Source of the DNA: Candidatus Latescibacterota bacterium
GTDB lineage: Bacteria; Latescibacterota; UBA2968; UBA8231
Length of the DNA: 64,000 nucleotides
NCBI GenBank assembly: GCA_022820485.1
Contig: JAJEFJ010000104.1
Location: 52,968 to 116,967 of the forward strand
Direction of reading: 5' to 3'
In this document: piece after piece, positions 1-64,000 of the stretch
Position numbering within the stretch: position 1 is the first letter of the stretch
How the letters are laid out: every line of letters begins with the position of its first letter
The notes under the pieces: generated by a model
Told to the model about the DNA's origin: nothing
The model's input: only the letters and a program-made list of their open reading frames with translations
Databases searched by the model: none
Program-made: the position numbers and the translations under genes

Positions 1-1192
1 GAAACACAACGCCGAGTCTGGGCGGCATGGTTGGCTGCGCCTGACCCCGGCCTACTCGCTCAAAATGGTCGACGAAATTCTGCTAGCTTACGAAGGCATC
101 TCCAAAATCAATGTTTTCGATCCTTTTTGCGGGACCGGGACGACCGCTCTCTGCGCGGCGTATCGCGGTCACTCCGCCGTCACTGTAGAAATCAATCCCT
201 TTCTCGCTTGGTTCAGTCGCGCCAAGACCGACACTTATTCTACACAGGTGATTTCCGAACTGACTCAGGTCGGTCATGCGATGTCTGACGACATTCGCCA
301 CGGCAGGACACCGAGCGCGTCGATACCGCGTATGCACAACATTGAACGGTGGTGGAACGCTACCACACTCGATTTCCTTTGCGCCCTAAAAGGTTCCATA
401 GATGCCAGATTCACCCAACAGAGCCGGCAACGTTCTTTGCTTTTAGCCGCGTTCTGTCGGACATTGATCCATCTCTCCAATGCCGCCTTTAATCACCAGT
501 CCATGTCCTTTAAGTCGGGCGTTCAGGCGACCTTTGATTTCGATATCGACTTGTGCGGAATTTTTATCAAAAACCTGAACTTTGTTCTGGGGGGAGCGAG
601 GAAAAATCCAGCGGGGCGGGTACGCGTCCACCTCGCCGACTCTCGCCGGCTTAAAAAAAAAGATACCGACTTAGTCGATTGCGTCATTACTTCGCCTCCG
701 TACGCTAACCGGATGTCGTATATCCGCGAGCTTCGTCCATACATGTACTGGCTCGGATATCTCATGGATGGCCGAGATGCCGGAGAAATGGATTGGGAAG
801 CCATTGGAGGAACTTGGGGGATTGCTACCAGCAGACTAGGAAAATGGATGGCGCCATCGCACGGGTTCCAATCTGAACTTCTGAGCAATGCAGTAGAAGG
901 AATCAGAACAGCAGAAAACAAGAATGGCGAACTTTTGGCAAACTACGTGTCGAAATACTTCAGCGATATGTGGAGCCACTTTCAATCGCTGATCGGCGTA
1001 CTCAACAATGGAGCGAGAATTCACTACATTGTCGGCAATTCAACGTTCTATGGAGTTTTAGTCCCAGTCGAGCAAATCTACGCGGAGATGTTGTCCCAAC
1101 TCGGATTCTCCAATGTGGAGTGCATTCCCGTCAGGAAGCGCAATTCCAAGAAGGAACTGATCGAGTTCGATGTAAGGGCGCGTTGGAAGTAA
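1..1192 (+). CDS. DNA methyltransferase, probably Dam-like alpha-class N6-adenine (5' end truncated at the window edge)
   Basis: The reading frame is open from base 2 into the ORF at 65, so the gene continues upstream. Motif I DPFCGTGTT lies near the N-terminus and the catalytic SPPY motif (ITSPPYANR) ~190 aa downstream, with a TRD-sized gap between them. That order is typical of the alpha class. Confidence 0.7.
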   Translation, partial: KHNAESGRHGWLRLTPAYSLKMVDEILLAYEGISKINVFDPFCGTGTTALCAAYRGHSAVTVEINPFLAWFSRAKTDTYSTQVISELTQVGHAMSDDIRHGRTPSASIPRMHNIERWWNATTLDFLCALKGSIDARFTQQSRQRSLLLAAFCRTLIHLSNAAFNHQSMSFKSGVQATFDFDIDLCGIFIKNLNFVLGGARKNPAGRVRVHLADSRRLKKKDTDLVDCVITSPPYANRMSYIRELRPYMYWLGYLMDGRDAGEMDWEAIGGTWGIATSRLGKWMAPSHGFQSELLSNAVEGIRTAENKNGELLANYVSKYFSDMWSHFQSLIGVLNNGARIHYIVGNSTFYGVLVPVEQIYAEMLSQLGFSNVECIPVRKRNSKKELIEFDVRARWK

Positions 1193-1223
1193 TCCGATTT
1201 TTTAGCGAGCCGTCGCCAAATCC

Positions 1224-2462
1224 CTACGCCCGCTCCAGCACGATCCCTTCGCGCTCAATCCGGCTGAACATCGCCCGGTACTCCTCCGTCCCGTCGTCGT
1301 CCCAATACTCGGTCTCAATGGGCGCGGCATAGCTCATGGGCATCAGGCGGTTGCGGTCGGGCCGCACCATGAAAATCGAGTTGGCCGGGTCGGCGATGTT
1401 GTACATGCGGGTACCGTTTTTGAAGCGCGATTTGATGATCCACTTGTCTTGTGCGGGCAACTCTAGCGCTTTCAGCCGCTCCAGTTCTTTCCGGTCCAAA
1501 GTCAGCCCCAGCCCCGGCTTTTCCGGCACCCGCACCAAGCCGTTGATCGGATCCAGTCGCTCTGCTACCACGTCGCTCTGCCAGACCTCGTAATCGTTGT
1601 GGCAGTGGAAGGTGGCCGTGGGCGCGGCGGCCATCATGTGCACGACCATGGCGCGAGTGATGGCACCGCCGACGTTTTGCAGCATGAAGGGCTTGCCGGC
1701 CGCGGCAAACAAGCCAGCGCGGCGCATGGCATCGCCGATTTTTGCGTGCCCGAGCATGTAGATATCGGCCGGTTCCATCAGCACCTCATAGGTGGCTCCC
1801 AGCGGAAAGTGGTGCAAGACGACGGGCCGCTTGGCCCGCTTGCGCAGGTCGATGTAGCCCTCGATGTCCCCGGGCGGCAATGGGTCCTCAAAGCAACCGG
1901 CAATCGGATACTCAGCTAGTTTTTCCACCAGCTCGGGCATGTGGTCGTCCGTGCCGTGCATGGTGAAGTCGTAGTGGATTTTGAAGCCGGGCGGCGCGAC
2001 CTTTTGCATGGCCTCGGTCTGGTCAAAGACGTTTTCAAAGGGCGAGAGGTGATACTTCAGCCACGTGTAGCCCTGCTCCGCGTAGCGGGTTACGGCCTCG
2101 GCCATGTGTTCGGGATAGGTCGATACCGTCCAAGCACCCACGGGCACAAACGACCGATACTTCTGGCCGAACAGCTTATAAACGGGAACGCCAGCGGCTT
2201 GTCCCATCAGGTCGTACATGGCCGTGCCCAACCCCAGCGAAGTCTCGTCGCCGATCCAGTCAAAGGGGTTGCTGCCGATGTATTGGTCGATGGTCTCCTG
2301 CGGCTCGGTGCTCCCGCTCTCGCCGAGGCCAATCCGGCCATCGTCGGTGTGGGCGATATAGATCGTGCGGCTCGCGGGGCCGTAGTAGTGGTTGAGCGGG
2401 TAGGCGATCCAGTCGTGATAGGCCAGCGCGATCTCGTGGACTTCGATTTGGGTAACTTGCAT
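1224..2462 (-). CDS. Mandelate racemase/muconate lactonizing enzyme (enolase superfamily) protein, likely a sugar-acid dehydratase
   Basis: 412 aa with no internal stops in high-GC context. The enolase-superfamily barrel region is recognisable (KIHYDFTMHG...AGCFEDPLPPGD). It ends with Val/His-rich motifs like those of D-galactarate/altronate-type dehydratases. Confidence 0.7.
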   Translation of the reverse strand: MQVTQIEVHEIALAYHDWIAYPLNHYYGPASRTIYIAHTDDGRIGLGESGSTEPQETIDQYIGSNPFDWIGDETSLGLGTAMYDLMGQAAGVPVYKLFGQKYRSFVPVGAWTVSTYPEHMAEAVTRYAEQGYTWLKYHLSPFENVFDQTEAMQKVAPPGFKIHYDFTMHGTDDHMPELVEKLAEYPIAGCFEDPLPPGDIEGYIDLRKRAKRPVVLHHFPLGATYEVLMEPADIYMLGHAKIGDAMRRAGLFAAAGKPFMLQNVGGAITRAMVVHMMAAAPTATFHCHNDYEVWQSDVVAERLDPINGLVRVPEKPGLGLTLDRKELERLKALELPAQDKWIIKSRFKNGTRMYNIADPANSIFMVRPDRNRLMPMSYAAPIETEYWDDDGTEEYRAMFSRIEREGIVLERA

Positions 2463-2485
2463 GATGGATGCCTTTCTGCTCAGCG

Positions 2486-3454
2486 TCAGGGAAACTTGAG
2501 CACGACCTTTAGGGCTTGGTGCGGCTCGGGATCGTCGAAGGCCATGGCAAAGGCTTGCTGGATCTCGGCAAAGGGCAGGACGTGGCTGACGATCGGAGCC
2601 ACGTCGATGCGCCCTTGGACGATCCAGTCGAGCGCCGGCCGGTAGTCTCGCTCGGGATTGGGGCCGATCGAGAAAATCAGGCGCAGTTCCTGGCGCAACA
2701 GGTCCAACATCTTGACCGTCATCAAGCCTTCGACGTGGGCCTTATCGGGTACGCCGAAGCAGACCACTTCCGCGTTGCGGCAGCAGAGATCAGGCACGAG
2801 ACCCAGAGTCTCGGCCACGCCCACGGCCTCGACTGCGAGATCGGCCATGGCACCACCCGTAATTTCGGCGACTGCGGCAACCGGGTCTTGGGATGCCGAG
2901 CAAATCGCATGCGTGGCCCCCATCTGGCGGCCCACCTCCAAGCGGTAGGGCAGCGGATCAATCGCCATGATGCGGCGCGCGCCGAGGTTGCGCAGCACTG
3001 CGTTAAACAGCAGCCCCACCGGCCCTTGACCGATCACCACCACATCGCGGTCAATGATGTTGCCCAGCTTGTAGAAGCTGTGGATCACCGTGCCCAAAAG
3101 CTGGCTCATCAGCACCTTTTCCTCGGGCAAATCGCCGGGCAGGCGGATGCAGCCGCCATCGTCCTTGGCCAAGACGTACTCTTGAAAAAGCCCGCGATCA
3201 AACCCCCACAACAGCACCCGTTCCCCCTCCCGATAGCGCCCCGACGGGCAGACTTCGACCACGCCCATGCCTTCGTGCCCAGTGGCCCCGGGCGGCTGCG
3301 GATACCGCTTGTGGGGGCCGCAAAACGGCGGCTTGTCGCTGCCGCAGACCGCGACCCGCTCCATTTTCACCAGCATCCGGTCGCCGACTGGCTCGGGTTT
3401 GTCCGTCTCGATGATTTCCCACTGACGCGGGGCGACTAGTTGGGCCGCACGCAT
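2486..3454 (-). CDS. Zinc-dependent alcohol dehydrogenase family (MDR) protein, sorbitol/idonate dehydrogenase-like
   Basis: It has the GHEGMG Zn-ligand motif, CGSD, and the Rossmann motif VVVIGQGPVGL. The likely true start is the internal ATG at 3454 (MRAAQLV), which is preceded by GGAAAGG. The ORF-track start at 3565 gives an implausible N-terminal extension. Confidence 0.75.
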   Translation of the reverse strand: MRAAQLVAPRQWEIIETDKPEPVGDRMLVKMERVAVCGSDKPPFCGPHKRYPQPPGATGHEGMGVVEVCPSGRYREGERVLLWGFDRGLFQEYVLAKDDGGCIRLPGDLPEEKVLMSQLLGTVIHSFYKLGNIIDRDVVVIGQGPVGLLFNAVLRNLGARRIMAIDPLPYRLEVGRQMGATHAICSASQDPVAAVAEITGGAMADLAVEAVGVAETLGLVPDLCCRNAEVVCFGVPDKAHVEGLMTVKMLDLLRQELRLIFSIGPNPERDYRPALDWIVQGRIDVAPIVSHVLPFAEIQQAFAMAFDDPEPHQALKVVLKFP

Positions 3455-3480
3455 ACCTTTCCTTTCTACTCTATATCTAT

Positions 3481-3572
3481 AACTGACATTACGCATTGTA
3501 GGGGCAACCCTTGTGGTTGCCCGCCGACTGAATGCGCCGGATAGTTGGGCACCCACAAGGGGCACCCCTACA
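3481..3572. repeat. Palindromic intergenic element, copy 1 (MITE/REP-like)
   Basis: It begins with aactgacattacgcat. The arm gtaggggcaacccttgtggttgccc (3498-3522) is the imperfect reverse complement of gggcacccacaaggggcacccctac (3547-3571). Related copies lie at 8660-8786 and 25862-25934. Confidence 0.55.
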
Positions 3573-4787
3573 CTAATCGAAAAAGTCGGCGTCTTCTTCG
3601 CGCAAATAGCGCCGCGCTTCTTCGGCGATTAAATCAACGCCCATCCCGGGCGCATCCCAAACGTCGATGTGACTATCGACCACAATCGGGTCGGGCAAGC
3701 CCGTGACGATGTCGTACCACCACTCGGGGTGGCCGGTCGGATATTCAAACGCAATGTAGTTTTGCGGCAGCGTCGCCGCGACTTGGACTAAGGCCGCCAA
3801 ACCCAACAGGCCGTCGAGCACGCCGTGGGGGGCCATGAGGATGCCGTGCATATCGGCGTATTCAGCCACCCATTTTAGCTCGGCGATGCCGCCGATGTCG
3901 CACGGATCCGGGCCAATGACATCCACGGCGCGCTTCTCAATCAGGTCTTGAAAATTGTGCCGCAAATAGATCTGCTCGCCCGTGTGGATCGGCGTCGAGG
4001 TGCTCTGCGTAACCTCGCGGTAGTGATCCGCTGACACGTAAGGCACGTAATCGCCGGTCAGCATGTCCTCTAGCCACGCCACGTTGAGGTCTTCGACCGC
4101 TTGGGCGAGACGGCGCGCATCCGGCACGAGAAAGCCCGGTCCCAAGTCCAGCGCCAAGCCAACCTCGTCGCCGCAGACTTCCTTCATCGCGCGGATGCAA
4201 TCGACGATATAGTTGAGGCCGCGTTCGCTCAAAGGGCCGCGATTAGCGTGGCCCGGGCCGGCTTGATGGGTGCCGTAGAAATGTTTAGGCGACTCGGTGA
4301 TCCCTCCGCCGTGGAAGGCGAGACCCTGCTTGATGATGCTGAACTTCTGCGGCGCGTCTATCATGCGCTGCATGTTGTCCGCGTAGTCCTCGGGCGGGCG
4401 GCCACCCTCCGCGGGCGAGCGGGCGGGCGCCATGGGGAAGCGCACCGCGCCATTGTACACCCGCACGCGATCGCGGATTTTGCCGCCGAGCAGCTTGTAC
4501 ACCGGCACGTCCGCGGCCTTACCGGCAATGTCCCACAGCGCCATCTCAATCGCGCTGACCGCACTGCCCCAGGGCTTGAAGCTGCCCAAGCGCCGGATAT
4601 TGAGCATCACCCGCTCGACATCGGTCGGGTCCTGGCCGAGGATGCGGTCTTTGTAGAACAGCACGTGGGGCTTGAGATAGGACTTGCTCGCTTCGACTTC
4701 TCCGAGGCCGTAAATGCCCTCGTCGGTATTGATGCGCACGACCGGGTTGTTGCCGATGACCGCGCATTTGAGATCCGTGATTTTCAT
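3573..4787 (-). CDS. Enolase-superfamily dehydratase (mannonate/galactonate dehydratase-like, MR/MLE family)
   Basis: The N-terminus MKITDLKCAVIGNNPVVRINTDEGIYGLGE is typical of ManD-like enolase-superfamily members. The protein is 404 aa and a poly-T/RBS region lies upstream of the ATG at 4787. Confidence 0.75.
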   Translation of the reverse strand: MKITDLKCAVIGNNPVVRINTDEGIYGLGEVEASKSYLKPHVLFYKDRILGQDPTDVERVMLNIRRLGSFKPWGSAVSAIEMALWDIAGKAADVPVYKLLGGKIRDRVRVYNGAVRFPMAPARSPAEGGRPPEDYADNMQRMIDAPQKFSIIKQGLAFHGGGITESPKHFYGTHQAGPGHANRGPLSERGLNYIVDCIRAMKEVCGDEVGLALDLGPGFLVPDARRLAQAVEDLNVAWLEDMLTGDYVPYVSADHYREVTQSTSTPIHTGEQIYLRHNFQDLIEKRAVDVIGPDPCDIGGIAELKWVAEYADMHGILMAPHGVLDGLLGLAALVQVAATLPQNYIAFEYPTGHPEWWYDIVTGLPDPIVVDSHIDVWDAPGMGVDLIAEEARRYLREEDADFFD

Positions 4788-4820
4788 ATTTTTCCTTTTT
4801 TGCGTTCGATGGACTTGTCC
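4736..4820. repeat. ~85-bp duplicated leader plus 5' coding segment (copy A); copy B is at 7822-7904
   Basis: A 55-bp block is identical between 4736-4790 and 7822-7876: gcacgaccgggttgttgccgatgaccgcgcatttgagatccgtgattttcatatt. ~30 bp of diverged upstream sequence includes a GGAC-NN-GTCC palindrome in both copies. Confidence 0.7.
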
Positions 4821-4823
4821 ACC

Positions 4824-6563
4824 TTAATGATTCTGTCGAGACCGCACCGGCCGGTGCAGCGATCTGCCCTCGCCCATAGTCTCCATGGTCATGAGTTGGA
4901 TGATGTCGCTGTTGGTGACCGCGCCCAAAAACTTTTCCGCATCCCTTTCCACAACGGGCATGACGGAAAGAGAATTCTCTGACATGCGGTGCAGCACGTC
5001 TTCGACTTGCTCATCGGGATAGGCCAATGGGGTTTGGCGGCGGACCACAGCGTCGAGTTGGGTCTTGCCCCAAGCGTCCTTAGGCAGGTAGCGGAGCATC
5101 TCCAAGGACACGATCCCGACCAGCGCTTCCCTATCTGCCACGACGTAGTGGGGCTGGTGCGGGACGATCCACTGCTCGGTGAAATCGCGCACGGTGACCG
5201 AAGGCGCAGGATGCCGACGCGAGCGGTCCAGAATGTCATCAATCTTGATGTCTTCCAGCGCGAAGCGGACTATGCCCAACGGAATGTCGTCAAGTTGCGC
5301 TGGCAGGTCGGTCCGGCGGCTGGCCCGGCTCACCGCGAAGCTGATCACCGACGGCATGAACAAGATGTAGCAGAACATGACCAGCACCAAGAACGAGAAA
5401 ACCACCTCGTCAATGATTCCAGAATTCCACATAACCAGCAGCAGCGCGATTTCAGCCACGCCCTTCCCCATCAGCCCGGTGGCCACGGCGTAGGGAACGG
5501 CGAGACGAGACACGTACGCGCCGATGAAAGCGCCGGTGAAGTTGCCGAGCAATGGGATCAGCGCCAAACCCGCCATGGCCCCCAGCGGCAAGGTTGCGAA
5601 GGTAAAGCTGAAGCTCAATCCGGCGGAAGCAAAAAACAGCGGCACGAAAAACCCCTCAGCCACGCTGCGAATCCCCGGGATGATCTCCCGCTGCACTTGG
5701 TAGGGAAGACTCGACAGCGACGCCCCGAACAGTAAAGCTCCCAGTGAGCCGTGCAGTCCCACTGCTTCCGCGCCGTACACGATCAGGAAGAGCATGCCAA
5801 GCAGCAAACCCAAGGAAAGTTGCGGCACCTGGATCACCCGCTGCAACAGCGCCACCAACGGCGGCAACACCCGCGACGACAATACCCAAGTCACCACCGA
5901 AAAACCGGCCACTTTGCCCAGCAAAATCAGGATGCCGACCAGCGAAACTTGGTGGGCGTGTTCGCCGATGCTGAAGCCGATCAGCAGCAGGGCAATCAAC
6001 TCGGCGATGATCACCACCGTGAAAATTTGCAGTCCAACCGGCTGTTTCAGGTAGCCGCCGTCGGTCAGCACTTTGGCCACGATGCCCAGACTGGTCATCG
6101 ACAGCACACCGGCCAACGCCAGCGACTCGGTGAAATTCAGTTTCAGTCCGAAATCGAAAACCAAATCGGTGGTGACCAGCATCGAAATGCTTAGCGACAC
6201 GGTCACGGAGAGTACGGCGGCGAGGAAGTAATGGCCTTTGAGAGACGCCATGAAACTGGAAATATCCACTTCGTCTAGGCCGATCAGGAAAAAAAATATG
6301 AACACCCCCAGTGCCAAAACCAACTCGAGGTGCAGCGAAGACTCAATCCACCAGACGCCGGTCAGTTCCATGACCGGCCCAAGCAACATACCGGTCGCCG
6401 CATAGGCGATGATGGCGTTCAAGCGCAGCCGGCGAAAAACGCCCTCGGCCAACTTGGCGACGATGATGAGCATCCCGAGCGTCAACAGCGATTGGTGTAG
6501 TTCGTGCGCGTGCTCACCGAATCTAAACAGATCCACTATCGCTTGGAGCGAGAAGCCTTCCAT
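4824..6563 (-). CDS. Cation:proton antiporter (CPA1/NhaP-type Na+/H+ exchanger) with a C-terminal CBS-domain pair
   Basis: 579 aa. The N-terminal ~400 aa are multi-pass hydrophobic with the Na_H_Exchanger pattern. The C-terminal ~150 aa carry two CBS-like repeats (VVADREALVGIVSLEML..., VMPVVERDAEKFLGAVTNSDII). Confidence 0.7.
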   Translation of the reverse strand: MEGFSLQAIVDLFRFGEHAHELHQSLLTLGMLIIVAKLAEGVFRRLRLNAIIAYAATGMLLGPVMELTGVWWIESSLHLELVLALGVFIFFFLIGLDEVDISSFMASLKGHYFLAAVLSVTVSLSISMLVTTDLVFDFGLKLNFTESLALAGVLSMTSLGIVAKVLTDGGYLKQPVGLQIFTVVIIAELIALLLIGFSIGEHAHQVSLVGILILLGKVAGFSVVTWVLSSRVLPPLVALLQRVIQVPQLSLGLLLGMLFLIVYGAEAVGLHGSLGALLFGASLSSLPYQVQREIIPGIRSVAEGFFVPLFFASAGLSFSFTFATLPLGAMAGLALIPLLGNFTGAFIGAYVSRLAVPYAVATGLMGKGVAEIALLLVMWNSGIIDEVVFSFLVLVMFCYILFMPSVISFAVSRASRRTDLPAQLDDIPLGIVRFALEDIKIDDILDRSRRHPAPSVTVRDFTEQWIVPHQPHYVVADREALVGIVSLEMLRYLPKDAWGKTQLDAVVRRQTPLAYPDEQVEDVLHRMSENSLSVMPVVERDAEKFLGAVTNSDIIQLMTMETMGEGRSLHRPVRSRQNH

Positions 6564-6601
6564 GGTCTTGAGATTCTCCGTAGGTGTCGTTTGGGGGGTC
6601 T

Positions 6602-7912
6602 TTAGTACGGGCCTTTTAGTTTTTCGACCCCGTGGTACTTGCCGTCCGGACCAATCACGGTCAAGAACACAGCGTCGGATCCCTGGTTATCGTCCGGCCC
6701 GTATTTGAGCTGCAGGCCGTCAATTTCTATGGTGCCGGTATCTCGCACCGCGTGGAGCAGGCACGCTCGACTCAGGTCGGGGCCACAGGCTTTGAGACCG
6801 GCGACGGCCAAGCGTCCGGCCAGATAACCTTCCAACGAAACGAACCCGGGTTCCGCTTGGGGGTCGTACTCGGAGAGGGCGCTGTGGTATCGAGCCACCA
6901 CCGGGATGTTTTCGTCAGCAGGGAGAGGAACTACTTGCGTAACGTACACGCCGGCCCCGGCGGGCCCCAACTCGTTGGCCAAAGCGTTGCTCCCCACGAA
7001 GGAGACCGTCATGAATACCGGGTCCAACTCCCGCCGCACCAACTCTATGGTCTTGACCACCGGATTGTACGAGCCAATCATGATCACTGCTTGCGGCTTG
7101 GCCGCGGCGATTTTGAGCGCGGCTCCCTTCACAGCTCGGGTATTGCGTGGGTAGTGCGAGGCCGCTATCGGCTTTAGGCCCCGGCGCTCCAGTGCCAATC
7201 GCGTGCCCTCCAGCCCGTTCAAGCCGAAGGAATCATCCTGATAGAGGACGGCAACGCGGGTGATCCCCAAATCCTCGGTGAGCCGCGCCACCATCTCCTC
7301 GGTCTCCTGGTAGTACGATGCCCGGACGTTGAGCACATGGTCCAACTCCCGGTCGCGCAAGAACTCGGCCCCGGTGAACGGAGCGAGGAAGGGCACCCCG
7401 GCAGCTTGGGCCAGCGGTGATGCAGCGCGGGACGTGGGTGTGCCCACCGCGCCGATCAGCGCGAATACCCTTTCATTCTCAATCAACCGTTGCGTGTTGG
7501 AAGCGGCAAAGTCGGTTTCGTAGCCGTCATCCAACGCCTTGAGCTTGAGTTCGCGGCCATGGACGCCTCCTGCCTGATTGGCCTCGTGGAATGCCGCCTC
7601 AATTCCGAGGCGCATCGCCTTGCCCAATTCCCGGGCCGGCCCGGTGAACGCGGCGGATTGACCAAAAAGGACGTGGTCGGCGGAAAACCCGAGGTCCTCG
7701 TGGCCTGCTTCCTGCGCTGTTGCCGGGTGCGGCGTTCCGCCGTCATTTGCCTCGGGGGCGTCCTGCCCGCCCCCACAGGCCATGGTCGCCAGCAGCAACC
7801 CTGCAATCATCACAAGGGGGGGCACGACCGGGTTGTTGCCGATGACCGCGCATTTGAGATCCGTGATTTTCATATTCCCTTTTTGTACTCGATAGGACCT
7901 GTCCGTGCCCAC
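6602..7912 (-). CDS. ABC transporter substrate-binding protein, LivK/branched-chain amino acid-binding family, lipoprotein
   Basis: Its own start is the ATG at 7810 (MIAGLLLATMACGGG, with lipobox ATMAC). The ORF extends in-frame upstream to 7873/7912 through a duplicated MKITDLKCAVIGNNPVV segment. The body matches Peripla_BP_6 (LivK-like): FALIGAVGTPTS, VAVLYQDDSFG. Confidence 0.7.
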   Translation of the reverse strand: MGTDRSYRVQKGNMKITDLKCAVIGNNPVVPPLVMIAGLLLATMACGGGQDAPEANDGGTPHPATAQEAGHEDLGFSADHVLFGQSAAFTGPARELGKAMRLGIEAAFHEANQAGGVHGRELKLKALDDGYETDFAASNTQRLIENERVFALIGAVGTPTSRAASPLAQAAGVPFLAPFTGAEFLRDRELDHVLNVRASYYQETEEMVARLTEDLGITRVAVLYQDDSFGLNGLEGTRLALERRGLKPIAASHYPRNTRAVKGAALKIAAAKPQAVIMIGSYNPVVKTIELVRRELDPVFMTVSFVGSNALANELGPAGAGVYVTQVVPLPADENIPVVARYHSALSEYDPQAEPGFVSLEGYLAGRLAVAGLKACGPDLSRACLLHAVRDTGTIEIDGLQLKYGPDDNQGSDAVFLTVIGPDGKYHGVEKLKGPY

Positions 7913-8098
7913 ACCTAGCTAATGGATTCTTTTAGCTGACAGGCATCTTCGTAAGCTAAATAACCCCAGCCTCTCCAATCAAGGACATTCGCCAGCGACG
8001 AGCCGACATCGCGTCGCATCTGCTGTCGCGTATTAAGCTCCTAGGTATTGCGCCGTAGAACTTGCTTGCTATAAATTGAACAATCCACATAAAGGAGG

Positions 8099-8641
8099 TT
8101 GATCGTGATCCGATTCATTGACAAATCCATCATCGGCTTAGCACTCGCGTTGGCGGCGAGTTGCTTGGGATGCTCCGAAGACGAGCCAACCGCGTCTGAG
8201 GCCACTCAAGCCAGCACCATCGTCAACCCCACGGAGGGCAACGAAGCCCAAGGGACGGTTGAGTTCACGCAGGAAGCCGACGGGGTGCGAGTTATAGCCA
8301 ACCTGACCGGGCTTACCGAAGGCGACCACGGATTTCACATCCACGAAAAGGGCGATTGCAGCGCAGCCGATGGCACGTCGGCGGGCGGTCACTTCAATCC
8401 CGAAGGCAAAGCCCACGGCGCACCCGATGCCGCTGAACGGCACGTCGGCGACCTTGGCAATATCACCGCCGACGCCTCTGGGCAAGCCACTTACAACCGC
8501 CTCGACACCCACCTCGACTTGGATGGCGACAACAGCATCATCGGGCTGGCAGTCATCGTTCACGCGCTCCCGGATGATTTTTCACAACCCACCGGGGCGG
8601 CCGGTGCCCGCGTCGGTTGTGGGGTCATAGAGGGTCGATAA
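8099..8641 (+). CDS. sodC: Cu/Zn superoxide dismutase, lipoprotein
   Basis: The hallmark motifs GFHIHEKGDC, GGHFNP, HVGDLGNI and RVGCGVI are present. The signal peptide has lipobox LAASC. The RBS AAAGGAGG lies at 8091-8098, so the likely start is the GTG at 8105 rather than the TTG at 8099. Confidence 0.85.
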   Translation: MIVIRFIDKSIIGLALALAASCLGCSEDEPTASEATQASTIVNPTEGNEAQGTVEFTQEADGVRVIANLTGLTEGDHGFHIHEKGDCSAADGTSAGGHFNPEGKAHGAPDAAERHVGDLGNITADASGQATYNRLDTHLDLDGDNSIIGLAVIVHALPDDFSQPTGAAGARVGCGVIEGR

Positions 8642-8659
8642 GAGAGAAATTTCTTGGAC

Positions 8660-8786
8660 AACTGACGTTACGCATCTGCGCCGAAGCGATAGATGTAGGG
8701 GCGTCCCTTGTGGGTGCCCAGGCAACAGCCAGCCAGACCTACGAGGGCAACCACAAGGGTTGCCCCTACCATGCGTAACATCAGTT
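8660..8786. repeat. Palindromic intergenic element, copy 2 (MITE-like, with 14-16 bp terminal inverted repeats)
   Basis: The termini aactgacgttacgcat and atgcgtaacatcagtt are inverted repeats. The internal arms gtaggggcgtcccttgtgggtgccc and gggcaaccacaagggttgcccctac are reverse complements of the copy-1 arms. The element sits between the convergent sodC and helicase genes. Confidence 0.6.
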
Positions 8787-8792
8787 AGATAA

Positions 8793-11732
8793 TTATCGGC
8801 GGGCGACCAATTCTTCTAGCTGCCAGTCGAGCGGGATGCGCATCCGCCCCTCGTTGCGGCGGTCGAAGAGCAGGTAGTTTTCGCGCAACCCGAAGTAGAA
8901 CAAGTCGCGGGTCAGTTCCACGTCCTTTTGGCAGTACTCGGCAATCAAATCCAGCCGCCCCTCTTTGAACCACCGCAGCGCGTCCAACCCGTCGGCGCTC
9001 TTGGCGGCGTCGAGCGTGGCCCGGCCCAGCGAATCGAGGCTCACCCGGTAGCGCAGCCGCTGGTGGATTTCGCGCAGCATGTCGAGCGTGTTGAGCGTGC
9101 GGAAGTCATAAGGGCTGTACCCGCGCAAGACCGAATAATCAAAGCCGATGATGTTGAAGCCGACGACCAAGTCGGCCGCCTGGAGGTGCTCTAAGAGCCG
9201 GTCGATGTCTTCCTCAAAATACTTGGTGCAGGCCTGTTGGCGGCTGTCCCACACCACGCCGACCGACATGCCCATCATGTGCGCTTTATTCCAGCCGCCG
9301 ACCTCGGCAGCCGAGCGCTGGGTTTCGAGGTCAAACACCACCACGTGTGGACCTTGTTCGGGCGGCATTTCTTTTACCTCCTCCTCCTCTTCCCACTCGG
9401 CAAAAATCGGCGCGTCCTCTGCGCTCTCGGACTTCGGCGAGCTCAGTCGAGCCGCTGTGGACGCGGTGCACTCGATGGCCCGGTGGCCCGTGAGCGCGCC
9501 GAGCAGGTGGATCGCGCCAGCCTTGTCAAGGGGGACGTTGCCCGCGCCGCACGTGGGGAAATGGATGCAAGACGGGCAGCCGAGCAAGCAATCGCAGGTT
9601 TCGACCATGGACAGCGTCATGTCCAAAAGGCGATCGAGTTGGGCAAAGCCCTTTTCCGCCAAGCCAATGCCGCCGGGGTGATAGTCGTACACGAAAATCG
9701 CGCCCTTGCCGAGCTGGGGATGCTGTGGATAGCAAATCCCGCCGACGTCCGTGCGGTCGCACAGGGCTAGCAGCGGGAAGAGCGACTTCATGGCGTGTTC
9801 AATGGCGTGGATCGAACCCATGTAGTGGTGCTGGTGGCGGCTGAGATCGGCCTTGAAATGGGCGTCCAGCTCAATCCAGAAGCCAATCGTCTCAAAGTGC
9901 TCCACCGGCGACTCCAGCTCGTGTTTGCTGAGCACGACTTGGTCGCCGACGCGGATCTTTTCGTAGCCCACCACCTGCGAGCTGACCTTGAGCCGGCCCA
10001 ACCGCGCCATAAAGCCCTGCAAGGGCCGCGAGCGCAACTCCTCCAAGGTCTCGGTGTCCTTTGCCGTGCGGGCGCACGTGAAGTACGCCACATCCACTTC
10101 CTCGGCGTAGATCTGGCCCCGCTCGGGGTTGCGGTCGCCGATCTCGTACTGGCGGCCGCGGTGCAAGTAAATCGCGCCTTTGTAGCACTCGCCATACACC
10201 TGACCGCCACTGACCGTGCCAATCTGGTTGTCGCCGCGACCGACGATGCGATACGACTCGCCGATGGTGCGCATGTTGACCAAGCGGTGCGGCTGCTTGC
10301 GCGCGGCAAACCAAGCGTCGCCCTCGGCGTTCTGCAGCAGCATCCCCTCCTCGGTCAACGCATCAATCGCCGCCTGATAGTTGGGCAGTGCGTATTCTGG
10401 TTCGCTAGCTACGAGGGGCAGCTCGCGCGCCGCACACGTGAGGTGATTTTTGAGGATGTACTGATTCGTCGGATCCACCACCGCGTCCTCTAAATCGCGC
10501 ACAAAAAAGTCCCCCGGATGCCGCATAAAGTACTGATCGAGCGCATCGGGAGAGGCGATGAGGAGGATGAGCGACTCGCGGCCGGCGCGGCCCACGCGGC
10601 CAGCGCGCTGCCAAGTGTTGATGATCGAACCCGGATAGCCGACCAACACGCAGATGTCCAAGCCGCCGATGTCAATGCCCAGTTCCAAGGCCGACGTGGC
10701 CACCACGCCCTTGAGCTCGCCGCCGTTGAGGGCCTGTTCGATCTGGCGGCGCTCGGTCGGCAAATAGCCGGCGCGATACGAGGAGATTCGCTCCCGCAAG
10801 TCCGGGCGGCTCTGGGTGGCCCAGCGGTACACCAGTTCGGTGGTGATGCGGGCGCGGGTGAAGACAATCGTGCGATAGTCTTGGAGCACGCTGGCGCGCA
10901 GCAGGTGGGCCGCGAGGGTGTTGGGGCTTTCGCTCGGGTTGACGAACACGAAGTGGCGCGCCGCAGCCGGAGCGCCGTGATCTTCAATCGCGTAAAAGGA
11001 GCGGTTGAGCAGTTCCCCCGCCAGCTCACGAGGATTGCCCATCGTCGCCGAGCTGGTGATGTACACCGGATCGGACCCGTAGTGCGCGCAGATGCGGTTC
11101 AAGCGGCGAAAAAGGTGCAGGACGTGGGAGCCAAACACGCCGCTGTACGCGTGCAACTCGTCGATGACCACGTAGCGCAGGCGAGCGAAAAAACCGGCCC
11201 AAGCCTCGTGGAAGGCGAGGATGCCCGAGTGCAGCATGTCCGGCGTGGTGAACAGCACCTGCGGTGGCTTATTGCGAATTTGCCGACGGCGATGGCTCGT
11301 GGTGTCGCCGTCGTAAATGGCCGCTTGCAGCGTGCCGCCTAAGCCCTGCATCAGGCCGCTTAGCTCGTCGAACTGATCCTGCTCCAGCGCCTTGAGCGGA
11401 AACACGTAGAGCGCGTGCGCCTCTGGGTCGTCGAGCAGCGTGGCCAGCACGGGCGCGTTGTACACCAAGGTCTTGCCCGAGGCCGTGGGCGTGGCAATGG
11501 CCAAGTGCTGACCCTCCAGCACTTTTTGGATGCCCTCGGCTTGGTGCGTATAGAGCGCGGGAATGCGGGCGATTTCGAGGATGCGGGCCATGGCCGGAGG
11601 CAAACCAGCCAAGTCGCGGACTAGACGCGCCGGGCGCGCGGGCAAGGTCTGGTGATGGACGACCTCGTTGCCCAAGATGCGGCGTTTGAGAAAGCGAATG
11701 TGCTCGGCGATGCTCTCGGCGTCGCTGATCAA
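8793..11732 (-). CDS. YprA/MrfA-like DEXH-box helicase with a DUF1998 zinc module, fused to a C-terminal DEDDy 3'-5' exonuclease domain
   Basis: Motif I TPTASGKT, motif II VVIDELH, then the helicase C-terminal domain. The DUF1998 Cys cluster is CDCLLGCPSC...CG. After the linker ...TAARLSSPKSESAED the ORF continues ~200 aa with Exo I VVFDLET, Exo II GFNIIGFDYSVL and Exo III YCQKD. Confidence 0.8.
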   Translation of the reverse strand: MISDAESIAEHIRFLKRRILGNEVVHHQTLPARPARLVRDLAGLPPAMARILEIARIPALYTHQAEGIQKVLEGQHLAIATPTASGKTLVYNAPVLATLLDDPEAHALYVFPLKALEQDQFDELSGLMQGLGGTLQAAIYDGDTTSHRRRQIRNKPPQVLFTTPDMLHSGILAFHEAWAGFFARLRYVVIDELHAYSGVFGSHVLHLFRRLNRICAHYGSDPVYITSSATMGNPRELAGELLNRSFYAIEDHGAPAAARHFVFVNPSESPNTLAAHLLRASVLQDYRTIVFTRARITTELVYRWATQSRPDLRERISSYRAGYLPTERRQIEQALNGGELKGVVATSALELGIDIGGLDICVLVGYPGSIINTWQRAGRVGRAGRESLILLIASPDALDQYFMRHPGDFFVRDLEDAVVDPTNQYILKNHLTCAARELPLVASEPEYALPNYQAAIDALTEEGMLLQNAEGDAWFAARKQPHRLVNMRTIGESYRIVGRGDNQIGTVSGGQVYGECYKGAIYLHRGRQYEIGDRNPERGQIYAEEVDVAYFTCARTAKDTETLEELRSRPLQGFMARLGRLKVSSQVVGYEKIRVGDQVVLSKHELESPVEHFETIGFWIELDAHFKADLSRHQHHYMGSIHAIEHAMKSLFPLLALCDRTDVGGICYPQHPQLGKGAIFVYDYHPGGIGLAEKGFAQLDRLLDMTLSMVETCDCLLGCPSCIHFPTCGAGNVPLDKAGAIHLLGALTGHRAIECTASTAARLSSPKSESAEDAPIFAEWEEEEEVKEMPPEQGPHVVVFDLETQRSAAEVGGWNKAHMMGMSVGVVWDSRQQACTKYFEEDIDRLLEHLQAADLVVGFNIIGFDYSVLRGYSPYDFRTLNTLDMLREIHQRLRYRVSLDSLGRATLDAAKSADGLDALRWFKEGRLDLIAEYCQKDVELTRDLFYFGLRENYLLFDRRNEGRMRIPLDWQLEELVARR

Positions 11733-12015
11733 GGCTCAATTTCCTGAAGCGGTGTGCGGCGGAGACGAACGGGGATCACGGGGAGGAAAAGAGAATAGCT
11801 AAGCCGTTGGGCTAGGGCAAGGCGAGAGGGGGAAAACTTCTGTACCGTTAGAACGTCCACCGCCTTGACAGAAAAAGAAAAAAAGGGTCTTTAATTGGAA
11901 TAATCTCTGATTTATCATCCTGACGAGCTTTTTCCTTGGCGGCACCGAGTTACTATAAAAAACAAAAAGAGGAGGTAATCGCGGTGCATCAGTTCAGTTT
12001 CTCCGACCTAGCAGA

Positions 12016-14216
12016 GTGAAATCCTTACTGCAAAATTTTACGTCCGAGCTTCGCGCCGACATCCTGTCTGCGAAGGCCGTTCCAGCGCTGTCAGCCGGCT
12101 TCACCTCGGGCCTAGGCCTGCTCGTCTCCCAGATTGCCTTCGGGAGCTTCATATTCTCGGGGCCGTTGGCCTCCTATTCCTCCCAAGGCGTCGGCCTAGT
12201 GCTGTTCGGGAACTTCGCGGCGTGCCTGATCATCGCCCTCGCGGGCGGCTACCTCGGCGCGATTGCGGGGTTGTCTCCCGCGCTGGTGATCGTCATGGCC
12301 ACGGTCGGCTTCACAATGAGCGCCGAGGGCGACGCGCTGTTCGTCACCACCGCGGTCGCGCTCATCATCAGTGCCGTCGCCACTGGCGCGTGCTGTCTCC
12401 TGATCGGGCGATTCCGGCTCGCCAATCTAGTCCGCTTCATCCCCTATCCAGTGACGGGTGGGTTTGTAGCTGGGATCGGGGGAGCCGTGTGCTTGGCGGC
12501 CATGTCGTTGATGGGAGCCAAACCAGATTGGCGGGCGATTCCCGCACTCTTTGAACCCTCTGTGCTGTGGAAGTGGAGCCCGGGTGCGGCGTATGGGATC
12601 GCCTTGTACCTCGCGATTAAGCGCTGGGGCAATCCGCTGATCTTGCCGGTGAGCGTCGCACTGGCCGGCGCTGCGTACCATCTCGTACTCGCCAGCCTCG
12701 GCATTTCGGTTGAAGCGGCGCGGGCGGAGGGCCTGCTGCTTACGAGCACCGCGGACGGGAGCCTGTGGCCAGCTTTGTTCCCTGCCGATCTGGTGCACGT
12801 GCAATGGGCCTCAATGGCCGAGCAGGCTCCCTACATGCTGACGCTGATCTTGGTCGCTTTCATCTGCGTAATCATGAATTTTGCCGGTCTCGAATTGGCG
12901 ACGAACAGGAGTTGGACTGGGACCGGGAGTTCCGGGTGACGGGCGTCGCGAGTATGGTCGCTGGTCTAGGTGGCGGCACAGTGGCGACCTTTGTCGTACC
13001 GGCTTCCCTGCGCAGCAAGCTGCTTGGAGCCACAACAAGGTTGACTGGGGTGGTTTCCGCCCTCGTGATCGGAGTCGCATTGTTCCTCGGCGACGGAATA
13101 CTGGGATTCGTCCCTGCTTCACTCGTAGGAGGAGGCATCCTGATCTTTGCCGGACTCGGCATGTTAGACGAAGGTCTCGTGAAAAGCCGCAAGCGGCTCC
13201 CTTGGTCGGAGTACGGCATCATTCTGTTGATTTTTATTGCGATCCTGTCCTTCGGACTGATCGAGGGTGTGGGCGTTGGGATGCTGGCCACCCTCGTGTT
13301 CTTTGCCGTGCGACTCAGCCGCGTGGACCCAATCGCATCACAGTTCACCGCGCACGAGCGCGAGAGCAACAAGACCCGTCCCGTTCCCGATCTCGCCATC
13401 CTACTGGAGGAGGGCGAGCGGGTGCAGGCATACCAACTGCGCGGCTACCTCTTTTTTGGCAGCGTGTGCCCCCTCGCCGATCATCTCAGGCAGTCCCTGA
13501 GCGGCGCTTCGCATCCTACTTGTCTGATACTGGACTTCAGTGCCGTTTCCGGCTTCGATTTTTCGGCAGTGAACGTCCTGAGCAGGTTTCTGCAAACGGC
13601 ACACGCTGCTGGTGTACGAGTAGCTCTGAGCGCATTGTCCGAGGGATTGCGGACCGGATTTGAACACAACCTTCCGCCTGCCGCATATGCCGAGTTGCTG
13701 GTGGAGCCGGATGCGGACCGCGCCCTCGAGCGCTGTGAGGACATCGTCATTGCGGAATGGAGGACGAACGTGGACATGGCGGACGAGCGTCGCGCTTCGC
13801 TGATGGAACACACCGTCGATGATCTAGAGCGCTACCTAGAGCGACAAATTGATTTCGAAAATCTGCTGGAGGAACTCCGACCTTGGCTGAATTCGCGCCA
13901 GTACGCTGCCGGCGAGGCTCTCGTAGGACCGGATGCGCCGCAAGAAGGTCTGCAATTGCTGCTTGCGGGCCGGGCTTCCGGCTACGATTCCGCGGGTACG
14001 CGCCTGTTTCAATGCGGCCCGGGCGATGCGATATGGCCGATGGGCGCGTCGGACCAGAAAGCAGCCTCTGTGGTTGCAGACGACTCCTGCCAAACGATGG
14101 TGCTGACCCCGGCCGACCTAGGCTGGCTGGAGCAGCACGAAGAGCGGCTTACCTTCAAGCTGTATCGCTACCTCTTCGCCGGGCGGCTCCAATCCGGATC
14201 GGGAGCGGAGCAATAG
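12016..14216 (+). pseudogene. SulP/SLC26 family anion (sulfate) permease with STAS and a C-terminal cNMP-binding-like domain; reading frame interrupted near 12893-12935
   Basis: The GTG at 12016 opens a SulP N-terminus (frame 1) ending NFAGLELATNRSWTGTGSSG* at 12939. The SulP signature continues in frame 0 (DWDREFRVTGVASMVAGLGGG...) through a STAS domain (YQLRGYLFFGSV...ILDFSAVSGFD) and a cNMP-binding-like tail to 14216. This is a single-nucleotide frameshift, real or a sequencing error. Confidence 0.5.
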
Positions 14217-14328
14217 CAAGCGGACTTCCGCAGCTAGATGGAATCGACTTTGTTTTTCACACGAAAGCTGATTCACGCCCTATCGACATGTTCTTGACAT
14301 CATATGTTGTTAAAGACATATTTTTCAC

Positions 14329-14691
14329 ATGACTTGGACAGTCGAGATCGCCGACGAGTTTGAGCCGGAATTCGACAGTCTGCATGAGGATGTGCAAACC
14401 GAGATCCTAGCGCTGTCGCGTCTGTTGCAGCAGTTCGGGCCGCAACTAGGACGGCCCCGAGTAGACACGCTGAACGGCTCCCGCCACGCGAACATGAAGG
14501 AGATGCGGTTCAGCGCTGCAGATGGGGAATGGCGTGTAGCGTTTGCCTTCGATCCGACGCGCAAGGCCGTCCTGCTCGTCGCGGGCGACAAGTCTGGAGT
14601 CAACACCAGACGGTTCTACCGTGCGCTCATCCGCAAGGCTGACGAGCGATTCAATCGACATTTAGCCTCGCTCGCGAAGGAAGGAGATTGA
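14329..14691 (+). CDS. Type II toxin-antitoxin system toxin, RelE/HigB (Gp49-like) family
   Basis: 120 aa with the pattern ...LGRPRVDTLNGSRHANMKEMRF...WRVAFAFDPTRKAVLLVAGDKSG. It is immediately followed, with overlap, by an HTH gene. Confidence 0.65.
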   Translation: MTWTVEIADEFEPEFDSLHEDVQTEILALSRLLQQFGPQLGRPRVDTLNGSRHANMKEMRFSAADGEWRVAFAFDPTRKAVLLVAGDKSGVNTRRFYRALIRKADERFNRHLASLAKEGD

Positions 14692-14693
14692 TG

Positions 14694-15020
14694 ATGGCTT
14701 TGAACGTAGAAGACAAGATTGCGACGCTGGACCCCGCTCGGCGACGCAAGGTCGAGGATCGGGCGGCAGAACTCATTGCCGAGGAGATGACTCTGCGCGA
14801 ACTGCGCAAGGCCCGGCAACTCACCCAGGCGCGCGTCGCGCACCAACTCGGTATCTCGCAGGACGGCGTCTCGCGGCTCGAGCAACGAAGCGATCTGTTG
14901 CTCTCGACGTTGCGCAAGACGGTGGAGGCCATGGGCGGCAGTCTTGCGCTCATCGCTAGATTCCCCGACCGTCCGCCGGTCGAACTGTCAGGCATTGCCG
15001 ACAGCGATCTCCGCGATTGA
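14694..15020 (+). CDS. XRE-family HTH antitoxin (HigA-like)
   Basis: The helix-turn-helix is LRELRKARQLTQARVAHQLGISQDGVSRLE. The RBS GAAGGAAGGAG is 6 nt upstream of the ATG at 14694. The upstream toxin's stop overlaps the alternative start at 14688/14691. Confidence 0.65.
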   Translation: MALNVEDKIATLDPARRRKVEDRAAELIAEEMTLRELRKARQLTQARVAHQLGISQDGVSRLEQRSDLLLSTLRKTVEAMGGSLALIARFPDRPPVELSGIADSDLRD

Positions 15021-15048
15021 CGCCCGAGGTGACGTGAACTCTGCTCGC

Positions 15049-15753
15049 ATGGGTATTAAGGCCCTGACTGTCGATGTCTTTGGCACGGTCACCGACTGGT
15101 ACTCTACTATTGTGCGCGAGGGTGAGCGATTAGGCTGCAACAAGCGGCTTACCGTGGACTGGGCACGCTTTGCCACGGCTTGGCGCAGAGGCTATGAACC
15201 CGCTATGGGTCGCGTGCGGCGCGGCGAATTGCCTTGGACGACAATAGACGCACTCCACCGAATGATTCTCGACGACATTCTGCAAGACTTTGCGATTCCC
15301 GAGTTGTCCGAGGACGAGCGCAGTCATTTCAATCGAGTCTGGCACAGACTGGATCCGTGGCCCGATGTGGTCGGCGGCATGTTGCGGTTGAAATCCAAAT
15401 ACATTGTTGCCGCGCTTTCCAATGGCAACATGTCGTTGCTGACCAACATGGCCAAGCACGCCGGTATTCCGTGGGACTGTATCTTGTCAGCAGAGCTTGC
15501 GCGGCATTACAAGCCGGACCGGGAAGTGTACGAGACCGCGGCGCAGCTTCTCGATTTGGAGCCGCCTTCAATCCTGATGGTCGCGGCGCATCGCCACGAC
15601 CTAGAGGGAGCTAGAGCCGCTGGATTCAGAACGGCCTTCATTCCACGGCCGCTTGAATGGGGACCGGAGGGCCAAGCGGACGCAGCGCAAGACGGAGATT
15701 TTGACATAATCGCGCAAGATTTCCACGACCTTGCGGCGCAGCTTGGAGTTTAA
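15049..15753 (+). CDS. Haloacid dehalogenase, type II (HAD superfamily hydrolase)
   Basis: HAD motif I is DVFGTV(T)D with the pattern LTVDVFGTVTDW. L-2-haloacid dehalogenase-like core motifs follow. The start is set at the internal ATG 15049 (MGIKALTVDVFG), not the ORF-track 14944, which overlaps the antitoxin. Confidence 0.7.
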   Translation: MGIKALTVDVFGTVTDWYSTIVREGERLGCNKRLTVDWARFATAWRRGYEPAMGRVRRGELPWTTIDALHRMILDDILQDFAIPELSEDERSHFNRVWHRLDPWPDVVGGMLRLKSKYIVAALSNGNMSLLTNMAKHAGIPWDCILSAELARHYKPDREVYETAAQLLDLEPPSILMVAAHRHDLEGARAAGFRTAFIPRPLEWGPEGQADAAQDGDFDIIAQDFHDLAAQLGV

Positions 15754-15799
15754 TTGCCGTGGGAAGCGAATCGGAGACCTTGAGGAGTTTGGCCTGTAG

Positions 15800-17389
15800 A
15801 TGACGAAAGCCATGACAAAGCGGGAAGATCGTCGGATCGCGGTCCAGGCTGAACTGGATGCGGCCAAGGACCAGCCCGAACGCAACAGGATGGGGCAGTT
15901 TGCAACTCCAACGGAACTTGCCGTACAGATCCTTGAGTATGCTAAAGGGCAACTGAATGAGACTGAGGCGGTGCAGTTTATCGACCCGGCCATCGGAACC
16001 GGCGCGTTCTACTCAGTATTGCTCAAGGTCTTCCCGACAGACCGCCTGACACGCGCCGTCGGCTATGAAGTCGACCCCCATTACGGCGAACCTGCGGCGA
16101 GGCTGTGGAAGGGTACGATGCTAGATGTCCGCCTGGAGGACTTTACACGGGCCGCACTCCCATCAGACAAAGAGAAGTTCAACCTATTGGTCTGCAATCC
16201 GCCCTATGTCCGCCATCACCATATCGCCAGCGAGGAGAAACGACGCCTGAAGGCCCTCACAAGGGAGGCTTGCGGCATTGAGGTAAACGGGCTTGCCGGT
16301 CTGTACTGTTACTTCCTCGGCTTGTCTCACCAATGGATGGCGGCAGGCGGGTTGGCGGGTTGGCTGATACCGAGCGAATTCATGGACGTCAACTACGGCG
16401 CGTCGGTAAAGTGCTGCTTGCTCGACAAGGTTACGTTGCTACACATCCACCGCTTCGACCCAAAAGAAGTGCAATTCGGGGATGCGCTAGTGTCCTCTGC
16501 GGTAGTTTGGTTCAGTAAGAAAGAGCCGCCCACCCATCACAAAGTGCGTATGACCTATGGCGGTTCACTACTGCGACCGAGTCTGGAACGACTAGTCTCG
16601 GTCGATACGCTCCGACGCGACCCGAAATGGACGCTGTACCCAATGAAAGAGAGCCACGAGGAGTCGCCCACGCCAGTGCTCGCGGACTTCTTCACAATCA
16701 AGCGCGGGCTGGCGACTGGCGGCAACAGGTACTTCATCCTGCCAACGGAGGAAATAGAAGAGCGGGAGCTTCCTGCCGAGGTATTCCGACCTATACTTCC
16801 AAGCCCTCGTTACGTGCCGGATAACGAAATTCTGGCGGACCGCGCTGGCAACCCTGTATTGGAACGGCAGTTGTTCCTCCTAGACTGCCGGTTGCCAGAA
16901 GAGAAGATCAAGGAGCGACATCCGACGCTGGGAGCCTACCTTGAAGAAGGTAAGGCGCAAGGCATAGCCGAACGCTATATATGTCGGCATCGGTCGCCCT
17001 GGTATGCACAAGAGCGCCGACCGGCTGCGCCATTCCTCTGCACCTACCTCGGTCGCAGCGACAATAAGAACGGGCGGCCATTTCGATTTATACTGAACCA
17101 CTCCAATGCGACCGCCCCCAATGTCTATCTGATGCTGTATCCGAGGAGAGTCCTTGACAGGGCGATTGCAGGATCTCCCCAGTTGAAGCGGCAAGTGTGG
17201 GACTTCCTGAATGGCATAAGCCCAAAGGAGATGCTGAATGAGGGGAGAGTTTATGGGGGAGGGCTACACAAGCTGGAGCCGAAAGAGTTGGGCAGAGTTC
17301 CGGCGGCTGCGCTTGCAGACCTACTGCCGGAAACAGAGTGGCAGGACAAGCCGAAGCAACTGGAATTGTTTGATGTTGTGTCTGTTTAG
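15800..17389 (+). CDS. Eco57I/TaqI-family gamma-class N6-adenine DNA methyltransferase
   Basis: Motif X GQFATP, motif I FIDPAIGTGAF and motif IV NPPY (LLVCNPPYV) occur in gamma order. The 529-aa length is consistent with an attached TRD. Confidence 0.75.
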   Translation: MTKAMTKREDRRIAVQAELDAAKDQPERNRMGQFATPTELAVQILEYAKGQLNETEAVQFIDPAIGTGAFYSVLLKVFPTDRLTRAVGYEVDPHYGEPAARLWKGTMLDVRLEDFTRAALPSDKEKFNLLVCNPPYVRHHHIASEEKRRLKALTREACGIEVNGLAGLYCYFLGLSHQWMAAGGLAGWLIPSEFMDVNYGASVKCCLLDKVTLLHIHRFDPKEVQFGDALVSSAVVWFSKKEPPTHHKVRMTYGGSLLRPSLERLVSVDTLRRDPKWTLYPMKESHEESPTPVLADFFTIKRGLATGGNRYFILPTEEIEERELPAEVFRPILPSPRYVPDNEILADRAGNPVLERQLFLLDCRLPEEKIKERHPTLGAYLEEGKAQGIAERYICRHRSPWYAQERRPAAPFLCTYLGRSDNKNGRPFRFILNHSNATAPNVYLMLYPRRVLDRAIAGSPQLKRQVWDFLNGISPKEMLNEGRVYGGGLHKLEPKELGRVPAAALADLLPETEWQDKPKQLELFDVVSV

Positions 17390-17557
17390 AAGGGAGTCCG
17401 AAAGCGGCTGCATGTGGCTACGCGAATCGTGGGTACTGACCGGCGGGGACTCGAACGATTATGCCACTACGTAGCCCGACCAACCCTAGCCTCGGAGCGG
17501 TCAAGCTCGCTGGCGAGTTTGACGTGCTGGGCTTCGCCGCCGGTCAGTCTGTATGGG

Positions 17558-19222
17558 TTATCCCTCGACGTCGTTCCAGTCCAGTAATCGGTCGACAGCA
17601 GAATCCGTAACCCTCTCCCCATCCAGAAACACGTTGGGAATTCCCCCCCCATAGAAGCGGACATGTTCCTTGTCGAACAGCTCCTGTGCCGCCTTCAGAG
17701 TTACTCTTGCGCTACATTCTATGCTTCCTAGGTCACATAACTCTGAGGGACCGAGCCAGCGCTGGTCACCTTTCGTACCGACAACAACGCTGCACTTGAC
17801 GGGCCGTTCATATCCTCGGCTGCGACGAGCGGCGAAAAAGGCACGATAGTCTACGTCGTCCGGAGGCAGCGAATAGCCCATGAACACAATATGATTGGCT
17901 TCCTGGACAACGGAGCGTAGGTCGCGCTGGATTTCTTCGATAAACGGCGGCGGCGCACCTTTGAAATTGCTCTGCAGCACGATCTGGGTATGGTGAGCAT
18001 AAGTTAGTGTATCGCAATTCACGCACTCACGAGCATCGACGATGCCTCTCTCACATTCCTCGATTTCCTTTTTGTTTTCGTAATGTGGAAACTTCACATC
18101 CTCCGGGACGAAACTCTTGAGTGGCGGCGGTAAAATCAGGACGGACGAATCCTTTTCCCACTGATCTCCTAGATAAGACGACAGCTTTCCGCAATCGGGG
18201 CATTCGCGCCACGTCACGCAGCCGTGAGGATAAAGAAACTTGCTGATCCGGATACGGTCGCTGGCACCATGATCGGGGTCGTTCAATCGCTGCGCCGCCG
18301 CTTCGTTCATCGGATGCCAGCGGGTCCCTGGATTTCTTGCACTGATTCGCGTCGAGGGTATTAAATGCCCAAGGTCATGGAAAATCTGTAGCCTGTGAGC
18401 CGGGATTCCGACATGGGGTACGGCCGGGCTCTGGTTCAAATTGCGATTGGCAATGGACTGAAGCCACAGGGCGATGGGATCGTAGTTCAGGCTGGCAAAG
18501 CTGACGTCGCCCATATAGAATTTTCGACTATCGTGAGGGTGATTTGCCTTTTCCAAACCCTGCCGTTGCATGCGCCTGCCGAGCGCTTCGGCAAAGTCAT
18601 AGTGGCGTTCCAGTTCCTGCTTTTTTCCCCCATCTTGCCGAAGCACCTGCCAATCGATGTAGAACATCGCCAGGATCAATAACTTCAGGGCATTGCGAGC
18701 TACCGTCACTCGTTGAGGGGTCAGGAATTCGTTTTCTTTAACGCGGAATCCATGGCCGCTTCGACCGTGTATATCCAGAATGTTGAAAAGGTCCGTGAGA
18801 AAATGGGCACCCGCACCATCCGCTCCTTGCTCAACCGGAGAGACCTTGATGACATCCTTCAGGGCAGGCCAGTCATACAACGTGCGCAAGGTCAGGATGC
18901 GGTCCCGAATCTCGTCATCATCAGCCCCGACGGACCAGTTGCGGCGCATGGCGTCCATTTGCTGATCGGTGACCATTGTGAGTTGGGTGTGATGTTCTTC
19001 GTTCTCATCACCGAGGATGGTCAGCAGATCGACAAGCGCCGAAATCCAAGGTTCCGCCCCATCGCCCACTGCATTGGCAACACGTTGTCTTAATGGCGGC
19101 GAACCTTTCTCACCGCTTGCAAGATCGTACAGAAAATCTCCCTGCTGCTCGGTTAGCCGCATGCCGAGCGTTGCGGTCGCACCAGCCCCCCAGAAGATGA
19201 CCGTGCGGGTATCTTGGGTCAT
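17558..19222 (-). CDS. SIR2 (sirtuin)-like family protein with large insertions
   Basis: The start is taken at the internal ATG (MTQDTRTVIFWGAGAT) abutting the upstream small gene. The sirtuin landmarks occur in order: GAGAT, SLNYDP (TQNID/NYD-like), HG followed by CPDC...CVNC (catalytic His plus the Zn ribbon Cx2C...Cx2C), and IVFMGYSLPPDD (GTSL-like). This is a domain-level call with no close full-length homologue recognised. Confidence 0.55.
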   Translation of the reverse strand: MTQDTRTVIFWGAGATATLGMRLTEQQGDFLYDLASGEKGSPPLRQRVANAVGDGAEPWISALVDLLTILGDENEEHHTQLTMVTDQQMDAMRRNWSVGADDDEIRDRILTLRTLYDWPALKDVIKVSPVEQGADGAGAHFLTDLFNILDIHGRSGHGFRVKENEFLTPQRVTVARNALKLLILAMFYIDWQVLRQDGGKKQELERHYDFAEALGRRMQRQGLEKANHPHDSRKFYMGDVSFASLNYDPIALWLQSIANRNLNQSPAVPHVGIPAHRLQIFHDLGHLIPSTRISARNPGTRWHPMNEAAAQRLNDPDHGASDRIRISKFLYPHGCVTWRECPDCGKLSSYLGDQWEKDSSVLILPPPLKSFVPEDVKFPHYENKKEIEECERGIVDARECVNCDTLTYAHHTQIVLQSNFKGAPPPFIEEIQRDLRSVVQEANHIVFMGYSLPPDDVDYRAFFAARRSRGYERPVKCSVVVGTKGDQRWLGPSELCDLGSIECSARVTLKAAQELFDKEHVRFYGGGIPNVFLDGERVTDSAVDRLLDWNDVEG

Positions 19223-19576
19223 TTGACAGACAGAGCCGGTACCGTAATGCCGATCAACTTCAACTTCAACTTCTTGCCATCTTTTTTGCATTTCACTTTC
19301 ACGTCAACTGCGCTCCCTTTCGTGGCAGTATCCAACAATGCGGTGTTCATCTTGGAATTATTTAATTTTAGCTTAACTGAATTCAGACATTTTTTGATGG
19401 CTAGAACCTTAACGGCATTGCGTGACTTGGTCTTACGACCCTTGGAAAGAAATACAGCATACTCCTTCCCTTGGTGATTCACGCAATGATCTTTATCAGG
19501 AACAAAAAATACAACCCCTTTTCTTTTTTCTTGAATTTTGAGATGAATAATTCCTGTTGATTCGTAACGTTTAGAC
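19219..19576 (-). CDS. Small Lys-rich basic hypothetical protein (~119 aa), very low GC
   Basis: AAAGGAG lies 7 nt upstream of the ATG at 19576 (MSKRYESTG...). The C-terminal tail is K-rich (KVKCKKDGKKLKLKL). Its stop abuts the SIR2-like start, so the two are likely co-transcribed. GC is ~38% against the ~60% backbone. Confidence 0.4.
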
Positions 19577-19787
19577 ATGGATTCTCTCCTTTCTGGAACG
19601 AGCCTGATGCGCATCTTAACCTTAATTAGTATCTCCGATTGGCGCAAAAAGGCATGCTAAGGTCGTCTCAGCGAACTCGGTGACGCCGAGGACTAGTGGA
19701 GAAGCTGACGGCTCTGGTCCCCACCTCGGCTCTATTTCCTTTCATATTGAGCGGGCATCAGCGTTTCGCAAAATGAGAAGGCACTAG

Positions 19788-19991
19788 GTGTTCGAAGGGG
19801 TGAATCCGTACGACTACCTGATGGAGCAGCATCCGGCTGACGCCGTGCGGATGTCCGCGCTCCTCATCAGTCTGTGCGAGATCAACTATGACAAATGTCG
19901 GGACTTGGGATTTGCCTTTACTATGGGAATTATACATGTTACCAAGTCCATACTTTTCAACTATATAGGAGCCTTTAAGGGCGGCGATTGA
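19788..19991 (+). CDS. Hypothetical small protein (67 aa), uncertain
   Basis: This ORF lies directly upstream of, and stop/start coupled with, the type IIG gene. It has no recognisable motifs and could be a leader ORF or not expressed. Confidence 0.2.
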   Translation: MFEGVNPYDYLMEQHPADAVRMSALLISLCEINYDKCRDLGFAFTMGIIHVTKSILFNYIGAFKGGD

Positions 19992-19993
19992 CT

Positions 19994-22900
19994 ATGTATC
20001 AAATAGATTACAACGATCCGAAATACCAAGCAGCAGCGGCGGCGATTCTGCAACGGCACGACAATAATGAACCCGAGGCTAATATCACTAGTGCGGTGCG
20101 GGACTTTTTGCTCTGCACGGGATTGGTTGATGCAAATAAAGTCGCCGAGGAAGTGTCGCCATCGGACCGCTCGGTGCGCGCTGTGGATTTGAGGGCGTCA
20201 AATACGTTTATCGAAATCAAGAAGCGCATCGGCACGACCGGAGGCTTTAATCCCAATGAAATCTATGTGAAGCAGTTGGATGAATACTTGGCGGAATCCA
20301 TGACGTACGGGCGGAGAGCGCGGATGGGTGTCCTCACAGACGGGAGGTACTGGCTCCTACGCTGGCCGAATGCCGGCAAGGTCAAAACGACTAGGCCCTA
20401 TGCTTTTACCCTAGAATCGGCGGCTGACTGGCTGCTTTTGTACGAGTGGCTACGCGACAAGGTCATCGGTACGCAGGACGAAATTCCAGCTCAGCGCACT
20501 GAGGTCGAGCAGAACTTTGGGCCCAACAGCCCGTTGTATCGATGGGATATTGACGGCCTTAACGTGCTCTACCAAGGGGCGAAGGACCGCGAAACCGTCC
20601 GAGTCAAGTGCCGTCTATGGGAAACCTTGTTGCGAGCGGCATTGGGCGAGATCGCTCAGACGCCCGACGAGCTAGACGATCTGTTTGTCCGACACACGTA
20701 CCTAAGCATGGTCATCGGCATGGTGGTACAGGCGTACTTTGGCATAGATATTCGGGAACGGGCTGCTAATGATCCAACGGACTTGCTCTACGGACGGCAG
20801 TTCCGCGATGACACCGGCCTACAAGACATTATTGAGTCCGATTTCTTTACGTGGCCTGCCGAAGTGGGTGGGGAATCGCTCATTGAGCGGATGGCTGAGC
20901 ATGTAGCCCGCTTTAACTGGAAGGAAGCACCCCCCGACATCGCCGCTACTTTATATGAAGCGATTATTCCTCCGGATGAGCGCCGCCAGTTGGGCGAGTA
21001 TTATACCCCAGAATGGCTGGCGCAGGAGATGGTACAGGAGGTAGTAACGGACCCGCTCCGCCAACGGGTTCTCGACCCGTCTTGTGGCTCCGGCACGTTT
21101 GTCGCCGTTTCGGTGCGCCACTTTGTCGAAGCGGCCACAGAAGAGGCGTTGGAGCGACTGCGCGAGGCGGTGATGGGTATTGACGTGCATCCGGTAGCGG
21201 TACGGCTGGCCCGCACGGCTTGGGTGATGGCAGCGCGGCCCCTCCTTGAGGCGGCCGCCGAGGCCGGGTATGAGGGGAACGTGGCGATACCCGTGTATTT
21301 GGGAGACGCCTTGCAGTTGCACTACCAAACCGGTGACTTGTTTGTCGGCGGGGATATAGGCATTGAGGTGGAGGGCGATGAGTTCGACAAAAGGCTAATT
21401 TTCCCGATTCGTTTGGTGGAGCAAGCCGACACGTTTGATCGGCTGATGAGCGACGTTGCCGATGCGATTGAGCGCGGCCATGATCCGCTAGTTGCGCTGG
21501 ACGACCACGGGATTACGGACCCGGACCAGCGACAGACGCTGGCGACGACGATCGCGATCATGCAGGATTTACACGCCGAAGGGCGCAATCACATCTGGGC
21601 GTATTACACGCGCAATTTGGTCCGTCCGGTGGCGTTAAGCCGCCACAAGGTCGATGTGATTGTCGGCAACCCGCCGTGGCTGAACTATCGCAATACCGCT
21701 AGCGTGCTGCGCGACAAGCTGGTGCAGCAGAGCAAGGAGCTGTATCACATCTGGCAGGGGGGGCGCTATGCAACGCATCAAGATGTCGCCGGACTTTTCT
21801 TTGCCCGTAGCGTCGCGCTCTACCTGAAAGCTGGCGGCACTATCTCCATGGTGTTGCCACACAGCGCATTGCAAACCGGGCAATATGCCAAGTGGCGCAC
21901 GGGACGATGGGGCGATTTGGCGGTGAATTTCGGCTGCAAAACGGCGTGGGATCTGGAAAAACTCGAACCCAACACGTTTTTTCCGGTCGCATCGTGTGTC
22001 GTGTTTGCCGAGCGGATGGATGAATTGGCCCCAGCGACACCCTTGACCGGCGAGGTCGAGCAATGGCAAGGGACGACCGGGGCGAAGGATGTGTGGCGGG
22101 AGCGGATGGCCATTACCGACACGTCGGTTAGTGGAACATCGCCATACGCGGATCGCTTTCGGCAGGGCGCTTCCATCGTGCCGCGCTGTCTTTTCTTTGT
22201 CCATGAAGTCGAAGGCACTACCCTTGTTAGAGCCGCGCAAACCGTTAAGGTGGAGCCACGCCGAGGTCGCAATGACAAAGCACCGTGGAAGACGCTTGAT
22301 CTGACCGCCATCACCGGGCAGACGATAGAGAAAGCGCACTTATTTGACGTTCACTTGGGAGAGACGGTGGTGCCCTACGCGACCTTACCCCCGCTGAAAG
22401 CCCTGTTGCCCTTAAAACGAAACGACAATGAACTGCCTGTGGATCCCAATGGGACGGGAGGCATTCATCTCGGTGGGTTGGAACAGCGGATGCGGGGACG
22501 GTGGCAGCAGGTCAGTGCATTATGGGAGTTGCATAAAGGGGCTAATAACTCCAAGAGCTTGCTACATTGGTTGGACTATCATGGCAAACTCTCGGCGCAA
22601 CTCGAATGGCGAAAGAATGACAAGGGCACTCCTATTCGCGTGGTGTACACCTCAGCAGGGGAACCTACGGCTGCGATTATTGCTGACAGGGACACCATTA
22701 TTGACTACAAGTTATTCTGGATAACTTGTAAGGACATGCAGGAGGCTCACTACTTACTCGCCATCATTAACAGCCGCACCCTATATGAAGCGGCTCAACC
22801 GTTGATGTCCAAGGGTCAGTTTGGAGCGCGTGATTTACAGAAGCATCTGTGGAAATTGCCGATACCAGAATACGATGAAACGAACCGCTTGCATCAGGAG

Positions 22901-23077
22901 ATAGCGATGGCCGGTCAAGCAGCCGCCAGCGAGGCCGCCCAGCAATTGCAAAACCTATACAAGCAACGCGGCGATGCGGTCAGCACGACCGTCGTTCGCC
23001 GCGAATTGCGCGGGTGGCTCGCCCAATCGGACGAAGGCAAGCAAGTAGAGACGCTAGTAAAACGACTATTGGCGTAA
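19994..23077 (+). CDS. Type IIG/IIL restriction-modification enzyme (MmeI-like: N-terminal PD-(D/E)xK nuclease + gamma N6A-methyltransferase + C-terminal TRD)
   Basis: The N-terminal segment VDLRASNTFIEIKK carries a D...ExK motif. The methyltransferase motifs are GEYYTPEWLAQEMV (motif X), VLDPSCGSGTFV (motif I) and VIVGNPPWLNY (motif IV). ~350 aa of C-terminal TRD follow. The start is at ATG 19994 or TTG 19988. Confidence 0.7.
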   Translation: MYQIDYNDPKYQAAAAAILQRHDNNEPEANITSAVRDFLLCTGLVDANKVAEEVSPSDRSVRAVDLRASNTFIEIKKRIGTTGGFNPNEIYVKQLDEYLAESMTYGRRARMGVLTDGRYWLLRWPNAGKVKTTRPYAFTLESAADWLLLYEWLRDKVIGTQDEIPAQRTEVEQNFGPNSPLYRWDIDGLNVLYQGAKDRETVRVKCRLWETLLRAALGEIAQTPDELDDLFVRHTYLSMVIGMVVQAYFGIDIRERAANDPTDLLYGRQFRDDTGLQDIIESDFFTWPAEVGGESLIERMAEHVARFNWKEAPPDIAATLYEAIIPPDERRQLGEYYTPEWLAQEMVQEVVTDPLRQRVLDPSCGSGTFVAVSVRHFVEAATEEALERLREAVMGIDVHPVAVRLARTAWVMAARPLLEAAAEAGYEGNVAIPVYLGDALQLHYQTGDLFVGGDIGIEVEGDEFDKRLIFPIRLVEQADTFDRLMSDVADAIERGHDPLVALDDHGITDPDQRQTLATTIAIMQDLHAEGRNHIWAYYTRNLVRPVALSRHKVDVIVGNPPWLNYRNTASVLRDKLVQQSKELYHIWQGGRYATHQDVAGLFFARSVALYLKAGGTISMVLPHSALQTGQYAKWRTGRWGDLAVNFGCKTAWDLEKLEPNTFFPVASCVVFAERMDELAPATPLTGEVEQWQGTTGAKDVWRERMAITDTSVSGTSPYADRFRQGASIVPRCLFFVHEVEGTTLVRAAQTVKVEPRRGRNDKAPWKTLDLTAITGQTIEKAHLFDVHLGETVVPYATLPPLKALLPLKRNDNELPVDPNGTGGIHLGGLEQRMRGRWQQVSALWELHKGANNSKSLLHWLDYHGKLSAQLEWRKNDKGTPIRVVYTSAGEPTAAIIADRDTIIDYKLFWITCKDMQEAHYLLAIINSRTLYEAAQPLMSKGQFGARDLQKHLWKLPIPEYDETNRLHQEIAMAGQAAASEAAQQLQNLYKQRGDAVSTTVVRRELRGWLAQSDEGKQVETLVKRLLA

Positions 23078-23114
23078 TCCGATTATATTTCTACTCATAC
23101 AACAAGGCTTGTGA

Positions 23115-23519
23115 ATGCCGATACCTTTCGAGTTGATTTTGGAACAGGCTCCGGTGTCTTCCCAAACCCGCCGCAGGCAGAGATTCCACGAGTGGCGACA
23201 AGATTTGGAAAGGGCCACCAGACTGGTCTGGGATACGGAGGCACCTGTTGCCGTTCCGGTATCGGTCACAATCACTTACTTCTTTGACGACACGCCAGTT
23301 GATGTTGATAATATCCCGAAACCTATCCTCGACGCTTTGAAAGGATTGGTATTTCGGGATGATTCTCAGGTGTACGACCTACTTTGTCGCAAGAGAAATA
23401 GAGCTGATAACTTGCGGATCGAAGGGCCATCGCAAGGCTTGCTCGCTGCTCTCGACAATTCTAGGCAAGTACTTCACATTAAAGGGACCGCCGCCCAGAA
23501 TCAGGAGATAGCATTTTGA
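23115..23519 (+). CDS. RusA-family Holliday junction resolvase-like endonuclease
   Basis: 134 aa. The signature is FFDDTPVDVDNIPKPILDALKGLVFRDDSQVYDL (D-x-D-N, K, DAL, DD). Its stop overlaps the next gene's start as ATGA. Confidence 0.65.
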   Translation: MPIPFELILEQAPVSSQTRRRQRFHEWRQDLERATRLVWDTEAPVAVPVSVTITYFFDDTPVDVDNIPKPILDALKGLVFRDDSQVYDLLCRKRNRADNLRIEGPSQGLLAALDNSRQVLHIKGTAAQNQEIAF

Positions 23520-24187
23520 TAAGCAATGCAACCAATGCTGAATACCTTCTTGCTCTTAAAACAGCACAGGAATATCGGAGCAAAGGCTACGATGTTTCGA
23601 CAGAGGTGCTTCTCGACTTCTTTCCCAACTTCCAAGCTGACCTAGTTGTACGGAAGGGCGACGAGTCGAAGATAATTGAGGTGAGGTCTCGGTCCTCACT
23701 GGCCGCGGACCGTAGAATCAGCGAATTGGCAAATATCATAGACTCAAAGCCGGGTTGGACCTTCGAATTGATTCTGGTGAGTGAGCCTGAGAGTCGTGAT
23801 GCACCTGCTGGTGCGAGGTCTTTCGAAAGCGAAAGCATCCTCCAACGAATTGAACAAGCCGAGAAAGCCCTGCAATCAGATATTCCCGAAGCGGCTTTCA
23901 TGCTTGCGTGGTCAGCTTGTGAGGCTGCGATTCGAGCATTGGTGTCAAACGAAGGAGTTTCAAAGCCGGGTATCACCTCGGCGAGTTACGTCCTTGACCA
24001 AGCGCGTTACTTGGGGGTTATCTCAAAGGACGAGTATCTCAAGCTGACTGACTTGCATAAATATAGAAACGCGATTGCCCACGGGTTTAGCCACGACGAC
24101 TTGGGTATCGAGATGGTTTTGGAATTGATCGAGACTGCTCGTAGATTGACGAACGAGCAGAGCACAGAGGAATATGCCCAAACTTGA
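23516..24187 (+). CDS. Two-domain protein: N-terminal restriction-endonuclease-like (Mrr_cat/Hjc-like) domain + C-terminal HEPN domain
   Basis: The N-terminus has KGYDV...QADLVVRKGDESKIIEVRS...TFELILVSE, a D...E-x-K/R pattern like Mrr_cat. The C-terminus has KYRNAIAHG, which matches the HEPN R-x4-H motif in a helical context. It is coupled to RusA by a 4-bp overlap. Confidence 0.5.
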   Translation: MISNATNAEYLLALKTAQEYRSKGYDVSTEVLLDFFPNFQADLVVRKGDESKIIEVRSRSSLAADRRISELANIIDSKPGWTFELILVSEPESRDAPAGARSFESESILQRIEQAEKALQSDIPEAAFMLAWSACEAAIRALVSNEGVSKPGITSASYVLDQARYLGVISKDEYLKLTDLHKYRNAIAHGFSHDDLGIEMVLELIETARRLTNEQSTEEYAQT

Positions 24188-25865
24188 ATCCCCCACCGGC
24201 ATCGACCGCAACCTAACCCACTACGCCGACCCCGGCTTTAGCCGCTACCTACGCCGCGCTTTCCTCGCGTCGGCTGGCTACGACGAGGCCGATTTAGAGC
24301 GGCCCGTCGTCGGCATCGCCGATACCTCATCCGACTACACCACCTGCCATCGCGCCATGCCCCAGCTCGTAGAAGCCGTCAAACGCGGCGTGCTAGAAGC
24401 GGGCGGCCTACCCCTCGTCTTTCCAACCCTTTCCCTCGGCGAAATCCTCCTCTCCCCCACCGCCATGCTCTACCGCAACCTCATGGCCATGGCGACCGAG
24501 GAAATGATCACCGCCCAGCCCATGGACGCGGTCGTGCTACTCGGCGGCTGCGACAAAACACTGCCAGCCCAACTCATGGCCTCGGCTTCCGCGTCCGTGC
24601 CCGCCATCCACCTCGTCGCCGGGCCAATGCTGGCCGGAGACTGGCGCGGCGAGCGCTTGGGTGCCTGCACGGATTGCCGCCGCTACTGGGCACAGCACCG
24701 GGCCGGTGCGCTCGACGCCGAAGAAATCGCCGCTGTCGAGCAGAATCTGTGTCCAACCGCCGGAACCTGCATGGTCATGGGCACGGCCTCAACCATGGCC
24801 TGCGTGACCGAAGCCCTCGGGCTAATGCTGCCGGGCGCAGCTACCCCACCCGCAGTCTCCGGCCAGCGCCTGCGGCTCGGAGTCGCCACAGGCCGCCGGG
24901 CCGTAGCCTTAGCCGCCGACGGCCGCTCGGCGCGAGACATACTAACGCCAGCAGCCTTTGCCAACGCGCTCAAGGTGCTGGCTGCACTAAGCGGCTCGAC
25001 GAATGCGGTCGTGCATTTGCTCGCCATTGCGCGCCGGGCCGGTGTGGATCTGTCGCTAGACGACTTCCACACCACAGCCCAACAAGTGCCGCTGCTGGTC
25101 GATTGCAAGCCAGCGGGCACTGGGTACATGGAGGATTTCGACAAGGCCGGCGGCGTGCCCGTCCTGCTCAAGGCACTGGAGCCGATGCTTGACCTCGATA
25201 CAATAGGCGTCAGCGGCCAAACCCTCGGCGCACTCTTGCAGGACGTGGCCGCGCCCGGCGATTGGCAAACCGCGATCCGCACCTTGGACGCGCCGCTGGG
25301 GCCAGCGTCGTCTCTCGTAGTGCTAAAAGGCTCGCTCGCGCCAGACGGAGCCGTCTTGAAAAAGGCCACCTCTTCCCCACACTTGCACAAGCACCGAGGG
25401 CCAGCCATCGTATTCGAGGGGCCAGACGATGCCGCGCGCGTTGACGACCCCGCCTTGGGCATTACGCCGGAACACGTGCTGGTGCTGCGCGGAGCCGGGC
25501 CGGTCGCCCTCGGAATGCCCGAAGCTGGGTCCATGCCCTTGCCCAAGCACCTCGCCGCCCAAGGAGTCACGGACATGGTGCGCATCTCCGATGGACGGAT
25601 GAGCGGCACGGCGTATGGAACGGTCGCTTTGCACGTAGCGCCGGAAGCGACCGTCGGCGGGCCGCTGGCACTCGTCCGCGACGGCGACCTGATCGAGTTG
25701 GACGTAGAAGCCGGGCGCTTAGATTTGTTAGTCCCCGAAGAAACCCTCGCCCACCGGCGGGCCGAATGGGTCGCACCCGCTGCGCCCGCCCGTGGATGGC
25801 GGCAGCTGTACGCCGAGCGCGTATTGCAGGCGAACTTGGGGGCGGATTTGGATTTTATGCCGTAG
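24174..25865 (+). CDS. IlvD/EDD-family dehydratase (dihydroxy-acid / sugar-acid dehydratase)
   Basis: 563 aa. The Fe-S ligand motifs CDKTLPAQ and CPTAGTC are present, along with GGCDK and a C-terminal SDGRMSG-like pattern. Confidence 0.8.
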   Translation: MPKLESPTGIDRNLTHYADPGFSRYLRRAFLASAGYDEADLERPVVGIADTSSDYTTCHRAMPQLVEAVKRGVLEAGGLPLVFPTLSLGEILLSPTAMLYRNLMAMATEEMITAQPMDAVVLLGGCDKTLPAQLMASASASVPAIHLVAGPMLAGDWRGERLGACTDCRRYWAQHRAGALDAEEIAAVEQNLCPTAGTCMVMGTASTMACVTEALGLMLPGAATPPAVSGQRLRLGVATGRRAVALAADGRSARDILTPAAFANALKVLAALSGSTNAVVHLLAIARRAGVDLSLDDFHTTAQQVPLLVDCKPAGTGYMEDFDKAGGVPVLLKALEPMLDLDTIGVSGQTLGALLQDVAAPGDWQTAIRTLDAPLGPASSLVVLKGSLAPDGAVLKKATSSPHLHKHRGPAIVFEGPDDAARVDDPALGITPEHVLVLRGAGPVALGMPEAGSMPLPKHLAAQGVTDMVRISDGRMSGTAYGTVALHVAPEATVGGPLALVRDGDLIELDVEAGRLDLLVPEETLAHRRAEWVAPAAPARGWRQLYAERVLQANLGADLDFMP

Positions 25866-25934
25866 GGGCAACCCTCGTGGTTGCCCTTTCTTTGCACCCA
25901 ACGGGTATCGGGCATCCACAAGAGATGCCCCTAC
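25862..25934. repeat. Palindromic intergenic element, copy 3 (degenerate, lacks the terminal TTACGCAT repeats)
   Basis: gtaggggcaaccctcgtggttgccc (25862-25886) and gggcatccacaagagatgcccctac (25910-25934) are related to the arms of copies 1 and 2. The element overlaps the IlvD-family gene's stop codon and probably acts as its terminator hairpin. Confidence 0.4.
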
Positions 25935-25997
25935 ATATACCGGCACATGGCCTGTCCTTACGAGGTCGTAGCATCTAAACAACGCAAGGAGGAATAC

Positions 25998-27344
25998 ATG
26001 CTTAGCGCATTGCTCGCCGAGCGCGAGCGGCAAGGTAAACCCATCCGCGTCGGCATCATCGGCGCGGGAAAATTCGGCGGCGGGTTGGTCGCGCAGATCG
26101 CTCAGATGCAGGGCATGGTCGTCTCGGCCATTGCCGACATCGACCTAGCGCGCGCCCGTTACGCATACACAGCGGGGTACGGAGACGTTGCCGTTGGAAC
26201 GGCAGATAGCCCGCAGGCATTGTCAGAGGCCATTCACGCGGGAAAATTCACCGCCGTTGAAGACGGGCTGTTAGTCGCGCAGGCCGAGGGTTTGGACGTG
26301 GTAGTGGAAGCGACCGGCTCGACCTCGGTCGGAGCCAGCATGGCCAGCGCGGCAATCGCCAGCGGCAACCACCTCGTGATGGTCAACGTCGAAACGGACG
26401 TAACTATCGGCTCCCTACTCAAGCGCAAGGCCGACAGCGCAGGCGTGGTGTACTCCCTCGTCGATGGCGATCAGCCCGGAGTGACCATGAACATCATCGA
26501 ATGGGCGTGGTCTCTCGGCTTGGAGGTCGTGGCCGCAGGTCGCGGCACCATACTCTTCGCCGACGATCCCCAAGGCACACCCGACAACACAGCGGCACGC
26601 TTCGGGTTTGACGAAGAGACCTTGCAGCGGCGCAACATCAGCTTGAAGATGTACAACTCCTTCCGCGACGGCACCAAAGCCCAAGTCGAGGCCACGGCCA
26701 TCGCCAACATGGCCGGACTAGTCCCCGACATAAGAGGGATGCACGAACCGTCGTGCAATTTGGCGGACATTCCGCAAAAATTTAGCTTAGTAGAAGAAGG
26801 AGGGCTGCTGAGCCAGCGCGGAGTCATCGAGCTAGCCAACAGCGTCGCCGAGGACGGCAAGACCCAGCTCGCCAACCCGCTGGGCATGGGCGTCTTCGTC
26901 GTCGCCCGCAGCGAGCACCCCTTTACCGTCGAAGACCTCGCCACCTACGACCTGCATCCGGGCGGCGACGGCAAAAACTTCCTCCTCTACCGCCCCTATC
27001 ACTTGGTGGCAGTTGAAGCCCCAATCACCATCGCCAAAGTCGCGCTCTACGGCCTGCCAACCGGTGCTCCGCGCTCCGTACCCACCGCCGATGTAATCGC
27101 CGTAGCCAAGCGAGACCTCAAAGCCGGCGAGACCCTCGACGGAGGAGGAGGCTACACCGTATTGGGACAGAGCGAAAAGGCCACCGTGGCGCGCGAGGAA
27201 GGACTGTTGCCGTTAGGACTGTCAGGTGGGGCGGTGCTCAAACAAGACGTGCAGCAAGGCTACGCCATCGGCTACGCCATGGTCGATTTGCCAGATTCGC
27301 TCACGTTGCAACTGCGGCGCGAGCAGGACGCTATATGCGAATGA
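25998..27344 (+). CDS. NAD(P)-binding oxidoreductase with a C-terminal SAF domain (predicted homoserine-dehydrogenase-like, COG4091-type)
   Basis: The Rossmann motif is VGIIGAGKFGGG. The start is taken at ATG 25998 (MLSALLAER), preceded by AAGGAGG. The ORF-track start at 25881 adds an implausible Cys-rich extension. Confidence 0.6.
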   Translation: MLSALLAERERQGKPIRVGIIGAGKFGGGLVAQIAQMQGMVVSAIADIDLARARYAYTAGYGDVAVGTADSPQALSEAIHAGKFTAVEDGLLVAQAEGLDVVVEATGSTSVGASMASAAIASGNHLVMVNVETDVTIGSLLKRKADSAGVVYSLVDGDQPGVTMNIIEWAWSLGLEVVAAGRGTILFADDPQGTPDNTAARFGFDEETLQRRNISLKMYNSFRDGTKAQVEATAIANMAGLVPDIRGMHEPSCNLADIPQKFSLVEEGGLLSQRGVIELANSVAEDGKTQLANPLGMGVFVVARSEHPFTVEDLATYDLHPGGDGKNFLLYRPYHLVAVEAPITIAKVALYGLPTGAPRSVPTADVIAVAKRDLKAGETLDGGGGYTVLGQSEKATVAREEGLLPLGLSGGAVLKQDVQQGYAIGYAMVDLPDSLTLQLRREQDAICE

Positions 27345-27365
27345 ACTTGAAGCAAAGATTGGAAA

Positions 27366-27698
27366 ATGTCCGAATATCAAGAAGCTAAGAGAATAATCGT
27401 CTCTATCCTAGAACTCTCAAAAGACTCAATCCATATGCACGTAGGATTGATCGTGTTTTTTCTGGCTGTAGTCCTTTGGAAGAAAGGCTCAATTGAAGCG
27501 CGATGCTTGATCCCCGTCGTAATTGTAGCATCCTTGATGGAGATTCTCGATCTAAGATATGATTATGTCTCTCTCGGTTACTTTCGCCTGAATGCAATAA
27601 CTGCCAGCATACACGATTTAATCAATACGACGTTTTGGCCGGTGGTCATCGTAGTACTTGCTCGGATGGGCAAACTAAATAATGCTCGGAAGGCGTAA
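27366..27698 (+). CDS. Hypothetical small membrane protein (low GC)
   Basis: 110 aa with 2-3 predicted TM helices (LIVFFLAVVLW, IPVVIVASLMEIL, FWPVVIVVLA). It lies in the AT-rich islet at 27.35-28.33 kb. Confidence 0.35.
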   Translation: MSEYQEAKRIIVSILELSKDSIHMHVGLIVFFLAVVLWKKGSIEARCLIPVVIVASLMEILDLRYDYVSLGYFRLNAITASIHDLINTTFWPVVIVVLARMGKLNNARKA

Positions 27699-27778
27699 CA
27701 TCGCCCGTACTCCTTGAGACCGTCGCTGCAAAGACATATGATTTATGAATATATTTCTGGCAAAAAGGAGAGATAACC

Positions 27779-28123
27779 ATGCTCCAGATTAAAATTCACG
27801 CACCCGACCTTGAAAAAGAGATAAACGCCCTGATTGATGTGGGGCTTTATGCCGACTCGCAGGCGTTGCTGACCGATGCTCTTGAAAAATTGGTCACTAC
27901 GAAGAAGGAATCTCGCCTTGATGCCGCAATTTTACTCTATCAACACGATGAGGTAACGCTCTCTAGAGCGGCGGAATTGGCTGGAATCCACCGTTTTGAA
28001 TTTGAAGCGGGACTGGAAGCGAAAGGCATCTCGAAAACAGTCGAAGTCGATGAAGCCTTGCAAGCGGGCGTTTCGCGCATCAAGCGACAACAGCAATCAA
28101 ACGACAACACCAACGGGGCCTAG
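27779..28123 (+). CDS. UPF0175-family protein (antitoxin-like; usual partner is a DUF3368 PIN-like toxin)
   Basis: The typical UPF0175 pattern is present: MLQIKIHAPDLEKEI...LYQHDEVTLSRAAELAGIHRFEFEAGLEAKGI. No intact downstream partner is found. A 58-codon ORF tail (28128-28301) could be a toxin remnant. Confidence 0.55.
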   Translation: MLQIKIHAPDLEKEINALIDVGLYADSQALLTDALEKLVTTKKESRLDAAILLYQHDEVTLSRAAELAGIHRFEFEAGLEAKGISKTVEVDEALQAGVSRIKRQQQSNDNTNGA

Positions 28124-28351
28124 GTGTGGTTTTCATCACTGCCGGGAAAACGGGGTAGATTGCGTCAACCTAGCCGAAATTTTGCGTGCGCTATGGGAAC
28201 TTGGGATTTTGCCGCAAGCCGACGTGAGGAACATCATCACTGAGATCCGAACAAAAGACAACCTCGAATTTCGAACAACGGACTCGATTTTCAAATTTTA
28301 AAAAAAGGGGAAGGGCACGAGGCCCTTCCCCTTTTGCGCGTCTAAGGCTGG

Positions 28352-28813
28352 CTAGCCGGTCTTGACTTCGACCTGACGGACGACCTTTTTCGCCTCCTCC
28401 TTCTTGGGCAGGTGGAGGGTGAGGACGCCGTTTTTGAACTGGGCTTCGATAGCGTCGTCCTGCACGCCATCGGGCAGGTGGAAGGCGCGCTCGAAGCGGC
28501 CGTAGATGCGCTCCTGGCGGAAGTACTTGCCTTCCTTTTCCTCGCTAGCCGTGCTCTTTTCGCCCCGCAGCACGAGCGTTCCGTCATCAACGGTGATCTC
28601 GATGTCCTTCTCCTCCAACCCCGGCAGTTCGGCCGAGATTTCGAAGGAGGCGTCGTCTTCCTTGACGTCGATGCGCGGGCTGAAAGCCGCGTTGCCAGTC
28701 AAAACGGGCAGGCGCGAGTCCTCGCCAAAAAAGGCATCCACGAGGTTGTCGAACGGGCTGCGCCACGGGCGATGGCTGACGCGAGCGGTGGGTAGTAAAG
28801 TCTTGATGGCCAT
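28352..28813 (-). CDS. Hsp20/alpha-crystallin family small heat-shock protein
   Basis: It contains the alpha-crystallin domain (PRIDVKEDDASFEISAELPGLEEKDIEITVDDGTLVLRGEK...GVLTLHLPK). AAGGAG lies 8 nt upstream of the ATG at 28813. Confidence 0.85.
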   Translation of the reverse strand: MAIKTLLPTARVSHRPWRSPFDNLVDAFFGEDSRLPVLTGNAAFSPRIDVKEDDASFEISAELPGLEEKDIEITVDDGTLVLRGEKSTASEEKEGKYFRQERIYGRFERAFHLPDGVQDDAIEAQFKNGVLTLHLPKKEEAKKVVRQVEVKTG

Positions 28814-28866
28814 GATCTTTCTCCTTGTTAAGGGGTTGTTGGTTTGTCTGGCCTTCGCCCACTGTA

Positions 28867-28883
28867 TTGCAAAAGCCGTGCCA
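28867..28883 (-). promoter_or_regulatory. Sigma-54 (RpoN) -24/-12 promoter driving hsp20
   Basis: The minus strand reads TTGGCACGgcttTTGCA, a perfect match to TGGCAC-N5-TTGC(A/T). The GC element ends ~57 nt upstream of the hsp20 ATG. An AT-rich region that could bend DNA lies further upstream (28890-28950). Confidence 0.5.
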
Positions 28884-29078
28884 ACATGTTAAAATTTTAC
28901 ATATCTCGTTGTTATATATAGAGTTGAGATTTTTTCTTCCAAAAGGGGCATTGTCCGTATTGTCAGCACGGTCTGGAAAAATTGGCAGGCGTCATGCGAA
29001 ATTGGCTGAAGTTCGTGCCGTTATTGCACTATATTGTAGGGACAGGTCCCTGTTAATTTGGCAAGAGGAGTTAAGCAC

Positions 29079-29453
29079 ATGGGAACCTTTCAGGTCGAAC
29101 TGGAAATAGGTGATCCGCAAGGGCAGCACTTTGAGTCTGTTGATGCGCTGGTAGATTCCGGTGCGACCTACACCACGCTGCCTGAAGCCCTTCTGCGAAG
29201 ATTAGGAGTGGTCCCTCTCAGCAGAGCCAATTTTGTACTTGCCGACGGCAGCAGAATGGAGCGCGGAATCGGTCAAACTTGGATGAGATTAGAGGGTGAA
29301 GAATTCATAGTACCCGTCGTCTTTGGACCGGAAGCCACTCAGCCCCTGTTAGGAGCAGTAACTTTAGAGATTTTCCGGCTGGGGATAGACCCCGTAAGGC
29401 AACGGCTGATTCCCGTTGACGGGCTACTGTTGGTCAATAAGGAACCATTGTGA
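29079..29453 (+). CDS. Retropepsin-like aspartyl protease (clan AA) family protein
   Basis: The active-site motif is ALVDSGATYTTLP (D-S-G-A). The start is ATG 29079, with AGGAG 8 nt upstream. The ORF-track start at 29058 lacks an RBS. Confidence 0.6.
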   Translation: MGTFQVELEIGDPQGQHFESVDALVDSGATYTTLPEALLRRLGVVPLSRANFVLADGSRMERGIGQTWMRLEGEEFIVPVVFGPEATQPLLGAVTLEIFRLGIDPVRQRLIPVDGLLLVNKEPL

Positions 29454-30799
29454 TCGACTGGGAAGCTGTGCGCGCCGAAGTAACCGGGTATTTGCAGGCC
29501 CTCATCCGCATCGACACCACCAACCCCCCGGGCAACGAAAGCAAAGCCGCGTGCTATCTAGAAGGAATACTGCGGCAGGAGGGCTTTGATCCCCTCTTCG
29601 TCGAGTCCGCACCCGAGCGAGGCAACGTCCTCGCACGGCTGCCCGGCGGCGACGAACCACCGCTCATGCTCTTGGGACATACCGACGTGGTAGCCGCCGA
29701 GCCGGAGCACTGGACCCACCCGCCCTTTTCCGGCGCACTAGCCGACGGCTGCGTGTGGGGACGAGGCGCGTTGGATATGAAGAACATGGTCGCAACGAAT
29801 CTAATGGTGTTACTCCTGTTGCAACGGGGAGGCGTCCAACTCAACCGCGACATCGTCTTCGCCGCCACTGCCGACGAGGAGGCTGGCAAGGGCAACCACG
29901 GGCCGGGGTGGATCATCGACAATCGACCCGAACTGTGGGACGCGCCCTTGATCATCACCGAAGGCGGCGGCAGCGACTTCGCAGTCGGCGAGCAGCGGTT
30001 TTACACCTGCCAGACCGGGCAAAAGGGACTGTGCCGGTTGCGCCTGATCGCCCGCGGAACCCCCGGGCACGGCTCCATGCCGCACGGCGACAACGCAATC
30101 GTCAAACTGTCCAAAGCCCTCGCTGGCTTGGAAGGAGCCGTATTTCCCGCACACGTATCCGCGAGCGTGCGCCGCTTTGTCGAGGGAATTGCCAGCCGCC
30201 GTCCAGCCGCCGAAGCCGCCCTGTGGCAACAAGTGCTCGATCCAACGACCTCGGATGCCGCACTGCGCGACCTGCCCATCGGCAACACCTTGCGCCGCGA
30301 GTTGGGCGCAGTGCTGCACAACACGGCCTCGGCGACCATGGTGCAGGCTGGTTCCAAGATCAACGTAATTCCGGGAGAGGCAACAGCTTGGATTGATGGG
30401 CGCTTAGTGCCCGGTCAGACGGCCGAGAGCTTCGCGGCCGAGTTGCGTGCATTTGTCGGCGAAGAGGTCGCCATTGAGATCGATCAGTACACGCCGCCGT
30501 TGGAGGCATCGTCCGATACCCCGCTTTTTCAGACGATCGTCGAGGTGATGCAAGAGCGCGAGCCAGACGCGCCAGTACTCCCCTATCTGATGCCAGCCGG
30601 CACCGACGCCAAGCACATTGTGCCGCGCCGTCCCGAGACCCAGATCTACGGCTTTATGCCCTATCGCCAGCAGCCGGGCGAGGAGGAAATGGCCCTGATC
30701 CACGGCCACGATGAGCGCACCCCCGTGAAAGAACTACTCTTTGCAACGCAGGTGCTCTACGAAATCGTCTGTCGCTTTGGAGGGATGGAGGACTGCTAG
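29450..30799 (+). CDS. M20-family metallopeptidase (ArgE/DapE/CPG2-like)
   Basis: Conserved motifs HTDVV (metal ligand), GRGALDMK and ADEE are present, with a C-terminal HGHDE. 449 aa. Confidence 0.8.
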   Translation: MIDWEAVRAEVTGYLQALIRIDTTNPPGNESKAACYLEGILRQEGFDPLFVESAPERGNVLARLPGGDEPPLMLLGHTDVVAAEPEHWTHPPFSGALADGCVWGRGALDMKNMVATNLMVLLLLQRGGVQLNRDIVFAATADEEAGKGNHGPGWIIDNRPELWDAPLIITEGGGSDFAVGEQRFYTCQTGQKGLCRLRLIARGTPGHGSMPHGDNAIVKLSKALAGLEGAVFPAHVSASVRRFVEGIASRRPAAEAALWQQVLDPTTSDAALRDLPIGNTLRRELGAVLHNTASATMVQAGSKINVIPGEATAWIDGRLVPGQTAESFAAELRAFVGEEVAIEIDQYTPPLEASSDTPLFQTIVEVMQEREPDAPVLPYLMPAGTDAKHIVPRRPETQIYGFMPYRQQPGEEEMALIHGHDERTPVKELLFATQVLYEIVCRFGGMEDC

Positions 30800-30858
30800 C
30801 TTGAATTGACGACTACGACAGTAGGGGCGGTTCGCGAACCGCCCCTACTAGAACGTCG

Positions 30859-31358
30859 TTAGCTCGAATCGACGACCGCGACGCCATCGTCGATTTCGAG
30901 AACCAAAACCTTATCGCCGGGGTTGAGGGGGTCTTGGGCGTTGGCCCGGCGCGCCAACAGTTCGATGGTGCGGCCTTGGACGGTAGCGGAAATTTTGCCA
31001 GTGCTGCCACTGGCGATGGGGACGGTGACTTCAGCTTCGAGGCCGATCAAGTCGTCACCCGCCAGCGAACTGTCGGCGCTTGATCCGCTCAATCGGCCCA
31101 GCATCCAGTCGCCCACAAAGGCGCAGACCACACCGCTACCCAGCGCCGTAAACAACGCAGCACTCGGGTCCATCAGCAGGCTGCCGAGCATCCCGGCCAA
31201 ACCAAAGAAGAAGGCAAAAAAGAAGAACAGCCGCAGCCGCAAAACAGCCAGCGCTTGCAGGCCGTCGCCCACACCATCGCCGTCCCCGCCAAACAGCGAG
31301 GCCCCAACGGCGATCCCCCCAACGATCAGCCCGCTCAAGTACAGATAAAAGAGATCCA
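30859..31358 (-). CDS. NfeD-like membrane protein (C-terminal OB-fold), flotillin-associated
   Basis: The GTG start at 31358 (VDLFYLYLSGLIVGG...) lies 3 nt after the flotillin stop. It has TM helices and then a C-terminal beta-rich segment (TVQGRTIELLARRANAQDPLNPGDKVLVLEIDDGVAVV). The ORF-track start at 31542 overlaps the flotillin gene. Confidence 0.55.
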
Positions 31359-31360
31359 CG

Positions 31361-32641
31361 CTACCCTGCCTGCGGCGGAACCTGCCCGTCGGTCTTGTCG
31401 GCGATGACCGAGGCCAGATCGACGCCAGTGGTAGCCTTGATGCTCTCGAAGAGCGCAGGAGCCAGCGTCCCGATTTGATTGACGACCGCCGGCAGACCGC
31501 TCTGACCGCCATTGCCAGAATCGACGACGGCGAGGTGATCAATTTTGATGTCCTTGGCCATGGCGGTGATTTGCTCGACTAAGCTCGGCAGCATCTGGAT
31601 CAACAACAGCTCCTTGCCATTGGGGCCGGCGATAGTCCAGACCTCGTTCTTCTGCTTGAGGACCTCAATCTCGGCGAGACCGTTTTCGAGGATGTTGGCC
31701 GCCTCGCCCTTGGCGCGCAGTTCGGCCGCGTCGCGGTCGGCGCGGGCCGGCTCAATGACCTCAATCTCCAACTGGCGTCTCTGCAGCGCCAAGCGCTCCT
31801 GTTCGACCTCCTGCTCAGCCTGGACTTCGGCTTTGCGGGCGACCTGCGCGGCGCGTTTCTCCGCGGCCAAGCCCTCGCCTTCCAAATCGGCAGTGCGAAC
31901 TCGGAGCGTGTTTTGCGCATCGACGATTTCCACCTGCGCCTCGGCGTCGGCGACCTCGCCGCGGCGACGGGCCTCGGCGGATTTCTCCTGTGATTCGGCG
32001 CGGTTTTCAGCCTCGGCGATTTCGGCTTCCTTGAGGACTGCGGCCGTGCTCTTGCGGCCGATAGCGTCGAGATAGCCAACATCGTCGGAGACGTTCTGGA
32101 TTTTGAGCGTGTCGAGCACGAGGCCCAGCTTCTGCAGATCGACATCCGCCTCGCCGATGAGCGATTGGGCGAATTTGAGGCGATCCTCGTTGACCTCTTC
32201 GGGGGTCAGCGTGGCGAGGACGCCGCGCAGGTTGCCTTCGAGCGTATCTTTGGCAATGTCTTGGACTTCGGCGAGCGCGATGCCCAAGAATCGCTCTAGC
32301 GCGTTGCCGAGCAGCGGCTCGTCGCCGGCGATCTTGATATTGGCGATGCCTTGCACCGACAGCGGGATGCCGCCTTTGGAGTACGCATTATTGATCGATA
32401 CTTCGAGGGGAATCGTGCGCAAGTCGAGGCGATCGACCTTTTCGAGGAGCGGGATGCGAAAGGCGCGGCCCCCCTTAATCACGCGGTACCCCACCGCGCG
32501 ACCGTCGGCCGTCTGGCGTTTGCGGCCCGAGAAGATGATGACCTCGTTGGGCTGGCAGATAAAGAGGTTCAGCCGGACGATGCTGATCACCACGACCAGC
32601 AACACCGCGAAAACTAGGGCGAAGGTAAAAAACATTTCCAT
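31361..32641 (-). CDS. SPFH/band-7 flotillin-like protein
   Basis: It has an N-terminal TM anchor, then the SPFH domain, then a long Ala/Glu-rich coiled coil (AEAENRAESQEKSAEARRRGE...), a flotillin-type architecture. Confidence 0.75.
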   Translation of the reverse strand: MEMFFTFALVFAVLLVVVISIVRLNLFICQPNEVIIFSGRKRQTADGRAVGYRVIKGGRAFRIPLLEKVDRLDLRTIPLEVSINNAYSKGGIPLSVQGIANIKIAGDEPLLGNALERFLGIALAEVQDIAKDTLEGNLRGVLATLTPEEVNEDRLKFAQSLIGEADVDLQKLGLVLDTLKIQNVSDDVGYLDAIGRKSTAAVLKEAEIAEAENRAESQEKSAEARRRGEVADAEAQVEIVDAQNTLRVRTADLEGEGLAAEKRAAQVARKAEVQAEQEVEQERLALQRRQLEIEVIEPARADRDAAELRAKGEAANILENGLAEIEVLKQKNEVWTIAGPNGKELLLIQMLPSLVEQITAMAKDIKIDHLAVVDSGNGGQSGLPAVVNQIGTLAPALFESIKATTGVDLASVIADKTDGQVPPQAG

Positions 32642-32716
32642 ATAGCACCTCCTGAGGCGTTTGCGGCGTAATATACGGAAAGAAACCGCTAAACCCTACG
32701 AAGTTTCCTCGCCCAT

Positions 32717-34177
32717 TCAATACGCCCCCTTAATCCGCCCAAACCACCCGCGCAACGGGTCGCCCAATTCCTCCATGTAGCGATTCATCCGCCCCATCAG
32801 GTCTTGGCGCACGGCCTCGTACGCCGGATCGCCATACACGTTGTCGAGCTGATAGGGATCGCGTTGCAAATCGTACAACTCGCCCGGGTCGCCCGAATTA
32901 AAGGTAAACTGATGGGTACGGGTGCGGACCATGCGCTGGTTGACGACTGTAAAATGGCGGTCGAACACGCAGTACACTTCCTCGCGGCCGTTCGCAAACG
33001 GGCGTCCTTCGATGGCCGGGAGAAAGGACTGCCCGTCGAGATCGGCGGGAACTTCAAGACCAGCGGCGTCGAGCGACGAGAGCATGATTTCGTGCAAATA
33101 GACGAACTCGTCGCAGGCCGTGCCGGGAGCTTGGCAGTCGGGATGGGCAATGACGAGCGGAATGCGGTAGATCTCGTCGTACATAAACTCGCCCTTCTCG
33201 ATCAACTTGTGCGCGCCGAGACAATCGCCGTGGTCTGAGGTATAGACAATAATGGTGTCGTCGAGAACTCCCAGTCGTTCCAAGTGAGCCACCACCCGAC
33301 CCACCATGTCGTCAATCAGCGTGCAATGCCCAAAGTAGCGCGCGGCGATTTCCTGAAACCCCTCCCAGCCGTAGTCGCCCAATCCCCATAGCTTTTCGAT
33401 TAACTGCTGACGATAGGGCTTTTTCTCAAACGTCTCGGCGTACCCCGGATGTTCGGGAATGGCCTTTGGATCGTACATAGAAAAGTACGGCTCCGGCACC
33501 AGCGACGGACTGTGCGGCCCCCAAAAGTTGGCCCACAAGAAGAAGGGCTGCTCATCGGTAGCCACTTCGTCGAGCACGCGAATGGCTTCCTTGGCGACGA
33601 AATACTCAATGCACGACTCGACCGGCCCCTCGTGCAATGCGAACATCTCCTGAGCCTGATTCGAGGGATTGGTGCCGACAAAGCGGTGCGACACCGTCGG
33701 CGGCGGGTCAAAGCCGCACTCCTTGAGATAGTCGGCATACGGGTTGTGTCCGCGTGGTTTAGCCCCGAACTGCAAACCGGGCAACAGGCCAGACCCCGGA
33801 AAGGCATAGCCCATAAAATCCTGTCCCGCGAACCCGTAGCCCGTCGGGCCAGTCTGCTCATCCACGTGCCACTTGCCGGCGTACCCGCAGCGATAGCCGA
33901 CCTCGTCCAGATAGTGATTTAACCCGCGCACGCCCTCGCGCAAACACAGGCCATTGGCCGTAACCCCGTGCTTGTGCGGATAGAGGCCCGTGTGAAAGGA
34001 AGCGCGGGCCGGTGAGCAGATCGCAGTCGGCGTAAACGCCGAGTCAAAGCGAACGCCACGCGCAGCCAAGGCGTCGATGTGCGGCGTCAGGCACACCTCG
34101 TTCAACCCGTAGCAACTCACCGTGTCGAGCCGCTGCTGATCGGACATCAGGACGACGACATTAGGTTGCTTAGCCAT
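32717..34177 (-). CDS. Sulfatase (arylsulfatase family; formylglycine-dependent)
   Basis: The motif is CSPARASFHTG (C-x-P-x-R), with VVVLMSDQQR at the N-terminus and GKWH. 486 aa. Confidence 0.8.
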   Translation of the reverse strand: MAKQPNVVVLMSDQQRLDTVSCYGLNEVCLTPHIDALAARGVRFDSAFTPTAICSPARASFHTGLYPHKHGVTANGLCLREGVRGLNHYLDEVGYRCGYAGKWHVDEQTGPTGYGFAGQDFMGYAFPGSGLLPGLQFGAKPRGHNPYADYLKECGFDPPPTVSHRFVGTNPSNQAQEMFALHEGPVESCIEYFVAKEAIRVLDEVATDEQPFFLWANFWGPHSPSLVPEPYFSMYDPKAIPEHPGYAETFEKKPYRQQLIEKLWGLGDYGWEGFQEIAARYFGHCTLIDDMVGRVVAHLERLGVLDDTIIVYTSDHGDCLGAHKLIEKGEFMYDEIYRIPLVIAHPDCQAPGTACDEFVYLHEIMLSSLDAAGLEVPADLDGQSFLPAIEGRPFANGREEVYCVFDRHFTVVNQRMVRTRTHQFTFNSGDPGELYDLQRDPYQLDNVYGDPAYEAVRQDLMGRMNRYMEELGDPLRGWFGRIKGAY

Positions 34178-34178
34178 G

Positions 34179-35195
34179 TTAGCGCTCCCTCGGCTGAGCT
34201 CGGGACTTCGGCGAGCTCAGTCGAGTCGTCGAAGCCTCGCTCCGCAAATCCAGCCACGCCATCTCCGCCTCAGTGAGCGGATTGTCGAGAGCCTGCTCAT
34301 TGGCCGCGATCTCATCGCCGCTCATGCTGCCGACCAAGGCGTAGATGTCGAGCGGATAGCTGAGCACGTACGACAAGGCTACCTGCGGCACTGACAGCCC
34401 TTTTTCTTCCGCCAGTGCCCACGCGCGGTCGAGCCGTGTGAAGTTGTCCTCGCAGTAGTACGATTTGGGCATAGTGCCGTCGAATTGGTCGCGCACTTGC
34501 TCGGCGTTGGCGCGGGTGACTTTGCCTGAGAAGAAACCGCGGGCCACGCTAGACCAAGTAAAAAGCGGCATATCGTTTTCGGCGTACCATTCGCGGGCGG
34601 CAGCTTGGCCGGGCCCCGCAATCGACAGGCAATCCTTCCACGGCTCGGCGATCTGATCCGCCAAGCTAAAGTTCGGGCTGGAGGCGGCGAACGGCACGAG
34701 CCCGCGTTTGTCTGCGTATTCATTGGCCTCGGCCAAGCGCTCCGGCGTCCAATTCGAGCCGCCAAAAGCGTGGATGCGGCCAGCCGCGTGATGCTCATTG
34801 AGCGCCTCGACGATGGGGCCGACCGGGACCGCCGGATCGTCGCGGTGCAGCAGGTAGAGGTCGATGTAGTCGGAGCGCAGGCGCACGAGCGAGTCGGCCA
34901 TGTCCGAGGCGATGTCGTAGGGGGTGACGCGGTTGCGGTCTTGGTTGAGATGGGCGCCCTTGCCGATGATGACGATTTCATCGCGATTGCCCCTTGCCTC
35001 CATCCACAGCCCCAGCATGCGATCCACTTCCCCGCCGCCGTAGCCGTGAGCCGAATCGTAGGTCGTGATGCCGGCCTGCCAAGCAGCGTCGAGCAGAGCA
35101 AAGCCTTCTTCCTTGTTACTGCGATTGAGCATGATGGAGCCTTGAACTATGCGCGAGATTTTCTTTTCGATGCCTTGTACGTTGCCGTATTGCAC
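34179..35195 (-). CDS. Aldo/keto reductase
   Basis: AKR landmarks are present (DSAHGYGGGE, IIGKGAHL, YLLHRDDP...). The C-terminal tail ...[17 protein letters not shown] is atypical. It is encoded by a 23-bp segment identical to 9428-9450. Confidence 0.8.
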   Translation of the reverse strand: MQYGNVQGIEKKISRIVQGSIMLNRSNKEEGFALLDAAWQAGITTYDSAHGYGGGEVDRMLGLWMEARGNRDEIVIIGKGAHLNQDRNRVTPYDIASDMADSLVRLRSDYIDLYLLHRDDPAVPVGPIVEALNEHHAAGRIHAFGGSNWTPERLAEANEYADKRGLVPFAASSPNFSLADQIAEPWKDCLSIAGPGQAAAREWYAENDMPLFTWSSVARGFFSGKVTRANAEQVRDQFDGTMPKSYYCEDNFTRLDRAWALAEEKGLSVPQVALSYVLSYPLDIYALVGSMSGDEIAANEQALDNPLTEAEMAWLDLRSEASTTRLSSPKSRAQPRER

Positions 35196-35209
35196 GAGTG
35201 CGTTCCTTT

Positions 35210-36193
35210 CTATTCCATTGGGTATTTTAAGCCGATCTGGGCGCGGATTTCGTCGAGGATCCGCATCAGCGCCACAGTTTCGTCGAGCGACATGACCGCG
35301 CTCTCCGCCAGACCTTCGCCGAGACAGCGAGCGACTTCTTGCGCCTCGTAATTGTAGCCATTGCCCGCCAAGGGCAATTCAATGCGCTCCTCGCGGTCCC
35401 CAGCTTTGAGCGAGACACTTTCACCCTTCCACCACGACGGGTCAATGACAATCGTCCCCTCGCTGCCGACGATGCGGGCCTCGTGCGAGGTCGAAGCGCG
35501 AATAGCACAAGAGAGGTTGGCGATGGCACCGCCGCTATAGCGGAGCACGATGCCGGTTTGCTCGTCAACGCCAGTCTCGCCGAGGTGCGCGGCCGCAGCA
35601 ATCTGCGCTGGTTGCGAGCCAAGCACCATCGCCGCAAAGGAGACGACGTAGATACCGATGTCGAGCAAGGCACCGCCGCCCAAATCGAGGTTAAAAAGTC
35701 GGCCATCGGGATTGACGCCCGCACGGAAACCGAAGTCGGCGCTGACCATCAGCGGCTCGCCAATGGCCCCATCGTCGAGCCATTGGCGCACCTGCACCAT
35801 AATGGGCAAGTAGCGAGACCACATGGCCTCCATCAGAAAGACGCCATTGGCGCGGGCACAGGCGACTACGGCTTCGGCCTCGGCCGCGTTGATGGTAAAG
35901 GGCTTCTCGCAGAGCACGGCCTTGCCGGCTTCGAGACAGAGAATCGAATTGTCTTTGTGGAAAGGATGAGGGGTGGCCACGTACACCGCGTCGATATCGG
36001 GATCGGCGCAGAGGGCCTCGTACGAGGCGTGGCGGTTGGGGGCACCGTACTGGTCGGCAAAGGCGTCGGCGCGCTGTTGGTCGCGCGAACCAACGGCGAC
36101 TAACTCCCCTTCGGAAATGGCTTGGAGGCCGACGGCAAATTTGTGGGCAATGCTGCCCGGGCCGAGGATGCCCCAGCGGATGGGTGCGGTCAT
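35210..36193 (-). CDS. Gfo/Idh/MocA-family NAD(P)-dependent oxidoreductase
   Basis: The Rossmann motif is WGILGPGSIAHKF, with EKP (CEKPF) and the family C-terminal domain. 327 aa. Confidence 0.8.
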   Translation of the reverse strand: MTAPIRWGILGPGSIAHKFAVGLQAISEGELVAVGSRDQQRADAFADQYGAPNRHASYEALCADPDIDAVYVATPHPFHKDNSILCLEAGKAVLCEKPFTINAAEAEAVVACARANGVFLMEAMWSRYLPIMVQVRQWLDDGAIGEPLMVSADFGFRAGVNPDGRLFNLDLGGGALLDIGIYVVSFAAMVLGSQPAQIAAAAHLGETGVDEQTGIVLRYSGGAIANLSCAIRASTSHEARIVGSEGTIVIDPSWWKGESVSLKAGDREERIELPLAGNGYNYEAQEVARCLGEGLAESAVMSLDETVALMRILDEIRAQIGLKYPME

Positions 36194-36325
36194 GGATGCT
36201 CCTAAATTGGATTGATGTGAAAGGGTTATAGTTTGGCTGAGTGTAGAGTAGGCGTCAAGGATTGGCGGGTTGAGGCCCCCCTTATGGTTGCCCCAATGCT
36301 ACCCCTCGTTATCTTCTTACTTGTT

Positions 36326-36634
36326 ATGTACGATGTCCTGCTAACGTCCGAATTTACCGAATGGATGGACGCACTGGATCCTATGACGGCTGACCGGATT
36401 TCCAGTGTCCTCGACCGCATGGCAGAAGGCAATTGGGGAGACTACAAAGCTTTATCGGGTGTACGCGGCATTTTCGAGCGCCGCCTGATGGGGAAAGGAC
36501 CTGGCATTCGGTTGTATTTCTGTCGGCGAGGCAGTGATGCAGTGATGATATTAACCGCTGGCGACAAAGCCTCCCAACAGCGCGGAGACATCGCTAGAGC
36601 CCAGCGTCTCAGGGAACGCTACTTACAAAATTAG
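36326..36634 (+). CDS. Type II TA toxin, HigB/plasmid-killer (RelE superfamily, addiction-module killer TIGR02683-like)
   Basis: The start is at ATG 36326 (MYDVLLTSEF). The pattern is ...GNWGDYKALSGVRGIFERRL.GKGPGIRLYFCRRGSDAVMILTAGDKASQQRGDIARAQ. Confidence 0.65.
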   Translation: MYDVLLTSEFTEWMDALDPMTADRISSVLDRMAEGNWGDYKALSGVRGIFERRLMGKGPGIRLYFCRRGSDAVMILTAGDKASQQRGDIARAQRLRERYLQN

Positions 36635-36643
36635 GAGGGCATT

Positions 36644-36847
36644 ATGGCGCTCACCAAACACGATGACTACGCTCGCCTGCGAGCGAAGCGAGATCCAGAA
36701 TTCGCCCGACTGCTACGTCAAAGAGCGATTGAACTTTTGGACGGCGATGAAGAGGATCGCCGGATTGCCCGACGGATACTCCACAATCAACTTGAGATCG
36801 CCACTGACGAAATCGATGTACTGGAACGGGAGAAGGCGACCGCCTGA
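36644..36847 (+). CDS. Putative cognate antitoxin (small, no clear HTH)
   Basis: This 67-aa ORF begins 10 nt after the toxin stop. It is charged and helical, and is assigned by position only. Confidence 0.4.
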   Translation: MALTKHDDYARLRAKRDPEFARLLRQRAIELLDGDEEDRRIARRILHNQLEIATDEIDVLEREKATA

Positions 36848-36881
36848 TGAGGTAAGAGGGCCGTCGCCTCATGCTAGTAGG

Positions 36882-37382
36882 CTAAAAGTTACATGCCTCA
36901 CGCAATGGACGCATCGCCTCCGCAGCACCCTTTAGCTGGAAAGTAGCAGACACCACATGTCCGACCTGTGGAATGACTCTCACATATAGCTTTTGAGCAT
37001 CTGCTATAGTGCGCGCCCAAGAGACGCCGTAATAAGCAAAAATCGCCGTACCAGAGGTGGACACAATCCAACGATCCTCTACTGCAGGGCGCTGGTCAAA
37101 ACGAGCTAAGACAGGGACATCGTATCCCGGGCGTCCCAAAACCGAATCGTAATTAATGAACACATGCGTTTCGCCTTCCATACAACGAACCACAAGCGTC
37201 GGGTGAGTCAGGCCAACTTTGTTTTTCGCCAATAAGAACATAAATACATTTCGTGAGTCATCGAGCGGCGAGACTTTTTCCTCCACTTCCCAATCGCCTG
37301 TTTTGGAATCCAGCAAACGACTGCACCCACTGGAGGCGAAAAGCAGACTACTCATACAAATAGAGAGAATTAATTGTTTCAT
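36882..37382 (-). CDS. Hypothetical lipoprotein (lower GC)
   Basis: The signal peptide has lipobox LFASSGC. 166 aa with no recognisable domain. Confidence 0.4.
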   Translation of the reverse strand: MKQLILSICMSSLLFASSGCSRLLDSKTGDWEVEEKVSPLDDSRNVFMFLLAKNKVGLTHPTLVVRCMEGETHVFINYDSVLGRPGYDVPVLARFDQRPAVEDRWIVSTSGTAIFAYYGVSWARTIADAQKLYVRVIPQVGHVVSATFQLKGAAEAMRPLREACNF

Positions 37383-37403
37383 GCTGCGGATCGCCTTTTA
37401 TAG

Positions 37404-40400
37404 TCAGCTTGCATCGGCAAAATCGCGAGCGTTCTGAAATAGCTTGAGCCAAGGGCCTTCTTCGCCCGTCCACTCCGCCGGACGCCAAGAAAGCTGAACA
37501 TTGCGGAAGACGCGCTCGGGGTGCGGCATCATAATGGTGGCGCGGCCATCGGCGCTGGTCAGAGCCGTCAACCCGCCGGGCGAACCGTTCGGGTTGAACG
37601 GATACCGTTCGGAAGGCTGACCGCAATTATCCACGTAGCGCAGACAAAGCTGATTTTGCGTCTGCACCCGTTCCATTGCCCGTTCGTCGCCAAAATGAAC
37701 GCGGCCCTCGCCGTGCGCCACCGCAATGGGCAGACGCGGCCCCTCCATGCCGCGCAAGAGTACCGAGCGGCTCTCCAGCACCTCTACGGTGGCGAGCCGC
37801 GCCTCAAACTGCTCGGAGCGGTTGCGCACAAATTGCGGCCAGTTGGCAGCGCCTGGGATCAGCTCCTTGAGGTGCGACAGCATCTGGCAGCCATTGCACA
37901 CCCCGAGGGAAAAGGTATCCGGCCGCTCGAAGAAGGCGGCGAATTGGTCGCGCAGGCGGTCGTGGAAGAGAATGGAACGCGCCCAGCCAGCCCCAGCCCC
38001 GAGCACGTCGCCGTAGCTAAAGCCGCCGCAGGCAGCCAGCCCGTGAAACGAACTCAACTCGACGCGGCCTTCTAACAGATCGGTCATGGTCACGTCAACC
38101 GCCTCGCAGGCGGCTGCGTCAAAGGCTGCGGCCATTTCCACTTGGCCGTTGATGCCTTGTTCACGCAGTATTGCCACGCGGGGCCGCGCCTTCCCTCCTA
38201 TAGTCGGAGCGGCTTCGTGCGCCAAGTGAAAGTTCAGGCCCGGATCTTGGCCGTCGGCAAGGGCCTCGTACTCCTCGCGGGCGCAGTCCGGATCGTCTCG
38301 GTGAGCCTGCATCCGATACGTCAACTCAGCCCACGCCGCGTGGAGATCGAGCAGTGGAGCGTCATAGATGATATTGGCACCGATACGAACGCGCAGATGC
38401 AAGTCGTCAACAGGCTGGCCCACGCTATGCACCAAGTTGGCGATGCCCTGATCCGCAAAGACCTTGTACACGGCTTCTTCATCCTCGGCGCGATATTGGA
38501 TCACAGCGCCCACTTCCTCGCAAAAGAGCGCGGCGAGCGGGTCGCGGCCCAGCGCGGCAATTTCTAACTCCACGCCGCAGCGGCCAGCAAATGCCATCTC
38601 CGCCACCGCAGTGAAAAGCCCTCCGTCGGACCGGTCGTGGTACGCGAGCACGAGTTCTTGGTCGAGCAAAGTCTGTACGGCCTCGTACAAGCCGCGCACA
38701 TCGCCTGCATCCACGTCCGGAGTCCCACTGCCGATTTGGTTGTACGCTTGGGCAAGACAGGAGCCGCCGAGGCGGTTTTGCCCGCGACCCAAATCCACGA
38801 GCAGCAATCGGGTGTCGCCGCTCTTTAGGTCGGGTGTGGCGTGGCGGCGTACATCGTCCACCGGCGCGAAGGCCGAGACGACCAAACTCAACGGTGCGAC
38901 CACCTTGTGCGCCGCGCCCTCGGCATCTTCCCACACCGCCCGCATGGACAGCGAGTCTTTCCCCACCGGAATCGACACCCCCAGCGCCGGGCAAAACTCC
39001 AACCCCACTGAGCGCACGGTGTCGTACAGAGCCGCATCTTCGCCCTCCTCGCCGCAGGCACACATCCAGTTACCCGACAGCTTGATGCGGTGAATCGGTC
39101 CAATGTGCGCCGCGGCAATGTTGGTGACGGCCTCGGCAATGGCCATTCGCCCGGACGCTGGCGCATCCATCAAGGCGAGGGGCGTGCGCTCGCCCATTGC
39201 CATTGCCGACCCGGTGTATCCCTGAAAGGAGTGACAAGTCAGAGCCAAATCCGCGACTGGCACCTGATAGGGACCAACCATCTGATCGCGGGCCACCAAG
39301 CCAGTAACCGTGCGGTCGGCAATAGTGATGAGGAAGGTCTTGGCCGCTACAGCCGGGAAGCGGAGTACGCGCTCAGCGGCCTCAGCTATCGAAGGCTCCC
39401 CTAAGTCGAGAGATTGCTGAACAGGCTGGCTGCGCGTCGCCCGGCGCAGCATCTTGGGCGGCTTGCCCAAAATTACCGCTAGGTCGAGGTCGTCGATGGG
39501 CTTGCCGCCGAGCAGAGAGTCGTCGAGCGACAGCGTGCCATCGCCAGTAATCTCGCCGATGACCGCAAACAGGCAGCGCTCGCGCGCGGCTAACTCGGCA
39601 AAGCGATCCAAATCGGCGCGGCCCACTACCAGCACGTAGCGCTCTTGTGCCTCATTGCTCCAAATCTGCATCGGACTCATGCCCGGATCGTCGTTGTGGA
39701 TGGCCCGCAAGTCAAAGCGCGCGCCCACGTCTGCCACCAATTCCGGGCAAGCGTTGGACAAACCACCGGCCCCCACGTCGTGAATGCTGATGATGGGATT
39801 TTCCGCACCAAGCGAGATGCAGCGGCTGATTAGCTCTTGGCAACGGCGCTGCATCTCCGGGTTGTCGCGCTGCACCGAAGCAAAATCGAGATCCTCGCTG
39901 TTGGCACCCGTGTCCATGCTAGAAGCCGCGCCCCCGCCGAGGCCGATGAGCATGGCCGGCCCTCCAAGCTGAATAACGCAATCGCCCGCAGCCGGAGTTT
40001 TCTTCTCCACATGCTCAGCGTCGATGAGGCCGACGCCACCAGCGACCATGATCGGTTTGTGATAGCCGCGCCACACCCCAGTGCTGTCATCTTCCAAGGT
40101 GCGAAACATCCCCAAGATGTTAGGTCGGCCGAATTCATTGCCAAAAGCCGCGCCGCCGATCGGCCCTTCGGTCATAATGGCGAGCGGGGTAGCCAAGCGG
40201 TCTGGGAAAGCAGCGCGCTCTTTTTCCCACGGCTGGGCAAATCCTGGCACGCGCAGATGCGAGGTGAAAAACGCGCACAGGCCCGCCTGTGACCACCCGC
40301 CGGTGCCAGCCGCTCCTTCGTCGCGGATCTCTCCCCCGACTCCCGTAGAAGCTCCGGGATAGGGCGCGATGGCGGTGGGATGGTTGTGGGTCTCGACCTT

Positions 40401-41261
40401 GATCAAGACGTGGGTCTGCCGCTGGCGGTATTCATAGCGAAAATCTTCGTCTGGACCAAAGACCGGCACATCAAATCCCTCAATCACGCCGGCGTTGTCG
40501 GAATATGCCTTAACCGTGCCTTCGGGATGGGCCGCGTGTGTGTGGCGAATCATATCGAAGAGCGACCGCGCCTCGTGCTGGCCGTCTATGATCCAGTCAG
40601 CATTGAAAATTTTGTGGCGGCAGTGCTCGGAATTGACCACCGCAAACATCATCAACTCCACGTCGGTCGGGTCGCGCCCCGCAAAGGCGTGCAGTGCGTA
40701 GTCAATCTCCTCGTCCGAAAGGGCCAAGCCCATCTCGCGATTGGCATCCACGAGCGCACACCGCCCCTCGGCCCGCACCGGGATGTGGACTAGTGGTTTG
40801 GGATCCACGCGGCGAAAGAGGGTCTCTAAGGAGTCGAGCGGGGCCTCGATCATGCGGTCGTAGAGCAGCGGCAAGACGACTCGACTGAGCTCGCCGAAGT
40901 CCGCACTGGGCACGGTGTCGGCGGCAAAGGCATACAGCGTGCCGCGCTCGACGCGACGCACGAATTCGAGGCCACAGTTTTTGAGGATGTCGGTGGCTTT
41001 GCTCGACCACGGAGACGTCGTGCCCGGCCGCGGGCCAATAGTCACCTCATTGTGCGCCCGCGTCGGCAGGGTAGCGTCCACGTCGAGAATGCGCATGAGC
41101 CGCGCCATCTCATCGTCAGCTAAGGCGCGTGTGCATTGCACGGCATAGAAGTACGTGGCACTCAGATCTTCAACTTTGGGCGCGCAACGCTGGCAGCGCG
41201 CTAGCAGCGACCGGCGGCGAAGAGACGACAGAGCCGGGGGGCCGACAAAGGCGAGTAGCAT
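37404..41261 (-). CDS. purL: Phosphoribosylformylglycinamidine synthase, single-chain large form
   Basis: 1285 aa. The N-terminus [20 protein letters not shown]...YFYAV parallels E. coli PurL (GSPALSAFRINKLLARFQ). The C-terminal glutaminase domain has the catalytic Cys (GVCNGCQML). Confidence 0.9.
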
Positions 41262-41409
41262 GGGATACTTTCTAACGGGAAGAGGTTACATGAAAATGTA
41301 GGTACTGCCGTGAAAACTCTCAAGGATTGCGGCAGCTCGACGAGCTTATTTTTGCACCTGTGTATATAATGTCTATTTTCAGAATCAGCCCATGGAACTG
41401 GAGGCTCCT

Positions 41410-44211
41410 ATGTCATTTGCTACGCACAGTGAAAACGCCGAGTACATTGAAGCTCTCTACGAGCAGTACCAGCGCGATCCCAACTCGGTCCCAGAAGAGT
41501 GGCAGCACTTCTTCCGCGGCTTTGAATTCGGCTTCGCGCGCTCGGCACCCGCCAGCGAACCAGACCCAGACCAAACAGCCTTGCAGTCCATAGAAGAAGC
41601 CACTGAGGGCCTTTTGGTCCTCGAAGGCGTCCAAGCTCTCGTGCAGGCCTATCGGCAAATGGGCCACTTCGTCGCCCGGCTCGACCCGCTGGGGTACAAC
41701 CGTCGGACCCTGCCGCTGTTGGATCTAGTGGAATTCGGCCTCGCCGAAGAAGACCTCGAAAAGACCGTGGGCAACGGCAGCTTCCTCGGGCGCACGGACG
41801 GGACGTTAACGGGTCTGTTGAGCAAGCTGAAAACCACGTATTCCCGCTCCATTGGCGTCGAATACATGGACATCCCAGACAAGGAGCAGCGCGACTGGCT
41901 GCAAGAGCGGATCGAGCCTTGCCTCAACAACCCCAATTTGTCCGAAGACGAGACGCGGCGGGTGCTCGCGCGCCTGATCGCCGCCGAGGAGTTTGAGCAG
42001 TTTTTGCACACGCGCTACATCGGGCAAAAGCGCTTCTCGCTCGAAGGGGCCGAGTCCATGGTGCCGCTCCTAGACGAGTTGGTTAGTACCGGCTCCCAGC
42101 TCGGCGTCGAAGAGGTGGTCATCGGCATGGCCCACCGCGGTCGGCTCAACGTACTGGCTCACCTTTTGCACAAGCCCTACGAGGAAATCCTCGCCGAGTT
42201 CGAGGGCGCTGATCGCACCGACCGCGACGACGACGAGGGCGACGTCAAATATCACAAAGGCTATTCCCATGACCACGTCACCGAGGAGGGACGCAAGGTC
42301 CATCTCTCGCTCAGTTTTAATCCCAGCCACCTAGAGCTAGTTGATCCGGTCATCGAGGGCATCGTCTATGCCAAGCAGGCCTACTTGCACGATGCGGAAG
42401 GAGAGCGGGTGGTCCCGGTGCTCATCCACGGAGAGGCCGCTTTTACCGGCCAAGGGATCGTCTCGGAAACCCTCAATCTCTCCGAACTGCCCGGCTACCG
42501 CACTGGCGGCTCCGTCCACATCATCATCAACAACCAGCTCGGCTACACCGCCCAAGCTGACGAGACGCGCTTTACCCCCTATCCGACCGACATAGCTAAG
42601 GAGATTCAGGCACCGGTCTTTCACGTCAACGCCGACGATCCCGAAGCCGTAATGCAAGCGGCGCGGGTGGCGATGGAGTTTAGGCACCGTTTCAAAGTGG
42701 ATGTGTTTATCGATTTGTGGTGTTATCGCCGCCACGGCCACAACGAGGCCGACGACCCGACCCTGACCCAGCCGCTGATGTACAAGAAAATCGCCGAACA
42801 TCCGACGATCCTCCATCTCTATTCCTTCCAACTCATTGCCCAAAATAAAATTTCCCAAGAGGAAGCCGACGATATTCGCGCGCGGATTCGCACCCGGCTC
42901 GAAGAAGCCCAGCAAATCGCCCGCCGCCTGCAAGTCCAGCCCCAAATTTCGTCCTTCGGGGGCGTCTGGCAGGGCCTGACTTGGGCACCCGATGACTGGA
43001 GCGCCCACACGGCCGTCGATGCCAAAATCCTGCAGCGGATCGTCGAGCGGGCGACCCAAATCCCCGAGGGCTTCTCGCTGCACCGCACAATCCAACGAAT
43101 GGTCGAAGCGCGCCGCGCCATGGCCGCTGGCCAAGCACCCATCGACTGGGGCTGCAGCGAGGTGATGGCCTTCGGCTCGTTGCTGCGGGAGGGCGTGGCA
43201 GTGCGCCTGACTGGCCAAGATACCCAGCGCGGCACCTTTGCCCACCGCCACGCCGTCTGGCACGACACCGAAACGGGCGCAGAGCACGTCCCCTTGCAGT
43301 GCTTGGAGCGCGATCAGGCCGACTTCGTCGTGATCAACACCATGCTATCGGAGCTAGCAGTACTCGGCTTTGAGTACGGAATCAGCTCGGCGGACCCGAG
43401 GCGCTTGGTCTTGTGGGAGGCCCAATTCGGCGATTTCGTCAATGGCGCGCAAATGATCATCGACCAATTCCTCTCCAGTGGCGAAGCCAAGTGGCAGCGA
43501 ATGAGTGGCTTGGTGCTGCTGTTGCCACACGGGTACGAGGGCATGGGGCCAGAGCACTCGAGTGCGCGGCTGGAGCGCTTCTTGCAACTGTGCGCCAAAA
43601 ACAACATGCAAGTGGCTTATCCAACCACGCCGGCGCAACTTTTTCACATCTTGCGCCGGCAGATCCACCGCAACTTCCGCAAGCCACTGGTGCTGATGAC
43701 CCCCAAGAGCCTCCTGCGGCACAAGCAATGCGTCTCAGAGCTAGCAGAGTTTTCCACTGGAACGTTCCAGCGGGTCATCGACGACGCACACGTCGCCGAT
43801 CCAGCCACCGTCAGCCGGGTGGTGCTCTGCACCGGCAAGATCTACTACGACTTGGTTGCTGCCCGCGGCGAGCAAAATGGCGGCGACGAGGTGGCGCTGC
43901 TGCGCGTCGAGGAACTCTATCCGTTCCCGGCTGCTGAACTCCAAGCCGCGTTCGAGCGCTATCCCGCGGCCGAGCAGTTCTACTGGGTGCAGGAAGAATC
44001 GCAGAACATGGGCGCTTGGTCCTTTGTCCAGCCCCTCTTAGACGAACTACTGCCCGCGCACTGCAAGCTGAACTACGTGGGCCGCGACGAAGCGGCCAGC
44101 CCGGCCACTGGCTCCGGGCACCTTCACGAAACCGAGCAACGGGAAATCGTCGAGCAGGCACTAGGCCAAGGCCGTGAAATGGTGCTGCATCAGCGGCGGC
44201 AATCTGGTTAG
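41410..44211 (+). CDS. sucA: 2-oxoglutarate dehydrogenase E1 component
   Basis: It carries ~930 aa of E1o landmarks (N-terminal [16 protein letters not shown], ThDP-binding region, [10 protein letters not shown]-terminal transketolase-like domain). The start is ATG 41410 (MSFATHS), or 41392. Confidence 0.9.
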
Positions 44212-44221
44212 GAGCATTTGT

Positions 44222-45481
44222 ATGTCAGTACAAGTCGAAATACCGAGCATGGGCGAATCCGTCAGCGAGGTCATTCTCCTCGAATGGCTCAAGAGCAACG
44301 GCGAGCGCGTCGAGCAGGACGAGCCGCTCTGCGTGTTAGAAACCGACAAGGCCAATGTCGAACTGCCGTCCCCAGCCAGCGGCGCTCTCAAACACCTACA
44401 ATCCACCGACACCACGCTAGCCATAGGAGCGATAATCGCGGAGATAGATGAATCAGCACAAGCTGCCGCTCCGGCCCCGGCGTCCAAACCCGAACCCGCT
44501 GCGCCCAAACCCGAATCCACCCTAAGCCCAGCCGTGCGCCGTTTAGTTGAAGAACACGAGTTGGATCCAACTGCCATTGAGGGTACGGGCAAGGACGGGC
44601 GGCTGACAAAAAAGGACGTGCTCGCCCACCTAGAGACGCTATCCGCGCCCGAACCCGCTCAACCGCCGCCTGCACCTGCACCTGCTCAACCACCGCCTGT
44701 ACCCAAACCCGCTCCGCCGCCTGAGCCTGAATCCACTCCTGCGCCCGAACCGGCTCAATCGTCTCCTGCGCCCGCTAGTCCCGGCCTCACCCGTCGCGAG
44801 CCAATGAGTCGGCTCCGCCAGCGCATTGCCGAACACTTGGTCGCCGCCCAGCACAACGCGGCCATGCTGACGACTTTCAACGAAATCGACATGAGCGGAG
44901 TTATGCAGCTTCGGGCCAAGTACAAGGAGCGCTTTGCCCAAGTCCACGGCTCATCGCTGGGGCTGATGTCGTTCTTTTCGCGAGCTGCCGTCCTCGCGCT
45001 CAGCGAGTTTCCGGCGATCAACGCGCAGATCGACGACACGCACATTGTGTATCACGACTTCGTCAATCTGGGGATCGCCGTGAGCACGGAGCGCGGTCTA
45101 GTCGTGCCTGTCTTGCACCGCGCCGATCAAATGTCCATCGCCCAGCTCGAAAGCAACATCAAGCGCCTCGCACTAAGCGCTCGCGACAACAAGCTGGCCA
45201 TGGACGAACTAAGCGGCGGCACCTTTACCATCACCAACGGCGGAGTCTTCGGCTCGCTGCTTTCCACGCCGATTCTAAACGCACCACAAAGTGGAATTCT
45301 GGGAATGCACGCGATCCAAGAGCGGCCCGTAGCTGTCGAAGGTCAAATGGTGATTAGGCCGATGATGTACGTAGCGCTGTCCTACGATCATCGGCTCGTC
45401 GATGGCCAGCAATCGGTCTCGTTTTTGGTGCGGTTGAAAGAGCTTGTCGAGGACCCAGCGCGGCTGCTGTTAGAGGTCTAG
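44222..45481 (+). CDS. sucB: Dihydrolipoyllysine-residue succinyltransferase (E2o)
   Basis: The lipoyl domain is [46 protein letters not shown] Pro/Ala-rich linker, a PSBD and the catalytic domain (SYDHRLVDG) follow. The start is ATG 44222. Confidence 0.9.
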
Positions 45482-45517
45482 TGGAAGGCTATCGCTGGTC
45501 ATAGTGGAGAAACACCA

Positions 45518-46471
45518 ATGCCCAAAAAAGTTAAAAAACGCAATCAAGAGAATCCGCTTAAGTTCGAGTTTTCTATGGTTGGCAAACAGCTAGCGACAAA
45601 AAATGAGTCGAAATTTTGTGAGATATATAGGCATCCTCACGGTTCTCTTTTTCAGGGGGATTCCATCGAGTGGCTCAAGAGCTTGGACACGGAAAGCGTA
45701 GATCTTATCTTTGCCGATCCCCCTTATAATATCAACAAAGCCGAATGGGATAGATTTGAGAACCAAGAACAGTACATTGAATGGTCAATGCAATGGATTA
45801 GAGAAGCACATCGCGTTCTAAAGAAAACAGGGACGATGTATCTCTGTGGATTCTCTGAGATACTTGCCGATATAAAGCAGCCGTCTATGAAGTGTTTTAG
45901 ATCGTGCAAGTGGCTGGTGTGGTACTATAAAAACAAAGCCAATATGGGAAGTGACTGGGGAAGGTCGCATGAGAGCATTCTTCACTTGCGTAAATCCAAG
46001 AAACAGACATTTAATATCGATGACATTAGAATCCCCTATGGCAATCATACGCTAAAGTACCCATCTCATCCACAAGCAGAGTCAAGTCAGTACGGAAACG
46101 GAGCGAATCAAAAAAATGTTTGGACGCCGCATCCGGGAGGGGCAAAGCCACGAGATGTTATAGAAGTGCCGACCACGTGTAATGGAATGAATGAAAAAAC
46201 ACCTCATCCTACACAAAAACCAGAAGAACTCGTTCGGAAGTTTGTCCTAGCCTCGTCAAAAGAAGGCGATCTTGTTATTGATCCGTTCTCAGGATCGGGG
46301 ACAACGTTAGTCGTTTCTGAACAACTCGCACGAAGATGGGCTGGTTGTGAAATCAATCCCGAATACAATAAATGGGCGATAGACAGGATAGAAAATGTGA
46401 TTCGCAGATCAAAAGATGGATGGATCGCACTTGATAAAGAAAATGAAAAAAGAAGGAGTTCAATCCGTTGA
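45518..46471 (+). CDS. Beta-class DNA methyltransferase (N6-adenine or N4-cytosine), low GC
   Basis: Motif IV comes first (LIFADPPYNI) and motif I later (VIDPFSGSGTTL), which is the beta-class order. GC is ~38-40%. The downstream gene overlaps as ATGA. Confidence 0.75.
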   Translation: MPKKVKKRNQENPLKFEFSMVGKQLATKNESKFCEIYRHPHGSLFQGDSIEWLKSLDTESVDLIFADPPYNINKAEWDRFENQEQYIEWSMQWIREAHRVLKKTGTMYLCGFSEILADIKQPSMKCFRSCKWLVWYYKNKANMGSDWGRSHESILHLRKSKKQTFNIDDIRIPYGNHTLKYPSHPQAESSQYGNGANQKNVWTPHPGGAKPRDVIEVPTTCNGMNEKTPHPTQKPEELVRKFVLASSKEGDLVIDPFSGSGTTLVVSEQLARRWAGCEINPEYNKWAIDRIENVIRRSKDGWIALDKENEKRRSSIR

Positions 46472-47367
46472 ACTTGGAAAGACTGGTAAGTATCGCCTGC
46501 GATAAAGACTATTTTCGCGACATTGATAGGTACTGCGACTTTGCAAAGGCGTATCTTGAATTCATCAAAGACAATCTACAAGCTGTAATTGTATCGAGAA
46601 ATGAGAACAATTATCAATTTTTTCAATACAAAGATGATGGGACATACAATGTAACAAGACCAATTAACTCCAAATTGATGTATTCATTAGAAGATATGGA
46701 GGCTGCTATTGACCCTTTTAAAGAAATTCTTTTGGATATTCAAGGCGAGGATGATAGTACTGATAATTCGTCTAACCGAGAGATCATTAATAGAAGCATT
46801 TATACAGCGCAACAATGTATTGGAGCTACTCTTGATGCCTTGCCTGCTAATAAGTCAAATACGGCAAGAAAGATAAATGGCGATCTGTTTGAAAGATTCA
46901 TACGTCTCATTATAGGCAAAGTAGGAGTTTATGTCACGCAAGGGACAGTGCAAGTTCCGGTGAAAATAGATGGAAAAGTCGAATTTACTATGAATTATCA
47001 GCACGATCTTATTGTGAAAGAACTTGAAGAAGTACGTGCGATAGGGTCTGTAAAAACATCGAGCAAGGACCGTCTAGCTAAAATATTTGTCGATAAATTC
47101 CTATATAATCGCTTGACAGATAGAGACACACCCCATTTCGCTATTTTTCTAAACGATGTGCAAAGAAAAGGCAGGGACGGCAACTACGGTATCAATACAA
47201 CTTTTCTTTCAGGGCACTTTAAGGGCTATACAGTTAAACTAAATCCATTAGATGGAGTATATTATTTTGACATACGTCCTGACATGCAGATAAAGGATAT
47301 TTTGAAGGATCACATAAAAACCTTCGACCATTTTCTATTTGGCGATATTTGGAAGCTCGTCAGGTAA
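46468..47367 (+). CDS. Putative type II restriction endonuclease (partner of the upstream methyltransferase); no recognisable family
   Basis: It is translationally coupled to the methyltransferase and has the same low GC. 299 aa with no motif match, so it is assigned by context. Confidence 0.4.
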   Translation: MNLERLVSIACDKDYFRDIDRYCDFAKAYLEFIKDNLQAVIVSRNENNYQFFQYKDDGTYNVTRPINSKLMYSLEDMEAAIDPFKEILLDIQGEDDSTDNSSNREIINRSIYTAQQCIGATLDALPANKSNTARKINGDLFERFIRLIIGKVGVYVTQGTVQVPVKIDGKVEFTMNYQHDLIVKELEEVRAIGSVKTSSKDRLAKIFVDKFLYNRLTDRDTPHFAIFLNDVQRKGRDGNYGINTTFLSGHFKGYTVKLNPLDGVYYFDIRPDMQIKDILKDHIKTFDHFLFGDIWKLVR

Positions 47368-47401
47368 CTGTCTGATAAGGAGCCAGCAGACGTTCTAACG
47401 T

Positions 47402-48814
47402 GTGCTGCTAATTACGCAAAAAGGAACAACTGTGAGCGACACTACATTCGACTTAGTGGTTATCGGCGCAGGACCAGGCGGCTACGTGGCCGCGAGCAAG
47501 GCGGCACAGCTCGGCATGAAGGTGGCCTGCATCGACAAAAGCTACCTCGGCGGCACCTGTCTCAATGTCGGCTGCATCCCCAGCAAGGCGTTGCTAGAGT
47601 CGAGTGATTTATTCTACAGAGCCAAGAAAGGGTTAGGACACCACGGAATCGGACAGGGCGAAGTGGGCTTGGACCTGCAGGCCATGATGGCGCGAAAAGA
47701 AAAAATCGTGCAGACCATGACCAAAGGTATTGAGGGGCTGTTTAAGGGCCGGGGGGTGACGCATTTCGTCGGCACAGGCCAAGTTCGCGCCCCGGGAAGC
47801 GTGGCGGTGCAAGGTTCAGACGGCGAGCAAGTGCTATCTGCCAAGCACATCCTGTTGGCCACGGGGAGCGTACCCGTGGAGTTGTCGAATCTGCCCTTTG
47901 ATGGAAAACACATAATCAGTTCGACCGAGGCCCTAACCTTAGAAAAGGTGCCCGAGCAACTCGTCGTCATCGGCGGCGGTGCCATTGGATTGGAACTGGG
48001 GTCCGTGTGGGCACGGTTGGGTGCCCAAGTGCTCGTAATAGAGGCCATGAATCAGATTTTGCCAGAGATGGACCAAGAGATGGCCCGGCAGCTAGAACGG
48101 CTGCTCAAACGACAGGGACTAAAGTTCCTGCTCGGAGCCAAGGCGCAATCCGCTGCGATCAAAAAAGGCCAAGTGACGCTGACTATTGCGGCTGGCGATC
48201 AAGAACGCGTCGAGACGTGCGATCTGGTGTTGGTGGCCGTGGGACGCAAACCATGCAGCGCCGGGTTGGGGCTGGAAGACGTGGGTGTAGCGACCAACGA
48301 ACGTGGACAAGTCTTAGTTGACACACAGGGCCGCACCAACGTCGAGGGCATCTGGGCTATCGGCGACCTCGTGCCCGGACCGATGCTAGCCCACAAGGCC
48401 GAGGCCGAAGGAATCGCCGTCGCCGAGCGAATGGCCGGACATGCCGGGCAGGTCAACTACGAGGCCATACCCTCGGTCGTGTACACCCACCCAGAGCTAG
48501 CCTCCGTAGGCGCGAGTGAAGAAGACGCCACAGCGGCCGGTCACGAGGTCGCCATCGGCAAGCACCAATTTCGCAGCAATGCCCGCGCCCACTGCATGGA
48601 CGACATCGACGGCCTAGTCAAGGTCGTCGCCGATGCGCGCACCGACCAGCTCTTGGGGATGCACATCCTAGGGCCGCAGGCTTCGCACCTGATCGCCGAA
48701 GGCGTCTTGGCCCTAGAGTTCGGCGCGAGTGCCGAGGATGTGGCCCGCACCGTCCACGCGCATCCAGCACTGTCAGAAGTCGTGGGCGAGGCAGCGCGGG
48801 ACACAGTATCGTGA
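47402..48814 (+). CDS. lpdA: Dihydrolipoyl dehydrogenase (E3)
   Basis: The FAD-binding motif is DLVVIGAGPGGY, the redox disulfide is GGTCLNVGCIPSK, and the C-terminal motif is HAHPALSE. The true start is probably the GTG at ~47435 (VSDTTFDLVVIG), after AAAGGAA. Confidence 0.9.
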   Translation: MLLITQKGTTVSDTTFDLVVIGAGPGGYVAASKAAQLGMKVACIDKSYLGGTCLNVGCIPSKALLESSDLFYRAKKGLGHHGIGQGEVGLDLQAMMARKEKIVQTMTKGIEGLFKGRGVTHFVGTGQVRAPGSVAVQGSDGEQVLSAKHILLATGSVPVELSNLPFDGKHIISSTEALTLEKVPEQLVVIGGGAIGLELGSVWARLGAQVLVIEAMNQILPEMDQEMARQLERLLKRQGLKFLLGAKAQSAAIKKGQVTLTIAAGDQERVETCDLVLVAVGRKPCSAGLGLEDVGVATNERGQVLVDTQGRTNVEGIWAIGDLVPGPMLAHKAEAEGIAVAERMAGHAGQVNYEAIPSVVYTHPELASVGASEEDATAAGHEVAIGKHQFRSNARAHCMDDIDGLVKVVADARTDQLLGMHILGPQASHLIAEGVLALEFGASAEDVARTVHAHPALSEVVGEAARDTVS

Positions 48815-49584
48815 GGCTCGCCGACAAAGTCGTCCTCATCACCGGCGCTGGCTCGGGCATCGGCCGCCAAACCGCGCTGCTCTGCGCCCGTGAAGGCGCG
48901 CACATTGCAGCCGTTGACATCAACGCGACCACGGCCGAAGAAACGGCCGCCACCATCGCCGCCGACAACGGCCAAGCCATCGCCATCGCGGCCGACGTGT
49001 CCCGCGCCGCCGACTGCGAGCACATGGTGCAGCAAGCCGAAGCCGCTTATGGCCGCCTCGACGTGCTGTTCAACAATGCCGGCATCTCCCACCACGCCGA
49101 CGCCGACGCCATCGACACCGAAGAAGAGGTCTGGGACCTGACCATGGCCGTCAATCTCAAGGGCGTCTTTTTGGGTTGCAAATACGGCATTCCGGCCCTG
49201 CGCCGCGCCGGCGGTGGTTCCATCGTCAACACCGCCTCTTTTGTCGCCTTGCTCGGCGCGGCCACGCCCCAATTGGCCTATACCGCCAGCAAGGGCGGCG
49301 TCCTCGCCCTAACGCGCGAACTAGCCGTCATCCACGCCCGCGAAAACATCCGCGTCAACGCACTCTGCCCCGGCCCATTGCGCACCGAGCTGTTGATGAA
49401 ATACCTCGACAGCGAAGAGAAGCGCCAGCGCCGCTTAGTCCACATTCCCATGGGCCGTTTCGGCGAGGCTGAGGAAATCGCCCGCACGGTCGTCTTCTTG
49501 GCCTCGGACGATGCCTCCTTTATCACGGGCTCGACCTTCGTCGTCGATGGCGGCATCACCGCTGCCTACGTGACGCCAGAGTGA
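48811..49584 (+). CDS. SDR-family short-chain dehydrogenase/reductase
   Basis: TGAGSGIGR (TGxxxGIG), NNAG and the catalytic YTASK are present. The start overlaps the lpdA stop (GTGA). Confidence 0.8.
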   Translation: MRLADKVVLITGAGSGIGRQTALLCAREGAHIAAVDINATTAEETAATIAADNGQAIAIAADVSRAADCEHMVQQAEAAYGRLDVLFNNAGISHHADADAIDTEEEVWDLTMAVNLKGVFLGCKYGIPALRRAGGGSIVNTASFVALLGAATPQLAYTASKGGVLALTRELAVIHARENIRVNALCPGPLRTELLMKYLDSEEKRQRRLVHIPMGRFGEAEEIARTVVFLASDDASFITGSTFVVDGGITAAYVTPE

Positions 49585-49699
49585 GGCCGCCCATGCGCTT
49601 TGCGGCCGCAGTTTTCGACCTCGACGGCGCTTTGCTCGCCGAGCCGCTGGACCTGTTGAATTTCCTGTAATCCACCGCACAACTCAGAAAGGGTAAACC

Positions 49700-51013
49700 A
49701 TGAGCGAATTTTTTAAGGGCATCGAAAAAATTGCCTACGAAGGACCGGATTCTAAAAACCCCCTCGCCTTCAAGCACTATGACGCCGAGGCGATAGTCGG
49801 CGGCAAGACCATGGCTGAGCACCTGCGCTTCTCCGTGGCCTTTTGGCACAGCTTCAAGGGCGGGGGTATCGATCCCTTCGGCCCGACTCCGGTGTACGAT
49901 CGGCCCTGGGACCGCGCCACCGATCCCATGCAGCGCGCCGAGGACACCTTGCGCGCGGCCTTTGAGTTCATCACCAAACTCGGTGCGCCGTTCTACTGCT
50001 GGCACGACCGCGACATCGCTCCCGAAGGCGAGACCCTCAAAGAGAGCAACGACCGCCTCGATCACATCGTGGGGCTGGCCGAGCAATTGCAAGCCGACAC
50101 GGGCGTCCGCTTGCTGTGGGGCACGTCCAACTGTTTCTCACACGCGCGCTTTACGCACGGGGCCGCCACCAACCCAGACGCCCACGTCTTCGCCTGGGCT
50201 GCGGCGCAGATCAAAAAAGCCATGGAATGCACCCATCGGCTCGGAGGGGCTAACTACGTGTTTTGGGGTGGACGCGAAGGGTACTCCAGCTTGCTCAACA
50301 CCAACATGGCCCACGAGCAAGACCAACTCGCGCGCTTCTTGCACATGGCCGTCGAACACAAAAAAGCAATCGGCTTTACCGGCACCCTGCTCGTCGAGCC
50401 CAAGCCCAAAGAGCCGACCAAGCACCAGTACGACTACGACGCCGCTACGGTCTTGAGCTTCCTCCGCAAATACGACCTGTTGGACGAGTTCAAGCTCAAC
50501 ATCGAAGCCAACCACGCCACCCTAGCCGGCCACACCTTTGAACACGACCTCCAGCTCGCCTCAGCCGACGGCAAACTGGGCAGCATTGACGCCAATCGCG
50601 GCGATTACCTGCTCGGCTGGGACACCGACCAATTCCCCACCGACCTCTACTCCACCACCTACGCCATGCTGGTGATCCTCAAGCAAGGCGGCATCGCTTC
50701 CGGCGGCATCAACTTCGACGCCAAGCTGCGGCGCGGCTCCTGCGACTTGGAGGATCTCTTCCACGCCCACATCGGCGGCATGGACTCATTCGCCCGCGGG
50801 CTAACGCTGGCCCAGCGCATCATCGACGACGGCGCACTCGACGCCTTTGTCGAGGCGCGCTACGCCTCGTACCGCAGCGGCATCGGCGAGAAGATCATGC
50901 GCGGCGACACCAACTTCGCCGAGCTAGAGGCATACGTCCACCAGCACGGCGAGCCAGAAAAGCGCAGCGGCCGCGAAGAAATGCTGGAGAATATCGTCAA
51001 TAGCTATCTGTAG
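49700..51013 (+). CDS. xylA: Xylose isomerase
   Basis: 437 aa. The class II xylose isomerase landmarks are present (FSVAFWH, WGGREGY, LVEPKPKEP, FHFNG-like region). Confidence 0.9.
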   Translation: MSEFFKGIEKIAYEGPDSKNPLAFKHYDAEAIVGGKTMAEHLRFSVAFWHSFKGGGIDPFGPTPVYDRPWDRATDPMQRAEDTLRAAFEFITKLGAPFYCWHDRDIAPEGETLKESNDRLDHIVGLAEQLQADTGVRLLWGTSNCFSHARFTHGAATNPDAHVFAWAAAQIKKAMECTHRLGGANYVFWGGREGYSSLLNTNMAHEQDQLARFLHMAVEHKKAIGFTGTLLVEPKPKEPTKHQYDYDAATVLSFLRKYDLLDEFKLNIEANHATLAGHTFEHDLQLASADGKLGSIDANRGDYLLGWDTDQFPTDLYSTTYAMLVILKQGGIASGGINFDAKLRRGSCDLEDLFHAHIGGMDSFARGLTLAQRIIDDGALDAFVEARYASYRSGIGEKIMRGDTNFAELEAYVHQHGEPEKRSGREEMLENIVNSYL

Positions 51014-51086
51014 CGACTGATAGCAGGAAAGGGACGTAAATCCATAAGACACGCAAGACGAGAAACGGACACACAACGGAGTTACG

Positions 51087-51980
51087 ATGATTACCGAAGA
51101 ACAAGTCGAGAACCGAAAGCACTGGATCGACGAGATAAGTCGCTCAAGCGGCGATTTTGGCGCTGATGCCGAAAGGATCGAGCAAAAGCTGGAGCAGGAA
51201 ATCCAAGCACAAGGGATTGACGCCCTGCTTGGACACCTGCGTTTATGTGGTGTAATCCCGGAATGCTATGGGCACGACACTAGCGAAGAGAAACTGTACT
51301 CCAAATATACCGATGTTGTGATTCATGCAGCATATACTGCAATGGGGTTTACGAGCTTGGTTCTTAAGGAGCGAGCGAATGTAGCTGATGTTGAGTGCGT
51401 CACCAACGACTACAGTTTTGTCGCTGATGCAAAAGCATTTAGACTGAGCCGCACAGCGAAGAATCAGAAGGATTTCAAGGTACAAGCAATGGACAACTGG
51501 AAGCATGGAAAGCCCTATGCGATGGTTGTTTGTCCAGTATATCAACTTCCATCTCTAAAAAGTCAGATATACAAACAGGCTGCTGAGAGCTCCGTTTGCA
51601 TTGCGACGTATACGCACCTAGCTGTACTTGTTCGTTATGCCCAGAAATCGACTCAGAACAAGGCAATAGAGTTGGTTCACGAGGTGTTTAGAACGGTCGA
51701 AGCGATGAATCCGTCAAAGAATGCAGTTAGCTACTGGCAGGCAGTAAACCGCAAATTTTTGGCTTTTGACGAAGTAATCGGTGCAATATGGCGGGATGAG
51801 AAACTCGCATCAAACGAGGCCATCACTATCTTAAAAGAAGAAGCACTCACTTTCCTCGCCAAGGAGCGAGAGCGAATTATGAGACTGACGTTACGCGGCG
51901 ACCCTACTCGGCGGCATCTAACAGAGGCCGAAAGGCTTCGAGGCTGGGCACCTGTATGGCCGCGCGGAACAACTGCTTGA
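51087..51980 (+). CDS. Hypothetical protein with a PD-(D/E)xK-like motif (possible orphan restriction-type nuclease), low GC
   Basis: TNDYSFVADAKAF fits D...(D/E)xK. GC is ~42% over 51087-51890. The last ~30 codons run into high-GC DNA antisense to the Rpn remnant, so the 3' end looks rearranged. Confidence 0.3.
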   Translation: MITEEQVENRKHWIDEISRSSGDFGADAERIEQKLEQEIQAQGIDALLGHLRLCGVIPECYGHDTSEEKLYSKYTDVVIHAAYTAMGFTSLVLKERANVADVECVTNDYSFVADAKAFRLSRTAKNQKDFKVQAMDNWKHGKPYAMVVCPVYQLPSLKSQIYKQAAESSVCIATYTHLAVLVRYAQKSTQNKAIELVHEVFRTVEAMNPSKNAVSYWQAVNRKFLAFDEVIGAIWRDEKLASNEAITILKEEALTFLAKERERIMRLTLRGDPTRRHLTEAERLRGWAPVWPRGTTA

Positions 51981-52167
51981 GGCGCTGCACATCGTCAATG
52001 GTCGCAATGTGGTCGGCCAACGGATCCGACGCGGCCAGCCCAAAGCGAATCGCCAGCACGTCGAGCAGGTCTTCAACGGCGCGTTCGCGGCCTCCTTGCT
52101 CAATGCCTTGCTCAATGCCTTGCTCAATGCCTTGCTCCCACGCATCGGCGCAACCACGCATCCACAT
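51904..52167 (-). pseudogene. C-terminal remnant of an Rpn/YhgA-family (PDDEXK_7 transposase-like, DUF4351) protein
   Basis: ...EQGIEQGIEQGIEQGGRERAVEDLLDVLAIRFGLAASDPLADHIATIDDVQRLKQLFRAAIQV matches the characteristic DUF4351 C-terminus. No N-terminal nuclease domain remains upstream. Confidence 0.5.
52096..52137. repeat. 12-bp tandem repeat (ttgctcaatgcc x3.5), which encodes the EQGI repeats of the Rpn remnant on the minus strand
   Basis: This repeat was read directly from the sequence. Confidence 0.8.
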
Positions 52168-52357
52168 CCATCCCGGCCGGACGACCCATCAGCGGCGTGA
52201 ACGGTAGGACGCCCACATTGCCCGACGCCAAGTGCGCCAGCCCATCCAACGCGGCCAGCCGGATCACCTTGTAGCGAGCCATCCGCAGCGGCATGGACAA
52301 GGCCGTGCTGTCGGTGGTCTGAAACTCGCAGTGAACTAACGCCTCCTCGCCAAGGAA

Positions 52358-52390
52358 TAATAAAGAAAGCCCCTGAAAAATCAGGGGCTT
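52358..52390 (-). terminator. Rho-independent terminator downstream of tRNA-Val
   Basis: On the minus strand the hairpin AAGCCCCTGAtttttCAGGGGCTT is followed by TTCTTTATTATT. Confidence 0.6.
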
Positions 52391-52396
52391 AGAAGA

Positions 52397-52473
52397 TGGT
52401 GGGCGATACTAGACTTGAACTAGTGACCTCCTGCATGTCAAGCAGGCGCTCTAGCCAGCTGAGCTAATCGCCC
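52397..52473 (-). tRNA. tRNA-Val (anticodon GAC)
   Basis: The minus strand reads GGGCGATTAGCTCAGCTGGCTAGAGCGCCTGCTTGACATGCAGGAGGTCACTAGTTCAAGTCTAGTATCGCCCACCA. It folds as a cloverleaf with an anticodon loop TTGACAT and an encoded CCA. Confidence 0.85.
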
Positions 52474-52634
52474 TTAAATATTTTGGATTTTTGTACGCTA
52501 TCCAGTATAATCTTAAATAATAACAACAGAGCATCAACGCCGTCAAGGTTAATAGGGTAGAGCGGATAGGGGCAGTGGGTCATTAAATCGACTACACAAT
52601 TTGTCCTTTACACCTTAACCCCCGAGGTGTGCTC

Positions 52635-55600
52635 ATGTTGCAGATTTTTTTGCTTCTCGTTTTAGCGGGCGTGGGATTGTCGTGTTCAGATGACCCGAAG
52701 CCGACGGCCCACGATTCTGTACCCCCCCCCCCCAGCTAGCTGCGGCTAAGGCCACAGCGACCGCGTCCTACGAGGTGCCGCAGTCGCTGATCGACCTCGT
52801 GGAGTCCTACTACGAGGCCAACAAGGCCAAGGCCAACCGCAACTACGGTGCCAACTGGTATCGCGTGTTGATCGCCTTCGGCGCGAGTTTGCCGACATGG
52901 GAAGGCGCGGGAGCGGCTCCCACCACCGCCTACACGGCTGCCGAGGCCGAGGATTCCTACGCCGTCTGGTCTGGGTGGAAGCCGATATGGGATGCTCTTA
53001 AAGAGCTGGAGAAGGTCGATGACAACGACGGCGGCACGGACGGCAGCGGCGGCACGGACGACACCACGCCACCCCCGTCCCAAGACCCGGTCATCAGCAT
53101 CGCCCCGGGCTCGGCCATCACCGAGGGCGACTTGGCTATTTTCACGCTGACGGCCACGCCCGCTCCCTCGGCGGGCCTCACCATCAAGCTGACCATCAGC
53201 GAGTCTGGTTCCTTTGTCTCGTCCGGAGCAAAAGACCAGACCTATATGAACACGAGCGGCACGGTCAGCATCACGGTCGGCACCGACGACGATAATACGT
53301 CCGAGGCGGCGGGCACCATCACGCTGACGGTCAACGACGGGTCCGGCTACACGCCTTCTAGCACCAACGGCTCGGCCACCGTCACCGTCAGCGACAACGA
53401 CGGCGGTGCCCCCCCGCCCGATCCACAGCCGGACCCGCAGCCCGATCCACAGTCCGATCCGCAGACGCTCCAAGATCTGCAGACGCAGTACAGCAGTCTG
53501 ATCAGTACGGTCGGCGATTACTACGATGCCAACAAGAACAACGCCAACCGCAACTATGGTGTGAACTGGTATCGCGTGTTGATCGCCTTTGGCGTGTCCC
53601 TGCCGACGTGGGAAGGTGCGGGAGACGCTCCCACCACTGCATACACGGCTGATGAGGCCGAGGATTCCTACGCTGTCTGGTCTGGGTGGAAGCCGATATG
53701 GGACGCCCTAATAGAATTTGAGGCCCTGCAGCCGACGTCCACCGACGAGGGCACCGTCACCGTCGATCCTGATCCGCCGGTGTTTGAGGCCCAGCGATTG
53801 CCGTCCAGAACCTACTCTTTTACGATGCAGGACGGTACATCGGTGCCTAATGGTGACAATTCTTTCACCGGTTTTCAAATTGGCACGTCTGGATCCATTA
53901 CGCTGCGCTTCACGCATAGCGACGTGGGGTCTGGTGGTGGGAAGTGCTTCAGGGGCAGGTTTGTTAATATCACAGCCCCGAAAGGGCACGACATCACCTT
54001 AGTAGCGAAGAAGAAGTCGGATGGGAGCAGCAGCACCTATAAAGGTACCCCCGGTTGGGACGACTACTCCGGCTGCAGCAGTAACGAATACCGCGAGGTT
54101 ACGATCACGTGGACACGCAACAGCGATCCGCTGCCTACCACCGACGCGGACAAGAAGCTCACCTTCTTTTATCGAGACTATGCCCATTCAGATGGTAGAT
54201 ACTACCATGGTGACGACTTCGCGTTCTATCTCACGGAGAAGCCTGTGACCCCGCCCCCGTCCCTAGCCCCAGCTAAGGTGTGGTCCCTCACTAAGCCGGA
54301 TGGCACGGCTTGGGCGGGCTTCACCGAGGGCACGTCCGGAACGCAGGAGCTGCACCTGTCGCACAACCATGACACAGACGAGGATTACTGTTCGTTCAAT
54401 GGCGACATTGAGATCGTGGGGGCTGCTAGCCGCCACAACGTCACGTTCAAGACCAAGGGCGGCAAGGTGCTCGGATGGTTCGACCCCTCCTGCGACAACA
54501 TCGACTTGCAGACCGACGGCTATCGGGCGATAGAGGTCAAGTGGAACAGCAGCTCCAACAACGCCTTCAACGCCGACGAGACGGTCAAGATATGGTTCAA
54601 AAACCGGGATAAGGGAGGAGCCGTCGCCGCGTACAAAGACACAACCGAGTGGACGTTCTCCATCCCGGACGACGGCATGTCCCCGTCGCAGGTATGGAGC
54701 CTCACCAACACGGACGGCTCGGCGTTATCTAACCCATCACTTCTGTTTGAGGAGGGTACGTCCGGGTCGAAGAAGTTACGGTTCACGCACGACCGGTTAA
54801 GCGCAAGCGACTGCTCGTTCAACGGCAACTTTGAGATTACACAGGCCGCGGCCCGTCATAAGGTTAAGTTCACGACGGACGGCACGCGGTTGGACGGTAC
54901 GCCGGGCTGGCGCGACTTCGGCTGCCACCATCTCAAAGGGTCGGGTACAAACAAGTACCGCGAGGTGACGCTCTCGTGGGACAGCACCACCGACTACCAG
55001 GGTAGCACCGACTCCTTCGTGCTGCGTTGGCATGACCGAGGGAAGACCGAGGACGGAACGCCCGTGCAATCCGTCAACTTCATTTTTGCAATCGGCCCCG
55101 ACGGCAAGGACGGCCGGGTCAATCTCATCGGTAATACCCTGACCATCCGCGAGGGCACCAAGGACAACCATACCTTTGTCTTCGACCGACCGAATGGGAC
55201 TGATCTGCGGTTCTTTCATGGCAAGGCGGAGCTTGTGTTCACCCCGTCGTCCTTGAAGGATGACATCGGCGCGACCGTCTTCGGCAACGGCAAGAACGAC
55301 GGATGCGAATGGTACTTCGATGACGACAATCCCCTGACCGATGACTTTGCCCAGCCGTCCTGCACCTTGTCGTGGGACTGGCATACTAACGGGGAAGCCG
55401 GTCCCACCGGCACGATCGCCTTGCAATGGACAGATAGGGTGCCTACCATCCTCAATTCGGGCTATACGCCCTTGCCCCAGACGGTGAACACCAACATCAA
55501 CATCGTCGATGACGGCCTAACCGAGTGTCCGCCCCGCGCACCGGTCCCGGAGAATGGGAAGTGTCGGGCCTACACAGAAGAAGAGTTAAAAGCCCAGTCC

Positions 55601-56710
55601 GCAGAGGCGTTTCAAGCAGCGATGGAAGACCGTCGGGAGGAGGTCTTGGCGCAGGCGCAGCCGTATCCATATCCGTCGGGGCCGTGTACGCCTGACCAAG
55701 ACCTCCTCGATAGGGCGGTGTACTACACCAATGCCATGTGGGTGTCCGACCGGGTGTGCGACCCCATCGCCGACATGAACTCGAACCGCTGCACCCGCTA
55801 CGGCGAGCACCTCGACTACTGGTCGGACGTGCTGGGTGGCCTGCTCGACACGCGGTCGCCCCGCATACCCTTCTTCCGGTGCTACAACAGGTGCGGGGGG
55901 GAGAACCAGTCCGCCTGTGAGAATGTGACCGGCGAGTCGCGGCCGTTAGACTACAAGCCGGAAAATTACGAGGCCATGGTTGACCGGTGCGACTGGAACC
56001 CCCGCTGGACGGCGGTCCAGAAGTTCATCGGGGCTGACTATCATCCACCGGCCACGGTGGCGTCCCTACAGGAGATGAAGGCCAACGACACGCTCAGGCT
56101 AGGGCTGTCGAACATCGCTGACCGCAGCTCCTACAGCGACGACATGGGCTTCTACGACGAGCTCATCACCGAGATCGGGTGGCTGTCCGCCTGCCGGGAC
56201 GGGCTGCGGTATGATCCCGCGTTCAGCAGTCGTAGTGGCTACCAGTCCCCTAGGGCATGGGTCGAGATCGTGGACGACGGCTTCATCCCATGGGTCGAGG
56301 GCACGGTCTATCCGGCTGGCACCTACGTCACATGGAACGGTAATTACTTCCAGGCGAAGGCCACGCAGAAGGACCATGTTGACAAGAACCCGCTCAAAGG
56401 GTCCTTTCGCGGGGCGTGGACGTACTTCTTCTTGACCGAGCACACCGCCGACGCGAAGTCAATTCGGATACGCTCTAACGTCCGCGGCTCTCACCAGGTT
56501 GAGGCCATGATTGGCAACAGCAACAGCTTCGCGGGGCACTCGCCCGTCGATCGGGTGCAGTTCGATATAGTCAACGGCATGTCCGACGTGATCGAGCTCA
56601 ACTGCTCGTCGGATGCTCATTCGGGTCGGGTGTGGCTCTATCCCGTTGCGGGTGACGTGCAGATTCCCCAGGTCACGGGAGGGTCGGTCAACCCGAAAGT
56701 CTGTCGCTAG
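52635..56710 (+). CDS. Giant (>1340 aa when in phase) repeat-rich surface lipoprotein; the signal-peptide exon (52635-52736) is currently out of frame with the body (52694-56710)
   Basis: The ATG at 52635 encodes MLQIFLLLVLAGVGLSCSDDPKPTAHDSVPPPP, a lipoprotein signal with lipobox-like VGLSC. A 12-C tract follows and a TAG stop comes 2 codons later. The -1 frame is open from 52694 through 56710. The body has two ~75-aa near-identical repeats, a Calx-beta-like domain, a (PDPQ)n linker, three ~125-aa novel beta modules, a Cys-rich region and a CBM5/12-like YVTWNGNYFQAKA motif. Confidence 0.6.
52722..52733 (+). repeat. Poly(C)12 homopolymeric tract at the junction between the signal peptide and the mature protein
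   Basis: 12 consecutive C were read directly from the sequence. 13 or 10 C would restore a single reading frame. Confidence 0.8.
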
Positions 56711-56730
56711 CAGTGATGTGGCATCGCCTC

Positions 56731-56790
56731 GGCCCGCCCTAGCCTTCTTCTTTCTTAGAGGAGCTAGGGCGGGCCTTGCTGTTTACTACT
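56731..56790 (+). terminator. Rho-independent terminator after the giant lipoprotein gene
   Basis: A perfect 13-bp inverted repeat GGCCCGCCCTAGC...GCTAGGGCGGGCC is followed by a T-rich stretch. Confidence 0.6.
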
Positions 56791-56950
56791 TACAGATGAG
56801 GCGGACTCCTGAAACTTTCCTTATCCTTATCATCATGCTCAGATGCCTATTCTGCCTTTGTCTGCGTCCATCTGCGGATTATATCGTGGATGATTTTGCT
56901 ATAGGTGCCGCAGGACCCGCTTGACAAGGTGCATCAGAAAGGAAAGCAAA

Positions 56951-58003
56951 ATGCCCACTACCTACCGAGTTGGCCTCATCGGCTGCGGGCGCATGGGTGC
57001 CACCATCGACGACGAAGTCAAAAGCGGCCCCAATGCCCAGCTTTTTCTGCCGTATTCGCACGCCGCGGCCATCGTCGCCTGCGAGCGCATGGAATTAGTC
57101 GCTGTCTGCGACCCGATCGCCGAGAAGGCCGAACGCATCCGCGACCGCTACGGTGCCCAACGAGCCTATGCCGACTACCGGGAAATGATCGAGCGCGAAA
57201 ATCTCGCCGTGGTCAGCATTGCCACCCGGCCGGGGCCGCACGCCGAGCAGGTGATTTTCGCGGCCGAAGCGGGCGTCAAAGGCATCTACTGCGAGAAATC
57301 GCTGTGCAACGCCGTACACGAAATGGACGCCATGCTGCAAGCCTGCATGCCGCGGGGCGTCAAATTCAACTACGGCACGCAGCGGCGCTATGCCGCGCTC
57401 TACCGCGATGCGCGCGCTATGATCGAGCGCGGCGACCTCGGCGAGGTACAGGCGGTCGTGGCAAACTGCGGGATCAGCGTGGCGCAATGGGGGCACACGC
57501 ACGCGGCCGACATGATGCTCTTTTTCGCGCTGGACTCGGAGGCGGAATTTGCGCAGGGGACGGTACAGGCAGAGGCCGCAGATTGGGAGGGCGATCGGCT
57601 GACTATAGATCCGAGGATCAGCAATGGATACGTGCAGTTCAAAAACGGGATTCACTCGTACTTAGTGGGTGCGCCCGGCTGGGAATTCGAAATCAGCGGC
57701 ACCGAGGGCACGCTAAGGACCTTGAGCAATGGGATGGGCTATAGCCTGCGCAAGAAAGACGAGCACGGCGAGTTGCGCCCGGTAGCTGCGCCCGAAGCGA
57801 TCATTGAAAGCGGCACGCTGCGCGGGATGGAGGACATCGTCCGGGCCATCGACGAGGACGGCGATACCCAAGGCAATCTAACGCTCGCCTGTCGCAGCCA
57901 AGAGCTAATTTTCGCAATCGTCGAATCGCATCGGCAGGGTGGGGCGCGAGTGGCCTTGCCGCTGGAGAACCGGGCCTTGTCGATTGCGCCAGATCACTAC
58001 TAG
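56951..58003 (+). CDS. Gfo/Idh/MocA-family oxidoreductase
   Basis: The Rossmann motif is VGLIGCGRMG, with the family EKP motif (CEKSL variant). The start is ATG 56951 after GAAAGGAAAG. The ORF-track start at 56921 is unlikely. Confidence 0.75.
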   Translation: MPTTYRVGLIGCGRMGATIDDEVKSGPNAQLFLPYSHAAAIVACERMELVAVCDPIAEKAERIRDRYGAQRAYADYREMIERENLAVVSIATRPGPHAEQVIFAAEAGVKGIYCEKSLCNAVHEMDAMLQACMPRGVKFNYGTQRRYAALYRDARAMIERGDLGEVQAVVANCGISVAQWGHTHAADMMLFFALDSEAEFAQGTVQAEAADWEGDRLTIDPRISNGYVQFKNGIHSYLVGAPGWEFEISGTEGTLRTLSNGMGYSLRKKDEHGELRPVAAPEAIIESGTLRGMEDIVRAIDEDGDTQGNLTLACRSQELIFAIVESHRQGGARVALPLENRALSIAPDHY

Positions 58004-58008
58004 CGCCG

Positions 58009-58437
58009 ATGCAGATCAGCATTGTTTCCTACGAGAAACATCGCAACTCGGCACTAGAAGCCGCCGAGCAGGAGTATATCAAGCGGCTCTCGCGGCAGGC
58101 GCGAGTCGCGCTGTGCCCGCAAAAAGGTAAGGCACGGGGCGGCCTGCCGGACCGGCTGTTGAAAGGGACGTATGTCGTCGGTCTGTACGTGGAGGGAAAG
58201 CCGTTTACCTCTGAGCAGTTGGCGCAGCAGCTTCAGCGGCTGATGAACCAAGGTCATTCACATTTAGTGCTGGTAATAGGAGGAGCCGAGGGAATGCCGG
58301 CGGGGGTAGAATCTCAAATACGAGAGCAGTGGTCGCTGTCGCCGCTGACTTTTTCTCACCAGCTAGCGCGCCTGCTGTTGTTGGAAGCTTTGTATCGGTC
58401 CTTTGACATTCTAAGCGGCGGGCGGTACCACAAATAG
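58009..58437 (+). CDS. rlmH: 23S rRNA (pseudouridine1915-N3)-methyltransferase (SPOUT family)
   Basis: ~142 aa with LVIGGAEG and the C-terminal SLSPLTFSHQLARLLLLEALYRSF...GGRYHK, typical of RlmH. Confidence 0.8.
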   Translation: MQISIVSYEKHRNSALEAAEQEYIKRLSRQARVALCPQKGKARGGLPDRLLKGTYVVGLYVEGKPFTSEQLAQQLQRLMNQGHSHLVLVIGGAEGMPAGVESQIREQWSLSPLTFSHQLARLLLLEALYRSFDILSGGRYHK

Positions 58438-58441
58438 CCGC

Positions 58442-59572
58442 TTAGAAGTACGTCATCAGTTTGTCCCACAGCCCCATGCGGCCGATGCTCTTTTCAGCGT
58501 GGATGGGCACCACGGCCAGTAGGCTATCGCCCAGCGAGACTCGCAACTTGCCCAGTTCAGTTCCGGCGACGATCGGGGCTGGAAATTCCTCGGGCAGCTC
58601 TAGGTGGTGGACGAGTTGTTTCTCCTGTTCGGGGGTAAGCACGGCGACTATGGTGTCTTGGGCCAAGGCGCCTACCTCTGGCTCTATGCCCCAATTGAGT
58701 ACGACCTTGCCCATCCGTTGGCCGGTTTCGACGAGGGGCACGCGCGAGAAGTTGTTAAAGCCCCAGCTTAGTAGGCGGCGGGTCTCCCGGTCGCGGACGC
58801 GCGTGGAGGGGGCTCCCAAGATCACAGAGATTAGGCGCATGTTGCGGCGCGAGGCTGTGGAGACGAGGCAGGAGCCGGCGCGGCGCGTATAGCCGGTTTT
58901 TAGCCCATCAAGCCCTTGGAACCGCCCCAGCAGCCTGTTGGTGGCGCGAAGCGTGAAGTTGCCGTTGCGGAAAGGCTTGCGGCGGGTAGATGACCATTCT
59001 AGGGTCTCCGGGTGGCCCAAGATGAGCTCGCGGGCGACTTTGGAGAGGTCGTAGGCCGTGCTTAGGTTGCCCTTGCCGCGTGGCGTGTTGTCGAGGCCGT
59101 GGACATTGACAACACGCGTGTCGTGCATCCCGAGGCTTCGGGCGCGCTTGTTCATCAGACGGACAAAACCGGCGGTTGAGCCGCTGATGTGCTCGGCGAT
59201 GGCAACACAGGCATCGTTGGCCGAGGAAATGGCCACCGCCTCCATCAGTTGCCCCAGCGTAAAGACTTCACCCCGCTTTAAGAAAACCTGAGAGCCGCCG
59301 GTGCGTGCGGCGCGACGGGAGACCCAGACCGAGTCCTCGAATGAGATTTCGCCAGCTTTGACCATCTCCAAGACCACCAGTTCGAGCACCAGCTTCTGGG
59401 TGCTGGCTGGCGAGCGCTGCACGTCTGGGCGGTGGGCAAAGAGCACGGTACCGCTCTCGGCTTCGAGCAAGAGGGCAGCGGCATACGGCGGCCTCGGGCC
59501 GGGGTTGAAGTCGGCGGCTTGAAGCGGTACACACGACAAACATACAGCGACGCACAGCGAACGAATGTACAT
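58442..59572 (-). CDS. D-alanyl-D-alanine carboxypeptidase (serine-type, PBP5/DacA-like)
   Basis: It has a signal peptide, then SxxK (ASTQK), SxN (SSAND) and KTG (KTGYT) motifs at the right spacing. 376 aa. Confidence 0.8.
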   Translation of the reverse strand: MYIRSLCVAVCLSCVPLQAADFNPGPRPPYAAALLLEAESGTVLFAHRPDVQRSPASTQKLVLELVVLEMVKAGEISFEDSVWVSRRAARTGGSQVFLKRGEVFTLGQLMEAVAISSANDACVAIAEHISGSTAGFVRLMNKRARSLGMHDTRVVNVHGLDNTPRGKGNLSTAYDLSKVARELILGHPETLEWSSTRRKPFRNGNFTLRATNRLLGRFQGLDGLKTGYTRRAGSCLVSTASRRNMRLISVILGAPSTRVRDRETRRLLSWGFNNFSRVPLVETGQRMGKVVLNWGIEPEVGALAQDTIVAVLTPEQEKQLVHHLELPEEFPAPIVAGTELGKLRVSLGDSLLAVVPIHAEKSIGRMGLWDKLMTYF

Positions 59573-59752
59573 TGTTTCTCTCGCTCAGAAAGCCAAGGGG
59601 CGTTACGGGGGATGGGCCTAAATGTAATAATTAAGGCACGTTAGGTCAATCAGGTATTGCACCGCCCATTCGCGCGACCTCTGCCCGTTTGGTCGGCGGG
59701 TGTTTCCTTACGAGGACCAGCAGTGTAATTTTAGAGATGGAAAGGACGGCCT

Positions 59753-60736
59753 ATGACTGCGGCAACCATACCTCAACTCACGTATAGTGGCAAGCCGATC
59801 GCGATGGAGCAGGTGGGCGAACTCCGCCGCTCGGATGATGTAATCGGCGATCGGGACGCGCTGTGGGAGCGGATGGAAGAAGACGGGTATTTATTTTTGC
59901 CGGAGTATTTGGACCGGCGCGAAGTGTTGGCGGCGCGGGCCGAATTGTGCGATCGCCTCTTCAAGGCTGGGGTACTAGACCCGACGCGGCCGCCCATGGA
60001 AGGCATAGTGGCCACGGGCAAGACGGTCAATCCAGCGGCCACTGGCCCATTTATGCCCGTTTTAGCGCGCAACAACCCGCCGCTGGACAAGGTCCTTCAC
60101 GACGGCCCGATGATGGACTTTTACGAATTTTTCTTGGGCGGTCCGGTCCGGCATTACGACTACACGTGGTTCCGCGCCAAGCAGCCGGGCACCAACACGG
60201 CGACGACCCCGCATTGCGACATCGTCTATATGGGCCGAGGCACCAAGGCGCTCTACACCTCGTGGACGCCCTTCAGCGACGTGCCCTACGAGATGGGGGG
60301 GCTGATGGTGTTGGAGGGGTCGCACAAGAACGAAGCCCTAAAGCAAGGCTACGGCCAGACCGATGTGGATGCGTTTTGCGAAAACGACGGCCCCACCGCG
60401 CGCCAAATCGTCGCGTCCGCGCAGCAGCAGGGCCGCGAACTGACACGCGAAGAACGCGAGCAAATTCGCTGGAACTCGTCCGGGGCCTACTCGCACGACG
60501 CGATTGCCGTGCGCGAGGAGCTACAGGGCCGCTGGCTGACGGCCGAGTACCAGATGGGGGATTTGCTGGTCTTCTGCATGTACCTGTTGCACGCCAGCTC
60601 AGACAACCAAACGGACCGCATTCGCCTGTCTTCCGATACGCGCTACCAGCGCTCACACGAGCTAATAGACGATCGCTGGATCGGCGACGACCCGCCCACG
60701 CACGGCATCCGCGCCAAGCGGGGCATGGTGTGCTGA
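59753..60736 (+). CDS. Phytanoyl-CoA dioxygenase (PhyH) family Fe(II)/2-oxoglutarate-dependent oxygenase
   Basis: The H-x-D iron-binding motif (TPHCDIV), a distal His (LLHASSDN) and the R of RIRLS are present. 327 aa. Confidence 0.65.
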   Translation: MTAATIPQLTYSGKPIAMEQVGELRRSDDVIGDRDALWERMEEDGYLFLPEYLDRREVLAARAELCDRLFKAGVLDPTRPPMEGIVATGKTVNPAATGPFMPVLARNNPPLDKVLHDGPMMDFYEFFLGGPVRHYDYTWFRAKQPGTNTATTPHCDIVYMGRGTKALYTSWTPFSDVPYEMGGLMVLEGSHKNEALKQGYGQTDVDAFCENDGPTARQIVASAQQQGRELTREEREQIRWNSSGAYSHDAIAVREELQGRWLTAEYQMGDLLVFCMYLLHASSDNQTDRIRLSSDTRYQRSHELIDDRWIGDDPPTHGIRAKRGMVC

Positions 60737-61327
60737 TTAGTTGACGGATGGATCTGCGGGAAATACGGAGAGGGGGCGATATTTACCCCCCATGGAGTGG
60801 AGCACTGCTTGCCACATGGTTTCGGGGGTGGGCGCTAGGACCATCTCGGGGTCGCCTGGGGCCAAAAACCAAGTGCCAGCACTAATCTCGGATTCGAGCT
60901 GGCCCGGCTCCCAGCCAGCATAGCCCAAGTAGAACCGCAACCGCGGCGCGTCGGCCCGGAGTACTTCGTCCTCGGCGTACTTGGTATCGAGGTTGCCGCC
61001 CAGATAGAGGCCGTCGAGAATTTTCGTCCCCCCTTCGACTAATCCGTCGAGCCGGTGCAAAAAGAAAAGATAGCGCTGGTGTACTGGCCCGCCTTGGTAG
61101 AATATCCGTCCCAACTCTGCACACGCATCTTCACCACCTGCGAGCTGTTGTAGGGAATCAGCCGCATAGCGCCGGACTCGCTCGCCGAGGGGCTGGTTGA
61201 TCACCAAGCCCATGGTGAGGTCTGTTTCGCTGTAGTGGGTAATGAGCACGACCGCGCGGTCGAAGTCGAGCGAGTCGAGTGCGGGAGTAGCGACCAACAG
61301 GGTGCCGGTTTGGAGCGGTGCGGGCAT
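60737..61327 (-). CDS. YqgE/AlgH-family protein (UPF0301)
   Basis: The family pattern is GTLLVATPAL.D..F.RAVVLI..H...GA.GLVINQP, with C-terminal GYAGWEPGQLE. The start is taken at the internal ATG 61327. Confidence 0.7.
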   Translation of the reverse strand: MPAPLQTGTLLVATPALDSLDFDRAVVLITHYSETDLTMGLVINQPLGERVRRYAADSLQQLAGGEDACAELGRIFYQGGPVHQRYLFFLHRLDGLVEGGTKILDGLYLGGNLDTKYAEDEVLRADAPRLRFYLGYAGWEPGQLESEISAGTWFLAPGDPEMVLAPTPETMWQAVLHSMGGKYRPLSVFPADPSVN

Positions 61328-61395
61328 GACAGGTATCTGGTGTAGCGAGTGTCGCTGTGAACGATAATAAAGATCGCGCGGCGAGACAACCTCGC

Positions 61396-62553
61396 TCAAG
61401 AGTACGCCAAGTAGCGGCGGCGAATAGCGTCAAAGGCTTGGCACGCCTCGTCCCAAGCGGCCTGCAACTCGGCGACGGCCGTGCCCGCGTCGAGGGCGCA
61501 GCGGATCTGGTCGGTGCCGGCGAGGCGATCGAAGTTGTGGATGCCACCGGCGGGTACGCGCCAGGCAAATTCGCTCGGGTAGAGCCGACGCACGGCCGCG
61601 ACCGCCTCAAAACCAACGACGACAGGCTCGAAGGCTGCGCGGTTGAGGACGTGGACTTGAACCCCCTCGCAGGTCTCGCCCGCGTACTTACCGGCCGTTG
61701 GTTGAAAAAACACCGGGCGGAAGCCCACCCCAGGCAGCGCTCGGCTGTTGAGCGCGTCGGCTAGGCGCGCCCCGTCGATAAACGGCGCGCCAAACTGCTC
61801 AAAAGGCTTGGTCGTCCCCCGTCCTTCAGACACGTTGGTCCCTTCGAAGAAACAGGTTCCCGGATAGATCACCGCGGTCTCTGGACTAGGCATGTTGGGC
61901 GATGGCGGCACCCACGGCAGGCCGGTGTCCTCCCAGTAAAAGGAGCGTTGCCAACCCTTCATGGCGACGATGTGTAGTTCTGCGCCGATTCCGTACTCCT
62001 CGTTGAAAAGCCGGGCGAGTTCGCCGATGGTCAGGCCGTAGCGCACCGGAATTGGGTACTGCCCAACGAAAGAGGCAAACGCCGGGTCGAGACAATTTCC
62101 GGCGATAGCTTGGCCGCCAATGGGATTGGGGCGGTCGAGGACGAGAAAGGGAATGCCCGCTTGGGCGCAGGCGGCCATGCTCAGGCTCATGGTGTAGAGA
62201 TAGGTGTAAAAGCGCGCGCCGACGTCTTGGATGTCAAAGAGCATCAGCTCGACGCCGGTGAGCATGGCGGCATCCGGTGCGCGCACTTGGCCATAGAGAC
62301 TGTAGGTTGGTACGCCGGTGCGGTGGTCGGTAGAATGGGCGATGTGCTCGCCGTCTTGGGCTGCACCGCGGATTCCGTGCTCTGGCCCGTACAAGGCGAC
62401 GAGTGTACAGAGATCGGATTGATGCAGCCGGTCGGCGGTGGATTGTAGGTGCGCATCAACGCCTGAGTGATTAGTAATCAGGCCGACGCGCCGGCCGCGG
62501 ATCAGGTCGGCATCTGCAAGCAGGCATTCGCAGCCGAGGACGACGCGGCTCAT
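61396..62553 (-). CDS. DUF1343-domain protein (NamZ-like exo-beta-N-acetylmuramidase family)
   Basis: The DUF1343 landmarks are present (VGLITNHSG, YGPEHG, DIQDVGARFYTY, LDRPNP). The true start is ATG 62553 (MSRVVLG), which overlaps the upstream GT2 stop (ATGA). The ORF-track start at 62982 is an artefactual extension. Confidence 0.7.
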   Translation of the reverse strand: MSRVVLGCECLLADADLIRGRRVGLITNHSGVDAHLQSTADRLHQSDLCTLVALYGPEHGIRGAAQDGEHIAHSTDHRTGVPTYSLYGQVRAPDAAMLTGVELMLFDIQDVGARFYTYLYTMSLSMAACAQAGIPFLVLDRPNPIGGQAIAGNCLDPAFASFVGQYPIPVRYGLTIGELARLFNEEYGIGAELHIVAMKGWQRSFYWEDTGLPWVPPSPNMPSPETAVIYPGTCFFEGTNVSEGRGTTKPFEQFGAPFIDGARLADALNSRALPGVGFRPVFFQPTAGKYAGETCEGVQVHVLNRAAFEPVVVGFEAVAAVRRLYPSEFAWRVPAGGIHNFDRLAGTDQIRCALDAGTAVAELQAAWDEACQAFDAIRRRYLAYS

Positions 62554-63578
62554 GGCTCGGGCACGAGCGCGGAGGCGCGCTGAACGCGCCGCGCAAAATA
62601 CTGGTAGAGAATGCTGCCCGCATAGACGCCATCGCGTGCGACTGCTGCGCCGGGGATGGCTTGGCTTTGGCGGCGGCGGCGATAGATGTTGCGCGGATGC
62701 GCGAGGCACCAGAGCAAGGCCGCACAAGGGGCCGAGGCACTGGACCACTGGCCTCGGCGGAGGTAGTAGAGCACGGCCAACACCTCCAACCACAGGCGCA
62801 AGGGCAGCAGCCACAGTAGGCGGCCCAGTCCCGCATTTTTGCACAGCGTGATGAGGCTGTTGCGGTGGTTGAAGTACGTTTTGCGGAAGGTGGCCGGAGG
62901 CTGGGAAAAGCCCGAGTGATGAAAAACCACCGACTGCGGCACAGCGCGGATTTGGTAGCCAGCGAGTTGGAGACGCCAGCACAAGTCGATTTCCTCAAAG
63001 TGCATGAAGTACTCGGGGTCGAAAAAACCGACTTGGCGGGCCGCAGCGACGCGGAGAAAGAGGGCTGCGCCGCAAGCCCAAAAGAGCGGCACGGACGCAT
63101 CGTATTGGCCCTCGTCGCGCTCGCAGCAGTCGAAGAGCCGCCCCCGACAAAAAGCGTAGCCCAAAGCGTCAATATAGCCGCCAGCTCCGCCTCCATAATC
63201 AAAGCGGTCGGGCGCACTGGCCGAGCGCAGCTTGGGCTGGCAGGCGGCGATCCGGGGCTCGCTGTCGGCCATGGCGACGAGGGGAGCAAGCCAGTTCGGC
63301 TCGACGCGGGTGTCGTCGTTGAGCAGCACGGCGTAGCGGGTGCGGACGGCCGCCAAGCCGCGGTTGCAGGCTGCGGCAAACCCTAAATTGCGCTCGTTGG
63401 GCAAGACCTCTAACGCGGGAAAGGCGGCTTTGGCCCGCTGCAAGCTAGGCGCGTTGCCCCCGTCGTCAACGACGAGCACACAGACGGGGTAATTGCTGTG
63501 GGCATAGACCGAGGCCACGCAGTCGTAGAGCACGTCTGCGCGGTAGTGCGGGATGACGACGGTAACGGCCTCGGTCAT
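62550..63578 (-). CDS. Family 2 glycosyltransferase
   Basis: The pattern is VVIPHYRADVLYDCVASV...VLVVDDGG, with DxD (LNDDT). 342 aa. Confidence 0.75.
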   Translation of the reverse strand: MTEAVTVVIPHYRADVLYDCVASVYAHSNYPVCVLVVDDGGNAPSLQRAKAAFPALEVLPNERNLGFAAACNRGLAAVRTRYAVLLNDDTRVEPNWLAPLVAMADSEPRIAACQPKLRSASAPDRFDYGGGAGGYIDALGYAFCRGRLFDCCERDEGQYDASVPLFWACGAALFLRVAAARQVGFFDPEYFMHFEEIDLCWRLQLAGYQIRAVPQSVVFHHSGFSQPPATFRKTYFNHRNSLITLCKNAGLGRLLWLLPLRLWLEVLAVLYYLRRGQWSSASAPCAALLWCLAHPRNIYRRRRQSQAIPGAAVARDGVYAGSILYQYFARRVQRASALVPEP

Positions 63579-64000
63579 GGAGAGGCGGACTGGCGGAGGA
63601 TGCGATCGGCCTCGACCAATTCCGACCGCTCGCCGTACTGCTCTTTGTATTGCTGGAGAACGGCCAGTGCCCCGGCAACATCGCCCTTGGCTTGGAGGGT
63701 GGCAGCCAATTCGTAGTAGCCCTCCCAGCGTTTCGGTGCGAGGGCGATGGCTTGGTGATAGAGGCCCACGGCGCGGTCGTAGGCCGAGTAGGGTTCTTGG
63801 ATCAGCACGCCGGTCAGGGCGATGATATTGTCGTAGGTGGCGGCTGGCTCAACATCGACGCGCTCGATGAGGAACAGCACGGCGTCGTGGATGTGATCGA
63901 TTGCGATGTCGTGTTGGCCGAGGGTGCTGAAGTAATCGGCCGCGGCATAGTGGTTCTCCCAACTCATGTAGATGTTGTCGCGTGCCCACTGCATGAGTTG
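63575..64000 (-). CDS. TPR-repeat protein (5' part lies beyond the window end)
   Basis: Three TPR-like repeats are present (AAADYFSTLGQHDIAIDH; AYDRAVGLYHQAIALAP; GYYELAATLQAKGDVAGALAV). The ORF is still open at base 64000 on the minus strand. Confidence 0.5.
   Translation of the reverse strand, partial: QLMQWARDNIYMSWENHYAAADYFSTLGQHDIAIDHIHDAVLFLIERVDVEPAATYDNIIALTGVLIQEPYSAYDRAVGLYHQAIALAPKRWEGYYELAATLQAKGDVAGALAVLQQYKEQYGERSELVEADRILRQSASP

What the first reader, a model, noticed from the sequence alone, without database searches (positions are those of the whole stretch)
52775..56710. Architecture of the giant lipoprotein: duplicated N-terminal module, Calx-beta-like domain, PDPQ linker, three novel ~125-aa beta modules, Cys-rich region and a CBM5/12-like motif
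Two ~75-aa segments at 52784-53010 and 53494-53720 are ~90% identical at the DNA level. Examples are LIDLVESYYEANKAKANRNYGANWYRVLIAFGASLPTWEGAGAAPTTAYTAAEAEDSYAVWSGWKPIWDAL and LISTVGDYYDANKNNANRNYGVNWYRVLIAFGVSLPTWEGAGDAPTTAYTADEAEDSYAVWSGWKPIWDAL. That identity implies recent duplication or gene-conversion potential. Between them lies a Calx-beta-like segment (GTVSITVGTDDDNTSEAAGTITLTV...ATVTVSDNDG), followed by a PPPDPQPDPQPDPQSDPQ linker. Three tandem, diverged modules then share VWSLT(K/N)xDG(T/S)A, EGTSG(T/S), CSFNG(D/N)(I/F)EI and (K/R)EVT(I/L)(T/S)W. Next comes a ~350-aa segment with ~14 Cys, then YPAGTYVTWNGNYFQAKATQ (resembling chitin-binding CBM5/12), and a final beta-rich tail ending ...KVCR. 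None of the modules matches a family I can name with confidence. With the poly-C switch and the intragenic repeats, this looks like a variable, carbohydrate-binding surface adhesin of an undescribed family.
Basis: partly seen in the sequence, partly recalled or inferred. Interest (0 to 1): 0.7.

Follow-up and report, generated by a model that had tools for sequence, protein, structure and literature searches.

The report
Switchable mosaic surface protein, sponge symbiont
This is a strain-specific 1,311-codon gene for an exported, probably lipid-anchored mosaic protein in a bacterium whose closest database relatives are Gemmatimonadota from sponge metagenomes; its front end belongs to a large family found across many phyla of sponge symbionts, its back two-thirds has almost no relatives, and a run of 12 C's that varies between assemblies separates it from its signal peptide.

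Summary

The repeated module is not a recent private duplication (dS 0.6). It is an unannotated four-helix domain that alternates with Calx-fold domains in more than 80 large exported proteins. In the genome scan these came from MAGs of about ten bacterial lineages, many of them documented Ircinia sponge symbionts. The CBM5/12 resemblance stays below threshold, so carbohydrate binding is unsupported. Residues 340-1160 have almost no relatives among billions of proteins.

The C12 run splits the lipoprotein signal peptide from the body. Only C10 or C13 fuse them, and the assemblies show C11 and C12. G/C runs of 9-18 nt recur at the 5' ends of family genes in other phyla (P about 1e-10), which favours phase variation. 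Close relatives of this genome lack the gene.

The parts
52397..52473 (-). tRNA-Val(GAC). It lies just upstream of the gene. Two other assemblies of this locus end about 80 nt beyond it, at window ~52319.
   Evidence: ARAGORN; contig ends
52629..52739 (+). Short ORF encoding a lipoprotein-type signal peptide, M(L)MLQIFLLLVLAGVGLS|C SDDPKPTAHDSVPPPPS*. The likely start is ATG 52635, 7 nt after a GAGG. It is out of frame with the main ORF when the tract is C12.
   Evidence: The lipobox and Shine-Dalgarno readings are taken by eye from the sequence.
52722..52733 (+). Poly-C tract (C12), encoding Pro-Pro-Pro-Pro. C10 or C13 fuse the signal peptide to the body (1357 or 1358 aa). C11 or C14 give a 1339- or 1340-aa product with no signal peptide. 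C12 splits the gene.
   Evidence: It is the only G/C run longer than 8 nt in the 64-kb window.
52775..56710 (+). Main ORF, 1311 aa as listed from GTG 52775. Its reading frame is open from 52694.
52799..53011 (+). Helical module copy 1 (aa 9-79): a four-helix domain of the family-wide type, here the variant without the Cys pair.
   Evidence: module HMM i-E 4.7e-22; AF2 helices 3-16, 22-34, 55-64, 66-83 at pLDDT about 85-95
53078..53413 (+). Calx-beta-fold beta-sandwich (aa ~102-213). It keeps the conserved acidic positions E117, D173, E177, D207 and D209.
53416..53464 (+). PDPQ linker: an imperfect 12-nt tandem repeat, 4.1 copies.
   Evidence: TRF; pLDDT below 50
53507..53722 (+). Helical module copy 2 (aa 245-316).
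   Evidence: module HMM i-E 2e-21; AF2 helices 232-253, 259-271, 292-299, 303-318
53804..54253 (+). Beta module A (aa ~344-493), with a Cys pair at 391/434.
54272..54685 (+). Beta module B (aa ~500-637), with a Cys pair at 539/573.
54686..55111 (+). Beta module C (aa ~638-779), with a Cys pair at 680/717. It is modelled as an 8-strand beta-sandwich at pLDDT 70-86.
   Evidence: no specific PDB relative
55112..55525 (+). Probable fourth, diverged beta module D (aa ~780-917), with a Cys pair at 844/863. It resembles the last domain of P0056.
   Evidence: z 6.8 to module C; hhalign E 0.0016; P0056 alignment. Its own structure model is poor.
55526..56194 (+). Cys-rich region (aa 918-1140, 10 Cys). 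No homologue was found. The model suggests helices, but at low confidence.
56288..56677 (+). Conserved C-terminal domain (aa 1172-1301). It includes the CBM5/12-like motif at aa 1173-1205 (nt 56291-56389).
   Evidence: the only exhaustive-search hit, P0167, E 7.5e-19, 40% identity; Pfam CBM_5_12 at 18.6 bits, below the 26.2 cut-off

Best explanation
The gene encodes an accessory, exported mosaic protein. It is probably anchored to the membrane by an N-terminal lipid, and it most likely acts at the cell surface in contact with the sponge host or its matrix. The source bacterium's closest database relatives are Gemmatimonadota MAGs, including ones from sponge metagenomes.

Shown:
- The layout is signal peptide, poly-C tract, [four-helix module, Calx-beta-fold domain, Pro-rich linker, four-helix module], three to four Ig-like beta-sandwich modules each with a Cys pair, a Cys-rich region, and a conserved ~130-aa C-terminal domain.
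- The bracketed front end is the signature of a large family of exported proteins. In the genome scan, that family was found in MAGs of about ten bacterial lineages, many of them documented Ircinia sponge symbionts.
- The rest of the protein is almost unique to this lineage.
- The gene sits in a variable genome region and is missing from close relatives.

Inferred:
- The family part serves as a Ca2+-stiffened stalk or interaction scaffold. Sponge aggregation factors, which are built from Calx-beta domains, are the obvious thing to bind or imitate.
- The lineage-specific C-terminal part is the ligand-binding end.
- Production of the anchored protein is switched on and off by slippage of the poly-C tract during replication. 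Only C10 or C13 join the signal peptide to the body. This gives a population that is mixed for this surface protein.
For: Source organism and habitat:
- Neighbouring proteins fall in 90% clusters whose named members are annotated as Gemmatimonadota MAG proteins.
- The same locus occurs in an ENA assembly tagged KELL22-1 and in a Logan assembly.

Family:
- 149 homologues were found, all matching only aa 1-~380.
- 84 of the 120 best carry 1-5 copies of the helical module.
- The module-Calx-module layout recurs.
- 79 genome loci carry the module. All are MAGs, from Pseudomonadales, cyanobacteria, Nitrospirales, Acidobacteriota, Alphaproteobacteria, Acidimicrobiia, Dehalococcoidia and Latescibacterota.
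- The jk18x and p16x MAGs among them are Ircinia symbionts.

Export:
- Homologues start with signal peptides or anchors.
- A Cys pair bracketing the module covaries: 91 modules have both, 33 have neither, 3 have one (Fisher 2e-27). This indicates a disulfide.
- The protein has 20 Cys, an even number.

Fold:
- The AF2 model of aa 1-328 has mean pLDDT 84.

Switch:
- Tract lengths are C12, C12 and C11 in three assemblies that are otherwise 99.98% identical or better.
- The frame consequences of each tract length were computed directly.
- In the related loci, 10 of 15 G/C runs of at least 9 nt lie within 300 nt of a family ORF's 5' boundary. That zone is 4.7% of the sequence (binomial 1e-10).
- In related genes, a G13 tract is in frame and a G15 tract is out of frame.

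Accessory status:
- Four contigs that are 91-93% identical in the flanking genes lack the gene.

Background from papers:
- Calx-beta is enriched in sponge symbionts (PMC9531527; PMC11706023).
- Sponge aggregation factors are built from Calx-beta domains and need Ca2+ (PMC5400394).
Against: - No assembly shows the 'on' tract length (C10 or C13).
- The C11 versus C12 difference could be homopolymer noise from sequencing or assembly, possibly of the same sample.
- The signal peptide has no basic residue before its hydrophobic core, and its lipobox (G-L-S-C) is atypical. No signal-peptide predictor was available.
- Other family members use ordinary signal peptides rather than lipoboxes.
- No binding partner, expression data or localisation data exist.
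- Ca2+ binding is inferred only from conserved acidic positions.
- The related loci in the tract statistic are not independent, because they include paralogues and orthologues.
- The sponge origin of the OZ and CBDC long-read MAGs, and of the window itself, was not verified.
Confidence: 0.55

Rival explanations
1. One reading: a chitin- or cellulose-binding adhesin that attaches through a CBM5/12 module near the C-terminus.
For: Pfam CBM_5_12 is the only family that matches the tail at all: E 0.016 on the whole protein and 0.002 on the segment, at aa 1173-1205. By eye, the W..G..Y..G..V.W.G..Y.A spacing fits the motif.
Against: - The scores of 15.7-18.6 bits are below the 26.2-bit cut-off.
- The one homologue of this domain (P0167, 40% identical) gives no CBM_5_12 hit at E<=0.1.
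- The exposed aromatic pair that follows 'Y.A' in typical CBM5/12 sequences is A-T here. This point rests on my own knowledge of the family and was not tested.
- The model of this region has pLDDT below 45.
- PDB sequence searches found nothing.
Confidence: 0.12
2. A recently inactivated accessory gene. On this view the poly-C frameshift is a lesion, and the gene is on its way to being lost.
For: - All three assemblies are out of frame with the signal peptide.
- The gene is absent from close relatives, and it lies in an IS-rich variable region.
Against: - A 1311-codon frame remains fully open.
- The two module copies show dN/dS of 0.24.
- The break lies exactly in a 12-nt homopolymer placed between the signal peptide and the body. 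This is the classic position for a reversible switch.
- The same kind of tract recurs at the 5' end of family genes in other phyla, and some of those are in frame.
Confidence: 0.18
3. A structural matrix, biofilm or envelope protein used for bacterium-to-bacterium cohesion that depends on Ca2+, with no specific host target.
Against: There are no RTX repeats and no type I secretion signal. No Pfam adhesin family passes threshold. In the genome scan, the family was found only in MAGs, many from sponges, which points to a role tied to that habitat. The two readings are not mutually exclusive.
Confidence: 0.15

Closest known systems
Calx-beta-containing 'eukaryotic-like proteins' of sponge symbionts (a Pfam-level class, PF03160; Kelly et al. 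2022, PMC9531527; PMC11706023)
   Same: These are large exported multi-domain proteins with Calx-beta-type domains that are enriched in sponge-associated MAGs of many phyla. The homologues found here mostly carry PF03160, and many come from the same Ircinia MAG set.
   Different: Those papers count Pfam domains only. They do not describe the four-helix module, its alternation with Calx-fold domains, the beta modules or the 5' homopolymer tracts. The Calx-fold domain of this protein does not itself pass PF03160.
Calx-beta domains of Na+/Ca2+ exchangers and integrin beta4 (PDB 2dpk, 3gin, 3ead, 3fq4)
   Different: Sequence identity is only 10-14%. There is no HMM match, and Ca2+ binding was not tested. 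The setting is a bacterial extracellular protein rather than a cytoplasmic regulatory loop.
Sponge aggregation factors (Calx-beta plus Wreath domains; PMC5400394)
   Same: They are extracellular, are built from divergent Calx-beta domains, and mediate Ca2+-dependent adhesion in the host tissue where many of the family's carriers live.
   Different: No sequence relationship was shown. The Wreath, VWA and VWD domains were not found or could not be tested. The comparison concerns a possible partner or model for mimicry, not membership.
Phase-variable surface proteins of host-associated bacteria switched by homopolymer tracts (contingency loci; general survey in PMC2831843)
   Same: A G/C homopolymer lies in the 5' coding region between the signal peptide and the mature protein. 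Its length sets the reading frame, and its length differs between assemblies.
   Different: The comparison cases are pathogens and commensals of animals. My paper search found no report of this for sponge symbionts or Gemmatimonadota. Switching was not observed directly here.
P0056 and P0012 (unannotated 1139-aa and 1685-aa proteins) and the broken giant gene on L082 that ends in P0167
   Same: These are the closest in overall layout. P0056 and P0012 have a signal peptide, a helical module, a Calx-fold domain, further helical modules, and then beta modules of the A-D type. The L082 gene has helical modules and the same C-terminal domain.
   Different: Identity in the beta modules is 18-27%. 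Neither P0056 nor P0012 was found to match the Cys-rich region or the C-terminal domain. P0056 has a C18 tract 28 nt upstream of its start codon rather than inside the coding region.

Membership tests
Calx-beta (Pfam PF03160) | Sequence passes the Pfam model's gathering score | tested here: not met
   No hit at E<=1 on the whole protein or at E<=10 on the segment. None of 30 homologous segments hits at E<=0.01.
Calx-beta (Pfam PF03160) | Calx-beta beta-sandwich fold | tested here: met
Calx-beta (Pfam PF03160) | Acidic Ca2+-coordinating residues at the distal end, and actual Ca2+ binding | tested here: inconclusive
   E117, D173, E177, D207 and D209 are invariant across 23 homologues. Their equivalence to the Ca2+ sites of NCX1 is inferred from motif position only. 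Binding itself cannot be tested with these tools.
CBM5/12 (Pfam PF02839) | Sequence passes the Pfam model's gathering score | tested here: not met
   15.7 bits on the whole protein and 18.6 bits on the segment, against a cut-off of 26.2. The homologue P0167 has no hit.
CBM5/12 (Pfam PF02839) | Small beta-hairpin fold with exposed aromatic residues | tested here: inconclusive
   The model of aa 1160-1311 has pLDDT below 45, so no fold comparison is meaningful.
Bacterial lipoprotein (signal peptidase II substrate) | Hydrophobic signal peptide ending in a lipobox with an invariant Cys | tested here: inconclusive
   MLQIFLLLVLAGVGLS-C has the hydrophobic core, and it has S at -1 before the Cys. 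It also has G at -3 and no basic n-region. This was read by eye, with no predictor available.
Bacterial lipoprotein (signal peptidase II substrate) | Signal peptide in frame with the mature protein | tested here: not met
   C12 (window, L002) and C11 (L001) are both out of frame. Only C10 or C13 fuse the two parts.
Homopolymer-switched phase-variable (contingency) gene | Long homopolymer in the 5' coding or promoter region whose length sets expression | tested here: met
   C12 at 52722-52733 lies between the signal peptide and the body, and the frame consequences were computed. It is the only G/C run longer than 8 nt in 64 kb.
Homopolymer-switched phase-variable (contingency) gene | Tract length polymorphic within or between populations, with both on and off alleles | tested here: inconclusive
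   C11 versus C12 is seen between assemblies that are otherwise nearly identical. No 'on' allele was seen, and assembly noise is not excluded. In related genes, G13 is in frame and G15 is out of frame.
Helical-module plus Calx-fold family found in sponge-symbiont MAGs (defined here) | One or more copies of the ~65-75-aa four-helix module (W..RVL.AFG ... TAAEA ... W..W.P....L..LE) | tested here: met
   Two copies, with HMM i-E 4.7e-22 and 2e-21.
Helical-module plus Calx-fold family found in sponge-symbiont MAGs (defined here) | Module alternates with Calx-fold domains in a large exported protein | tested here: met
   The module-Calx-module layout aligns end to end with more than 20 homologues. 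Export depends on the tract state.
Helical-module plus Calx-fold family found in sponge-symbiont MAGs (defined here) | Cys pair clamping the ends of the module | tested here: not met
   Both copies in this protein are of the minority type with neither Cys (33 of 127 modules).
RTX / LapA-type giant adhesins | RTX repeats, a type I secretion signal, and LapA or Big-type repeats | tested here: not met
   No such Pfam hits on the protein. Only weak LapA hits occur in 6 of 30 homologous segments.
Sponge aggregation factor | Wreath domain | not testable with these tools
   The Wreath HMM is a supplement of PMC5400394 and is not in Pfam. No comparison was run.

The most novel reading that the evidence does not exclude
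This gene is one instance of a system shared across phyla of sponge symbionts. The system consists of host-facing surface proteins built on a previously unannotated four-helix module, disulfide-clamped in most copies, that alternates with Calx-fold domains. Expression of these proteins is put under stochastic on/off control by G/C homopolymer tracts at the 5' end. On this reading, mutualistic sponge symbionts from many phyla use contingency loci of the kind known from pathogens to vary what they show to the host.
Probability: 0.35. Interest if true: 0.75.

Novelty: new variant of a known kind. Interest (0 to 1): 0.55.

Why it matters
Sponge microbiome studies report enrichment of 'eukaryotic-like' domains such as Calx-beta, but they say little about the proteins that carry them.

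Three concrete, testable things come out of this locus:
- A new ~70-aa helical domain marks a large family of exported proteins, found here in MAGs of about ten bacterial lineages, many of them sponge symbionts.
- There is a clear split between a shared 'family' front end and a nearly unique back end. This is what one expects of a scaffold carrying a fast-evolving ligand-binding head.
- G/C homopolymer tracts recur at the 5' ends of these genes. If they really switch expression, then sponge symbiont populations are heterogeneous for host-facing surface proteins.

That last point bears on how symbionts avoid being eaten or rejected by a filter-feeding host. It can be checked with existing metagenomic reads.

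Tried and rejected
- Pfam on the whole protein and on nine segments, and NCBIfam: nothing above threshold.
- PDB sequence searches with the Calx-like profile, the helical-module profile and the C-terminal 972 aa: nothing.
- Homologue searches for aa 340-1311. The word-indexed search gave zero hits. Exhaustive HMMER against 1.84 billion representatives gave one hit, to the last 130 aa only. Peptide-pattern scans of genome and metagenome contigs gave none.
- A seven-sequence profile of the beta modules found only close relatives of P0056.
- hhalign of the beta modules against the Calx-like family showed them to be unrelated (probability 0.6%). The idea that modules A-D are degenerate Calx domains was dropped.
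- Structure of aa 636-1311 with a shallow alignment: only module C is usable. Its Foldseek hits are generic Ig-like sandwiches, none at E<1e-3.
- No fold match was obtained for the helical module. Both PDB searches of the three-domain model listed only matches consistent with its beta-sandwich domain. The AlphaFold database library was not available.
- The extended similarity between the Cys-rich region and P0167 reaches only z 3.4, so I treat it as unproven.
- Paralogues in the 64-kb window: none.
- The promoter scan gave no qualifying + strand site upstream. By eye, TTGGAT-17-TATAAT at 52483-52511 is a possible promoter.
- Paper search for phase variation in sponge symbionts: nothing relevant.
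Full report
**The locus**

ORF 52775..56710 (+) encodes 1311 aa. Upstream lies a 36-codon ORF, 52629..52739: MLMLQIFLLLVLAGVGLSCSDDPKPTAHDSVPPPPS*. It looks like a lipoprotein signal peptide, with a hydrophobic core followed by S-C. However, it has no basic n-region, and G sits at -3 (read by eye).

A run of twelve C's at 52722-52733 separates this ORF from the long frame, which is open from 52694. I rebuilt the sequence with each tract length:
- C10 or C13 give one 1357- or 1358-aa precursor that carries the signal peptide.
- C11 or C14 give a 1339- or 1340-aa product from ATG 52690 with no signal peptide.
- C12 splits the gene.

A tRNA-Val lies on the other strand at 52397-52473.

**Source organism**

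Exact copies of the neighbouring proteins fall in clusters whose named members are annotated as Gemmatimonadota MAG proteins. The surrounding genes are housekeeping genes (PurL, 2-oxoglutarate dehydrogenase E1, a pyridine-nucleotide disulphide oxidoreductase, xylose isomerase, PBP5, RlmH), interspersed with a DNA methylase and a HindIII-family restriction endonuclease.

The locus was recovered from two other assemblies. L001 is an ENA assembly tagged KELL22-1. L002 is a Logan assembly of SRR16351681. They are 99.98-99.99% identical to window 52319-64000. They differ from the window at one SNP (53045, S91G in a Gly/Asp-rich linker), and L001 also differs in the tract. The window and L002 have C12, and L001 has C11.

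The intragenic repeats are therefore not an assembly artefact. The tract length is either polymorphic or hard to assemble.

**The repeated N-terminal module**

At the correct register, identity is 86% over 204 nt and 81% over 228 nt, with 63 of 76 residues identical. The two copies differ by dS 0.60 and dN 0.14, and their longest identical run is 29 nt. This is an old duplication under purifying selection, not a recent one.

The module is also not private to this protein. A search with the whole protein returned 149 large proteins (about 800-2300 aa), most of them carrying Pfam Calx-beta domains. All of them match only residues 1-~380. An HMM built from the two copies and iterated found 1-5 copies in 84 of the 120 best hits. 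The module, beta domain, module layout aligns end to end with more than 20 of them.

The module matches nothing in Pfam or in PDB sequences. AlphaFold2, given a 23-sequence alignment, models it as a four-helix domain at high confidence (mean pLDDT 84 for residues 1-328).

Among 127 near-complete modules, 91 have both a Cys just before helix 1 and a Cys in the terminal 'CLE' motif. A further 33 have neither, and 3 have only one (Fisher 2e-27). This covariation indicates a disulfide clamp, and hence an extracytoplasmic location. The two copies in this protein are of the Cys-less type. Homologues begin with signal peptides or signal anchors.

**The Calx-beta question**

E117, D173, E177, D207 and D209 are invariant in the family alignment. 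They sit where Calx-beta motifs place their acidic residues, but that equivalence is an inference. Strict family membership by HMM is not met.

**Distribution**

A scan of one genome per species with the close-subtype module alignment gave 83 relatives at 79 loci. All are MAGs. They come from Pseudomonadales and Pseudohongiella (14 or more loci in one genome), a Prochlorococcaceae cyanobacterium, Nitrospirales, Bryobacterales, Thermoanaerobaculia, Vicinamibacteria, Alphaproteobacteria, Paracoccaceae, Acidimicrobiia, Dehalococcoidia and Latescibacterota.

The jk18x and p16x MAGs are listed as Ircinia sponge symbionts in the supplement of Kelly et al. 2022. That paper, and a later one on Actinobacteriota, report Calx-beta among the 'eukaryotic-like' domains enriched in sponge symbionts. 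I could not verify the origin of the OZ and CBDC long-read MAGs. One hit is annotated as Methylobacterium. Sponge aggregation factors are themselves made of divergent Calx-beta domains and depend on Ca2+. This makes them a natural candidate partner or model for mimicry, but that idea is a hypothesis only.

**The C-terminal two-thirds**

Modules A (aa ~344-496), B (~500-637) and C (~638-779) are clearly homologous, with local-alignment z of 13-28 against shuffles. Each has one Cys pair.

A fourth unit, D (~780-917), also has a Cys pair. It is only weakly related: z 6.8 to C, and hhalign E 0.0016 in register. The modules are unrelated by profile to the Calx-like domain.

For residues 340-1311 the searches gave almost nothing:
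- The indexed search found nothing.
- Exhaustive HMMER against 1.84 billion representatives found one protein, P0167, which matches only residues 1162-1301 (40% identity).
- Genome and metagenome pattern scans found nothing.

These searches did not return the protein's own copies that are called on L001 and L002. Near-identical sequences therefore seem to be hidden, so very close orthologues cannot be excluded.

Within the family set, the module profile picks up two domains at the end of P0056 (E 3.6e-8 in a 120-sequence set) and also P0012. A seven-sequence profile then found only close relatives of P0056 in the big database. P0167 is the tail of a giant gene, broken by frameshifts on a 3x-coverage contig, that also carries helical modules.

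A model of residues 636-1311 is confident only for module C, which is an eight-strand sandwich at pLDDT 70-86. Its PDB matches are generic Ig-like, pilin or chaperone sandwiches, none at E<1e-3.

The Cys-rich stretch has 10 Cys in 223 residues, not ~14 in ~350.

The CBM5/12 match stays below threshold. It is absent from P0167 and cannot be judged structurally.

**Genome context**

Four contigs from related genomes are 91-93% identical across the PBP5, RlmH and Gfo/Idh/MocA genes. They lose synteny at window ~56940, about 230 nt past the stop codon of this gene. In its place they carry transposases, APH-type kinases, a TIR-domain gene and other genes. tblastn finds no trace of the giant protein there. 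On the other side, L001 and L002 both end at ~52319, just beyond the tRNA. The gene is thus part of the flexible genome.

**The tract in family context**

I looked for long homopolymers in all fetched loci and found 15 G/C runs of at least 9 nt in 448 kb of family loci. Ten of them lie within 300 nt of the 5' boundary of a module-bearing ORF. That zone makes up 4.7% of the sequence (binomial about 1e-10). The loci are not independent, which inflates the significance.

Examples:
- L012: a G13 tract inside the signal peptide, in frame (...GFLLGLLLLPGGGGLAQDL...).
- L077: the related gene has G15 plus two extra bases, and is out of frame.
- L004 and L005: C11 and C13 in two paralogues of one Pseudomonadales MAG.
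- L079: a C12 tract 37 nt upstream of the ATG, in Dehalococcoidia.
- L083: a C18 tract 28 nt upstream of the ATG of P0056.
- L056: a G17 tract abutting a perfect TATAAT, upstream of a signal-peptide ORF.

In the window itself, the C12 is the only G/C run longer than 8 nt. My paper search turned up no report of phase variation in sponge symbionts.

This pattern makes a reversible switch the most economical reading of the C12 tract. It is not proven: no 'on' allele was seen, and homopolymers are error-prone. A -1 ribosomal slip or transcriptional slippage on the C run would give the same fusion. I did not test either.

**Verdict**

The interpretation needs three corrections:
1. The duplicated module is an ancient family domain, not a recent duplication.
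2. Carbohydrate binding is unsupported.
3. The protein is a chimera of a widespread family front end, found largely in sponge-symbiont MAGs, and a nearly orphan back end.

I read the protein as a surface or host-interaction protein whose expression is probably phase-variable. The architecture and family placement are well supported. The function and the switch are inferred.

Noticed in passing
L004:2212-2222, L005:2828-2840, L012:780-792, L077:866-880, L029:522-534, L033:2865-2873, L079:2806-2817, L083:4956-4973, L019:637-650: G/C homopolymers of 9-18 nt sit at or just upstream of the 5' ends of helical-module family genes in Pseudomonadales, Paracoccaceae and Dehalococcoidia MAGs, and in L083, whose taxon is unknown. 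Ten of 15 such runs fall in 4.7% of the sequence (P about 1e-10). In related genes, G13 is in frame and G15 is out of frame.
   Followed up: partly
L056:873-889: A G17 run directly abuts a perfect TATAAT box, about 60 nt upstream of an ORF that starts with a signal peptide (MKFPLNRLALFAFAPLAALWVFAQTAA). This looks like a tract that sets promoter spacing.
   Followed up: no
window 52319 (ends of L001 and L002), tRNA-Val 52397-52473, and window ~56940: Two independent assemblies break just beyond the tRNA-Val. Related genomes lose synteny about 230 nt after the gene's stop codon, and there they carry IS elements, APH kinases and a TIR-domain gene instead. The gene lies in a hypervariable region.
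   Followed up: partly
window 51087-51980 and 45518-47367: A HindIII-family restriction endonuclease gene (Pfam E 3e-102) lies next to the locus. A DNA methylase gene is followed by an unannotated 299-aa ORF, in a low-GC stretch (0.447 at 46-48 kb against about 0.60 elsewhere). These are probably acquired restriction-modification modules.
   Followed up: partly
window 52095-52135 (- strand ORF 51904-52167): A 12-nt unit (caatgccttgct) repeats about three times and encodes (EQGI)n in a small unannotated minus-strand ORF that overlaps the end of the restriction endonuclease gene. I cannot tell whether this is a real gene.
   Followed up: no
helical modules of the 120 homologues (e.g. P0048 746-821): A Cys before helix 1 and a Cys in the terminal 'CLE' motif are present together or absent together (91 both, 33 neither, 3 one; Fisher 2e-27). 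This implies a disulfide clamp. The two copies in this window lack both.
   Followed up: yes
window 53045: This is the only base substitution between the window and the two other assemblies over 11.7 kb. It is non-synonymous (S91G) and lies in the Gly/Asp-rich linker of this gene.
   Followed up: yes
window 17643-17650: This C8 run is the second-longest G/C run in the window. It lies inside the 577-aa minus-strand ORF 17558-19291, which has no Pfam hit.
   Followed up: no
L082:1-6028: A series of short adjacent ORFs on a 3x-coverage long-read contig appears to be one giant family gene broken by frameshift errors. It has at least four helical modules and ends in the same C-terminal domain as the query.
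   Followed up: partly
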